Assembly: GCF_964213995.1 (NCBI RefSeq)
Contig: NC_135830.1
Location: 992,001-1,056,000 of the forward strand
Direction of reading: 5' to 3'
DNA length: 64,000 nt
Origin: Mustelus asterias
Taxonomy: Eukaryota
In this document: positions 1-64,000 of the stretch, in pieces
Numbering within the stretch: position 1 is the stretch's first letter
Layout of the letters: each line of letters opens with the position of its first letter
Position numbers and translations under genes: made by a program
Notes under the pieces: generated by a model
What the model saw: only the letters and a program-made list of their open reading frames with translations
Told to the model about the DNA's origin: nothing
Database searches by the model: none

Positions 1-1539
1 AACCAACATCGAAATCAAAATCAAATAATTCTGGCAGGATCAAATTGCTGTATGTGAGAGCACATTAACTGCAGCATCTGTCTGAGTGAATCAGTGCCGA
101 TATTCGAAAGATATTTCGTGGTCAGTATAACATTTGTGGCGTTATGAGGACGTGAAAGCGGGTTAAAATATTTTATTTTTTCTTCGTTTACCTACTTAAT
201 CCATTGTCGTGTATTACTTGCCATTTATATCATTAGCCTAACAAACTTTACAACACTTGAATTGTTTTCATAAATACAGGCCACATATTTTTGTGTAAGG
301 TGACATGATTGACTCTCGGCACTGAGTTGAGAAAGTTGATATCGTTGACACATCACAGAATACTTGCACTAACAACTACAATTGTATTCCCACTGACCCG
401 TTCCTATTCATCATTGCAGTTGCCTGGAATTTCCTGCCATTGAAAAGTTCAGCGTTATTGTGGGACATAACTGAGACGCATCTTACAGGGTGTAAATTCA
501 TGCTGTCATCAGGAAATTGCGTTTTGCCTCCAACAGCTTGAGAAAAACTGCATGCTGCAGATACTAGTGGACCTGCATTTCGAGAACATTAATTGAGTTC
601 ACAGAAATTTCCAAGCTGCTTAATGTATTTTACATATTTATGGTCAATGCTAGCAGGTACAGGTTCAACTCAGAATTGTACCTTCGTTTGGCTGCGCATT
701 GGCAATCTGAATTTGAGATTTATTTTAAGACGTATCTCAATTTTCTCTGGCAAATTGCAACGGGGCATTGAGTGTTTCCCAAGGTGTTTGATAAGATGTT
801 CAATTTCATTTAAAAAAATAACCGTAACAGGTATGAAACTCTCTGGATAGTTACTGTGCACATTTATCTACTGATGAATAGCTGTGAGGGAACAGATAGG
901 GAGCTGGTTCCCGTACTGTAAAGCTACGTTTTGATAATCTGTTGATAACTACTGACAATCTGGTTACTAACAGAATTAAGAAAATATCAAGTCAACATTA
1001 GGGCAGTCAGCTCCATATCTACCCCCCAGCCGCCAGTTATCGGCAGAATATTCGGGTATGGACAATGTGTTAAAGGAATTGAGATGATAATGAACATTTA
1101 AATTTGCTTGTCATCACTTAAATTGATAAGCAAATGATTGTGAATTCAATGTGTCAAACATTTCATTCTTTTTGACTTGGCGGAAAGTGGTTGTTTAAAA
1201 TTATCTGTACCTTGAATTCTTTTTTTCCTCTCATATATGTTTTTACTTCTTATATCAATGTGCGCCTCGGCGACATCATCTGACACCAGAACGAGACTAT
1301 GCACCTGTAAATTGACAACCCTACACTGCCACAAGTAGCGATTGTTCAAATGTCACTGAATTGACCGATTGTCCAACATCCAGCACTGCAATGCAGCAGT
1401 TCCCTTAAAATAAACTTTCGCAATGCAGAGATCATCAGATTCTACTGTAGAACCCACTTTCCGTCTGAGGCCAAACTAGACGGATGACAACAATGGAATA
1501 TTGTTTTGACCACAAGACCACCAAGTATTCATTTCATTT

Positions 1540-2130
1540 CTCAAGACCGTTAGGTTTCACCACAGATACAACGTCCAACTTCACTTTCACCTGAGCACAA
1601 GCGCTGCTGAAATCATCATTCATTAATTTCCTTTCTCTATTCGAATCCATTCTAACCCATCACACTACATTCTCCCTTCTGTGAATTTAAAGCCACCAGA
1701 GCCACTATCGACCCATTTTTAACCATGCTAAGTATCTTTGTCCCATGACTTCGATGCTCGGTAACCTACACCATGCCCAGGACAATCAACACATTTAACT
1801 TAAAATTTGTATCCTTCTCTGCAAATCTTTCCATTACCGCCTCCTCCTAGATCACAGAACACAACTGCTGTTCCACAAACTACAGAGTAACTGTGCACAT
1901 TTATTTGAGTCTGATTTCAATTGCTCCAATATTGGTCGCCTTCCAATTAGCAGCCGTTCCTCATGTTCTGTAATTCTCTCCGGAAGTTTCACCGCCCATC
2001 CACTGGCCATTATCCTTTATGATATTCATTAAATAAAATACAACAAAGTAAAATATGACTGAAAAAACCTACCCCTCTAATCAAACTTTTGTCAATTGGC
2101 AATAATATCACCTTCAGTGTCTCTTGTTAG
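1540..2130 (+). mobile_element. Old L2-like LINE 3' relic
   Basis: Degenerate similarity to related pieces at about 10.8-11.3, 42.25-42.5 and 61.6-61.9 kb; no ORF. Confidence 0.4.
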
Positions 2131-2706
2131 ACTTCAGTGTTTGATGATTCCATGAACTGCTTTGGGGTTGCATTTTTACACTAAAATTACGATATGAATA
2201 CACGTTGTCACTGTTCTTAACACTGTCGACATTTTTAAATAATAATTAAGCAAGTTGCTTTCTTAAAGAAGGATTCCTAGATTAATACGAGAGTACAATA
2301 ATGCGTGTGTATGGCAGATGTTATAAAACGGTGATGCATTAAGTGTTAAGTAAGTCACTAGAATAATCACAATGTCAACACAGAAGGATTAAGATTAAAA
2401 TTATTCTGATGACATCACTGCTTCTTGCAGGGCATTCATTACTCACACAAACTGCTGCTTAATACATCTATTTATCTTCACAAAATGATTTTACAATAGT
2501 GCCTTTTCTTTATCGACCAATACAAATATTGTTTCTGTCCAATTAGGTAATGAGAACTCTTCTTGATTATTAAGAATCTAACATTTTATTCTGATGAACT
2601 GAGATCAAAGATAATTTGTCAAATAGCTGAATTCAGTTTCTACCCTGGCCATTGCCTGAGGCATATTTAGACTGTCGCAACATCGACGTTGCACATTACT
2701 CTTGCC

Positions 2707-4310
2707 CATAAGACCATAAGACATAGGAACAGAATTAGGCCACTCGCAACATCGAGACTGCTCCACCATTCAATCAAGTTGATGTTTTTCTCATCCCCAT
2801 TCTCCTACCTTTTCCCCATAGCCTCTGATCCCCTTTTTAATCAAGAACATATCTATCTCTGTCTTCAAGACACTCAATGACCTGGCCTCCACAGGCTTCT
2901 GCGGCAAAGAGTTCCACAGATTCACCACTGTCCAGCTGAAGAAATTCCTCCTCATCTCTGTTTCAAAGGATCGTCCCTTTAGTCTGGGATTGTGCTATCT
3001 GGTTCTAGTTTTTCCGACTGATGGAAACATCGTCTCCACGCCCACTTTATCCAGGCCTCACAGTATCCTGTAAGTTTCAATAAGATCCCCTTCATCCTTC
3101 TAAACTCCAACGAGTGCAGACTCAGAGTCCTCAACCGTTCCTCTGATGGAGAAATCCAGCACGAGGGGGCATGGCTTTAAATTGAGGGGGGGTAGTTATA
3201 GAACCGATGTCAGGGGTAGGTTCTTTACCCAGAGGGTGGTGAGGGATTGGAATGCCCTGCCAGCATCAGTAGTAAATGCGCCTAGTTTGGGGGCGTTTAA
3301 GAGATCCGTAGATAGGTTCATGGACGAAAAGAAATTGGTTTAGGTTGGAGGGTCACAGTTTTTTTTTAACTGGTCGGTGCAACATCGTGGGCCGAAGGGC
3401 CTGTTCTGCGCTGTAATGTTCTATGTTCTATGTTCATACGACAAGCTCTTCATTCCAGGGATCATTCTTGTGAACCTCCTCTGGAACCTTTCCAATGCAA
3501 GCACATCCTTCCTTGGAAACGGGGCCCAAAACACCTCACAATGCTCCAAATGGCGCCTGCCCAGAGCCGTGTGCAGCCTCAGAACTACATCCCTGCTTTT
3601 GTATTTTAGCCCTCTCGACATGAAAGCTAACACTGCATTTGCCTTTCTAACTGCCGACTGAACCTTCACGTTAACCTTAAGAGAATGTTGAACAAGGACT
3701 CCCAAGTCCCTTTGTGCTTCTGATTTCCTAAGCATTTCCCCATATGGAAAATAGTCTATGCCTCCATTCCTGCTTCTAAAGTGCAGAACCTGACACTTTT
3801 CCACGTTGTTTTCCATCTGCCATTTCTTTACCCATTCTCCTAGTCTGTCCAATTCCTTCTGCAGCCACCCCCCCCCCCCCGCCTCCACCCCCCCCCCCCC
3901 CCCGTCTCCCTGCTTCCTCAATACTACCTTCCCTCCAGATATCTTTGTATCATCTGCCAACTTAGCAATAGTTCCTTCAATTTCTTCTTCCAAATCGTTA
4001 ATGCATATTGTGAAATGTTGTGGTCCCAGCACCACCCCTAAGGCACACCACTAGTCACCGGCTGCCATTCTGAAAAAGAGCCCTTCATCCCCACTCTCTG
4101 TCTTCTGACAGTCAGCCAATCCTCTATCCATGCCAGTCTCTTACCCTTAACACGATGAGCTCTTAACTTATTTCACATTCTCCTATGTGGCACTTTGTCA
4201 AAGGCCTTCTGGAAATCTAAATATATCACGTCCACTGGTCCTCCTTTTTCTAACTTCCTTGTTACCTCCTCAAAGAAATCTAAAGGATTTGTCAGACATG
4301 ACCTCCCCTT
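2707..4310 (-). mobile_element. CR1-clade LINE, 5'-truncated, interrupted by a nested CR1 piece
   Basis: RT C-terminal peptide (KLADDTK, LEHCEVFWAPF) in ORF 3421..4035; (CATAAGAC)n tail at 2707. Confidence 0.9.
3145..3435 (+). mobile_element. Nested CR1 3' fragment
   Basis: TRGHGFKL...FFTQRVVRDWNALP peptide; (TTCTATG)n tail. Confidence 0.88.
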
Positions 4311-5039
4311 GTCTGAGAGTCAACCTGATGTGCTCGACATCCCAAAGACCATCCATTCCTTTCACTAAATAATCTCATGCCTCCGTTCCTGGATAAGGTC
4401 ATATACAACTGAACATTTACTGCACGGCGTTGCTACCTGTAGATTCCATGATAAAAATATGCCCACACCCAGCCCGGCAAACCTCCCACCTTCACTATTC
4501 TCATGCACTCGTGACCTCTGGAATATTGCTAATTACAACTGTTCTGCTATTTGCAGCCATTTAAGAGGCATTGTAAAATAAACAGCAGCAAAAGTCGTAC
4601 AATCATTTCATGGTGAACAAAACGAGGCAAATCTGTGATTCTGCCTATGCACAGGGTCTTATTGAAAGCCATCTATTGAATCTGGCTGTCTCATTTTCAC
4701 ACAAAACTTGTCAGCATTCTGCCTCGAGATTGTTGTAAAATTTGTCTTCAGAAATTAATTCAGCATCCACTTCTATCAGGCCTCCTGGCAGTTCATCTCT
4801 TATAAAAAATCAAGACATCAACTAACTCCTCAAACCCACATGTGACGCATTACCACTTTTTAAAATCGACATCCAGTCAAAGGTTTCTCCTTAATTACTC
4901 ATCCAAAGCCGTCTTTGTTAACCTTGGCTACACCTTGGCTAACATGCCCTGTTATAACCAGAACAATTAAAATTGATCTTAACTAATATGCCGTAGCACA
5001 CACACTATTTTAGAATTTTGGGACACACTATTGAAGGGA

Positions 5040-5376
5040 CATAGAAATCATAGAAACCCTACAGTGTAGAAAGAGGCCATTCGGCCCATCGAGTCTACAC
5101 CGACCACAATCCCACCCAGGCCCTACCCCCATATCCCTACATATTTACCCGCTAATCCCTCTAACCTACCCATCTCAAGACACTAAGGGGCAATTTTAGC
5201 ACGGCCAATCAACCTAACCCGCACATCTTTGGACTGTGGGAGGAAACCGGAGCACCCGGAGGAAACCCACGCAGACACGAGGAGAATGTGCAAACTCCAC
5301 ACAGACAGTGACCCAAGCCGGGAATCGAACCCAGGTCCCTGGAGCAGTGAAGCAGCCGTGCTAAGCACTGTGCTAC
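5040..5376 (-). mobile_element. HE1-like tRNA-derived SINE
   Basis: tRNA-like A/B-box head, V-SINE-type core (CACTGTCTGTGTGGAGTTTGCAC), CR1-like tail. Confidence 0.9.
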
Positions 5377-5941
5377 TCACTTTCTCGCCCAACAGCTTCC
5401 CTTGATGTTTCGAACGACTGCTCCACCTCTGCAGTGAAACAATACACATGAGTGATGTTTCTAATCCAACCTGCACCTCACCGTTTGCTTTGAAAGTTAA
5501 AAGGTAAAATGTACATCTGTGCTGATGGCACAAAACGGGCAGATTGGTACGGACCAGCTGTCATACAATCATTCATTGCAATCAGTGGAAGATAACGTGC
5601 CGAACCCATGCCCAAGTTTTGCACTGCCACGCGAGGACGGTTTTCCCGACCTCAGACTCCAAATCAACAAATTGCTTCTTCAAGTAAAGTAAGGAAATAG
5701 ACAAAATAACATCTGAAGTGTAAGAAAATACTTCGCTGTCACAATGAGACTTAAAACAATTCTTGGTGTATTTTAGAATATGAAAGGACAAAGAGAAAGC
5801 TTTTGAATATTGTGTTCAATTTCAGTGTCTACTTTTTGGTTTAATCAGCGAGTTATACACACAGAGAACCCATATTAGCTGAAGGAGACAAGTTTCGATG
5901 TAAACAGGATTCTCACAGAATTACACAATGCGTGGTTAAAT

Positions 5942-6290
5942 GGGGCGGCACGGTAGCACAGTGGTTAGCACTGCTGCTTCACAGCTCCAGGGACCTGGGT
6001 TCGATTCCCGGCTTGGGTCACTGTCTGTGTGGAGTTTGCACATTCTCCTTGTGTCTGCGTGGGTTTCCTCCGGGTACTCCGGTTTCCTCCCACAGTCCAA
6101 AGATGTGCGGGTTAGGTTGATTGGCCATGCTAAAAATTGCCCTTCGTGTCCTGAGATGCGTAGGTTGGAGGGATTAGTGGGTAAATATGTAGGGATATGG
6201 GGGTAGGGCTTGGGTGGGATTGTGGTCGGTGCAGACTCGATGGGCCGAATGGCCTCTTTCAGTACTGTAGGGTTTCTATGATTTCTATGA
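5942..6290 (+). mobile_element. HE1-like tRNA-derived SINE
   Basis: GGGGCGGCACGGTAGCACAGTGG head, GGTTCGATTCC B box, TTTCTATGA tail; inverted near-copy of 5040-5376. Confidence 0.92.
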
Positions 6291-7166
6291 TCTGTCTCGT
6301 TTGTTGTGCCACACCAGCAGATGGCGAATCAAGAGTCAGATTTCCTCAATGACTGATCTACTGTCCATTTGCTTTCCACTGGTATTCACAAAACTGAGAC
6401 TCGACTGCTCTGCTGTCGCTTACTTTTGGTTGGAAATTAAATCCAAGTCAATGGGAGACGGGATAGGAGCTGAGGGTGTTGAGACGGGGGAGGGTGCAAT
6501 AAACTTGTCAGATAGGTTGCTGAATAACTAGTGCACTCCTGGCGCTTTTGGAATAGTCCATGACCAGTCAGTCCCTTTCGAGATCATTTGCTTTTTCCCT
6601 TTGAGCCAAATTCTGAAATGTACAGAAGTTATTGGCCAACATGTTTTCAGAGTTCGATCAGACATTAATGTTACTTTCCATGTCATGGAGAACGAGAAGT
6701 GTTTTATGGGTCATATAAAACCATAACCAGCATTTTATGAAACAATACATTACATTTATTACGTGATTGTAGAGATCACTCCTCACCACAATATTGCATC
6801 GATTTGTTTTGGGTTAGAACTACTATCTATTCATTTTACAAGTTACCAGAATGATCAGGATGAAAATTGTATGATTGGTTCCGTTTTAACTCTAAAAACC
6901 AGCATCACCTTCCCAATGAAGTCTTTAAAGTGTTTGTTGACAGCTAAGTTACCCATAGAAATCTAATATTTTCAGTCACAATGTTCTGTTTAAAATAGTT
7001 CTAAATGCCAGCCAAATCAAATGAGACAGTCAATTAAGTCGGGATCTGAAAAATAACTATGAATGTTACTTCATCTCTTCAGGCAATATTAATGAAAACA
7101 TTAGTTCTTCTTCACCTTTATGCACAAAAAAATCTTATTGAAGAAGTAGCAAGAAACGTCACTTAC

Positions 7167-7210
7167 CAGAGTTCACAGTCAGCACGGTACCAGCCCCATC
7201 ATAGTAGTAA
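7167..7210 (-). CDS. IgNAR: IgNAR J segment (YYYDGAGTVLTVNS)
   Basis: VNAR FR4 motif DGAGTVLTVN, GTAAGT donor at 7166, preceded by a 23-RSS. Confidence 0.96.
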
Positions 7211-7249
7211 CACAGTCACTGAGCATCCATTCAGCCCATGTCACAAACT
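7211..7249 (+). other. J 5' recombination signal sequence (23-bp spacer)
   Basis: CACAGTC-23-TCACAAACT abutting J. Confidence 0.88.
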
Positions 7250-7566
7250 GCCAATGAAGCAAAATCCGCGAATCAAAGTCCTGAAGCAACATTGTTACAC
7301 AGATCTTTTGTATTTGTTGCATTTATCAATGTATCTAAATTCTTGATCTGTTTCCATCCGTGGAGAGATTTTCCATGAGCTATGTGTACACTTGTAATAC
7401 CTTACAAGAAAGACAATCCAGTGATTCAATATTAAGGACCATAATGGTGCATTTAAAAAAAACCAATTCCATCGGGAATGGATTTCTAATGCTGTGCAAT
7501 TAGAGGTGTAAGAAACAGTACAATACAGCCTGGTTCGCCAGTTGTAAAGGAAATAACTGTTGTGGA

Positions 7567-7634
7567 GGTTTTTGTTGTGGCCCACATCACCGTGTCACCG
7601 TAGCTGCACATCACTTCACACCAGCACAATAAAT
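7567..7634 (-). other. IgNAR D4 (core 7595-7606 CAGCTACGGTGA) with 12/12 RSSs
   Basis: CACGGTG-12-ACAAAAACC (minus, 7567-7594, near consensus); CACATCA-12-ACAATAAAT (plus, 7607-7634, weaker). Confidence 0.85.
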
Positions 7635-7950
7635 CCATCATTCAAACCTTCACAGAAAATGCTTCAATCATTCCAAAATATCGATTGGAAATTGTCCAAA
7701 TCGTTCCCTTCATAATGGGATCCGAGCAGCTGTCTATAGCTCCTAAGGACTTGTCCAAATCATGGAGAAACCTCCGTGCTATGTTATAAATGCGATTCAA
7801 ATGTTTATAAACATAATTGCCAAAATAAACAGAGAAAATGTTTCAATGCATCAATCGGTGTCTGAGGAGGACAGCAGTTGTTTAACCATGAGCTACCGTA
7901 GCCACTCAGAAAGTAAAATCTGTTTGTTTTGTCTTCAGGAGTGTAGGGCT

Positions 7951-8030
7951 AGTTTTTGTATTAAGAGAATCTATGATTCATTAATGTGGCCCATAGCAGC
8001 CACACAGCCGCAGAGATCAGTGCAAAAACG
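7951..8030 (-). other. IgNAR D3 (core 7989-8002 TGGCTGCTATGGGC) with 5' 12-RSS and 3' 22-RSS
   Basis: CACAGCC-12-GCAAAAACG (plus, 8003-8030); CACATTA-22-ACAAAAACT (minus, 7951-7988). Confidence 0.88.
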
Positions 8031-8227
8031 TGTCATGTATAGTCATCCAAGCCTCTCAGTTCTCGACGTATACTCCGATGTGATTTCACATCACAGTGTT
8101 CTTTTTTTTCATTGTTTTCATTCAACTAAACGTGCTATCCTTCCAAAATATTCATTAATAATTTCCCGCAAAACCAGCTGAGGAACAGTTAACTTGTTCC
8201 AGTGTTAAAGAAAACAAATCTGACGAT

Positions 8228-8304
8228 AGTTTGTGTATGACAGGAACCGTCTTCTCGATTGCTGTGGCAGTACCCACACAGTGGTCTAGCCCCGTTCAAA
8301 AACA
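8228..8304 (-). other. IgNAR D2 (core 8267-8276 TGGGTACTGC) with 5' 12-RSS and 3' 23-RSS
   Basis: CACAGTG-12-TCAAAAACA (plus, 8277-8304); CACAGCA-23-ACACAAACT (minus, 8228-8266). Confidence 0.92.
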
Positions 8305-8495
8305 GCTTCTCTGTTTGTCTGGGTGTTGAATACAGTTGCTGCGCATTCACATTTCAAATGCTGAGGTTTATGATCCTTGAACTATCACCAGATGTTTACA
8401 AATGTCCCCATTTCAAAATAGTATCCATAACTAAAATGCAGTTTCAGCCAGAAGAGCGAATAAAATTGTCTTGTATTCATTGGGAGATCGGAAGA

Positions 8496-8555
8496 TATTT
8501 TTGCAGAACTGGAAGTTCAATCTTATTGTTGTGAGCAATTTCGACCTTTGCAGAA
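8496..8555 (-). pseudogene. Relic V 3' end (FCKGRNC) with orphan 22-spacer RSS
   Basis: TTC TGC AAA GGT CGA AAT TGC T then CACAACA-22-GCAAAAATA; homologous to 8963-9022 at a 467-bp offset. Confidence 0.8.
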
Positions 8556-8693
8556 CATCACAATGTTCCTTTTCTCATTGTTTTCTTTTGAGTAAACGTG
8601 CTAAACCTCCAGGTTATTCATTAATGACTTCCCGCAAGACGAGTTGAGAAACAGTTAAAATGTTCCAATGTTAAAGAAAACAAATCTGAAGAT

Positions 8694-8772
8694 AGTTTGT
8701 GTATGACAGGAACCGTCTTCTCGATTGCTGTGGCTGTATCCGTACACAGTGGTCCAGCCCCGTTCAAAAACA
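8694..8772 (-). other. IgNAR D1 (core 8733-8744 TACGGATACAGC) with 5' 12-RSS and 3' 23-RSS
   Basis: CACAGTG-12-TCAAAAACA (plus strand, 8745-8772); CACAGCA-23-ACACAAACT (minus strand, 8694-8732). Confidence 0.92.
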
Positions 8773-8962
8773 ACTTCTCTGTTTGTCTGGGTGTTGAATA
8801 CAGTTGCTGCGCATTCACATTTCAAATGCTGGGATTTATGATCCTGCAGCTGTCACCAGATATTTACGAATGTCTCCGTTTCAAATAGTTTCCATAACTA
8901 AAATGTAGTTTCAAGCAGAAGAGCGAACAAAATTGTTTTGTCTTCATTGGGAGTTCCGAAGA

Positions 8963-9000
8963 TATTTTTGTATGACTGGTAGTTCAATCTTATTGCTGTG
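8963..9000 (-). other. V 3' recombination signal sequence (22-bp spacer)
   Basis: CACAGCA + 22 nt + ACAAAAATA abutting the V coding end. Confidence 0.92.
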
Positions 9001-9276
9001 GGGAATCATAAGCTTTGCAGTAAAATGTCACACTATCTTGAACTGTTAAGTCCTTGATTTTCAGAGAAAACGACTTGCTTCCCTTGTTGACTGATTCAAC
9101 ATATCGGCCGCCAATGGTGATGCGTTCCCAATCTGTTGAACCAGGATTTTTCCGAAACCAGCTTGTTGCACACAAGCTATAGCTAGCATCCCTTAGGACG
9201 CAGTTGATTGTCAGAGATTCGCCTATTTCTTTCGTTGCCATTCGTGGTGTTTGATCGACATGTGCACTGAAGGCAT
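9001..9276 (-). CDS. IgNAR: IgNAR variable (VNAR) germline V exon, open frame
   Basis: Acceptor ttttctccatacAG; translates [91 protein letters not shown]; C22, W36, C83 and the VNAR-specific CDR2 deletion; directly followed by an RSS. Confidence 0.97.
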
Positions 9277-9416
9277 CTGTATGGAGAAAAGATACGAAAT
9301 GAATTATTTGTCTGAAACAATACAAGAACTTGAAGGCAAAGAATTTTCCACAATGTATGCGCAGCCACCCAATTTTATCCAGTTAACACATATTTTCTCT
9401 TCTGAAAGAAACTTAC

Positions 9417-9459
9417 TTGATAACCACGTTAAAAGGAGCGCAGCCCAGAAAATATGCAT
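9417..9459 (-). CDS. IgNAR: IgNAR leader exon (MHIFWAALLLTWLS + 1 nt, phase 1)
   Basis: ATG at 9459, hydrophobic signal peptide, exon followed by a GTAAGT donor; splices in frame to the V exon. Confidence 0.93.
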
Positions 9460-9551
9460 TGTTTCTTCACAAGCACTGAAAACCTCAGCAGGGCAATCGC
9501 TTGACCTCAACACTGAGTGCTCTGTGTAACGGTGGGCAGCTGAACACCGAC

Positions 9552-9594
9552 TTTATAAACCTCAAGAGACAGGGTGAATTTGCATAGGGCGGAG
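9552..9594 (-). promoter_or_regulatory. IgNAR V promoter: octamer ATGCAAAT (9578-9585), TATAAA (9552-9557), adjacent GC box
   Basis: Exact octamer 20 bp upstream of a TATA box, about 95-125 bp upstream of the leader ATG; GGGCGGAG at 9587-9594. Confidence 0.75.
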
Positions 9595-12429
9595 TGGTCG
9601 AACATTATCAATCTGCATTGCTCAGTCTGTGCGATAGGTTACACTGTGACTATAATATCCATAGTCACACTACTGGAATTTGTATCCAATGAATTTGGAC
9701 AATCCTGTCGAGTTATAGGGAATACTGCCAACATGTTGCGTTTGTTTCCATTCACACTGTTTTTCTTTTCATTTTATTGAAAACAATATTATTTCCTGAG
9801 GTGTGGCAGTTGTTAGCAGGAAAAGCATTCCTCATGAATGTGAAAGTGGTCGTGATTCGCCTATTTAAACGTGTACAGTTCGACTGATGCAGGTGCATAT
9901 AAACTGCTGCGAGGAACAAAGTTCTTATTGATCAGATTAATAATATTATATATATTCAAGCACTGCGAGAGAGCAGTGACAGGGTTCCAAGTCAGGGTGC
10001 TGTGTGGTTTGGAGGAAAATGTTCGAGTCGCATTTTTCCGATCCATTTTTGTTTTTTCCTTCAAAAGAATCAAGGTTTCGTGTTTGGATTGTCCTTTCGA
10101 AGATGTCTCTGCAAATTACTCTACAACAACCTGGCCATACATTAAAGTAAGATCAGTAAAGCCTAAATGTCAGCTTTGAGCAATAAAAAGATGTCACGCA
10201 AACAATATGAATGAAGTAGCAATTATTTAACTCGACTCGAACTGCATTATTGGTAGTAAACCTTTGCTCATTTTTGCTGTGATCGTTTGACCTTCAGTTA
10301 TATATTGCATTGTGCACGTGAATTGTACGAATGCCTTTGATAGATTTCTACCGCAGAATCGGCAAAGATATTAGCCAAAACATAATTACTGAGATTTTCC
10401 AAATTGCTTCACGTTCTGTCTGCTTCGCTGGCTATCTCTGCATGTATTGTCTATTCCTCTTTGACCCTGAAGGTGCATTACGAATGTGCAACAGAGGTCT
10501 AAGTTCGATTGCAAATGTGCAAATAAAATATTCCACAGGAATTTTTCTTGGCCAAGTTCGTCTACTCAATATATCCATATTTTTTAATCAGTCCTGCTCC
10601 AAAAATCCCTTATCTACCGTCAGACTGCGTCCTTGACCATGCGGCAAACTTACATTAAGAATGTGTCTTTGCAACTTCGATGATAAATTAGAATCACTAA
10701 GGAGCTTTCCACTTCATATTTGCAATATCACTAAGGCCCCCTATTTGCAATCCTATAGCAGCTCGAATCACCTATATCTCAGCTCGCCTTGCATGGACCC
10801 CTCATCTTTGCCTCCCTTACCTCTATATTCGATCATTTCAATGTATTCCTATCTCCCACACAATACCCACAGTAAATTGAAGGTGATGTAAGCATCTAAT
10901 GTCCATATCGTAAGACACATAAGGTCCCATTTTCCTCCAACACCTGTAATTTCAATATTGTCATCCTTGTTTACAAAACCCTCTCGTGCTTCAGATTTTT
11001 GTATCGCTGTAATCTCCGCCAAACGCTCAACCATTGATGATGTTCATGCCTCTAATTGTAGTCTCCAGTACACTCCCAGTTTTAATTGCTCCACCACTTG
11101 TGGGACACAAGCCGTCTACCTGTCTGCCGCACGACCTTGCTTTCCCATTTTAATACAGTTGTTATAAGTTGCCTCTTTATCAGGAGCTTCATAAATTGAC
11201 CGAATATTTCCTTATTTGTCTCGATCCCATTATTTCATTCATAAGGAACTGGTGATAGTTGTGGGGACGTTCATTACCTTGAAGGCGCTGGATAAATATT
11301 AGTTGTTTTATGCGGTGGCCCTATGGAGAGTGTTCCAAAAGGTGGGTGTGACACTAAAATTAAAAGCAAATGCATATTGTTAATAATTAGAAGACCAAAG
11401 CTATTTTTTAAATGGAACAATGAGCTATGTTCTTAGATGTCATTCAATCAGAAACTTTGAGATGAGTAAACAAAAAAATATATACTGGGATTGAAACCCT
11501 GAATAGAGCTTTGTTCGGTTTTTGGAATGAGCAGAGGGGCTAAGTGACATTTGGTCCTTTAATATGGTATGGAGATTGAGGCTTCAAACACTGCACAAGA
11601 CATAACTTGTCGTTTTATTCATTCAAAGGTGCACATGTCTCTGGGAAAACCTATATTAATTGTCTCTCCCTCGTTACACATGATAAATTGTCGTGAGCTT
11701 CTTTCTGAGCAGGATGGCTCTGTTAGATAGAACTTAAGTGGAAATTACATTGTTGCGTTTTTGGGGTTTTTTACAAGTGATGTTGGTTCGGAACAGTAGA
11801 TATTGTTCCATAATGGAGAATACACCCTAAAAGGCGTCATTTTTGACATTGTGTATCTTCATGGTCAGCATTGCAGATCGTAGCATTTTAGTTACAGATT
11901 TATTATTTTACAGTTTTTATTTAACTCGAAAGCTGCTATGGTGTTTTTTGAAATTACCTCTCTATTATTAGGCCAGCTGTAAAAGTGTTTGTTCTGCAGC
12001 TTAGTCAAACTGTTGCCACTCTGGTTCACCAGAGATTTCACAAGCAAGAGGCTAAATAAATACGAATGAACAAATAAGTGAATTGTTCAATTTCCTTCAA
12101 AATAAATTTGAGTACGGGTCGATACAATAAGAATGTTTTAAAATATTGAAAAGGAGGAAAGGTTGGATAAAAGAAGAAAAAAAGAGTTTTCAATTGTTAG
12201 GAGGTGTCAGAGGTACATTGTTAAATTTTTATTAAGTTTAGAAAAATTATCGAATGAATTGTCTTCATAAATAAACTTGTGAATCTGTGAAATTTACCAA
12301 CATGTTAAATGTTTCGTTCATGAACAATGTCAACATCCACATTAAGCCTGGGTTGACTGGTGAATCGAAGGCGTGTGGAGTCATCAGCAATCTTTGATCT
12401 CCTGAACAGAACTCAAGAAACAAAATTAT

Positions 12430-12790
12430 TCTTCGGGGGTTAGGCGGGGTAAATTTTCAGAGGATATTTGTACTCATGGGAGAGTAGAGGACCATAGGAC
12501 ATAGTCGCAGGATAAAGTTGCGATCATGGAAGACGGAGTTGGGGAAGAATTTTTCCTCTCAAAGGGTCGTGATTCTTTCTAATTCTTTACCCCAAGAAGC
12601 TGCGGAAACCTAGTAGTTGAGCATTTTAAAGGCTCAGATTGATAGGTTCTAAATAAGTATGGGAATTAAGGGTGACAGAGATAAAACAGGAAGGTGGATT
12701 ATGTGAGTGGTAAATCAGCTTTAATATTATTAAATGACGGAGCAGACACAAAGAACTGAACGGTCTATTCCTGTTCCTATTTCTAATAGT
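12430..12790 (+). mobile_element. Old CR1 3' fragment
   Basis: Degenerate TRGH/FFSQRVV coding and 3' tail. Confidence 0.6.
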
Positions 12791-13129
12791 CTTAAATTCA
12801 CTGCTGTTGTCAGAAGTAAACATGCATTACCTCCTGACAAGTGCTGGGCCATACTTTTGTTGGAATGCACAGGTCGATATCATATTGAGAGTAGTGATGG
12901 ATACTTTTACAGCCCTCCATTCTTGTTGATGATCAATGCACAGGGGAATTTTTGGGGTGAATTACTGTAGCTAATTGAAATTTCTGGAAGAGTTGAAAGA
13001 TGCATTTCTTCTGCTATTCTGTTACCTTTGTTTTGGCACTCTAACTGTGATAATACTGCTGCCGTCAGGAGATCTTCGATCTTTAATATCTATGGGTGTT
13101 AAATCACAGTCTCGAAGTACCTTATATAC

Positions 13130-13810
13130 TGGAGCAGAGATAGGCAATTCAATCCCTCGAGCCTGCTCCGCCATTGAACAACATGCTGGTTATTCTCTTT
13201 GCGTTTTAAGTGCTACATTCCTGTAATTTTTGGCATCTTTCCGAACAATAATCTATCTACTTCCGCCCTGAAAAGATTCAATGACCTGGCTTCCTCTGCT
13301 TTCTGAGGCAGAGAATTCCAAAGCTGCAAATAGAAAAATAATCACTTCATTGCTGTCCCAAAAAGCAGACCACTAATTTGAAAACGATGCACCCCCTAGT
13401 TATGGGTTCACCCACAAGACTCAGAATGTCATCTTTTCCACGTCTACTGTGTGAATACTATTTAGAATCGTATAGACTTCAATCAGGTCACAGCCCACAA
13501 TTCGAAACTCCACTGGAAACAAACATAGTATTTTGACATTAGCCTCATAAGAAAACCGACTCATTCCAGTAATAAATTCAGCAAACCTGTTCCAACCCAC
13601 TTATATCCTTGTGTAAATAAGGAGATGAAAACTGCTCACGTTATCCAAAATGCAGTCTCACCAATGCCTTGTATAACTGAAGCATAATATGGTTATTTAT
13701 GAGTTCATTTCCTCTCTTGTTAAATTATGCATTTGCGTTAGCCTTCTTAATTAATAGGTTTTGGGGCTCATGCACCAGAACAATTAGATCCCTCTGAAAT
13801 TTGGAATTTT
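13130..13810 (-). mobile_element. Old CR1 3' fragment
   Basis: Degenerate similarity to the CR1 3' ends at 28688 and 33721. Confidence 0.6.
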
Positions 13811-15015
13811 GCAGCAGTTCTTCGCTTCAGTCATAGTTTTTTTTCCTCACAATCTTATTCAGAGGGCAGCAGTTTAAGAATACCATGGGTAGTGTAATGT
13901 TGAAATGGTAGAATTAAATGTTTTGGCACCTGATGCTTAGCTGAAAAATCCAGGCCAATGTAAGATTAGGTGAGCTTCATTATCCATGAACATGCTGCGT
14001 GATGAGGATTCAAATGTGCAGATTTTTTTTAAATTCAGTGAAGTATGCAAAAATCGTAGCATGCATTCCGAGTAAAGCCAACGTCCAAAATTCAGCTTTG
14101 AATCGCGGGCAAATACAATTATCCTCCTGCGTTTAACACTCCATTATCCCAAATTCTATTATTTTTTCCTCTCAAAGATGTAAAATGTGTTTGGCTGAGT
14201 TTACACAGACTCATTATATGTCAGATATCGAGTGTCCAGATTTCTCTGTTAAAGTTATGCGAGATGTTACGAATCTCCATGATTTTTTTGTGGATTATGC
14301 CAATAAGTCGAAATTAGTGTGTCTCGCGATATTTACTGTAAGGGAATCTGCAGACGTTCCATAATCTTCCACATCCAATCTCAGAAAATAAGTAGCATAA
14401 GGAAGGATAAAGAAAGTTGGGATAAATGTTATAGATTCAGATTTATTGTACCTTACAAATGATGGTTTGCCAGGAATCTGCACTGGTGTTTCAAATATCC
14501 ACCATATTTATTCATGACTTGGACGACAGATTCGAAATTTGCGTATCAATGTCCGAAGGGGAAGTAAGCACGTATCAGAATAAGTTGTACAGGTGGGATC
14601 ACAACTTTTCATTGGTAAATACACAATTTAAAAATGTGCATCCAACAGTACGGCAGATGCAGATAAATTGGAGAGAGATTAAATAACATGCTTTCCCTGC
14701 AAGTACAGTAAATGTATATATATTCTAAATGCTGAAGGATTATGAATTACCGAGAAAGAAGTCCGTTTCCAACCACACAAGGAAACATAGAAATTAATTG
14801 CAGGAGTAGGCCATTCGGCCCTTCGATCCTGCACCACCTTTCAATATAATCATGGCTGATCATGCACTTTCAGTATCCCACTCCGGCTTTCTCTCCATAC
14901 CCCTTGATCCCTTCAGCCGGAAGGGTCACGTCCAATCCATCTTGAATACTTCTAATGAACTGACCCCAACAGCATTCTGTGGTAGATATTTCCACAGGTT
15001 CATAACTCTGAATAA

Positions 15016-15904
15016 AGATTATCTCCGATAATCTCCAATTGCAATGGGATCTTGATCAATTGGGCCAGTGGGCTGACGAACGGCAGATGGAGTTTAATTT
15101 ACATAAATGCGAGGTGATGCATTTGGGTAGATTGAACCAGGGCAGGACTTACTCGGTTAATGGTCGGGCGTTGGAGAGAGTTACAGAACAAAGAGCTCGA
15201 GGGGTACATGTTCAGAGCTCCTTGAAAGTGGAGTCACGGGTGGACAGAGTGGTGAAGAAGACATTCAGCTTGCTTGGTTTCATTGGTCAGAACATTGAAT
15301 ACAGGAGTTGGGGCGTCTTGTTGAAGTTGTACATGACATTGGTAAGGCCACACTTCGAGTACTGTGTACAGTTCTGGTCACCCTATCATAGAAAGGATAT
15401 TATTAAACTAGAAAGAGTGCAGAAAGATTTACTAGGATGCTACCGGGTCTTGATGGCTTGAGTTATAAAGAGAGGCTGGATAGACTGGGACTTTTTTCTC
15501 TGGAGTGTAGAAGGCTGAGGGGTGATCTTATAGAGGTCTATAAAATAATGAGGGGCATAGATCAGCTAGATAATCAATATCATTTCCCAAAGGTAGGGGA
15601 GTCTAAAACTAGAGGGCATAGCTTTAACGTGAGAGGGGAGAGATACAAAAGTGTCCAGAGGGGCAATTTCTTCACACCGAGGGTGGTGAGCGCCTGGAAC
15701 AAGCTGCCAGAGGTAATAGTAGAGACGGGTTCAATTTTGTCTTTTAAAAAGCATTTAGACCATGACATGGGTAAGATGGGTATAGAGGGATATGGGCTAA
15801 ATGTGGGCAATTGGGATTAGTTTAGGGGCTTAAAAAAAAAGGGAGGCATGGACAAGTTGGGTCAAAGAGCCTGTTTCCATGCTGTAAAACTCTATGACTC
15901 TATG
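15016..15904 (+). mobile_element. Nested CR1 3' fragment
   Basis: ORFs 15039..15461 and 15437..15820 encode the CR1 RT C-terminus; (CTCTATGA)n tail. Confidence 0.9.
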
Positions 15905-18532
15905 AAAGATGTTCTTCCTCATCTCAGTCCTGAATGTCCTATTTTTTTTTCTTAGGCTGTGTCCCTTAGTTCTGGACTTCCCAACATGGGAACATTCTTC
16001 CCGCATCTAGCCTGTCCAGTCCCATTTGATTTGATACGTTTCTATTAGATCCCCTCTCATTCTTCAAAATTCCAGGTACAAGTCCAGTCGATCCAGACTT
16101 TCTTCATATGTCAGTCCTGCCATTTGGGGAATCGGTCTGATGAACCTTCGCTGGACTCCCTCATTGGAAGCATGTCCTTCCTCAGTCTAGGAGATCGAAA
16201 CTGCACACAATACTCAAGATGTGTCCTAACCAAGGCTCTGTATAACTGCAGCAAGTTATCCCTACTCCTATACTCAAATCCTCTTGCTATGAAAGCCAGC
16301 ATGCCATTAGCTTTCCTCACTGCCTGCTGTGCCTGCATGCGAACCTTCAGCGACTGTTCTATCATGAAACCCAGGTCGTGTGGCACTTCCTTTTTTTTCT
16401 AAACTACCACCATTCAGATAATAATCTTCCCTTTTTTGCCACCAGAGAGAATAACCTCTCAGTCATCCACATTATATTGCATTTACCCACTCAGTCAGCC
16501 TGCCCAAGTCACCCTGCAGCATCTTACCATCCTCCTCCTAGCAAACACATAGTCACCCAGCTTGGTGTATTCTGCAAATTTGGAGACATTGCATTGAATT
16601 TCTTCATCCAAATCATTAGTGTATATTGTGAAAAGTTGGGATCCCAGCACTGAACCATGTGGTGTATGAGTCAATACCTGCCGTTCTGAAAAGGAGCCGT
16701 TTATTCCCACTCTCTTTTTCGTGTCTGGCAACCAGTTCTCTATCCACATCAATACATTATCCCCAATACTATGAGCTTTAGTTTTGCTCACTAATCTGTT
16801 GTTTGGGACCTTGTCAAAAGTATTTTGGAAATCCCAATACACAACACCCACTGGTTCACCCTTGTACACTCTGCAAGTCACGTCCTTAAAAAAAACACAC
16901 ACAAGATTTGTCAAGCACGATTTTCCTCGTGTGAATCTACGCTGACTTGGAGGCAACCTATCACCGCTTTCCAAATGCTCAGTTGTTACATCCTTAATAA
17001 CTGACACCAGAATTTTCCCCACCGCCGATGTCGATTATTCCCTTTTCTCTCTCCCACCTCTTTGAAACAGTGGGGCTGCATTAACTACCCTCCAATCCAT
17101 TCGAACTCTTCCAGAATCTATAGAATGCTGGAAAATGATCATCAGTGCGTTCACTATTTCTAGGGCCACGTCAATAAGTACTCTGAGATTCAAAACATCA
17201 GGCCCTGGGATCTTTCAGGTTTTAATTCCAGAAAATTCCAAAATACAATTTCCTGACTAATATCGATTTCCTTCAACTCCTCCTTCATGCTAAACTCCAT
17301 ATCCCTTAGTATTTATGGAAGTTTTTTTGTGTCCTCCTCATTAATACACCTCCAAAGTATTTGTTCAGATGTTCTATCATCTCTCTGTTGCCCATTGTGA
17401 ATTCACTTGATTCTAACTAAGGGACCACCTTTGTCTCCAGCAGCCTATTTTTTTCTCTTCGCATATCTATAGAAACTATTGCAGTCAGTTTTTATGTTTT
17501 CCCCAAGCATGCTCTCCTCTTCTATTTTCCCCTTCTGAAGTAAACCTTTTGTCCTGCTCTGCTGAATTTTTAAGTTCTCCCAGTGCTCAGCTTTGCTGTT
17601 TTGGCTGGCCAATTATTATGCCTCTTCTTTTGCTTTAAGACTATCTCTGATTTCCCTTGTTATCCATGGTTGAACCACCTTCCCCGTTTTCCTCATACGC
17701 CAGAGAGGGATGTACAGTTGTTGAAGGTGATTAATGTGTTATTAAAATCTCTTTCATTTCCTGTCCACTATTAACCCCTTCAGTACCATTTGCAAGCTTA
17801 TCCTAGCCAATACACGTCTCATACCATAAATGTTAGCTTTCCTTAATTTCAGGACCCTCGTCTCAGACTTAATAGTTCCGCCCGCCATCTTAATGAAGCA
17901 TTCTACCATATTGTGGTCACTCTTTCCCAAAGATCTCGCACCACAAGATTGCTAATTAACCATCTCTCGTTACACAATACCCAGCCCACGATGGCCTGCT
18001 CTCTAGTTGGTTCCTCGATATATTGGTCGTGAAAACCATCCCTATACTTTTCAGGAAATCCTCCTCCACCGCTTTGTTACCAGTCTGTTCAGCCCAATCA
18101 ATATGCAGGTTGAAATCACACAACAACTGCTGTACCATTATTGCACACAGCTCTAACTTCCTACTTGAGGCCATCCTAAACCTCACTACTACTGTTTGAT
18201 GGCCTGTGCACAACTCCCACTAACGTTTTTTTTGTCCTTTGGCGTTCCGCGTGTCCACCCATGCAGATTCAACATTGTCCAGGCAAATGTCCTTCTTGAC
18301 TATTGCGTCAATCTCCTCTTTAACGAGCAAAGCTACCCCACCCTCTCCCTTTCCATCTATCTTTCCTGAATATAGAATACCCCTGGATGTTGAGTTCCCG
18401 TCATTCTTCACTCTGGAGCCAAGCCTGTCATTGCTATTACATCATATCCGTTCATGACTGCCTGTACAGTTAATTCATTCACCTTATTACAAGTGTTATT
18501 ACACTTTAGTTATGCCTTATTACAAGGCATAA

Positions 18533-18780
18533 CTGTAGGGTTCATGGTGGGAGATATCGGAAGGATATCAGAGGTCGGTTCTTTACGCAGAGAGTGGTTG
18601 GGGTTGGAATGGACTGCCTGCAGTGATAATGGAGTCAGATACTTTAGGAACATTTAAGCCGTTATTGGATAGGCACATGGAGCACACCATGGAATAGCTT
18701 GTCTTGGTTTCAGATAAAGCTCGGCACAACATCGTGGGCCGAAGGGCCTGTTCTGTGCTGTACTGTTCTATGTTCTATGT
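18533..18780 (+). mobile_element. Nested CR1 3' fragment
   Basis: FFTQRVV-like coding and (TTCTATG)n tail. Confidence 0.75.
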
Positions 18781-20496
18781 TTGTTCCTCACATTAAGGCA
18801 CAGAGTTTCCAGGCCTTTTTTTGTTGATGCATTTAATGCCCTCTCAGAATTCGGATGTAATGTGGCCCTTTTTGATTTTTATCTTTGCTTTCTGTGCCTT
18901 CCACTTTTCCCCTCACTGTCTGTTGTTTCTGTCTCCACTTCACTTCCGTCTGACTTCCTGCATCAGTTCCAATCCCCTTGCCATATTAGTTTTAAGCCTC
19001 CCCAACATATTTGTATAATTGTTTTCAAAGATACAACAATAAATCAGATAAAAAGCTAATTGAATGTTATTTCAATTAATATAATTGCAGAGGATGTAAA
19101 GATATTCGTTACTTAGCCCAAAAGATGAGTGTTGGCATTTACACAGCACGGTGCTCTGAGGTATTTGGCATTTCTCACTAAGTCTTATTAAGATATCCCT
19201 TGTCCTATGCAGCTCAATAGTTAGAACTTGTTTTTAAAAACCTCGACGTTCTACGCATTACTAATGCTAAGGTGTAAGCTATGAGCTGTCTCCATGCTTG
19301 CTTCTATTACTGGTGGTTTGCGAGCGTTGGATTGTCACGTCACCACTATCAATGGGAATTCTCAGTCGCACGGGCGGGGGTGCACTGGCGGCGGGGCAGG
19401 AAAAACCCGCCAGCATGAACGCGGCTGGAGAATTCTTGCCAAAGTGTCTGGGAAGCAGAGAGAATCACTTTCATAACGTTGTGCCACAGGTTATTAAGAC
19501 AGTAAAGCAATGAATGTTTCAATTTGAGGTATATTAATGAAACCTCAGCAAGTTATGATAAACACGTAAGTCAAATTGTTTAGTCCACCGTTCTAGTATT
19601 GGATGTAGTTCTGTATGACACATTAGAAAATAAATTCAAACTGAGGCACAGAAGATAGTGCAGAAAATATGTTCAAGGATGATATTGGAAATGCTTCAAT
19701 TTACAATCCAGCTGGCTGCTCACAGCCTGCTTCACCTCTGTCTCCATAATGGTGAGATAATACCGGCCACTGAAATAAGGAATGTTTCAGAGACTGTATA
19801 GAGGAAATGTTTTCTTTGTAAGAAAGAGCATAATTCGAGCCCGTACGTATAAAAAGGGTCAGCAAGAAGTCGAACTTGGACTTCGAGTGAAACTTATTCA
19901 ATCAAAGAGTTGTGAGAAGGCAACACTCGCTACCCCGAGTTTGAATTGAACTTTATATTGGTGTTTCAATGAAATCTAGACAATGAAACTATGCAAAAGG
20001 GGAGAGAAGGTTGCACTGTTAGAAGTGGGAAGGATGATATAAGAATAAACTCGAGTGGAGCAACGGAACGCCCATCGACTGGTTGGAATTAACATCCTGC
20101 TTCGATGCCATATTACTTGTATGTTCATTTTTTACGAAGATCTCAACTGAATTAAAATTTTAATTATTAGTCACTATATTCTCAATATTTCCCCGAACTT
20201 TCTCATGACCAACAAATGGGAAAGCAATCGAGACAAACATCTGATTAACTATTTACATCATTAAATTTTGTGCGAAAGATAACAGCGCTCCATTCATGAG
20301 GCACATATGAATGAAGTGACCAGATTGTCATTAATGTAGTGAAGTTTATAGAGGAGTTTCACAGGAAGTTTAGCAAATCAAATTTGTGTTTGAAGAAAGA
20401 AGAGATGTTCGGCCAGGCAGGAAAAAGATGGGTCAGTGATATTGTTGGACAAATGTCACTTGGAGTCTGGAATTGTTGAAAGTCAGAAGATCTTTA

Positions 20497-20860
20497 TTTG
20501 ATTTGATTTGATTTATTATTGTCGCATATACTAGCATAGAGTGAAAAGTATTGTTTTTATTTGCGTGCTATGCAGACAAAACATACTGTTCGTAGAGAAG
20601 GAAACGAGAGAGTGCGGAATGTCGTGTTACAGTCATAGTTAGGGTGAAGAGAAAGATCACCTTAATGCAAGGTAGATCCATGAAAACGTCTGACAGCAGC
20701 AGGAAAGAAGCTTTTCTTCTGTCAGTTGGTGTGACCTCAGATTTTTATATCTTTTCTTTCCCCGACGGGAGAAGGTGGAAGAGAGAATGTCAGAGATGCG
20801 CTCGGTCCTTAATTATGCGGGCTGCTTTACTGAGGCAGCGGGAGATGTAGACAGTAATGG
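20497..20860 (-). mobile_element. LINE 3' end with (TCAAA)n tail, Rex1-like
   Basis: (ATTTG)n run followed by sequence matching 61905-62029. Confidence 0.6.
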
Positions 20861-20939
20861 AGAAAGATTCAAACGACAGAATATCTGATAGAACAGAGAC
20901 AGTGGTATGTATTAATATACTGTATTAATTTGGCTGGAT

Positions 20940-21757
20940 ATAAGACCATAAGACATAGGAACAGAATTAGGCTACTCGGCTTAGACTATGCCATGGAGCC
21001 TGCTCCGCAATTCAATCATGGCTGATATTTTTACCATCCCCATTCTCCTGCCCTTTCCCCATAACCCCCGATCCCCTTATTATCAATAACCTATTTATCT
21101 CTGCCTTCAAGACATTCAATGACATGGCCTCCACGGCCTTCTGCAGCAAAGTGTCCCACAGATTCTCCACTCTCTGGCTGAAGAAACACCTCCTCGTGTC
21201 TGTCTTAAGGATCGTCCCTTTAGCCTGAGGTTGAGCCCCCGCTTCTAGTTTTTCCTACTAGTGGAAACATCATCTCCACATTCACTCTATCCAGGCCTCG
21301 CAGTATCCTGTAAGTTTCAATAAGATCCCCCCCCCCACCTCATCCTTCAAATCTCCAGCTATTACAGACCCAGAGTTCTCAACCATTCCTCATAAGTTAA
21401 GCTCTTCATTCTGGGGATCATTCTTGTGAACGTCCTCTGGACCTTTTCCAAGGCCAGTACATCATTCCTTAGATACGGGGCCCACAACTGTTCACAATAC
21501 TCGAAATGGGGTCCGACGAGAGCCTTGTCCAGCCTCAGTGCATCCCTGCTCTTGTGCTCGAGCCCTCTCGACATGAATTCTAACATTACATTTGCCTTCC
21601 TAACTGCCGACTGAATCTTCACATTAAACTTACAAGAATCTTGAGCAAGGACTACCAAGTCCCTTTGTGTTTCTGATTTCCTAAGTATTTCCCCATTTAG
21701 AAAATAGTCCATGTCTCCATTCCTCCTTCCAAAGTACATAACCTCGCACATTTCTAT
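20940..21757 (-). mobile_element. CR1 3' fragment, same subfamily as 2707-4310
   Basis: RT C-terminus in ORF 21362..21880; CATAAGAC tail. Confidence 0.88.
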
Positions 21758-21844
21758 GTGGCCGATCTTTTTGTGTCTGTTCATGGTCTTCCTGTGCCTG
21801 TGGTAAGCGTGTTCTATAATATTCTCCTGGACTGATAAGCTACT

Positions 21845-22790
21845 ACAAAGAACAAAGAAGAACAAAGAACAGTACAGCACAGGAAACAGGCCCTTCGGCC
21901 CTCCAAGCCTGTGCCGCTCCTTGGTCCAACTAGACCAATCGTTTGTATCCCTCCATTCCCAGGCTGCTCATGTGACTATCCAGGTAAGTCTTAAACGATG
22001 TCAGCGTGCCTGCCTCCACCACCCTACTTGGCAGCGCATTCCAGGCCCCCACCACCCTCTGTGTAAAAAACGTCCCTCTGATGTCTGAGTTATACTTCGC
22101 CCCTCTCACCTTGAGCCCGTGACCCCTCGTGATCGTCACCTCCGACCTGGGAAAAAGCTTCCCACTGTTCACCCTATCTATACCCTTCATAATCTTGTAC
22201 ACCTCTATTAGATCTCCCCTCATTCTCCGTCTTTCCAAGGAGAACAACCCCAGTCTACCCAATCTCTCCTCATAGCTAAGACCCTCCATACCAGGCAACA
22301 TCCTGCTAAACCTTCTCTGCACTCTCTCCAATGCCTCCACGTCCTTCTGGTAGTGCGGCGACCAGAACTGGACACAGTACTCCAAATGTGGCCTAACCAG
22401 CGTTCTATACAGCTGCATCATCAGACTCCAGCTTTTATACTCTATACCCCGTCCTATAAAGGCAAGCATACCATATGCCTTCTTCACCACCTTCTCCACC
22501 TGTGTTGCCACCTTCAAGGATTTGTGGACTTGCACACCTAGGTCCCTCTGTGTTTCTATACTCCTGATGACTCTGCCATTTATTGTATAACTCCTCCCTA
22601 CATTATTTCTTCCAAAATGCATCACTTCGCATTTATCCGGATTAAACTCCATCTGCCACCTCTCAGTCCAATTTTCCAGCCTATCTATATCCTGCTGTAT
22701 TGCCCGACAATGCTCTTCGCTATCCGCAATTCCAGCCATCTTCGTGTCATCCGCAAACTTGCTGATAACACCAGTTACACCTTCTTCCAA
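21845..22790 (-). mobile_element. Young 5'-truncated CR1 with open RT C-terminus
   Basis: ORF 21930..22943 from LEEGVTGVISKFADDTK to the stop is uninterrupted; (ACAAAGA)n tail. Confidence 0.93.
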
Positions 22791-25295
22791 CCCTACTGGG
22801 ACATACGAGGTGTAAAAGCTGGAGATGGCTAGATTTCTTTCAGACACAGTGACACTATCTCTGGCAAAATGCAAAATACGTTTGCACACTGTTATGGGGA
22901 AATATAGCGAAGCTACTTCATATGTGTAAGTCAGTAATCGCAATAATCGTAGTAATCAGACTTTATTTCCCACATCACTATTAATAATTACTACAAATCG
23001 CCTTGAAGGAGGAAAGGGAGTAGAGATCTGGAGAGGTGTTGGAAAAAAGTTACAGACATTAACCCCTGCTAATTGAAGGTCCAATTATGAAGTGATTAAA
23101 ATTGACGATGCACAAAAGGAGAATGGACGGGTTGGAACAACTTAGAGAGATAGAGTTTTTTTTCATGCTGCTGGCCCTGAGTAATTGGCGACCAATACAA
23201 TGGCTCGCAGCTCTCGAAGGCATGACTACTTCCCGAATGCAGGTGGAAATCTGCAACTGAACCAATTGGCAAACCGCTGCCAGTTAAATCAATTGGATTA
23301 TTTCGAAGTTTACTTTGCTGGACCTGACCACGGCTGGATTACTCTGCACCATTCTGGTCTCCGTTCCTCAGGAAATCTTTACGTGTCCTATTTTGAAACA
23401 AAGGATTGCAAGCAAGATTTTTCTGATGAGATGAATGTGCTATGAGGACAAATGGAGCCTACACTTCCTGAAGGTTTAAAAATGAAGGATGTTTGCATTG
23501 AAAGGCAAGAAAAAGAAATCTCTTGGGAGGACAAACAAGGTAAATGGTTTAATATTTCTCTTGTTTGCAGTTTGGTGCATCAGAAATTGAGGGTGACGAT
23601 CACTTATGCTCAGGCTTTTAGGATTGTGAAGTAAGAAATCTTAACTCCATTGCACATCACAGCGTGTTTCTACCACAGAGACAAAGATCACCACTTGGTT
23701 GCTAATCCTTGTTTCGTTGCTGTTGCTGGTTAAAATCCTGGAACTCCCTTTCTAACATCACTCTTTTCTTGCAATGCTATGCTGCTCGACCAGTGCAGTG
23801 GGAAGGGAAAATCCCGTCAGATGTGTTCCAAATCCAGGTGGACTGCATCTCCACATCACCGTTCTATAAGGCAGCTCGTCACTACCTCCTCAATGGCAGC
23901 AATGAATCATTAATCAAAGCTGGCATATCCAGACACGCCCACATCCGATGACCGACTTTTTTTTCCAAAAAGGTTGATTGAATTAGTTTTCGGAAGGAGA
24001 AAAATTCAGGAACTAATGGAACCAAATGATGGGTGCAGCTGAAGTACCTGATTTGTAGAACCATTTCAATAAACCGCTTCTTCATGCTTGCGTAGTAGCT
24101 TCTCATCCTTACGAAATTGTATACCAGAAATTGATGAAATTTTCAGTTATCTGCTTAACCATCTTGCCCCATTTCATACATTAGTTTCTGCATGTCTATG
24201 TTCAGGTCCCTCTGAGCCTGCATTCCATTCAGAACAGTATGCTTAATTATTTTTGTGGTCCCTCATTCTTCCTTCCAAAAACTGACACTTCAAAGCTCTC
24301 TGCAGTGAATTCCTCCCGCCACACGCCCGGACATTCCAAACAATATTGCGAGGTACTCTTCAGCTTGCGTGCTGTCCGGCTAAAAATGTCACCATATTTT
24401 GTTGTTGCACAATCTATCTATTTCAAAATTCAGTCTAATTAAATCAAATTCAAAGTCCTTAGTAAATGCCAAGGGAAACAGTCCGTCTGGAATCTGTTAC
24501 TTGGAAAACCTACTGTATACCTTCCTCCAGTGATAATCATCACTGATGTTAGATTGAACGTCTCTATACAAAGAATAACCAGTCACTGGAATGACCTTTT
24601 AGAAATTTAAAACCAATTCTCTTATTGGTTCTGAGATTGCTAAGGATAAGTGAATCATGAGAACTAATTATCTCATTTATTGTTCATGGCTGAAGTTTAT
24701 CCAAATTATATAAACCGTGGCATTAATAATAACATTGAAACGATTGGGACGTCCATGCCCATACTGGGCTCTATCCTCATTTTTCTCGCTACAGATTGAC
24801 AAGGAATCTAGCTTTCGTGCACTTCCCATTCCGTCTGTGGCCACCTTATTGAGGGACGGAAGCTTTCCTCATTGCTAAGGTATGACCACCGGACGTCTCA
24901 ATGCAAAATTTACTTATTTTCTCTAAGGTTTGGCCACTCCACTTGTATTCATGTCCCACAGAGTGTCACAATTATTAAATTCCTCAACAAAATAATCGGG
25001 TTGTACCTGAGAACCTGAAAATGAATCATGTCCAAGCACAACCAGAATTTGTACTCATTGCAGGAATCATAATACAGTTGTCAAGTGTCAGAGATTTTTA
25101 TTTTTGATTGATGAATGTTGTTTCAGGAACGTGAGTCAATGAATGGAAGTCCAGCATTATCTCTGAGCAGAAGTGCATTGACTTGAATATTTTCTGTACG
25201 GGTATTTCTTATTCTTCAGCTGTTATTTATTTATTTAAAAATGCTGATAGCTGGTGGTGTGATGTGAAATGTCATGCGATAGTAAAAGATGCCAG

Positions 25296-25320
25296 ATATA
25301 TATATATATATATATATATA
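25296..25320. repeat. (AT)n microsatellite
   Basis: Run of AT dinucleotides. Confidence 0.95.
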
Positions 25321-27006
25321 AAACAACCAATCCGTGTCAGTGACATTCACCGCAATATGCAGGGGGATTTTGCCCCGATGTCACTAATAACCTGCGGTTC
25401 CGGTATCATAAGGAACTAAAACAAGGAACTGATTCTCTCCTTCCAAGTAGATGCGCTTATCTCTGCTTCCATGTCACCAACCGATAGAAAGCATGTGCTC
25501 CCATTTTAGTCACAGCCCAAATTATTTTTATTTATGAAAACAACAGTTTGCTTGCGATAGATACAGAGTGAACCAGTGTCATGGAACTCAGTCTACTCTA
25601 TTTTCTGTCTATGTCACGCAGATGGTGTTATCTCAGCTATATTGCTGGGCGCGCCCAAATATTAATTCAGTTCCTCTTCAATTTCTGATACAGAAATTGC
25701 TGCAAAAGCGAGTGACCGTTAAGAAGAAATTATGGGGCAGGGAAGTGAAAATACCCCTTTGTAAACATCTCAGTTCTGCATTTTTTTCTTGCCAAGTCGT
25801 TGATAATCGTGTATAATGTACTTCACATCTTAACTGAAACAAATAGTCAGCAAGGGTCTAAAAGTGGGCTAGTCGGACGTATAGATTAATGAGTGTTTAA
25901 ATATTTGCATCTAGAAAATTAATCAAAGAATTGGAAATAATGCATCACAGTAGAATCAGGCAATATCAATTCAATTTGTTTTCAATTCCATCAGTTGTAT
26001 GATTCTGATATCTACGGACATGAGGCAGATGACGGCTCACCCATGCTCAGTTATGTGTAAGTAACTTGCATTCTGGGAACTGAGCGCTAATTTTCAGTTG
26101 CTGATACAGTTACTTACAGTTTTTTCCCTAAAGGTTAGATCACAAACGAGTGTCTTTGCTTAACGAGTCACTGATAAATATGATTATTAAACACTATTAT
26201 TGTTTGTCCGTCAACTAACCTCAATTCAGCAAAATTGATTGACTTACGATTACGAATAAGTAGCGATGCAGAATTTATGAATCATTTCATAATCGTAATT
26301 TTCAGCTCACATGAAATGGAACATAAAATATGTAAATTGGGGGCGAAACCGCCCGATGTTGATTTGTTTTAACACCTGCAACTTGGACTGATATTTTCGG
26401 TGAGCCATGTAATTTGGGAGGCGGAGGAGGGGGCTGGGGTTCGCACAGATGGATAGCAAGCAGGAACCAAAGAAACATGCAATGCAATGATATCACTACT
26501 GACATACCCAAGAATTTGCATCTGAATAATAATGGCTAAACGGCTAATGATGTAAACTCTGTTAATTTCTACTGAGGAGTTGCTTTGGCGAATGATGTGC
26601 GAGAAAACCGTGGATATCGTGAAAAGATACGGTTTAAAGAGGGAGCAAGGACATGCAGCCTCGGGATTCGCACAGCTAAAAGCAAATTCTCGTGATAAAT
26701 TGAGAAGTGTTTTCATAAAACAAGCGCAAACTTTAGTTTTATTAATAAAGGCATCGACTCCAAAACTCAAGAACGTTCGACCAAACCTTTATTAATACAT
26801 GATAATGTATCCACTTGAGTATTGTGTTCAGGCCCAGGTACCACACTTTAGGAAGAAGGTCACGTTCTTGAAAGTGCTATTTAGAAGGGACTGTGGATAT
26901 CAGTTCTGTTGAGAGAATGGGGAAAAAAGACTGTTCTTCTAAAAATTGACGCAAATAGAATTCAAGATGCGTTCAAAATGAATTGGCCATGGTTTTGAAT
27001 TGTTGT

Positions 27007-27183
27007 GGTAAAAGCTGAGACCACTCAAGCCTGTCAGTTTCAGACAGCAAAGTCTATCAGACACACAAATGCGAGAGAGAGAGATAAACGTACAACCTGT
27101 TATAATGCCTTTCCATTGCACAGAGCTTGTTAAACATTTATAGCTCTTGTCTCCCTTCTATTCACAATGATTTTCTCAATAAT
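27007..27183 (+). repeat. 177-bp segment duplicated at 29972-30148
   Basis: Apparently identical sequence; identical N-terminal peptides in ORFs 26939..27121 and 29757..30086. Confidence 0.95.
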
Positions 27184-28687
27184 TTCCTGAACTAACCATA
27201 CTGTTCAGTCAGTGCATATTCCCCTTATCTCATCGCCCAGTCATCGCTCCAGTTTCCCCCAATCACCTGCTTTGTCCTGTTCACCGATTGATGTGTGTGT
27301 TATTATTATTGTTATATCTGCTGGGTCAGCCGCTTCTGGAGATATCATTGGTCAAGGTTTCAATTACCCGAGTAGAATTGGGTTAATTTCCCATGGTGCC
27401 AAGATGGAACTCTCATAACTGCGTTTGTCCATTCTGAAGTCATTAATGCAACATTTAACATTAATCTTCAGTATTTTTAAAAATTTATCCTGCTTCAGTC
27501 CTCCTTCTGGACTCTTGATCAGGTGCTATCTGTCCCAGTGGGGACATTCGCAGACATTATACACATCAGTGGCGTGAGGGATCACAGTGGAATCAAACGG
27601 GCTTCGGATCTGTTGCCCTACTTTTCTCCCACGATTTTCCCGAGTCAAAAGGACGTTTCCGCGGCCACGAATCAAAATTATATTAATGTGAAAAATTGGC
27701 ATTTTTTCCCAATTTTTTCTACTCACTGGGAGAGGTCCTTCTGTCATGGGAAAAATCATTGTATATCCTTTCTTCGCTGCCATTGCCATCTCCATCGGTT
27801 GGCTTACATCAGACTCTTGTAACAGCAAACACAGAGACTGTAATACAGGATTATAATAGACGCAGCTATCACTGCCATCATTCTTGCTTCTCAACACTAA
27901 TACTACATTTCGCCACCTTGACTCGATTTCTCTTTGAGCATTCTAATTCCCTGGCCTTAGCTGTGGCAATATTTCCTTGCACCCCTCCCCTCGTGATTGC
28001 TCGTAACTTTATTACAGTGTTAATGTCAGCCTACTTGTGACTAATAAAAAATAAATAAAAATTTTGTACCATCCACGCTGTTGTGGTCATGGTCCACTCC
28101 ACCGCTAGCCAAGCTAATTGTTTAATGTACGGTTTCAACATGGACGCATCTCTGATCCAATGGAGGATGTAGCCATAAGATAAATGTCGTCCAAAAAATT
28201 ATTCAGTGATTGGCAAACAGGACTGTGGCTACGTTCACCCTCATACACTCCACAGAGGAACCTTGTCCTGTCTGTCAGAAATAATGACCGTGCAGGGGAA
28301 GTTCTGAATGCCTTAAAGGCATCTTCAAGAGGTTTAATCAACATCACAATGGCAGAATCGTTACTCGTGTGTTTCAGCGCTTTGCATGAGCAGATGACGT
28401 AATGTTGAGTAAAACACCCAGGTTCCTGTAGACCCTCCTAATCCATCCCTTTGCCGGGAATTGGATTTTCCATCCACCCTTATATGTTCATTTATCATTT
28501 TCCTTTGGTATACTCATCAGAAAAATATTTAATTTCACAAATATTCTCTTGCATGCTGCACAAATGCTAATACCTGATGCTCTTCTGTAAATGGATAAGG
28601 TCAAATTTCTCCACAGCCGACAATGTGTTGAGCTGCGGTAACAAATCTTACATCTTCAACAATCAATCTTACGTCTTTAGTGTCTGA

Positions 28688-29411
28688 CATAAGAACATAA
28701 GAACTAGGAGCAGAAGTAGGCCATCTAACCCCTCGAGCCTGCTCCGCCATTCAATAAGATCATGGCTGATCTTTTTGTGGTCTCAGCTCCACTTATCGCC
28801 TGCTCACCATAACCCTTAATTCCTTTACTGTTCAAAAATTTATCTATCCTTACCTTAAAAACATTCAATGAGGTAGCCTCAACTGCTTCACTGGGCAGGG
28901 AATTCCACAGATTCACAACCCTTTGTGTGAAGAAGTACCTCCTCAACTCAGTCCTGAATCTGCTTCCCCTTATTTTGAGGCTATGCCCCCGAGTTCTATT
29001 TTCACCCGCCAGTGGAAACAATTTCCCTACTTCTATCTTATCTATTCCCTTCATAATCTTACATGTTTCTATAAAATCTCCCCTCATTCTTCTGAATTTC
29101 AATGAGCATAGCCCCATTCTACTCAGTCTCTCCTCATAAGCCAACCCTCTCAACTCTGGAATCAACCGAGTGAATCTCCTCTGTACCCCCCTCCAGTGCC
29201 AGTATATCCTTTCTCAAGTAAGGAGACCAAAACCGCACACAGTACTCCAGGTGTGGCCTCACCAGCACCTTACACAGCTGCAAAATAATCTTTCTGTTTT
29301 TAAACTCCATCCCTCTAGCAATGAAGGACAAAATTCCATTGACCTTCTTAATTGCCTGCTGCACCTGCAAACCAACTCCTTGAGATTCCTAACCAACTCC
29401 TTGAGATTCCT
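28688..29411 (-). mobile_element. CR1 3' fragment
   Basis: ORFs 28725..29165 and 29134..29370; CATAAGAA tail. Confidence 0.92.
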
Positions 29412-30263
29412 CCCATGACCTAACATTATATATAATCGCCCAAGCCAACCTGCCACAAACCCTACCCCTAGAATGTGAATCAGTCATAATGATGATTTTT
29501 ATCCTTTTGGTAAATCTTCCTCCTGATCTTCTGTTGCTGATTTTTAAAAATGTTCTTCGCAGTGAAATGCAATCATCCCATTGTCTGCTTTGCCAGCTCG
29601 GAGACATAAGTGCAATAACGTATGCATTGTCCAATCAATCAACAGATCTGGATAAAGTTGGCCAATTTGTAAGTCACATCTAGTGTATTATCATGCAATA
29701 TCTATTTGGGTTTCCCACATCTCATTATTCCATGTGGGTTGGTGATGGACATTTAGTCAGTTCTGATTCTGCAAGTTGATGGCACTAATGGCAGGTCTGT
29801 AATATGAGAAGAGATCAGTTAGGATCATATTCAGCGGAGTTGAGAAGAGTGAGAGGGGATCACAAAGAAACTTATAACATTCTACAAGGAATAGACAGGT
29901 TTGATCCAGGAAAGAAAATGTTCGCAATGGTGGGAGAGTCCCGAGCTTGAGGTCATATTTTGAGGATAAGGGGTAAAAGCTGAGACCACTCAAGCCTGTC
30001 AGTTTCAGACAGCAAAGTCTATCAGACACACAAATGCGAGAGAGAGAGATAAACGTACAACCTGTTATAATGCCTTTCCATTGCACAGAGCTTGTTAAAC
30101 ATTTATAGCTCTTGTCTCCCTTCTATTCACAATGATTTTCTCAATAATATCTTCGGGAGGCAGTAGAGATCTCCAACGCGGGGAGTACGTGGGATGAGAG
30201 CACGGAGCGTGTTCTGAAGGTCCGGATCAAAGGTCTTGATCAGAGTGTTGAGTTGACGGGTGT

Positions 30264-31457
30264 GTGACAGCCATGGGGACCAAATTTGCACCTCAATATG
30301 CCAACATCTTCATGCACAGGTTCGAACAAGACTTCTTCACCGCACGGGACCTTCAACCGATGCTATACACTAGATACATCGATGACATTTTCTTCCTTTG
30401 GACTCATGGTGAACAATCACTGAAACAACTCTATGATGACATCAACAAGTTCCATCCCACCATCAGACTCACCATAGACTACTCTCCGGAATCGGTTGCA
30501 TTCTTGGACACACGCATCTCCATTAAGGACGGTCACCTCAGCACCTCACTGTACCGCAAGCCCACGGATAACCTCACGATGCTCCACGTCTCCAGCTTCC
30601 ACCCTAAACACGTTAAAGAAGCCATCCCCTACGGACAAGCCCTCCGTATACACAGGATCTGCTCGGATGAGGAGGATTGCAACAGATACCTCCAGACGCT
30701 GAAAGATGCCCTCATAAGAACAGGATATGGTGCTCGACTCATTGATCAACAGTTCCAACGCGCCACAGCGAAAAACCGCACCGACCTCCTCAGAAGACAA
30801 ACACGGGACACAGTGGACAGAGTACCCTTCGTTGTCCAGTACTTCCCCGGAGCGGAGAAGCTACGGCATCTCCTCCGGAGCCTTCAACATGTCATTGATG
30901 AAGACGAACATCTCACCAAGGCCATTCCCACACCCCCACTTCTTGCCTTCAAACAACCGCACAACCTCAAACAGACCATTGTCCGCAGCAAACTACCCAG
31001 CCTTCAGGAGAACAGTGACCATGACACCACACAACCCTGCCACAGCAACCTCTGCAAGACGTGCCGGATCATCGACACAGATGCCATCATCTCACGCGAG
31101 AACACCATCCACCAGGTACACGGTACATACTCTTGCAACTCAGCCAACGTTGTCTACCTGATACGCTGCAAGAAAGGATGTCCCGAGGCATGGTACATTG
31201 GGGAAACTATGCAGACGCTGCGACAACGGATGAATGAACACCGCTTGACAATCACCAGGCAAGACTGTTCTCTTCCTGTTGGGGAGCACTTCAGCGGTCA
31301 CGGGCATTCGGCCTCTGATATTCGGGTAAGCGTTCTCCAAGGCGGCCTTCGCGACACACGACGGCGCAGAGTCGCTGAGCAGAAACTGATAGCCAAGTTC
31401 CGCACACACGAGGACAGCCTCAACCGGGATATTGGGTTCATGGCACACTATTTGTAA
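30264..31457 (+). CDS. Penelope-like RT (C-terminal half) plus GIY-YIG endonuclease, 5'-truncated
   Basis: 397-aa open frame; the start is an artefact of the inversion junction. Confidence 0.88.
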   Translation: MTAMGTKFAPQYANIFMHRFEQDFFTARDLQPMLYTRYIDDIFFLWTHGEQSLKQLYDDINKFHPTIRLTIDYSPESVAFLDTRISIKDGHLSTSLYRKPTDNLTMLHVSSFHPKHVKEAIPYGQALRIHRICSDEEDCNRYLQTLKDALIRTGYGARLIDQQFQRATAKNRTDLLRRQTRDTVDRVPFVVQYFPGAEKLRHLLRSLQHVIDEDEHLTKAIPTPPLLAFKQPHNLKQTIVRSKLPSLQENSDHDTTQPCHSNLCKTCRIIDTDAIISRENTIHQVHGTYSCNSANVVYLIRCKKGCPEAWYIGETMQTLRQRMNEHRLTITRQDCSLPVGEHFSGHGHSASDIRVSVLQGGLRDTRRRRVAEQKLIAKFRTHEDSLNRDIGFMAHYL

Positions 31458-31643
31458 CCCCCACAGAGTTTCACTGGCTGTCTTGTCTGGAGACAATATA
31501 CATCTTTTTAGCCTGTCTTGATGCTCTCTCCACTCACATTGTTTTGTTTCTTAAAGATTCTGTAAGTATTCGCATTCCAACCATTATTCATGTAAATTGA
31601 GTCTGTGTCTTTATAAGCTCTGTTTGTGAACAGAATTCCCACT

Positions 31644-31680
31644 CACCTGAAGAAGGGGCTTGCAGCTCCGAAAGCTTGTG
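31644..31680 (+). ncRNA. Minimal type I hammerhead ribozyme in the pLTR
   Basis: CAC-CUGAAGA-stem II-GAA-AGCU-U-GUG: 3-bp stem I, palindromic stem III. Confidence 0.75.
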
Positions 31681-31811
31681 TGGCTTTTGCTACCAAATGA
31701 ACCTGTTGGACTTTAACCTGGTGTTGTTAAACTTCTTACTGTGTTTACCCCAGTCCAACGCCGGCATCTCCACATCGTAGCTATGAGCACCCAGCAGATG
31801 GTGATCTCTTT

Positions 31812-32128
31812 CATCATAGAATCCCTACAGTTCAGAAGGAGGCCATTCGGCCCCACAACTCTGCGCCGACCACAATGCCACCCAGGACTCATTCCCCAAA
31901 ACATTTACCCCATTAATCACCCTGGCACTCGGTTCAACTGAGCATGGCCAATCATCCTAACCCGCACGTTGTTGCACTGTGGGAGGAAACTGGAGCACCC
32001 GCAGGAAAACCACGCAGACACAGGGAAAAGGTGCAAAATCGACACAGACCGTGACCAAGGCTGGAATTGAAACTTGGTTTCTGGCGCTGTGAGGCAGCAG
32101 TGCCAACCACTCTGTCAGTGTGCCGCCC
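31812..32128 (-). mobile_element. HE1-related SINE
   Basis: Diverged match to 5040-5376. Confidence 0.85.
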
Positions 32129-32344
32129 ACGGCATCACAAGACACTGAAAGAGGTTTGAGGAGATTCGGGGTTAAATTTAACTCTTTATTTCCCAAGACA
32201 GGAAAGAATGAGTTAAACAATGGCATCGTTGTATTCAGGGAAAAATCTTTCCCGAGGATTGTGAATTTGATACTTGCATTGATATTTGTCTTCCTGCTAA
32301 TAAATGTGTCAGTTTCCAGCAAATTATTCCATTCCATTCTCTTC

Positions 32345-33470
32345 TAACAGAGAACAAAGATCAAAGAAAAGTACAGCACAGGAACAGTCCCTTCGGTTCT
32401 CCAAGCCTGCACCGACCATTCTCCTGTGCTGAACTAAAACTCCCTACCCTTCCAGGGACTATATCCATCTATTCCCCTCCTATTCATCTATTTGTCAAGG
32501 CGCCCCTTAAAAGTCACTATTGTATCTGCTTCCACTTCCCCAGCAGTGAGTTCCAGGTACTCACCACCGTCTGTGTAAAAGACTTATCTCGGACATATCA
32601 TAGAAACCCTACAGCACAGAAAGAGGCCATTTGGCCCATCGAGTCTGCACCGACCACAATCCCACCCAGGCCCTACCCCCATATCCCTACATATTTACCC
32701 ACTAATCCTTCTAACCTACACATCTCAGAACTCTCAGGGGCAATTTAGCATGGCCAATCAACCTCACCCGCACATCTTTGGACTGTGGGAGGAAACCGGA
32801 GCACCCGGAGGAAACCCACGCAGACACGAGGAGAATGTGCAAACTCCACACAGACAGTGACCCAAGCTGGGAATTGAACCCAGGTCCCTGGAGCGGTGAA
32901 GGAGCAGTGCTAACCACTGTGCTACTGTGCTGCCCAGATTTTGTCATTTATAGTGTATTTCGCATCTGCATTAGAACTTCCAAAATTCATTACCTCACAT
33001 TTGTCCGGATTAAACTCCATCTGCCATCTCTCTGCTCAAGTCTCCAACTGATCGATATCCGGCTGTATCCTTTGATGGTCCTTATCTCTATCCGCAATTC
33101 AACCAACCTTTGTGTCATCTACAAACTTACTAATCAAACCAATTACATTTTCCTCCAAATCATTTATATATATTACAAACAGAAAAGGTCCCAGCACTGA
33201 TCCCTGAGGAATGCCACTAGTCACAGCCTTCCATTCAGAAATGCACCCTTCCACTGCTACCCTCTGCCTTCTATCACTGAGCCAGTTCTGTATCCATTTT
33301 GCCAGCTCACCTCTGATCCTGTGCGACTTCACATTCTGAACCAATCTGCCATGAGGGAACTTGTTAAAGGACTTACTGAAGTCCATGTCGACAACATCCT
33401 CTGCCATACCCTTATCAACGATCTTCGTCACTTCCTCGAAAAACTCTTCCATTGTTTTAAACAGATGTTA
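32345..33470 (-). mobile_element. CR1 fragment interrupted by a SINE
   Basis: ORF 33099..33452 ([15 protein letters not shown]); 3' tail at about 32345. Confidence 0.85.
32598..32935 (-). mobile_element. HE1-like SINE
   Basis: Near-copy of 5040-5376. Confidence 0.92.
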
Positions 33471-33720
33471 ATTTACTTTTCATCCAGACTTTATATTACT
33501 TAATTATATTTGAAGAAATTTATACTTTTCTCTAAATTTTCCATTCTTCAGCTTTGATCTGTTTCATGGTCCCTTCACAAATCTGCACATTCCTGCCTAT
33601 ATTCTGTGTCATGTGTGTTCAAAATGTATTTGTTTATTTAAACTTCTCACTCCAGAACATTTAAGGCACTATCTCACTCTGTCCTATAACACACAGTGAA
33701 AAGCACATGGGGACCTTTGA

Positions 33721-35572
33721 ATAAGAACATAAGAAATAGGAGCAGGAGTAGGCCATCTAGCCCCTCAAGCCTGCCCGCCATTCAATAAGATCATGGCTGA
33801 TCTGAAGTGGATCAGTTCCACTTACCTGCCTGATCCCTATAACCCCTAATGCCCTTACCGATCAGGAATCCATCTATCCATGATTTAAACATATTGAACG
33901 AGGTAGCCTCCACCACTTCAGTGGGCAGAGAATTCCAGAGATTCACCACCCTCTGAGAGAAGAAGTTCCTCCTCAACTCTGACCTAAACTGACCCCCCTT
34001 TATTTTGAGGCTGTGCCCTCTAGTTCCAGTTTCCTTTCTAAGTGGAAAGAATCTCTCCATCTCTACCCTATCCAGCCCCTTCATTATCTTATAGGTCTCT
34101 ATAAGATCCCCCCTCAGCCTTCTAAATTCCAATGAGTACAAATCCAATCTGCTCAGTCTCTCCTCATAATCAACACCCCTCATCTTGGGTATCAACCTGG
34201 TGAACCTTCTCTGCACTCCCTCCAAGGCCAATATATCCTTCCGCAAATAAGGGGACCAATACTGTACACAGTACTCCAGCTGCGGCCTCACCAATGCCCT
34301 GTACAGATGCAGCAAGACATCTCTGCTTTTATATTCTATCCCCCTTGCGATATAGGCCAACATCCCATTTGCCTTCTTGATCACCTGTTGCACCTGCAGA
34401 CTGGGTTTTTGCGTCTCATGCACAAGGATCCCCAGGTCCCTCTGCACAGCAGCATGTTGTAATTTCTTTCCATTTAGATAATAATCCGATTTGATATTAT
34501 TTCTTCCAAAGTGAATAACCTCGCATTTGTTAACATTATACTCCATCTGCCAGATCCTCGCCCACTCACTCAGCCTGTCCAAATCTCTCTGCAGACCTTC
34601 TACACCCTCCACACGATTCACCTTTCCACTTATCTTTGTGTCATCTGCAAACTTTGTTACCCTCCACTCAGTCCCCTCCTCCAGATCGTCTATATAAATG
34701 GTAAATAGTTGAGGCCCCAGTACCGATCCCTGCGGCACGCCACTAGTCACCATCCGCCAACCAGAAAAGCACCCATTTATTCCGACTCTCTGCTTCCTGT
34801 CGGCTAGCCAATCCCCAATCCACACTAACACCCTGCCCCCAACTCCGTGTGACCCAATCGTCTTCAGCAACCTTTTGTGAGGCACCTTATCAAACTCCTT
34901 TTGGAAATCCAAAAACACCGCATACATCAGTTCCCCTCCGTCAACCGCACTAGTCACATCTTCATAAAAATCCAACAAGTTCGTCAAGCACGACTTTCCC
35001 CTCATGAATCCATGCTGCGTCTGCTTAATCGAACCATTCTTATCCAGATGGTCTGCTATTTCTTCTTTAATGATGGATTCCAGCATTTTCCCAACTACAG
35101 ACGTTAAGCTAACTGGCCTGTAGTTAACCGCCTTTTGTCTATTTCCTTTTTTAAACAGCGGCATAACATTAGCCATTTTTGAATCCGCCGGCACTACCCC
35201 AGAATCCAGCGAATTTTGATAAATAGCCACGAACGCATCCGCTATTACCTCTGACATTTCTTTCAGTACCCTGGGATGCATTCCATCCGGGCCCGGGGAC
35301 TTGTCCACCTTCAGTCCCGTTAGTCTACCAAGCACTGCCTCCCTGGTAACATTAATTGTATTGAGTACCTCTCCTCCTACCAACCCTCTATCGTTAATAT
35401 TCGGTAAACTATTTGTGTCTTCCACCGTGAAGACCGACACAAAAAACTTATTTAAAGTTTCAGCCATTTCCTCATTTCCCACTATTAAATCCCCCCTCTC
35501 GTACTCCAAGGGTCCAACATTCACTCTTGCCACTCTATTCCTTTTTATATATTTGTAAAAGCTTTTACTATC
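33721..35572 (-). mobile_element. Young CR1 with complete RT domain, no endonuclease (5'-truncated)
   Basis: 573-aa ORF 33812..35533 with [24 protein letters not shown] and FADD. Confidence 0.95.
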
Positions 35573-36449
35573 ATAAATTATTATATCATAAATAAATTAC
35601 TGTCCACTTATTTGAGTTATTAGCAAATAGAATGCTTACACGGAATTATAGTAAATGTGCTCCCAGACGTTAAATATTCCTTCCCGACCTACTGTCTGAC
35701 TCTGACTGTAACTCCAAGGAAGTTTAGGGCAAATATTTAATGGTCACTGTTGCCCCATTATTCCTCCCTCACACCGCGCACATTCACACACACCATGTGG
35801 CATTCATTAATCTGGTATCCACTCCATCAATTCATCATCACTCGATTCAATAGTGAATATACACCAAGGGGGGAGCGCAGGGGGTGGAGAGAGAAGCGGG
35901 ATTATGGTGAGCATGAGAAAAAGGGGTGACTTGAGGATTGCGGGGAGGCTGAAGTGGCGGATTTTTCGTTGAGGGATCTCTGTTCGAGCTGATGTAAAAT
36001 GCTACAGTCACTAACCACACTCGCAAATTAACATGAGGGTACTCTACTCTGGAGCACAATCTGCTCAGTCCATACTGAATTAGACAAATTAACTGTTTCA
36101 GATCCAGTGTCCCTCGGAACTGAAAATGTTTAATTTCCTATTTCTACAATTTCTAGGCATGGATTTACCAGGATGAATAAAGGAAATCAGACCTCATTCT
36201 GTGTGTCTGACTGAGACGGGGTTTTGTGCATAATATCAGATAAACACATTGTGATAATGCAATATCCGTTCACTGTTTAATGAATTTCATAATTCCAATA
36301 AATGGAAATTACACCACATTCTTCAGATCCTTGCGAAATTGTAACTGGGTCATTGCATAAATACATGCGTTGTTGCAGCAGATCAGGAGTTGGAATATAA
36401 ATCCCAGGTTCTGAACAAAAATTGTTGGATTGAATCGAATTAAATTTAA

Positions 36450-37881
36450 TAGATACAATCGGTCTTATAAACAGTAAAACATGAACACTGATCATAACAG
36501 GCTAAAATTTCCTGACAGAGCGAACAGTAATTTGATGGATTGTCTTCACTGCTCTATCTCTGGGACAGTTGGACTCTCCCCAGTCTTGTGTCTCCGAAGT
36601 CTCCTGCGGATTTTGCTCGACAGGAGACAGTGTTTAACGAACTGTTTAATTAACTGTTTAACTAACAAATTGATCAGCAGAACCAACAGTAAAGGAACTT
36701 CTACAACACATAAATAGGGAGTTGTTGGAAAGCCAATATCGATCATCACAAGTGAAGTTCCAGAAAGTGTTCTTTAGACTGAACAGTGCACTCACTATTC
36801 CGAGAACCACAGCTGCTGTTTTCTCGGTGCAGTATTTCATTAGCAGTTTCTTACAAGTAATGGCCATGAATCGATCAAAGGTGAAAGTGACAGTGAACCA
36901 GACAGAACAACCAGCGACTGAAAAAAGCAGGACAGCACGGATGTTGCACACTTGAATATTTTTCCTGAACTGAAATTGATCACTCAAACTAATAGGTATT
37001 TGCCTCAATATGAGATCGATGATGATGATCAGTAGATTTCCCACTGACATGGAAATTAGATAATGTGAGACACATTTGTCCGCACCTTCCTAGAGATAGA
37101 ATAAGAAGCTTCAATTAGTTGACTGTAAGGAAGAGGGACACAATTAACTCAGATTTCAGACTGAGACCATGAGAAGCTGTCAGTCAGGATTCTGGGAAAC
37201 AGAAGAAGCACTTTTAATGAATCCAGACACAGAATAGAATGGCTTCACCTGTTCCATTTGAGACAGGGTTTAAAGTAGAAAAACACCGCACTGTTGTAGC
37301 AAGAATCCAAATTCAGCAACAGGTCAGAGCTCTAATTTTATCCCTTCTCCAGATTTATATTTGGGAGACACAATGTTGCCAGCGGTTTTGAACCTAAGGT
37401 TTTTTGTCTGGATTACAATGTTGTGGCTGTTCTGCAGACTACATTTGTAGATGTTGGATGAGCTGATTTGGAATTCACTGTGAGTCTGAAAAGTTTTATT
37501 TTTATTTGACTTAGGTAAGATTCTGTAGTCACTAAGGCAGCAAGCATCAAAGCGCCTGGGAGTGTGTGGGAGGGAGGGGTGGTGGGTGGGGGTGGAGAGG
37601 GTGGCTTCAGCAGAGGGGGAAGAGGAGCCTGTTTCCCGGTGGTAGGGAGTGGAGAGAGGTTGTCAGGCGGGAGAGAGATGTGTTCCCAATTCATTAGAAG
37701 ATTCAAACCAGGACGGTTACATAGAATTATGTTAATAGCCCGGTTTCATGGATGAAGACAATAAATACAGTGAAATATGACTCACCAGTTACACCAACTG
37801 CAGTGAGGAGCGGGTCGTAATTCTTTGGATACCTTGAAGTACCCAAGAAATATGGGGCTCAAGTTGAATAATCCAGAACAT
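36450..37881 (-). pseudogene. Two-exon class-A GPCR pseudogene (GPR139/GPR142-like); exon 1 about 37786-37881, exon 2 from 37122
   Basis: YDPLLTAVGVT|GT donor, AG|VN*; TM2 SMSVGNLLIIIIDLILRQI, TM3 SVWFTVTFTFDRFMAI, KYCTEKTAAVVL; in-frame stops and frameshifts. Confidence 0.8.
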
Positions 37882-37910
37882 GGTTGGACTGTCTCTGAGA
37901 TTCAATGATC

Positions 37911-38470
37911 GCTTATAGAAAGGATATTATTAAACTAGAAGTAGTGCAGAAAATGTTTACCAGGATGCTACCAGGACGTTTCCATAGAATTATGTTAATA
38001 GCCGGGTTTCATGGATTTTCAGTTATAAGGAGAGACTGGACAGGCTGGGGCTTTTTCCCTGGAGCGTTGGAAGCTTAATGGTGATCTTATACAGGTATAT
38101 GAAATAAGAAGAGGCGTAGTTAAAGTAGATAGTTCACACATTTTCCCAAAGGTAGGAAAGTCCAAAAGTAGAGGGTATAAGTTTAAAGTGATAGGGGAGA
38201 GATACAAAAGGGTGCAGAAGGGCATTTTCTTTTTTCACTCAAAGTGTGGTGAGTGTCTGGAACGAGTTGCCAGAAGTAGGAGCAGCACCGTGTACAATTT
38301 TCTCCTTTAAAAAGCATTTAGACAGTTACATGGGTGAGGTTAGCATCGACGGATATGGGCCAAACGTGGGCAATTGCGACTATCTTAATGGTAACAACTT
38401 GGCAACATGGACAAGTTGGGATGATGGGTGTGTTTCTATGCTGTAAACCTCTATGACTCGACTCTATGAC
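37911..38470 (+). mobile_element. CR1 3' fragment, same subfamily as 15016-15904
   Basis: RKDIIKLE...WNELPEV coding and CTCTATGA tail. Confidence 0.85.
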
Positions 38471-38816
38471 ATAAATTCAGACTACAATTTCAGAATTTCA
38501 ATCAACTTATCATGGGGAATTTATTTGGAGATTCAGGGAATATTAATGATCCTTCTATTGATATGAAAGGTGCCAGAGGCAGGATGATTACAAATTTCAC
38601 ACTGGTGCTATTCAGCAAAAAAAATCACAGATCTGGACCAAATAAAAGAAGGCAGTTCCCCTCACATTGTTCACAGATATTATTTGATGACACAACAGCA
38701 ACGGTGTTTCATTTCATACTTCATAACATCGGGCAGTTAGCAATTCATTATTTGTAAAGATAAGATTGGCTCAGTGTTCCTTCAGCTGACGAGAGGCCAG
38801 GAGTTGATTTTTGACT

Positions 38817-39106
38817 GGGGCGGCACGGTGGTGCAGTGGTTAGCATTGCTGCCTCACAGTGCCAGGAACCCGGGTTCGATTCCAGCCTTGGTCACTGTCT
38901 GTGTTGAGTCTGCACTTTCTCCCCTTGTCGGCGTGGGTTTGCTCCGGTTTCCTCTCACAGTCTAAAGACGTGTCGGTTCGGTGAATTGGCCATGCTGAAT
39001 TCCCCCTAGTGTCAGTGGTGTAAATGTGTGGGGTTGCAGGAATAGGGCTTGGGTGGGATGGGCCGAGTGGCCTCCTTCTGCACTGCAGGATTCTATGGTT
39101 CTATGA
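38817..39106 (+). mobile_element. HE1-related SINE
   Basis: GGGGCGGCACGG head, GGTTCGATTCC B box, TTCTATGA tail. Confidence 0.88.
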
Positions 39107-39198
39107 CCCATGTGAAATCATCGAATTCTTCTGAGCACTGTAGACATTAACTGACTTCAAGAGGTATTCGCTGAACTGGCCAGGCTGACAAATTATTT

Positions 39199-39279
39199 TG
39201 TCAGTGATGAGATTCAAACCCAGCGTCCCTACAAACTTGATCTGAAAGCCAGCACCTTAGACCATTGAACCGTATTACC
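39199..39279 (-). pseudogene. tRNA-Leu pseudogene
   Basis: GGTAATACGG..TGGTCTAAGGTGCTGG..long variable arm..GGGTTTGAATCTCA; mismatched stems. Confidence 0.6.
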
Positions 39280-39480
39280 ACTTTGACTCTCAAACTCACT
39301 GTTGCCCTGCGTGATATCGACACTGAATACAATACATGACAACAGGAATAGAACACTGTATCGGAAGGTTCTTGTAATTGTCGCTCAGGGCTTGTTTACC
39401 GTCTGTTTGATGGAGGATTAACTCTGTATAACAAACGCTCAGATCGCTGTTTCATTCAATGAGGAATTCCTCTTCACTGT

Positions 39481-40982
39481 AACATAGAAACACAGAAAAC
39501 TACAGCACCAAAATAGGCCCTTCGGCCCCACAAGTTGTGCCGAACACATCCCTACCTTTTAGGCCTACCTATAACCCTCCATCCTATTAAGTCCCATGTA
39601 CTCATCCAGGAGTCTCTTAAAAGACCCGATTGAGTTTGCCTCCACCACCACTGACGGCAGCCGATTCCACTCGCCCACCACTGTCTGTGTGAAAAACTTC
39701 CCCCTAACATTTCCCCTGTACCTACACCCCAGCACTTTAAACCTGTGTCCTCTCATAGCAGCCATTTCCACCCTAGGAACAAGCCTCTGAGAGTCCACCC
39801 GATCTATGCCTCTCAGCATCTTATATACCTCTATTAGGTCTCCTCTCATCCTACGTTTCTCCAAGGAGAAAAGACCGAGCTCCCTCAGCCTATCCTCATA
39901 AGGCATGCCACTCAATCCAGGCAACATCCTTGTAAATCGCCCCTGCACCCTTTCAATCTTTTCCACATCCTTCCTGTAATGAGGCGACCAGAACTGAGCA
40001 CAGTACTCCAAGTGGGGTCTGACGAGGGTCTTTTATAGCTGCATCATTATCCCCGGACTCCTAAACTCAATCCCTCGATTGATAAAGGCCAGCACACCAT
40101 ACGCCTTCTTAACCACCTCCTCCACCTGCGGGGTCGATTTTCGAGGCCTATGGACCCGGACCCCAAGGTCCTTCTGATCCTCTACAGGACTAAGAGTCTT
40201 TCCCTTTATATTGTACTCCTTCATCCCATTTGACCTGCCAAAATGGACCACTACGCATTTATCTGGGTTGAAGTCCATCTGCCACATGTCCGCCCAGTCT
40301 TGCATCCTATCTATGTCCCTCTGTAACTTCTGACATCCCTCCAGACTATCCACAATCCCATCAACCTTCGTGTCGTCCCTCCACTTCCTCTTCCAGGTCA
40401 TTTATGAAAATGACAAACAGCAAGGGTCCCAGAACAGATCCCTGGGGCACACCACTGGTGACCGACCTCCATTTAGAAAAAGACCCATCTATACACACTC
40501 TCTGCCTTCTGCAGGCAAGCCAGTTCTGGATCCACAGGGCAGCAGCCCCTTGGATCCCATGCCCTCTCACTTTTTCTAGAAGCCTTGCATGGGGGACCTC
40601 ATCGAACGCCTTGCTAAAATCCATATAAACCACATCTACCGCTTTCCCTTCGTCAATGTGTTAAGTCACATTTTCGAAGAACTCCACCAGGCACGTAAGG
40701 CACGATCTGCCTTCAACAAAGCCATGCTGATAATTCTTGAGCATACTAAACCTCTCTAAATGCTCATAAATCGTGTCCCTCAGGATCTTCTCCATCAGCT
40801 TACCAACCACTAAGGTTAGACTCACCGGTCGGTAATTTCCTGGGCTATCCCTATTCCCCTTCTTGGAAATAGGAACCACATCCGCAATCATCCAATCCTC
40901 CGGCACCTCTCCCGTCTCCATCGATGATGCAAAGGTCATTGCCAGAGGCTCTGCAATCTCTTCCCTCGTCTCCCACAGTAAC
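39481..40982 (-). mobile_element. CR1 fragment (frameshifted RT)
   Basis: ORFs 39565..40011, 40033..40401, 40361..40633, 40661..40939. Confidence 0.93.
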
Positions 40983-41010
40983 AGTTCACATAGCGGTGAA
41001 ATCGAATTCA

Positions 41011-41070
41011 GCCTTAGCCAGGAATGGAACAGCTGTGAAAGCTCCGAATCCTAACCACTAGACAAGCTGG
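41011..41070 (-). pseudogene. tRNA-Glu(TTC) pseudogene
   Basis: GTCTAGTGGTTAGGATTCGGAGCTTTCAC; deletion in the T arm. Confidence 0.7.
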
Positions 41071-41482
41071 TCGTGTCCTTCCCAATTAGCTGAGAATGAT
41101 CAGTTTACCTATTGCCTTCCTTGTGGTCCCTGACACAATAAACACGTTTCTCAGATAAAATAGTCTGTTTAGAAAAAGATTATTCACCTTAAATTGAGCC
41201 TGGGATGTACTGTTAAGAGCATTAACTCTGAACCAATGGACCACTCGGGCTCCACTATCACAGGTCAATGTTGCCTTGTCCATCATCCCTTGTGTTATTT
41301 AATCATGCTGCCTTGCTCTGCATCACAGAACTTTCCCTTTTTTTTCATTCTTTTCATTTTAACCATTTGCTTCCAGACTTACAATCATAAAATATGGAAT
41401 TACTCAATGGCCAGTTAATAGTACATGGTAAATCAACAAATAATTGAACTTTTCCTCATTATGAAATTAAAATAATTTGACA

Positions 41483-41555
41483 ACATTACTGCCGGGTTTG
41501 ACTGGAGAGCTCTTTGTGTGTAAGGCGAGTGTGATAACCAGCACACTACAGAAAC
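41483..41555 (-). pseudogene. tRNA-Val pseudogene
   Basis: GTTTCTGTAGTGTGCTGGTTATCACACTCGCCTTACAC; 3' half degenerate. Confidence 0.72.
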
Positions 41556-43097
41556 ATGTAAGCAATGCTGCATTTCAGACTGTGCAGTTATGCTCTGATT
41601 CAGGAACTTATTTTGCAGAGATAGAAATTGGACAGGTTATTTCGGAATGTTGTAGAGGAATTAATTGAACAATAAAATCGTAAAATTACACAACACAGCA
41701 TGAGACCATTCGACCCTTCATGTCTACGGCAGTTTGTTTTCAAACACCTAATCTGTTAGTTCCAATGTCTTTGGCTTTCATCAATACCCTGCATTGCCTT
41801 CATTTCAAATGATTTTTCCAATTCTCTTTTTGAAAACTCTGAGTTTAAACAAAAATCAATATTAAAAGAGGTGTGTCAGCTTCTGCGGTGCCCATGCACA
41901 GTGTATGCATATTAACAACATTCTCCTGACCCAATGGCATGAATAATTAACAGGAATCCTTATATAATTTTGGAACTAAGAACATAGGAACATCAGAATT
42001 AAGAGCAGAATAGTCAAAATCACCCCTCTCTGCTCCGCCATTCAATAAGATCATGTCTGACCTCTCTTTGGTCTCACATCGAACTCCCCACCTTCCCATG
42101 ACCCTATTTCCCTTTTATATCAGAAATATGCCGATCTCTCTCTTGAAACCATTCAACGATTCAGACTTCATATTTACATTAATTTATGTAATTGATTCTG
42201 TACATTTTCGAGGATCAGTGTTGGCTTTGGAAACAGGGCAGTGCTAATCCAGCTGAATGTCAGTTCTGGGATGCAAATGGATATTCTCCATTAAGATCCT
42301 CACAAACTACCCCTGTGTTAACTCACAGAACGTCTGATTCACCCAGTCACCCGCTAGTCGCTGACCTACATAGCTTCCTGGTAAAAGATTGGAGCAATTT
42401 TAAGTTTCTGATCCTCCTGTGTAAGTTACTTGGTGGCATTTTTCCTCCCTATCTCTCGATCGCCTCGTACAGCATGATTTTCTGAGGAATCTCTGCTCCT
42501 CAAATTCTATAGACATGATGGTCGAAGGTCCTCTCTTAGTGATGTGCCATTTGATGATGACATCATTCCATCAGTCTGTCTGCACTATTCCCACTGTGAA
42601 CAGTAGAATTCAATTTCTGCAACGTCTGGACCCAAAGTGTGGAAGCTTCACAAAGCGGTGTGGCAATCTAGACAGTTCCACTCGGTTCTCAAAGTGCAGA
42701 CTTTCAGTAGGGTACTAACGAGCATGGTCTCTTCGCTCAGAGGAACTCTTCTGTTCGAAAAGAAATCAAAATATTATGAAAACATGCTCGTTGAAGCACG
42801 TGCTCTGCCCAGCAAGAAACAAGTGAAAAGATGCTGCCTCTGACTTCTTGAGTTTTTCTTGCATTTTCGAAGAGCAATGTTCACATCAAGCTGTTATAAA
42901 CATTGCTGTGGTACATTTGCTGAACAATATTATCTCATCACAGCTCTGCTTTCGTCACAACGGAAACCAGTGTAAAAATATGACCAAAAAAATCAAATCT
43001 TAACAACATGCACAAGACTGGAAGGAGAGTGTGGTTTTGGATCACGAGCACTGTGCCCATTACTGTTATCAACAACTGGGAAACTGGGAGGATGAGA

Positions 43098-43150
43098 TCC
43101 TGGTGGTCTAGTGGTTCAGATTTGGCACATTCACCACCATAGCTGGGCTA
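43098..43150 (+). pseudogene. tRNA-Glu pseudogene (5' part)
   Basis: TCCTGGTGGTCTAGTGGTTCAGATTTGGCACATTCACC. Confidence 0.65.
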
Positions 43151-43648
43151 TAATATATTCGATATATGAAGATTCATTGTTTTTAATCATCTGTTTTAGG
43201 AGCCTTGATTGCTTCCTGATTGAAAACAGTTTTGTCAGAATCAGTGGAGTGAAGTTTAAAGTTTTGCGCGTCCGGGTTAAATTTTTCACATGGGCCACAG
43301 TTCAAAAACATGAGAAGGGCAGTGATTGGGTGCAAAGCGCTGATGGTAGAGATGATGATTCAAGGCAGAAAATCTGCCTGGAAATTGGTCAGATTTCATC
43401 GTTTACACTGGCAGAAACATCGTCCTGATCAGGATGCAAGTCTCGGGCTAAATCAACAGAAAGCCTTTCTCTGAATAAAACACCAAACTCTTCGATTCCG
43501 GTGAAGTGGAGGCAGTTTTGACTCAGAAGCTAATAAGTGTGAGGTTAACAAAGCGGGATGGAGAATGACTCAGTTTGAGCGGTGACACTGCCGGAGGAAT
43601 GGGGAGCTGGAGTTCACCCAGGATAGGGGCAAAGTTTAAAAATAACGG

Positions 43649-43718
43649 TGCCCAACCTGGCGCTCGAACCCACGACCTGAGATTGAGTCTGATGCTCTTT
43701 AAACTGAGCTAGCGGTGC
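43649..43718 (-). pseudogene. tRNA-Lys(CTT)-derived pseudogene
   Basis: GCTAGCTCAGT..AGAGCATCAGACTCAATCTCAGGTCGTGGGTTCGAGCGCCAGGTTGGGC; anticodon-loop deletion. Confidence 0.78.
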
Positions 43719-44699
43719 AGCTGTGGTGGCAAAAAATATTTCATATTCCCAGTTCTTCCTACAAAATCACATGTTTAGCTCGAACACAAATTATTTGTTC
43801 AGCCAATGGAAACAATGATTTTTTTGGCCGGAACATGAAGTGAACATTGAGGTGAAATAGTCCCACGTGCGTAACTTTCAATTTCCAAAACCCATCAAAT
43901 TATTGACTGCGGCTCCAGTGACACATACAAGATCAGACACAGCAAGCAGCATGATGGCACAGTGGTTAACACTGCTCCCTCACACCGCTAGGGAGCCGGG
44001 TTTGATTCCCTGCTCTGGTCATTCTCTGTGTGGAGGTTGCACATTCTCCTGCGGGTTTCCTCCGGGTGCTGCACCTCAGAGCTCTGCAATCTCTCATCAT
44101 TTAGTTAATGAGCAGATTTATATTGTTTTTTTCTGCTAAAATTGACAATTTCACTTTTCCTGAAATTATAATCTGTTTGCCAGACATTTGCCCTTTAAAT
44201 TAATTTATCTATGTCCCAATTGTAGCCTAATCACATCCTCTTCATAATGTGCTTTCATACCTATCTTTGTGTCAACAGCAAATTCAGGAACCAGACTTTC
44301 AGTCTTTTACATAAGTTATAAACAGTTGAGGCCCCAGCACCAATCCCTCTAGCAGACCACTCGTCACTTCCTACCAGCCAGATTATTCCTCAGTGAGAGC
44401 AGCTCTGTTCCCTGTTAGCTCTCCAATGTCCTATCCAAGCCAATACATCACACTCTGCGCAATGTGATTTTAATTTCTGCAATAACCTTTAATGTGACAA
44501 CATACCAAATGCCTTCCAGAAATCTAGGTACAGCACAGCCATTGGTTCCCCTTTATCCACAGCTCTTGTGAGTCCTGCAATGTACTTTGCAATGGCCTCA
44601 TTCTGCGGTGTTATCTTACTGTGATTCTTTGTTTCCCTCATACTGAGGCCATGAGCCGAGAAGCTTTTCCCAATTAATCACTCCGGACGTCCACCCTGT

Positions 44700-44745
44700 C
44701 AGATTCGTTGAGAGCACTGAATCCTAACCAGTAGACCATCAGTGA
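44700..44745 (-). pseudogene. tRNA-Glu(CTC) pseudogene (5' half)
   Basis: TCACTGATGGTCTACTGGTTAGGATTCAGTGCTCTCA. Confidence 0.6.
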
Positions 44746-45241
44746 AGTTGATGGGAGTTATTTGAAAGCCTAATTTATCCACCAAAAACAAGTTTCTCCT
44801 TCAAATTGTCATGTTTAGATTGAACATAAGTGACTGCTTCAGCCAATGATAAAAGCAATTATTGTTATCTGAAATATGGAATCAGCAGTATGGTGAAATA
44901 ATCCCGCAAGCTGCTCCTGTGTAACTTTCAATTTCCAAAACCCACCAACCTCATCACTGTGGCTCCTGTGAAAGTTATAATGTAACACATGGCAGACATT
45001 CATCACTGAGAACAACTGACACAAATCATTTACTAAACACTATCATGTCAGATCTCTTCCTGTTTCTGTCACTGCCTGTCGTCCTGCTCCCTCTGGCCGT
45101 CCAGCTCCCAGGGTCAAACTGGCTGCTTTCTGGAGACACAGGCAGTTGGTGAACCCGAGCTTTACCTGGAAAGCAGGGGCAAGGGAGTGCAAGACACACG
45201 GTACCTGGAGGAGATGAAATTTAGAGATGACAGTATGAAGA

Positions 45242-45788
45242 GATGTGGAGATGCAGGCGTTGGACTGGGGTAAACACAGTAAGAAGTCTCACAACACCAG
45301 GTTAAAGTCCAACAGGTTTATTTGCTAGCACTAGCCACTAGCTTTCGGAGCGCTGCTCCTTCGTCAGATAAGTGGGAGCTCTGTTCACAAACAGGGCATA
45401 CCTGTAAAGACTTGATTACCTGTAAAGACTCGCATTCCAACCATTATTTTGTAAATTGAGTTTGTGTCTTTATATGCCTGGTTTGTGAACAGAACTCCCA
45501 CTCACCTGATGAAGGAGCAGCGCTCCAAAAGCTAATGGCTTTTGCTACCAAATAAACCTGTTGGACTTTAACCTGGTGTTGTGAGACTTCTTACGGTGTT
45601 TACCCGAGGCCAACGCCGGCATCTCCCCATCTCTTTATACTGTCGTCTCTAAACTTCATATATATATGTCCTGTTTGTGAACAGACCTCCCACTTACCTG
45701 ACGAAGGAGCAGCGCTCCGAAAGCTTGTGTGGCTTTTGCTACCAAATAAACCTGTTGGACTTTAACCTGGTGTTGTGAGACTTCTTAC
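45242..45788. mobile_element. Non-autonomous Penelope pLTR composite (one inverted plus two forward copies) with three hammerhead motifs
   Basis: Matches pLTR 31560-31776; hammerhead motifs at 45336-45370 (-), 45503-45537 (+, GAAA mutated) and 45695-45729 (+); 14-bp TSD. Confidence 0.88.
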
Positions 45789-46134
45789 AGTATAAAGAGA
45801 CACAGATATCTCATCTTCCTGATCCTCCTAGTTACTGATTACAGGAATGTACACAGTGCCAATTATCTACAGTCACACTCTCCTTCCAGCCTTCAGCATG
45901 GAGTTAAGTTTTCATCCAAGTGTTTTACGTCTCGCGACAGTTGTTCAGGGTTTTGTTGAGACACATCTGAAACAGTGAGTGTAGTTTGCATCTCCACATT
46001 TAAGACAGAATAAAAGCAAAATACTGAGGTTGCTGGAATCTGAATCAAATGCTGCAAAATCAAAACAGGTCTGACAGCATCAGTGGAGAGAGGATGGAGT
46101 CAACACTTTGTGTCAGGATGACTCTTCGTCAGAG

Positions 46135-46880
46135 CAGGCTATACTTGTATTGGAGACAGTACAACAAAGGTTCACTCGATACTTCTCTGGGATGAGGGCG
46201 TTGTCCTGTGATGCCTGGCTGACTAAATTTGACCGAAATTCTCTGGTGGTTTAGCGGAATGACAGGAGATCTCATGGAAACCTAAGCACTACTGACTGAG
46301 TGCAGCAATGCTGCCTCACAGTGTCAGGGACACAGGTTCAATTCTGGCCTCGGGACTGTGTGGAGTTTGTTTGTTCTCCCTGTGTCGACGTGGCTTTCCT
46401 TCCTGGTGATTCTCTTTCCTCCCACAGTCCAAAGATGTGTGGGTTCAATGGATTGGCCATGCTAACTGGTCCTTCAGTGTCAGAGGGATTAGCAAGTTAA
46501 ATGCAAGGTGTTACGGGGATATGGCGTCAGTGGGATTGTTGTCACTGCATGCTCGGTGGGCCGAATGGCTTTCTTCTGTACTGCAGGGATTCTATGATTC
46601 CATGAGTTTGATAGAGTGGATGCTGAGAGATTATTTTCCCTGTTTGGGGAATCCAAAACACGAGGGCACAATCTCAGGGTAAGGCACCAATTATTTATGA
46701 CCGGGATGAGAAGACATTGCTTCACTCAAAGTGATCGTGAATCTTCCGAATTCTCTATCCCAGAGGGTCGTAGACACTCCATCATTGAACTCATTTCAGC
46801 CTGGGTTAGACAGATTTCTGATCTGTCCAGGAATGAAAGGGTGCAGGAATATGGAATTGGAACAAATGCTCACCCACAAA
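46135..46880 (+). mobile_element. Old CR1 fragment with nested SINE (about 46300-46603)
   Basis: ESKTRGHNL peptide in ORF 46616..46942; SINE core GTGTGGAGTTTG. Confidence 0.75.
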
Positions 46881-47090
46881 TTAATGTTTTGCTTCTAATT
46901 TTTATGTTTAATGGTATATATATATATATAAAATATGTTTGAACTCAACATTAATTAAATAATGTTGGTAACACCAGATAACTGTACAGCTGGTAACACC
47001 TGGGAGATAATTTTGTCGACGCCACAGGCCCACTGCCAACCTGCAACTGTTTGCCTATGAATGCTCATGGGGAGAAAGCTGCAAGAGCTC

Positions 47091-47164
47091 TGTTCCCATG
47101 TGGTTTTGAACCGCCAACCTTTCAGTTAATAGCCAAATGTGCTGATCAATTGTGCCTCAGAAGC
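47091..47164 (-). pseudogene. tRNA-Asn pseudogene
   Basis: GGCTATTAACTGAAAGGTTGGCGGTTCAAAACCAC; GTT anticodon decayed to ATT. Confidence 0.72.
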
Positions 47165-48117
47165 TGCACCAGCGCCTGCTAAAGATATTGTAAACCAGTG
47201 TGTCAATGACCACAATTCTATTTCTGCAAAACCTGATCCAGAACTACAGCATGATCGCACCGTTTATAATTTTATACAAGTCCTTTTGGTTATTTTGATC
47301 CGGCAGTATTGCTGTGGTATGTTTGTTATTCCCTTTCCACTACGGACGAGCAGGCAAAATAATCCATGCCTCTTATTACAAAAAAGGAATTCAATTCGAG
47401 GGAAGCCAATTGACCAGCAGAAGCCCAAGTCTCCAATACTTTCCACTCAATCACCATTAACACCATTCACAGCTGCACCTCCTTCCAAACATTGTGAACC
47501 ATTTCCCTCAAGGTTTGTTCCAGGAGTTAATATTTTCCTGGTTTTGTCCTCATTTTGGAATGCGATTCGCGCTTCAATATCCAACACAAATGGAATTGCA
47601 AACCTGACGGACAAACACTGGGGAACGAGTCTGGGAAATACTAATCACATGGTGCTCATTTTCAGGTTCACTACATTCAGCTTTTCAATCAAATGAAGGA
47701 ACTTATTCGTGAAAAGTTTTGGAAAGTTGGTATGAATATTGTTTGTGACTCACTCGGGTATTGTGTAAATGCTGGTCGAAGGTTCAATGAGCAGCATATA
47801 ATCTATCTGCGCTTTTCTGAGCCTGTGCTCAGTGTATTGGGAGGCTTGGCCCGGGTTGGATGACCTTGGGTCCCAGGGATGAACAGAGACCCGCTGACTG
47901 AAGCTGCAGTCACTGCTTTCTGCTGGCAGCGGGTGACTGAAGAGTGCTGGGTAAAATCCTGCTGCTTGTCCCTGTCTCACTCACTGTGGAGCCGGGGGAA
48001 AGAGAATCATTGATAGGGTTGTTTACCCATCTGAAATGTGGCTTCTAACCACTGTTGTTCATGGAGGGAACGCTGCTGAAACCTTTAATAATCTGACACA
48101 AATAAGTAGGTAGCAAT

Positions 48118-48212
48118 GCTCCAGTGGCGCGATTGGTTAGTGTGTGGTATTTATACAACAGTGCTGCCATTGGGCTATACCCAGGTTGTGAGTTCGAGTC
48201 TCACCTGCAGCA
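48118..48212 (+). pseudogene. Intron-containing tRNA-Ile(TAT) pseudogene
   Basis: GCTCCAGTGGCGCGATTGGTTAG..TTATA, ~20-nt intron, AGGTTGTGAGTTCGAGTCTCACCTGCAGCA, then a T run. Confidence 0.8.
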
Positions 48213-48224
48213 AATGTTTTCAGT

Positions 48225-48500
48225 GAGATGATGGCCCAGTCGTATTATCGCTAGACCAGCTGATGTTCTGGGGACCCGCCATGACAGCTGGTGGAATTCG
48301 AGTTCAACCAAAAAAAAAATCTGGAAGGAAAAATCCACTGCTGACCATGAAACCGCAGTCCATTGTTGGAAAAAACCCATGACTCACTAATGTTCTTGAG
48401 GGAAAGAAATCTGCTGTTCTTACCTGGTCTGTCCCACATGTGACTCCAGAGCCACAGCAATGTGGTTGTATCTCAACTCGGGGTCTTCTGGTCAGCGACG
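48225..48500 (+). mobile_element. Second SINE-like family (inverted related copy at about 51390-51720)
   Basis: Shared core GAAATCTGC..TTACC..GTCTG..GACTCCAGAGCCACAGCAATG. Confidence 0.65.
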
Positions 48501-49194
48501 CCCATGTTCTACGAGCGAACAAAACAAAAAAGCACGATTGTGCAAGCTTGAGAGAAACTTTCTGAATCGTCAGAGCTGGAAACGGGAGTCAGGGAAAAAT
48601 ATTGGCTTTGAGCTTGTACAGAACTGTAGAGGGATGGGGAAATGTAAAATAGTTATTAACAATAAATTATTGATCCTCACTCTGAGTTTAAAACAACGTC
48701 CAGATGCTCCTGCAGTCGTGAATTTCTGCTAAGAGCAGATGATTGGAGAGTGCGGGGTAAAATCCTGCTGCTTGTCCCTGTCTCACACACTGTGGATCAG
48801 GGGAAGAGAGAATCATTGATGTGTTTGTTTCGCCGTCTGAAATGTGTTTTCCAGAGACTGTTATTAACGGCTGCAGGAGCCTTTAATAATCTGACACAAA
48901 TCAACAGCAATCAGCCGGAATGTGCACATTGGAGAGAAGCTTTCTGAACCATCAGAGCTGGAAAGGAGAGTCAGTGAAATATAATCTGTTGGGTTTGAGT
49001 GTTTACTGAACTGTGAAAGGGAAAGATAAATGTAACACAGTGTGAAGTACAGCATTCAGTTAATAGAAACATAGAAAACTACAGCACAAAACAGGCCCTT
49101 CGGCCCCACAAGTTGTGCCGAACATATCCCATATTCAACAGTAAACTTGAGTTATTACTCTTTTCCTCACTCTGAGGTTAAAAGTATGTACAAA

Positions 49195-49263
49195 TGTTTC
49201 CGCCCACTTTCGAACCGGGCATCTTTCATTCGGTGAATGTGATAATCACTACACTACAGAAAC
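49195..49263 (-). pseudogene. tRNA-Val pseudogene
   Basis: GTTTCTGTAGTGTAGTGATTATCAC...CCCGGTTCGAAAGTGGGCGGAAACA; anticodon loop deleted. Confidence 0.8.
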
Positions 49264-49339
49264 GGTGCATTACAACACTGCAACCGGCAAGAACGTCGAA
49301 CTGTGCTGTCTGACTGTACTTCAGAACCATGTATTCTCT

Positions 49340-49410
49340 GTTTCTGAAGTGTAGTGTTTAATGCATTCACCTAACACGTGAAAGATTCCCTGTTTGAAAT
49401 AGCACAACAG
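49340..49410 (+). pseudogene. tRNA-Val(AAC) pseudogene, divergent from the previous copy
   Basis: GTTTCTGAAGTGTAGTGTTTAATGCATTCACCTAACACGTGAAAGATTCCCTGTTTGAAA. Confidence 0.72.
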
Positions 49411-49732
49411 TGTTCAAACTTACTCATCACTCAGTGTGAGGAAAGGTTACCTCACCTCCGTTTGTTGTTAAACATTGAGAGAAAACATTATCTAACAGCC
49501 TCACTGCATTTTGCTCTTCCCCAAACATGAAATAATATTCTGCAAGATGCTCAGTTATGGCGAAACAGACAAAAATTGGCAAAATTTCATTTTATGGTTC
49601 TAATGTTAGATCAATTTATCTGCCGCATGAATAAGGTTTTCAGCCGCATTGCAATTCCACAAAACAACTTCTGAAGTTCAAGCAGACCGCACAGTTTGAC
49701 CTTCTGGACCAGTCGCTTTCAGACTGAGCGAC

Positions 49733-49805
49733 TATTCTGTATTGAAGGGGTTATCACATTCAGTTCATATTTGCGCAGGTCCCAGGTGCTAAACGGGGCA
49801 GAAAA
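49733..49805 (+). pseudogene. Highly decayed tRNA-Val-like pseudogene
   Basis: TTCTGTA..GGTTATCACATTC..AGGTCCC..AAACGGGGCAGAAA. Confidence 0.45.
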
Positions 49806-50863
49806 ATTATCAAATGTCACTGTTCTAAAGTTTCTGAATTCAAGTTAATTGTTGAATGTGAACTGAATTGGGTATCAATTAAAATATGGAATATTTACTC
49901 ATCATCATTTCTGAGAAAATACACCAAGCAAAATCGCCAGTGCTTTCTGCTGGCAGGCAATGTTTGGAGAGTGGGGCGCTGGAATATTGCTGCTTTTCCC
50001 TGTCTCATACGCTGTAAAACTGAGGAAGAGAGAATAATTAATTAGTTTGTTAGAATGTAATAATTTAATTAATTTATAATGGGTTAGATGTAGACACATG
50101 TTGAGTCTAATAGTCGGAGCCCACCCATTGCAGACACATCCATGTTACCAGGAAACAGCTCTCCTACAACTGGTGCCGTCTGCCTTCAAACCTTTCAGTG
50201 TCTTATCTGCAACCAAATATTCTGATTGTCCCGAAGCTGATATTAGGTTTGAATTCCTGATGTGCAGTAACGAGAATCCTTCCAATATCTCCGATCAGTT
50301 AATTTCACTGATAAAATCAGAGTCAATGGTCCAGTCCCTTGAAGAAGGGGAAGGTGCCTTGATTGTCTTTGCTCAGTCAGACAGTTCAACCTTCATTCTC
50401 CTCTGATTCCAGTTCCCACAGAATTTCTAAAGATTCACAAAGGTGCAGACTGGATTTTCTGGTCTGGTTCCTTCTCAATTTCCCTCGCCTGCCAAATGAC
50501 AATATTTTTCAAAATCTCTCAATCTTCTGCCTTGCATCATTTACAGGGATGAGGAAATGCAGTTTTGTGGGGAGATTATAGTAATGTGGATTGGTATCTT
50601 TGGAGCAAAGAAAGTGAAACGGAGCTTTCAATATTATGGGGTAGGGATGGGTGATGTGATAGAACAGATTGGGAGAAACTGTTTTCACTGATGAGTGTCA
50701 GTAACCAGAGGACTGGGATTGAAGATAATTAAAGAAACACATATTTTCATTGAAATAGCACCGTTCCCGACCAGCCCAGCACATGCCACTTTTAAGCTAA
50801 ACACGCGCATTCTGTAGTGCAGCCACATTTATAACATGGAAACAATAATAAAAAAACAATCAC

Positions 50864-50936
50864 TAAAGACACCTGGATTTAAACCACAGATCTCTGACAC
50901 CTGCAGTCAAATCCTCTACCACTGAGCTATACCCCC
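50864..50936 (-). pseudogene. tRNA-Cys(GCA) pseudogene
   Basis: GGGGGTATAGCTCAGTGGTAGAGGATTTGACTGCAG; 3' half mutated. Confidence 0.82.
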
Positions 50937-52251
50937 AATACACAGAATACAACCATTTTGTTGCTTAGCACCATCCCATTTGTCATATAATCACTCCAGC
51001 CTTGCATCCAATCACAAAACTGTTTACTCTTTTTTCCTCTCCCTCTCTTTTTTTCCTGACTCTGAACTTGGTTGCAAATGATTGAGCTCTAATTTCTTCC
51101 AGTTTGGATAAAAATTCACCAACTTGAAACATTCACTTTATCTCTCTATGGAAGTTGTTTCCCCTGAGTGATTCCAATATTTTCTGTTTTGAGGTGGGAT
51201 TTGCAGCAACTGCAGTATCCTGTTTATGGGTCACAGTGGATCAGCTTTCTCTGACTGAACCTTACCTGTTTACATAGCTAAAGGGCTGAGGTTTTAAATA
51301 ATAAGCACCAGAATATGTCACCCTGTATGATATGAAATGAAATAAATGAATATTAGTCATTTGATAAAAATATTAATTATGGAATATGTGTTTCATTGTC
51401 AAGGCCAGCATTTGTTGGCCATCACTATTTTCCCTTGAACGAAGTATTTTGCTGGGCCATTTCATATGGACAGTTAAGAGTCAATCCCATTGCTGTGGGT
51501 CTAGAGTCCCACAGAGACCAGACTGGGTAAAGATGGCAGATTTCCTTCTGGAAAGGTCCAGATGTGTTTCCATTACAAATGGAAAAAAGCTTCATTAATG
51601 AGACGAGCTTTCACTTCAGTTTCAGTTCTCGGCTATGGTTTGATCTGGACCTGTCTTCCTGGGCCCTGGAATTCATACTCCTCTGATTTTACCACAATAT
51701 CACCATCTTCCCAGAAGAATGTAAGCGAAAATCCTCCATGAGGAATCAAACCAGGTAATTTCACATTGAAAACAATCATTCTGATCAGTGCACTGTGGAA
51801 ATCAGCATAAGACAACCTGGATATACAGGAATTGACTGGACATCACTCGTTCTATATTAAACTGAAGGTGATCACAGATCACAGTCCAATCCCGCAGCCC
51901 TACATTGACAGGAGAAAGTCCGCTCTGTAACTTGAGGATGAGGCTGTATGAACTCTAACCGTTTTAATCAGAAATTGGCTTGAGTTATTCGATACACAGG
52001 CTGTTCAAAGCTGTTAACTTGTCACATATTGAAGGAATTCCTCTGAAAGTAAACTCACCAACTAACCTCAGACACTGGTTGGTGCTGTATTTAACACTCA
52101 GCATTAAATTAGTGCTGATTTACAGTGAATCACTGAATGGTCTTTGGAATCTATGTTGCTTGTTTAGTGAAATATCTCTCCTATCAGTGCTGAACTGCTG
52201 GATAACTGCTTACATTTAGAGATGTCTAGAAAGAATATGTCCAGATTTAAT

Positions 52252-52598
52252 GGGTGGCACGGTAGCACAGTGGTTAGCACTGCTGCTTCACAGCTCCAGG
52301 GACCTGGATTCGATTGCCGGCTTGGGTCACTGTCTGTGTGGAGTTTGCACTTTCTCCCTGTGTCTGCGTGGGTTTCCTCCGGGTGCTCCGGTTTCCCCCC
52401 ACAGTCCAAAGATGTGCGGGTTAAGTTGATTGGCCATGCTAAAATTGCCCCTTAGTGTATTGAGATGTGTAGATTCGAGGGATTAGCAGGTAAATATGTA
52501 TGGGTATGGGGGTAGGGCCTGGGTGGGATTGTGGTCGGTGCAGACTCGATGGGCCCAATGGCCTCTTTCTGCACTGACGCATTTCTATGATTCTATGA
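52252..52598 (+). mobile_element. HE1-like SINE
   Basis: Near-copy of 5942-6290. Confidence 0.92.
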
Positions 52599-52734
52599 TT
52601 AACTGCAAGATGTGATTTGTAACTAATAGGCAATGTTTATGATATGAATTGTAGCCTGGTGTCTCTATGAATTGTGAAGAAAGGTTTAATTCACTCACTC
52701 AGCAGTTTGTGGTGAGCCAGACTGAGGTTTGTTA

Positions 52735-53935
52735 AAGAAAGGTGTATATTTATATAGCACCTTTCACAACTTCAGCATGTTCCATGGTGTGTTACAGACA
52801 ATGAAGTTCTGTGGAAGCGGAGTCACTGTTGTAATGTTGGAAATGGAGTAGTCCAATTGCACACAGCAAGATCCCACAAAGAGAAATATGATTCTGAGCT
52901 GATAATCTGTTCAGTGATGTTTGTTGAGTGATAAATATTAAATAGTAAAACCAGAGAGAAACCCCCTACTCTTCAGAATAACAAAGAACAAAAGAACAAA
53001 GAACAATACAGCACAGGAACAGGCCCTTCGGCCCTCCAAGCCCGCGCCGCTCCCCGGTCCAGGATTGAATCCTGAATCCAGGATCCCCGCCCAATTTTCC
53101 AGCCTATCGACATCCTAATATCCTATCCACCAAGCTGTCCCTCACAGCTACGATGCTTTGTTCATCACAACCTATTAACTCACCCCCACCCCCCCCATTC
53201 CAGACCATGTGATCTCCAGGGAGAGGCGAAAACCCAGAGTGAAAACCCCAGGGCCAATATGGGGAAAAAAAAATCTGGGAAATTCCTCTCCGACCCCCTG
53301 AGGCGATCGAAACGAGTCCAGGAGATCACACTGGCCCTGATCAGAAAATGCTTCCCAACCCTATTCATTTCCACTTCTGCTTTACGAACACCATCTGAAT
53401 TCGCTGCCCCCGAGACAGGTTCCCAACTATCCGCAGTCTCGCTCTGTACTGGCACCAGCAAGATGATCATAGAATGAAGCCTTGAAACGAGAAACAAAGA
53501 ACAATTAGCCCGCGCCGCTCCCTGGTCCAAACTAGACCACTCTTTTGTATCCCTCCATTCCCACTCCGTTCATGTGGCTGTCTAGATAAGTCTTAAACGT
53601 TCCCAGTGTGTCCGCCTCCACCACCTTGCCCGGCAACACATTCCAGGCCCCCACGACCCTCTGTGTAAAATATGTCCTTCTGATATCTGTGTTAAACCTC
53701 CCCCCCTTCACCTTGAACCTATGACCCCTCGTGAACGTCACCACCGACACGGGGAAAAGCTTCCCACCGTTCACCCTATCTATGCCTTTCATAATTTTAT
53801 ACACAATTTTAGAACATCATGAGAACTTTTACATCCAATTAAGAGGGCAAATGGGGCCACAGTTAAAGGTCACATCTGAAAGACGGGACTTCTGACAGTG
53901 CAGGGCTTCCTTGGAGTGGTACATCCTCAGTAGTT
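52735..53935 (-). mobile_element. Old DeuSINE-like (SacSINE1/AmnSINE1-type) element split by a CR1 insertion
   Basis: 53820-53935 resembles the Deu domain (CTTTTACATCCA..GAGGGCA..GGGGCC..TCTGAAAGACGG..TCTGACAGTGCAG); recognised from memory. Confidence 0.55.
52981..53805 (-). mobile_element. CR1 3' fragment with an extra ~470-bp segment in the 3' UTR
   Basis: ORF 53532..53804 closely related to the end of ORF 21930..22943; ACAAAGA tail. Confidence 0.9.
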
Positions 53936-54529
53936 AGGAGCATAGAAACTTAGAAAATAGGTGCAGGAGTAGGCCATTCTGCCCTTCGAGCCTGCACCAC
54001 CATTAATATGATCATGGCTGATCATGCACTTTCAGTATCCCGCTCCTGCTTTCTCTCCATACCCTCAGCATTGCTAACTCAGAGCCATCGGTTAGGGTCT
54101 TGAGTGCCTGCCTGTGTGGATTTTGCACATTCAACCCATATCAGTGTTGGTTTCCTCTGGGTCCTTCCACGGTCTGAAGACGTGTAGGTTCGTTGGATTG
54201 GCTCTAATCAATGCATGTGGTTATGGTGATATGACAGTCAAATAGGCCAACATAGAGTTACATTTCAGAGGATCGATGCAGATTCTATGGGCTGAATCCA
54301 CCTCTGCAGTATCGGGATTCTGTTGCTTCCACAGCCTTTGAGGAATAAATTTCAGACTCTCCGAGAGACAGAAAAATGTTCCCCTCACCTCTGTCCTCAA
54401 TGGATGACACCTTATTTTTATACAGTGAACTGTGGGAATGCAATGCCAATTAGATGTTCTCTTGCTCATTGACAATATTGGATTCTTAGTTACATTATCA
54501 AAGAAATTCGGCAAGTTTCGTTAAAATAA

Positions 54530-54848
54530 GGGGTGCAAGGTGTCACAGTGGTTAGCACTGCTGCCTCATAGCACCAGGGAGCGGGTTCCATTCCAGCCTT
54601 GGGTCACTGTCTGTGTGGAATTTGCACATTCCCCCCATGTATGCATGGGTTTCCTTCAGATGCTCTGGTTTCCTGCCAAAGTCCAAATATGTGCGGGTTA
54701 GCTTGATTGGCCATGCTAAATTGCCCCCAGCGTCAGGGGGTTAGTCGGTTAAATATGTGGAGATATGAGGAAAGGGCCTGGGTGAGATTGTGGCTGATGC
54801 AGACTCAATGGGCTGGATGTTCTCCTTCTGCATTATAGGGATTCTATT
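54530..54848 (+). mobile_element. HE1-related SINE
   Basis: Diverged match to 5942-6290. Confidence 0.85.
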
Positions 54849-55239
54849 TATCTAATTTGTCTCAGAAAAACTGAGTTGGCCTTCCTTAATTACTGCACAA
54901 CTTCCAGGTAATTACTTTTATTCTGAATTTTCGGTTCAAATGCTTTCCCAATCCTAGGCTAAACTGACTGGTCTGTCGGTGCTGGGCTAATCGTTCCATT
55001 TAAGATTAGTGACAATTGAATCTTAATACCAGGAGATGTGAGGAAATTGAGGGGAGTGATAAAACTGTAACTATTTTTAAAAACACTTAACACCAATAAA
55101 TAATATTAATTAAATTCAAGACAGAAAATACAAATAACAAATTCATCTCTGAAGTAAATCATACAAATTAAAATAACCTCATGCTTAAAAACTGAAATAA
55201 ATACAGTAAAAGCTGGAAACACTCATCAAATTTGGACGA

Positions 55240-55555
55240 ATCCTTTTCTCTGTATGGACAAGGCTTCAACGAATCAATTGGGCTGTCCAAACACAAACAC
55301 AATCATGCAAAGGAGAGACTGCAGAAATGTGGAGACTGTGGGAATTGATTCAATTACCCATCCCAGTCAGAAATTCATCGGCGTACTCACACTGGGGAGA
55401 GGTCTGCTCAATGTGTGGGAAGGGATTCACTCCCTCCACCTACTTGCTGACATGCCAGCGGGTTCACATTGGGGAGATGCCATTCGCCTGCTCATTGTGT
55501 GGGAAGGCATTCATTGGGTCATCCCCACCTCCTGAGACGCCAGTGAGTTGACATG
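55240..55555 (+). pseudogene. C2H2 zinc-finger gene relic (about 4 degenerate fingers)
   Basis: [41 protein letters not shown], with a stop and frameshifts. Confidence 0.85.
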
Positions 55556-55749
55556 GAAATTTAGGTATTGGAGTTTGTTATTCATGCATCCATGTCTGAA
55601 CAATATTTATTGGGGCTGGTTCTGCTGATATTAATAAGCTTGAACCCTGTTATTGCTGTTAATATTCCTGAGAAACGTCCAACAAATCAGCTTTGTTTGA
55701 TGCACGCAGTACTGAATCGTTTTAACGTCTTCACTATAAGTTGGTTCCA

Positions 55750-56380
55750 TTGAATGACTCGCCCTCTCCTTTGTCTCCTCCATCCTCACATCCAACAACA
55801 AATGTGAGGAGCTCATGGAGCTTCTTTGTAACTAAGATTGAGACAATCCCATCAGCTGCCTCTGCTGCTTCCCTCCCTTCCACTAGCCCACTGTAAGAAA
55901 CTGTCCCTGAAGTTCAGAGAACAGATATCTCTTCATTTACGTGTCTCTCCCAATTCTCCTCATGCCCATCGATGCCATTCCCAGTAAACTGAACCTCCAA
56001 TTTCAGGTTCACTGATATCACTAGTGGTTCTCTCCTGTCAGACATTGTACCTCTGTTCATCACATCCCCCATCTTTACCCCATCCTTAAAAACAAAGCCT
56101 CCACCCCATCATATTTACCAATTATTGTCCATCCTCAATCTCCTTTTCCTTTCCAAAGTCGATTGCAACTGTTGTCGTCTCCAAATTCTGTATTCATCTT
56201 TCCTGAAACCCATATTTAAATTCCTCCAATCAGGATTCTGCCCTGCCACAGCACTGAACCCGCTCGTACCAAATACTCAAATAGTCGTCTCTGTGAGTGT
56301 GACAGAGGTAAACTATCCCTTCTCGACCTGTCTGCAGCCATTAGCAGGGTTGACCACCATATTCTGCTCCAACTGAACAC
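55750..56380 (+). mobile_element. L2-like RT relic
   Basis: Degenerate similarity to L2 ORF2 (ILNL.FLSK, FLQSGFCP); no long ORF. Confidence 0.5.
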
Positions 56381-58030
56381 ATGAATTAAATTGTGTACAT
56401 AGACCAGATAAACTTTGGGTTTGTACAAAATAAAATACCCTAATGGATAAAATCTAATATAAAAATGGAAAAGCTGGCAATACTCAGCAGGTTCTGGAAG
56501 AAACTATGGAAGGAGAAACAGAAAGTTTTCAGGTCAGTGAGTCAGTGAAGTGGGGGTGGGGAGGGGGGAAGAACTGAAGGAAAAGTCTGTGAAAGGCTGC
56601 AGGACGGGAGAGATTCACTGACAAAAGGTTTCATGGAGCAAGATCAAAGGGAGTGGGAATGTTAAAGACACAAAAGATGTGTCGAGATGAGGCATGAATG
56701 GCATGATAGCAAAGGTTTGGATACAAAGAACAGAAAATAAGTGAGAAATGAGAGAGGGAAAAAAGACATAAAGAAACACGAAAGAAAATGAGGGCAGAGA
56801 TTATGGGACAAATTGAAGGCAATTTAAATTCCTGAGGACTGTAAAGTGTCCCCTTTTCACTGGGTAATAAACTGTTATATTTATTATATCTGTTCACAGT
56901 ACAGATGAAATGTCATAGAGCTGTGACCTTAACATCTGTTTCTCTCTTCAAAGAAACAAGTCTGACCTGTTGGGGACATTATACTCACTGTTTTATATTC
57001 AAGTCTCGTGCGGATTAAAATGAGAAATTTCTTAAATTGAAAACAGAAACTGCAAATTGGGTTCTGATTTTAAACAAATTGCGCTGTCCTGGTGAGCTGC
57101 ACAAACATTTTTCAGATTTGCTGCAGTCATTTAAAACGAGTTTGAAGTTAAATCGCGCAATCCTGTAAATCTAACCTAAACCGAAATAAGCTTCTAGCTG
57201 CTGATGGCTAAAAGGGTGGGGGTGGGGAGGTGTCCGGAGGAAGTCTGACACACACACTGCAAAGGGTCAGCAGGGGAAAGAGGAGTAATTCCTTGGATAA
57301 ACAGGGAGCCAGAGAAAACAGCACAAGGTGGGAATCACTGGGAAGGGAGCAGCGAATTAAAGATCCATCTGAAAATCATCGAATGGTTGCAGCATAGATC
57401 ATAGAATCCGACATCCTTTCCTCTGGAAAGTGAATGGCCTGGATGGGGCACCCAGATGAGCACTCAGATCCTGGGCGGATCAGCTGGCGGGGGTATTCAC
57501 AGACATCTTCAGCCTCTCTTTTCAACAATCTGAGGTCCCTATCTGCTTCAAGAAGATGACCATCATCCCAGTACCAAAGAAAAACCAAACAGCGTGCCGT
57601 AATGAATATTGTCCAATGGCTCTCACACCCTTCATTATGAAGTGCTTCGAAAGGCTAGTCATGGCATGAACCAATTCCAGTCTCCCAAACTGCCTGGATC
57701 CACTACAGTTCACCTGCCTCCTCAACAGGTCCACAGCAGACGCCATCCTCCTGGCCCTGCATTCAACCCTGGAACAACCAGTTAACAGAGACAGCTATGT
57801 CAGACTCCTATTTATTGACTACAGCTCAGCCCTCAACTCCATTATTGCTACGAAACTCATCTCAAACTCCATTGCCTGGGCCTCAGTTCCTCCCTCTGTG
57901 ACTGGATCCTGAACTTCCTAACCCACAGACAACAATCAGTAATGATAGGCAACAACACCTCATGCACAATCATCCTCAACACCCGTGCCCCATGAGGCTG
58001 AGTTCTCAGCCCCGCACTATACTCCTTAGA

Positions 58031-58463
58031 GTGAGAAGTCTCACGACACCAATGTTAGAATCATAGAAACCCTACAGTACAGAAAGAGGCCATTCAGCCC
58101 ATCGAGTCTGCACCAATCACAATCCCACCCAGGCCCTACCCCCATATCCCCACACATTTACCCACCAATCCCTCTAACCTACGCATCTCAGGACACTAAA
58201 GGCAATTTTTAGCATGGCCAATCAACCTAACCCGCACATCTTTGGACTGTGGGAGGAAACCGGAGCACCCGGAGGAAACCCACGCAGACACGAGGAGAAT
58301 GTGCAAACTCTACACAGACAGTGACCCAAGCCGGGAATCGAATCCAGGTCCCTGGAGCTGTGAAGCAGCAGTGCTAACCACTGTGCTACCGTGCTGCCCC
58401 AAAACTGGTGTTGTGAGACTTCTTACTGTGCCCACCCCAGCCCAACGCCAGCGTCTCAACATC
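58031..58463. mobile_element. Mini palindromic Penelope pLTR insertion with an HE1-like SINE (58056-58400, -) at its centre
   Basis: Inverted pLTR ends; degenerate 12-bp TSD ATACTCCTTAGA / ATACTCCATATA. Confidence 0.75.
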
Positions 58464-58609
58464 ATACTCCATATACACCTCTGATTGTGTGGCCAAATTC
58501 CCCTCCAACTCGATTTGCAAGCTTGCTGACGACACCACAGTAGTGGGTCGGATCGCAAACAATGATGAGACAGAATACAGGAATGAGATAGAGAATCTGG
58601 TGAACTGGC

Positions 58610-59212
58610 TTTGTGAAGGGAAGGTCATGTCTCACTAACTTGATCAAGTTTTTCGAGGAAGTAACAAAGATGATTGATGAGGTAAGGCAGTGGCAGTTGT
58701 CTACATGGACTTCAGTAAGGCCTTTGACAAGGTCCCTCATGCAGACTGGTACAGAAGGTGAAGTCACATGGGATTACTATGGGGAAAGGCTGGAACAACT
58801 TGGTTTGTTCCCACTGGAACGACGGAGGTTGAGGGCTGACCTGATAGAGGTCTACAAGATTATGAGGGGCATGGACAGAGTGGATAATCAGAAGCTTTTT
58901 CCCAGGTTGGAAGAGTCAATTACTAGGGGCATAAGTTTAAGGTGCGAGGGGCAAGGTTTAAAGGAGATGGACAATGCAAACTTTTGACACAGAGGGTGTG
59001 GGGTGCCTGGAACTCACTGCCCGGGGATGGTTGTGCAAGTGGATACAATAGCGGCTTTTGAGGGGAGTCTTGACAAATCCATGAATAGGATTGGAATAGA
59101 GGGATATGGTCCCCAAAAGGGTAGGGGGTTTTAGTTCAGTCGGGCAGCATGGTCAGTGCAGGCTTGGAGGGCCATAGAACCTGTTCCTATGCTGTAATTT
59201 TCTTTGTTCTTT
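58610..59212 (+). mobile_element. Nested CR1 fragment with internal deletion
   Basis: GRSCLTNLIKFFEEVT and LERRRLRADLIEVYKIM in ORF 58613..58987. Confidence 0.85.
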
Positions 59213-59310
59213 GGTGCGCCGACAATAATTTCTCCCTCAATGTCAACAAAATGAAGGAGATTGTCATCGATTTCAGGAAGCATAGTGGAGAACATGCCCC
59301 TGTCTACATC

Positions 59311-59498
59311 GTAAGAAGTTTAACAACACCAGGTTAAAGTCAAACAGGTTTATTTGGTTGCAAATGCCACTCGCTTTCGGAGCACTGCCCCTCCGAAAGC
59401 TAGTGGCATTTGCTACCCAATAAACCTGTTGAACTTTAACCTGGTGTTGTTAAACTTCTTACTGTGTTTACCCCAGTCCAACGCCGGCGTCTCCACAA
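59311..59498. mobile_element. Palindromic Penelope pLTR mini-element
   Basis: Inverted pLTR arms; perfect 12-bp TSD CCTGTCTACATC at 59299 and 59499. Confidence 0.88.
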
Positions 59499-60753
59499 CC
59501 TGTCTACATCAACAGGGACAAAGTTGAAATTATAAAGAGCTTCAAGCTTTTAGGTGTACAGATAACCTGTCCTGGTCCCCCCCATGGCAACACTATAGTT
59601 GAGGAAGCACACCAATGCCTCTACTTCCTCAGGAGACTCAGGAAATTTGTCATGTCAGTTACGACTCTCACCAACTTTTACAGATGCACCATAGAAAGCA
59701 TTCTTTCTGGTTGTCTCACTGCCTGGTATGGCTCCTTGCTGTGGGAAATTCTTTTACGTGGCCTGATTAATTTAAAGACTTTTTTAAAGATTTAAAGATT
59801 TAAATCTTTTCATTAAACATTTCATTTCACGAAGGCAAAAAAAGTTTATTCAGTTCAATGAAATTCTTCAATTAAACTAGTTTTTATTAAAACATTGAAA
59901 TGTTAGAATCAAAAACATTACAAATTAACAATATTCAGACAAACATATAATTAGAACAAGACAAATCTCATTTTGGCCAAAATGGGACATGAATATTTCT
60001 ACCTACACAGCTAATGCACGAGCAGCTTTCACAAAATATCTCAGATTTCATACCAAAAAAGTACAATAGTTATACATTTTTTATCAGATTAATCTGCCCA
60101 GCACTTAATTAACAGCAATATTATTCATTCACTGATCTGTCAATCTACTGATGACATGTCTTTCATCAATAATTCTCTGATACCTTCAAATATAACTCTG
60201 TTATTTGTCAGTCTGTTTTACGGAAGCACTCTCCCAAAAAATGGCTTCTTATGATTCAGCATTTTCTCTAGCCAATTTAAACCGGTTCTATTGAAGGCAC
60301 CTTTATCTATTGGACTTATTTTCCCCAGCTGAGATATGCATTGGTAATTTACTTTCTTGCATTATTTGTGCCTGACTTGTGCTGATATCTTTCATGAATA
60401 CATCTTTCATTTCAATAGCATGTTAAAAACACTTCTGGGAGATATTACGATGTTACTTACATATTTTGTATTATTCTCAAACCACATATTAAAACATTAG
60501 CTGCTAATTATCCTCATGTGCGGTATTTAGAATTAATCAGAATTCTCAACTGCAATTCCTCCTGTTGGCCGGATTGGCTAAAAGCAATACAAGTCCAAAA
60601 CTGTGTCTAAAAACTCTATTAATGTTGTCTATCCTATCCTACTTAAGTATTTTCTTTCTATTCAATGTGTTAATGCATCTTTAACTGATTCTTTATTGAT
60701 GCTCATAAAGTATTAATTGCTTTCAGTTAAAAAAAGGTTCTTGTTTTAAATTA

Positions 60754-60968
60754 CTGTGGATGCTGGAATCTGAAACCAAAAGAGAAAATGCTGGAAAAAC
60801 TCAGCAGGTCTGGCAGCAACTGTAAGGAGAGAAAAGAGCTGATGTTTCGAGTCCAGACGACCCTTTGTGAAAGCTTTGGCAGAGGGTCGTCTGGACTCGA
60901 AAAGTCAACTCTTTTCTCTCAGATGTTGCCAGACCTGCTGAGATTTTCCAGCATTTTCTCTTTGGGTT
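60754..60968. repeat. Palindromic repeat, probably from a second Penelope-like family
   Basis: ~95-bp inverted arms around AAAGCTTT; related half-copy at about 46010-46135. Confidence 0.7.
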
Positions 60969-61034
60969 CTTGTTTTAAAATGATACACTATTGTATTCAA
61001 TATCATAAATTGGAGCATCTAAAGAAGCAGAGAG

Positions 61035-61605
61035 GTCACGATGGAGTTGGTGAGGCCACTTCTGGAGTACTGTGTGCAGTTCTGGTTGCCACATTATAGG
61101 ACAGATGTGAATGTACTGGAAGGAGTGCAGAGGAGATTCACCAGGATGCTGCCTGGGGTGGAACATTTAAGTTACAAAGAGATGTTGGGGATACATAGGC
61201 TTGGGTTGTTTTTCTCTGGAGCAGAGAAGAATGAGGGGTGACCTGATTGAGGTGTTCAAGATTATGAGTGGCATGGAGTGGATCGGGAGCAGCTGAAGGG
61301 TCAGTTAGTTACAAGGGGACACAAGTTAAAAGTGAGGGGTGGGAGGTTTAGGAGGGATTTGAGGAAAAACTTTTTTACCCAGATGGTGGTGACAGTTTGA
61401 AATGCACTGCCCGGGAGGGTGATGGAGACGGGATGCCTCACATCCTTTAAAAAGTATCTGGATGAGTACTTGGCACGTCAGGACATTCAAGGCTATGGGC
61501 CAAGTACTGGCAAGTGGGATTAGGTGGGCAGGTCAGGGCCTTTCATGTGTCAGGGCAGACTCGATGGGCTGAAGGGCCTGACCTGCACTTAAAGATTCTG
61601 TGATC
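61035..61605 (+). mobile_element. CR1 3' fragment
   Basis: LVRPLLEYCVQFW peptide in ORF 61041..61241. Confidence 0.85.
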
Positions 61606-61904
61606 CGAACACACTCCCAGCCGGTCTCCCAAATTCAACCTCCCAGAAATCTTGATCTCATCTAAAACTCTACTGCTCGTGTGCTTACTCACACCAAGTC
61701 TTGTTCACCCCATCACCCATGTGCTCACTGAACGACAACAATTCCTGGTGAAGAATTAAAATTTTAATATTCTCATCCATGATTTCCTCCATGGTTGTGA
61801 CCATCACTAGCTCGGTGATCTCCTCCAGACACACACTCTCCGAGATCTCTAGGCTCATCTAATTCCAGCCCCTTAAACATCCTGATTTTAATCACTCCAC
61901 CATT

Positions 61905-62029
61905 GATTTGATTTGATTTGATTTATTATTGTCACATGTATTAGCATACAATGAAAAGTATTGTTTCTTGCATGCGATGCAGACGAAACATACCGTTCAT
62001 ACAGAAGGAAACAAGAGAATGCAGAATGT
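61905..62029 (-). mobile_element. LINE 3' end with (TCAAA)n tail, Rex1-like
   Basis: Matches 20497-20625. Confidence 0.6.
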
Positions 62030-62030
62030 A

Positions 62031-62945
62031 GGGGGGAATTTTACCATTTTGAGTCTAAGTGCCGAATCCGGGCATCAAATAGATCCGCGCCTGGAATCCT
62101 CTTTCCAGCGCGCCCATACGCGTTTTGCCGGCTCCGGCCCGATCCGCACTGTGGCCGGGGCTGAGCGCTGGCGGACCGATCGGAGCTCTGAACTGTGCAT
62201 GCGCAGTTCGAAAAAAATCTGACAGCGCGCCCGGGCGTGAAAGAAGAAGCAGAAAGCAGAGAGAGCGGCTCTCTGACGTTCATCCTCTGGTCGGGGGGTT
62301 GGAGGGGGGGGGGGGGGGTTGGGGGGGGGGGGCAGGTTGGGGGGGGTGAGGAGAGGGGGTGTAACATCTCATCCCCTGGGGGGTGGAAGGGGAGGGGGTG
62401 TGAGGGGAGGGGGTGTGACGTCTCATCCTCTGGGGAGGGTGGGAGGGAAGGAGGTGTGACTTCTCATCCTCTGGTCGGGGGGGGGGGTTCCGCTGCCTGT
62501 CTGCGGCCAATCTCTCCTGGCACCATCACTGGTACACAACCAGCCACAGCCATCTCTCCTGCTCTCTCACACCTGCAGGAAGAGTAGTCTGTGGCTGGAC
62601 AGATGTGTACCAGTGATGGTGCCAAGAGAGATCGGCCGCAGACAGGCAGCGGAACCACCCCCGACCATCACACCCCCTCTCCTCCCCCCCCCCCCCCCCC
62701 CGCTCCAGGGGATGATCGGTCACACCCCCTCCCCTCCCACCCACCCCCCCCCCCCCCCCGAGAGGATGAGACATCACCACCCCCTCCCCTCCCCACACCC
62801 CCCCACCCTCCCCCCCCGCCCCCGCCCCCCAGGGGAAGAGACGTCACACGACACAATTCATGCAAATGCATTTAAATCGTCGGGCCACCCGATTCGGGCG
62901 CGGACTGGACCTGCGCCCGAATCGGGTGTCGGTAAAGCCGCGATC
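62031..62945. mobile_element. GC-rich non-autonomous fold-back/MITE-like element
   Basis: Weak terminal inverted ends (TTTACC/GGTAAA), G-rich left arm, C-rich right arm, central inverted repeat 62486-62656. Confidence 0.6.
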
Positions 62946-62950
62946 TTTAT

Positions 62951-64000
62951 GTTTGATACGGTGCCTCACAAAACGTTGCTGAAGAAGATTGGGTCACACG
63001 GATTGGGGGTAGGGTGTTAGCGTGGTATTGGGGATTGGCTATCCGACAGGAAGCAGAGAGTCAGAATCAATGGGTGCTTTTCTGGTTGGCAGATGGTAAC
63101 TAGTGGCATGCCGCAGGGATCGGTACTGGGGCCTCAACTATTTACCATTTATATAGATGATCTGGAGGAGGGGACTGAGTGTAGGGTAACAAAGTTTGCA
63201 GACGACACAAAGATAAGTGGAAAAGTGAATCGTGTGGAGGGCGTAGAAGGTCTGCAGAGAGATTTGGACAGGTTGAGTGAGTGGGTGAGGGATCTGGCAG
63301 ATGGAGTATAACGTTAACAAATGCGAGGTTATTCACTTTGGAAGAAATAATAACAAATTGGATTATTATCTAAATGGAAAGAAATCACAACATGCTGCTG
63401 TGCAGAGGGACCTGGGGGTCCTTGTGCATGAGACGCAAAACCCAGTCTGCAGGTGCAACAGGTGATCAAGAAGGCAAATGGGATGTTGGCCTATATCGCA
63501 AGGGGGATAGAATATAAAAGCAGAGATGTCTTGCTGCATCTGTACAGGGCATTGGTGAGGCCGCAGCCTGGAATACTGTGTGCAGCATTGGTCCCCTTAT
63601 TTGCTGAAGGATATATTGGCCTTGGAGGGAGTGCAGAGAATGTTCACCAGGTTGATACCAGAGATGAGGGGTGTTGATTATGAGGAGAGACTGAGCAGAT
63701 TGGGTTTGTATTCGTTGGAATTTAGAAGGCTGAGGGGGGATCTTATAGAGACCTATAAGATAATGAAGGTGCTGGATAGGGTAGAGATGGAGAGATTCTT
63801 CCCACTTAGAAAGGAAACTAGAACTAGAGGGCACAGCCTCAAAATAAAGGGGGGTCAGTTTCGGACAGAGTTGAGGAGGAACTTCTTCTCTCAGAGGGTG
63901 GTGAATCTCTGGAATTCTCTGCCCACTGAAGTGATGGAGGCTACCTCGTTGAATATGTTTAAATCACGGATAGATGGATTCCTGATCGGTGAGGGAATTA
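62951..64000 (+). mobile_element. Young CR1, same subfamily as 33721-35572, runs off the window
   Basis: Very close inverted match to about 33846-34895; a few frameshifts. Confidence 0.93.

What the first reader, a model, noticed from the sequence alone, without database searches (positions are those of the whole stretch)
7167..9459. Germline IgNAR cluster with FOUR D segments instead of three
Seen: L-V(22)-(12)D1(23)-(12)D2(23)-(12)D3(22)-(12)D4(12)-(23)J. Every junction is compatible with the 12/23 rule, and the V, J and splice sites are intact. Established: described IgNAR clusters are V-D-D-D-J with four joins. Inference: this cluster allows five joins, giving longer and more junction-diverse CDR3s, and D1-D3 can be skipped in any combination. 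I cannot confirm from the sequence that a four-D IgNAR cluster is unreported.
Basis: partly seen in the sequence, partly recalled or inferred. Interest (0 to 1): 0.88.

Follow-up and report, generated by a model that had tools for sequence, protein, structure and literature searches.

The report
Shark IgNAR gene with four Ds
This is an intact, unrearranged shark single-chain antibody (IgNAR) gene that has four diversity segments where the reviews I read describe three, because one segment was copied long ago and both copies kept their joining signals.

Summary
On the minus strand lie a promoter, leader, VNAR-type V exon, four short D segments each flanked by two recombination signals (RSS), and a J with a splice donor. 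Spacers run V(22), 12-D1-23, 12-D2-23, 12-D3-22, 12-D4-12, 23-J.

D1 and D2 sit in a 467-bp tandem duplication, 414 of 480 aligned columns identical. Their RSSs are 66 of 67 identical, against 340 of 401 for the rest of the unit (Fisher p = 4e-4). The D cores match at only 8 of 12. That pattern fits selection keeping both copies able to recombine.

Contigs from public runs bridge the duplication junction in the same organism and in a related one, so it is not an assembly artefact. One run shows J continuing into other sequence at its splice donor, read here as the C1 exon.

Four reviews and a bamboo-shark genome paper give three Ds. My searches found no four-D cluster.

Use of all four Ds in one CDR3 was not tested.

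The scan noted this before: the same stretch (s1-892909), and a second four-D IgNAR cluster about 255 kb away in this genome (s1-892797, unchecked).

Verdict: a real new variant of a known kind.

The parts
9552..9585 (-). Promoter elements: octamer ATGCAAAT (9585-9578) and TATAAA (9557-9552)
   Evidence: Read, strings printed. Motif names are from general knowledge of Ig promoters.
9417..9459 (-). Leader exon (43 nt, starts with ATG), followed by a GTAAGT donor
9277..9416 (-). Leader intron, with acceptor ...TTTTCTCCATACAG
9001..9276 (-). V exon (276 nt), VNAR type, with a cysteine in CDR1 (SYSLCATSW) and the two canonical cysteines
   Evidence: Translation.
8963..9000 (-). V RSS: CACAGCA / 22 / ACAAAAATA
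8555..9032 (-). Duplication unit A: end of V, V RSS, spacer DNA, D1 with both RSSs, and tail
8745..8772 (-). D1 5' 12-RSS: TGTTTTTGA / 12 / CACTGTG
8733..8744 (-). D1 core TACGGATACAGC. Frames YGYS, TDT, RIQ. No Cys codon.
8694..8732 (-). D1 3' 23-RSS: CACAGCA / 23 / ACACAAACT
8088..8562 (-). Duplication unit B: relic of the V end, relic V RSS, spacer DNA, D2 with both RSSs, and tail
8496..8562 (-). Relic of the V 3' end (8562-8534) and decayed copy of the V RSS (CACAACA / 22 / GCAAAAATA, 8533-8496), lying between D1 and D2
   Evidence: V-end stretch 21 of 32 identical to the real one, RSS 33 of 38.
8277..8304 (-). D2 5' 12-RSS, one spacer difference from that of D1
8267..8276 (-). D2 core TGGGTACTGC. 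Frames WVL, GYC, GT. One frame gives Cys.
8228..8266 (-). D2 3' 23-RSS, 39 of 39 identical to that of D1
8003..8030 (-). D3 5' 12-RSS: CGTTTTTGC / 12 / GGCTGTG
7989..8002 (-). D3 core TGGCTGCTATGGGC. Frames WLLW, GCYG, AAMG.
7951..7988 (-). D3 3' RSS: CACATTA / 22 / ACAAAAACT
7607..7634 (-). D4 5' 12-RSS, weak: ATTTATTGT / 12 / TGATGTG
   Evidence: It is below the threshold used.
7595..7606 (-). D4 core CAGCTACGGTGA. Frames QLR*, SYG, ATV.
7567..7594 (-). D4 3' 12-RSS: CACGGTG / 12 / ACAAAAACC (nonamer 9 of 9)
7211..7249 (-). J 23-RSS: AGTTTGTGA / 23 / GACTGTG
7167..7210 (-). J segment (YYYDGAGTVLTVNS) with GTAAGT donor at 7166. Contigs of run X3 continue from here into other sequence, read as the next exon.

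Best explanation
This is a complete, unrearranged IgNAR heavy-chain cluster on the minus strand. Its variable part is built from V, four D segments and J.

The RAG recombinase would join segments by deletion under the 12/23 rule. The V signal (22-nt spacer) and the 3' signals of D1, D2 and D3 (23, 23 and 22) can each pair with the 12-spacer 5' signal of any D further down. Only the 3' 12-signal of D4 can pair with the 23-signal of J. D4 is therefore obligatory and D1 to D3 are optional. Up to five joins can build one CDR3, one more than in described clusters.

The extra D arose when a 467-bp unit was duplicated in tandem at an 8-bp microhomology. The unit ran from the last 30 bases of V, through the V signal and the first D, to about 180 bases beyond it. 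Since then the signals of both copies have been kept almost unchanged while the D cores diverged. D2 can encode a cysteine and D1 cannot.

Shown: the anatomy, the duplication, the conservation pattern, the presence of the duplication in independent contigs and in a related organism, and continuation of J into other sequence at its donor.

Inferred: that all four Ds are used, that CDR3s are longer, and that D1 and D2 differ in role.
For: - Anatomy and spacers.
- V is a VNAR.
- J motif equals that of Squalus VNARs.
- D-like structures: 4 of the 5 in the window lie here, against 0.56 expected per 64 kb.
- Duplication units are 414 of 480 identical.
- The D RSSs are 66 of 67 identical, against 340 of 401 for the rest (Fisher one-sided p = 4.3e-4).
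- The D core is 8 of 12 identical, against 66 of 67 for its RSSs (p = 0.0015).
- The relic V RSS is 33 of 38 identical, against 66 of 67 for the D RSSs (p = 0.023).
- Contigs bridge the junction at 8555-8562: X1 record 5 (8465-8610, 0 differences) and, in organism B, X5 record 25 (8474-8698, 16 differences, no gaps).
- X3 has a loose end at 7166 whose reverse complement reads LIPPVISLF in one frame. It is in frame with J if 7166 is part of the fitted stretch.
- A second variant about 93% alike covers both units in X1 and X3 (records 3, 6, 15, 17).
Against: - No read or contig shows a rearranged join. One search reports no joints in any of the 4 runs, and Logan contigs are poor at showing them.
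- Whether D1 and D2 ever occur in one CDR3 is unknown.
- The D4 5' RSS is weak (4 of 7 and 6 of 9), yet every productive rearrangement needs it.
- The constant exons are not in the window. No Ig-like ORF other than the V lies in it, and the loose-end sequence is absent from it.
- In organism B nothing was laid on 8729-8910 at 90% likeness, so an intact D1 there is not shown.
- X1 may be the sample the assembly came from.
- X3 is not on record as RNA. I take it for RNA from its size and the loose end at the donor.
- Most primary papers on germline IgNAR genes are not in the searchable library.
Confidence: 0.7

Rival explanations
1. The cluster has four Ds on paper but works as a three-D cluster with a choice. 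D1 and D2 are used as alternatives, so most transcripts carry at most three Ds and CDR3 length is not raised.
For: D1 and D2 have the same signals, so V can join D2 directly as easily as D1. No transcript evidence for D1-D2 joins was obtained. The decayed V signal between D1 and D2 could divert some D2 rearrangements.
Against: The D1 3' 23-signal and the D2 5' 12-signal are a permitted pair only 456 bp apart. That is within the range of the other intervals in the cluster (256-384 bp). The reviews read describe all Ds of a cluster joining into one VD1D2D3J assembly. Both sets of signals were kept.
Confidence: 0.2
2. The cluster is intact to the eye but does not give productive rearrangements, for example because the D4 5' signal is too weak. 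What is transcribed is the unrearranged gene only.
For: The D4 5' RSS scores 4 of 7 and 6 of 9. Contigs of X3 lie on the unrearranged V-to-J spacer DNA, as sterile transcripts would.
Against: The V, leader, splice sites and J are all open. All ten heptamers keep CAC. RSS conservation after the duplication argues for use. The same layout is noted in a second cluster (s1-892797, unchecked), and the duplication is shared with a related organism.
Confidence: 0.07
3. The second 467-bp unit is an assembly artefact.
For: Tandem repeats are a classic place for assembly errors. X1 may be the source sample of the assembly.
Against: The two units differ at 66 of 480 columns, whereas an artefactual copy would be near-identical. 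Contigs bridge the junction in X1 and in a different organism, X5.
Confidence: 0.02
4. It is a NAR-TCR cassette, in which a NAR-like V with its own J sits in front of a leaderless TCR delta V, and not an IgNAR cluster.
For: The scan notes several NAR-TCR cassettes elsewhere in this genome (unchecked).
Against: No V-like ORF lies downstream of J within the 7.1 kb held. J runs on into sequence reading LIPPVISLF. An IgNAR constant region is noted ending just before the window start (s1-893329, unchecked).
Confidence: 0.01

Closest known systems
Canonical IgNAR cluster (V-D1-D2-D3-J-C1 to C5), as described for nurse shark and white-spotted bamboo shark
   Same: One VNAR-type V with a split leader, short Ds each with two RSSs, one J, and rearrangement within the cluster. 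The last D has 12-spacer signals on both sides and the earlier Ds are 12/23. 22-nt spacer variants are also drawn for bamboo shark (PMC8692893, passages read).
   Different: Four Ds, not three, so up to five joins and not four. There is a relic V end with a decayed RSS between D1 and D2. Reviews PMC5192425, PMC4622739, PMC4279169 and PMC12907318 (passages read) all give three Ds.
Nurse shark type III IgNAR cluster, with D1 and D2 joined in the germline
   Same: A heritable change in the number of joins an IgNAR cluster needs (PMC4622739, passage read).
   Different: It goes the opposite way. Type III lost a join through germline RAG action, leaving three joins and a restricted CDR3. Here a join was gained by duplication.
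Shark IgM heavy-chain clusters (V-D1-D2-J)
   Same: Cluster organisation and serial D-to-D joining within one cluster. The D count is recalled. PMC5192425, read, covers only the cluster organisation and within-cluster rearrangement.
   Different: Two Ds, a conventional VH, and pairing with light chains.
TCR delta loci that use several Ds in series
   Same: More than two Ds can enter one CDR3 through 12/23-compatible D-to-D joins.
   Different: A translocon locus of a T-cell receptor, not an immunoglobulin minicluster.

Membership tests
IgNAR germline cluster | V domain of VNAR type | tested here: met
   The best solved relatives are VNARs, led by 7spo_C at E 5.7e-39. 30 of the 32 listed matches are VNARs or shark antigen-receptor variable domains. 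All 14 named proteins among the 16 database hits are VNARs. Pfam V-set matches at E 2e-7.
IgNAR germline cluster | Leader, leader intron, and an Ig-type promoter with octamer | tested here: met
   Read from the sequence. The motif names are from general knowledge.
IgNAR germline cluster | RSS order V(23-type), 12-D-23 repeated, 12-D-12, 23-J, all in one orientation | tested here: met
IgNAR germline cluster | J encoding the framework-4 motif, with a splice donor | tested here: met
   J reads YYYDGAGTVLTVNS followed by GTAAGT. The motif DGAGTVLTVN is present in Squalus VNARs P0001 to P0003.
IgNAR germline cluster | Exactly three D segments | tested here: not met
   There are four RSS-flanked Ds. 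This is the point of the finding.
IgNAR germline cluster | Five constant exons with secretory and membrane ends downstream of J | tested here: inconclusive
   They are not in the window. Contigs of X3 run from J into other sequence at its donor. Scan note s1-893329 places an IgNAR constant region ending 83 letters before the window start (unchecked).
IgNAR germline cluster | Somatic rearrangement and expression as a heavy-chain-only antibody | not testable with these tools
   No joints were seen in contigs.
NAR-TCR cassette | Leaderless supporting TCR delta V exon in phase after the NAR J | tested here: not met
   No further Ig-like ORF lies on the minus strand below 7167.

The most novel reading that the evidence does not exclude
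In this lineage the standard IgNAR gene has four working Ds. That would hold for at least two clusters in this genome and in a related species, kept by selection since an old duplication.

VNAR CDR3s would then be built by five RAG joins, more than in any IgNAR cluster described in the papers I read. The twin Ds would have split roles, D2 able to supply the cysteine that bridges to the CDR1 cysteine and D1 not. Choice or co-use of D1 and D2 would then set both loop length and disulfide type.
Probability: 0.45. Interest if true: 0.7.

Novelty: new variant of a known kind. Interest (0 to 1): 0.55.

Why it matters
IgNAR binds antigen with one small domain, and nearly all of its primary diversity sits in CDR3, which is built from the Ds and their junctions. 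The number of Ds has been treated as fixed at three.

A lineage with a fourth working D would show that this number can evolve by simple tandem duplication. It offers a dated natural experiment: the signals were conserved, the D cores diverged, and a relic signal decayed. That bears on what selection sees in a recombination signal.

It would also predict longer, more varied loops, which interests those who build VNAR libraries. It further gives a test case for how RAG handles five closely spaced joins and a decoy signal.

Tried and rejected
- **Constant exons.** I looked for them in the window with an Ig-domain pattern over all stop-to-stop ORFs of 60 aa or more. Only the V fits as an Ig domain. 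The other 12 ORFs that matched the loose pattern are not Ig-like by eye.
- **Loose-end sequence.** The 30-letter loose end from the reads is absent from the window with up to 3 mismatches.
- **Origin of D3 and D4.** I tested whether D3 and D4 share flanks with the D1/D2 unit, which would point to older serial duplications. There is no similarity above shuffles. The one high score, D2 against D3, came from my overlapping region limits.
- **Species identity.** I tried to name the species or find its VNAR cDNAs. The best protein hits are only 73% identical, and three peptide strings found no paper.
- **Germline clusters of other sharks.** The primary nurse-shark paper (Roux 1998) is not held.
- **Rfam.** A scan of 1-12000 at gathering threshold found nothing.
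- **Paper searches.** One search was wasted because 'fourth d' matched 'fourth dose'. Searches found no four-D IgNAR or shark cluster. Only open-access papers and preprints are searched.
- **Supplements.** The supplementary figures of PMC8692893 and similar genome papers may hold D counts that I could not see.
- **Spliced model.** I searched exon by exon: the V exon was searched alone and J was only translated. The joined step was left out.
Full report
**What is there.** The gene lies on the minus strand. Reading 5' to 3':

- Octamer ATGCAAAT (9585-9578) and TATAAA (9557-9552).
- A 43-nt leader exon from the ATG at 9459 to 9417, with a GTAAGT donor.
- A 140-nt intron ending in a pyrimidine tract and CAG.
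- A 276-nt V exon (9276-9001) that is open throughout.

The V translation finds only shark VNAR domains. In the Protein Data Bank, 30 of the 32 matches at E up to 1e-10 are VNARs or shark antigen-receptor variable domains, the best being 7spo_C at E 5.7e-39. In the large protein collection there are 16 hits, the best 73% identical and from Squalus acanthias. So the species is none of those with VNARs on record there. Pfam gives V-set. The V has a cysteine in CDR1 besides the two canonical ones. By recall, that is the mark of type II VNARs, which bridge CDR1 to a CDR3 cysteine.

**The signals.** A consensus scan of the whole window puts a dense run of RSS-like sites in exactly this interval. 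One search prints each one.

| Segment | Core | 5' signal | 3' signal |
|---|---|---|---|
| V | ends at 9001 | none | CACAGCA/22/ACAAAAATA, 9000-8963 |
| D1 | 8744-8733 | 12-RSS, 8772-8745 | 23-RSS, 8732-8694 |
| D2 | 8276-8267 | 12-RSS, 8304-8277 | 23-RSS, 8266-8228 |
| D3 | 8002-7989 | 12-RSS, 8030-8003 | 22-spacer RSS, 7988-7951 |
| D4 | 7606-7595 | weak 12-RSS, 7634-7607 | strong 12-RSS, 7594-7567 |
| J | 7210-7167 | 23-RSS, 7249-7211 | none |

The D4 5' signal scores heptamer 4 of 7 and nonamer 6 of 9. The D4 3' signal has a 9 of 9 nonamer. J reads YYYDGAGTVLTVNS and ends at a GTAAGT donor. Its framework-4 motif is that of the Squalus VNARs returned. All ten heptamers keep CAC.

As a control for chance I counted structures of the form RSS, core of 5-20 nt, RSS, at thresholds loose enough to admit D4. 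The window has five, four of them here. One hundred dinucleotide-preserving shuffles average 0.56 per 64 kb.

**Where the fourth D came from.** D1 and D2 lie in two tandem units, 9032-8555 and 8562-8088. They align over 480 columns with 414 identical. The unit starts inside the last 30 bases of V and carries the V signal with it. As a result, a relic V end (21 of 32 identical) and a decayed V signal (CACAACA/22/GCAAAAATA, 33 of 38 identical) now sit between D1 and D2. The units overlap by 8 bases (TGTGATGT, against TGTGACAT in V). This looks like the microhomology at which the duplication happened; that is an inference.

D3 and D4 share no detectable flank similarity with this unit, so they are older or unrelated in origin.

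**Evidence that both copies matter.** Since the duplication the two pairs of D signals have stayed 66 of 67 identical, spacers included. The rest of the unit is 340 of 401 identical (Fisher one-sided p = 4.3e-4). The D cores between the signals are only 8 of 12 identical, with two substitutions and a 2-nt indel (p = 0.0015 against their own signals). The relic V signal has decayed more than the D signals (p = 0.023).

A conversion tract would have homogenised the cores too. I therefore read this as selection keeping both Ds able to recombine while their coding cores diverged. It is a statistical inference from one pair of sequences. The high-identity tract also extends 63 nt upstream (60 of 63 identical) and 44 nt downstream (40 of 44), and I cannot explain that.

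In coding terms, D2 offers a cysteine in one frame (GYC) and so does D3 (GCYG). D1 and D4 offer none.

**Evidence from public runs (the one read-laying run).** All four runs laid are Logan contigs, so depth and absence mean little.

- *Organism A.* X1 has a contig with no differences across the junction of the two units (record 5, 8465-8610). X1 may be the assembly's own sample.
- *A related organism.* X5 (organism B) has a 225-nt contig across the same junction (record 25, 8474-8698, 16 differences, no gaps). It also has a 622-nt contig from the D4 5' signal through D3 to the D2 3' nonamer (record 21). The duplicated state is therefore real and older than the split of the two organisms.
- *Against a full picture in B.* Nothing was laid on 8729-8910 (D1 and its upstream flank) at 90% likeness, so an intact D1 in organism B is not shown.
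- *A second variant.* In X1 and X3 a second form about 93% alike covers parts of both units (8856-9122 with 19 differences and 2 gaps; 8301-8482 with 15 differences and no gap). This would fit the second four-D cluster that the scan noted 254,823 letters before this window (s1-892797). I could not read that cluster, so it stays unchecked. It could also be a divergent allele.
- *Splicing.* Contigs of X3 leave the window sequence at the J donor. The 30 loose letters read LIPPVISLF on the gene's strand. They are in frame with J if place 7166, a G shared by intron and next exon, belongs to the fitted part. By recall, a proline-rich stretch of this kind opens IgNAR C1; I did not test that. X3 is not on record as RNA. 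I take it for RNA because its contigs total only 67 million letters yet reach depths near 40, and because of this loose end at the donor.
- *No rearrangement seen.* No joints were reported in any of the four runs.

**Constant region.** It is not in the window. The 7.1 kb below J hold a reverse-transcriptase fragment and a 337-nt inverted repeat. Scan note s1-893329 places a complete IgNAR constant region ending 83 letters before the window start (unchecked). That agrees with the continuation of J into other sequence.

**How it should work.** By the 12/23 rule (established knowledge), the V signal and the 3' signals of D1 to D3 can each meet the 5' 12-signal of any D further down. Only the D4 3' 12-signal can meet the J 23-signal. 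D4 is thus obligatory, D1 to D3 can be skipped in any combination, and full use needs five joins.

Untrimmed, the germline supplies 16 nt after the V cysteine codon, 48 nt of D, and 13 nt of J before the GAG motif. That is about 25 codons, of which D1 or D2 adds three to four, plus one more junction for trimming and N addition.

The relic V signal could act as a decoy partner for the D2 5' signal; this is speculation. The weak D4 5' signal is the step every productive rearrangement depends on.

**What is known.**

- Passages of four reviews say three Ds and four rearrangements per cluster: PMC5192425, PMC4622739, PMC4279169, and PMC12907318 of February 2026.
- The bamboo-shark genome paper PMC8692893 (passages) reports complete clusters with one V, three Ds, one J and five C, some with pre-joined Ds.
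- The nurse-shark locus paper PMC11641339 (passages) does not treat Ds.
- PMC12227049, PMC11767079, PMC10522858 and PMC10532743 (passages) add nothing on D number.
- Searches for a four-D IgNAR or shark cluster found none.

The library lacks most subscription papers, including the primary germline descriptions, and supplements were closed. 'Not in print' therefore means not found in these searches.

**Verdict.** This is a real and well-formed IgNAR cluster with one D more than the described kind. It was made by an old tandem duplication, and both copies look maintained. It is a new variant of a known system, not a new kind of system. The functional claim (five joins, longer loops) is likely but untested.

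Noticed in passing
window 5040-5376 and 5953-6289: A 337-nt inverted repeat, 94% complementary with 576 nt between the arms, lies in the J-to-C1 intron. The arms overlap ORFs of a repeat that recurs elsewhere in the window, for example near 46410. The scan noted a palindrome in the same intron of the other IgNAR cluster (s1-892988). Rfam found no family here.
   Followed up: partly
window 7609-7660: The weak D4 5' signal is itself the second copy of a 26-nt tandem repeat (strings). The upstream copy has a nonamer-like start but no CAC/GTG heptamer end.
   Followed up: partly
window 7209: Contigs of X3 (depth 87 of 160) and of the related organism X5 (7 of 20) carry two extra letters right at the start of the J coding end. 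A second germline J variant therefore differs at the coding flank.
   Followed up: no
window 8773-8835 and 8305-8367: The 63 nt upstream of the 5' nonamers of D1 and D2 are 60 of 63 identical between the two units, far above the 85% of the rest. The reason is unknown.
   Followed up: no
window 32103-32107: This is the only other RSS-core-RSS structure in the window at loose thresholds. It has a 5-nt core and weak signals, and is most likely chance.
   Followed up: no
window 30264-31454, 33815-35533, 16498-17022, 21933-22943, 3424-4035: These are ORFs with reverse-transcriptase matches. One of them also has a weak GIY-YIG match. The DNA around the cluster is rich in retroelement remains.
   Followed up: partly
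window 55210-55548: This ORF looks by eye like C2H2 zinc-finger repeats. It was not searched.
   Followed up: no
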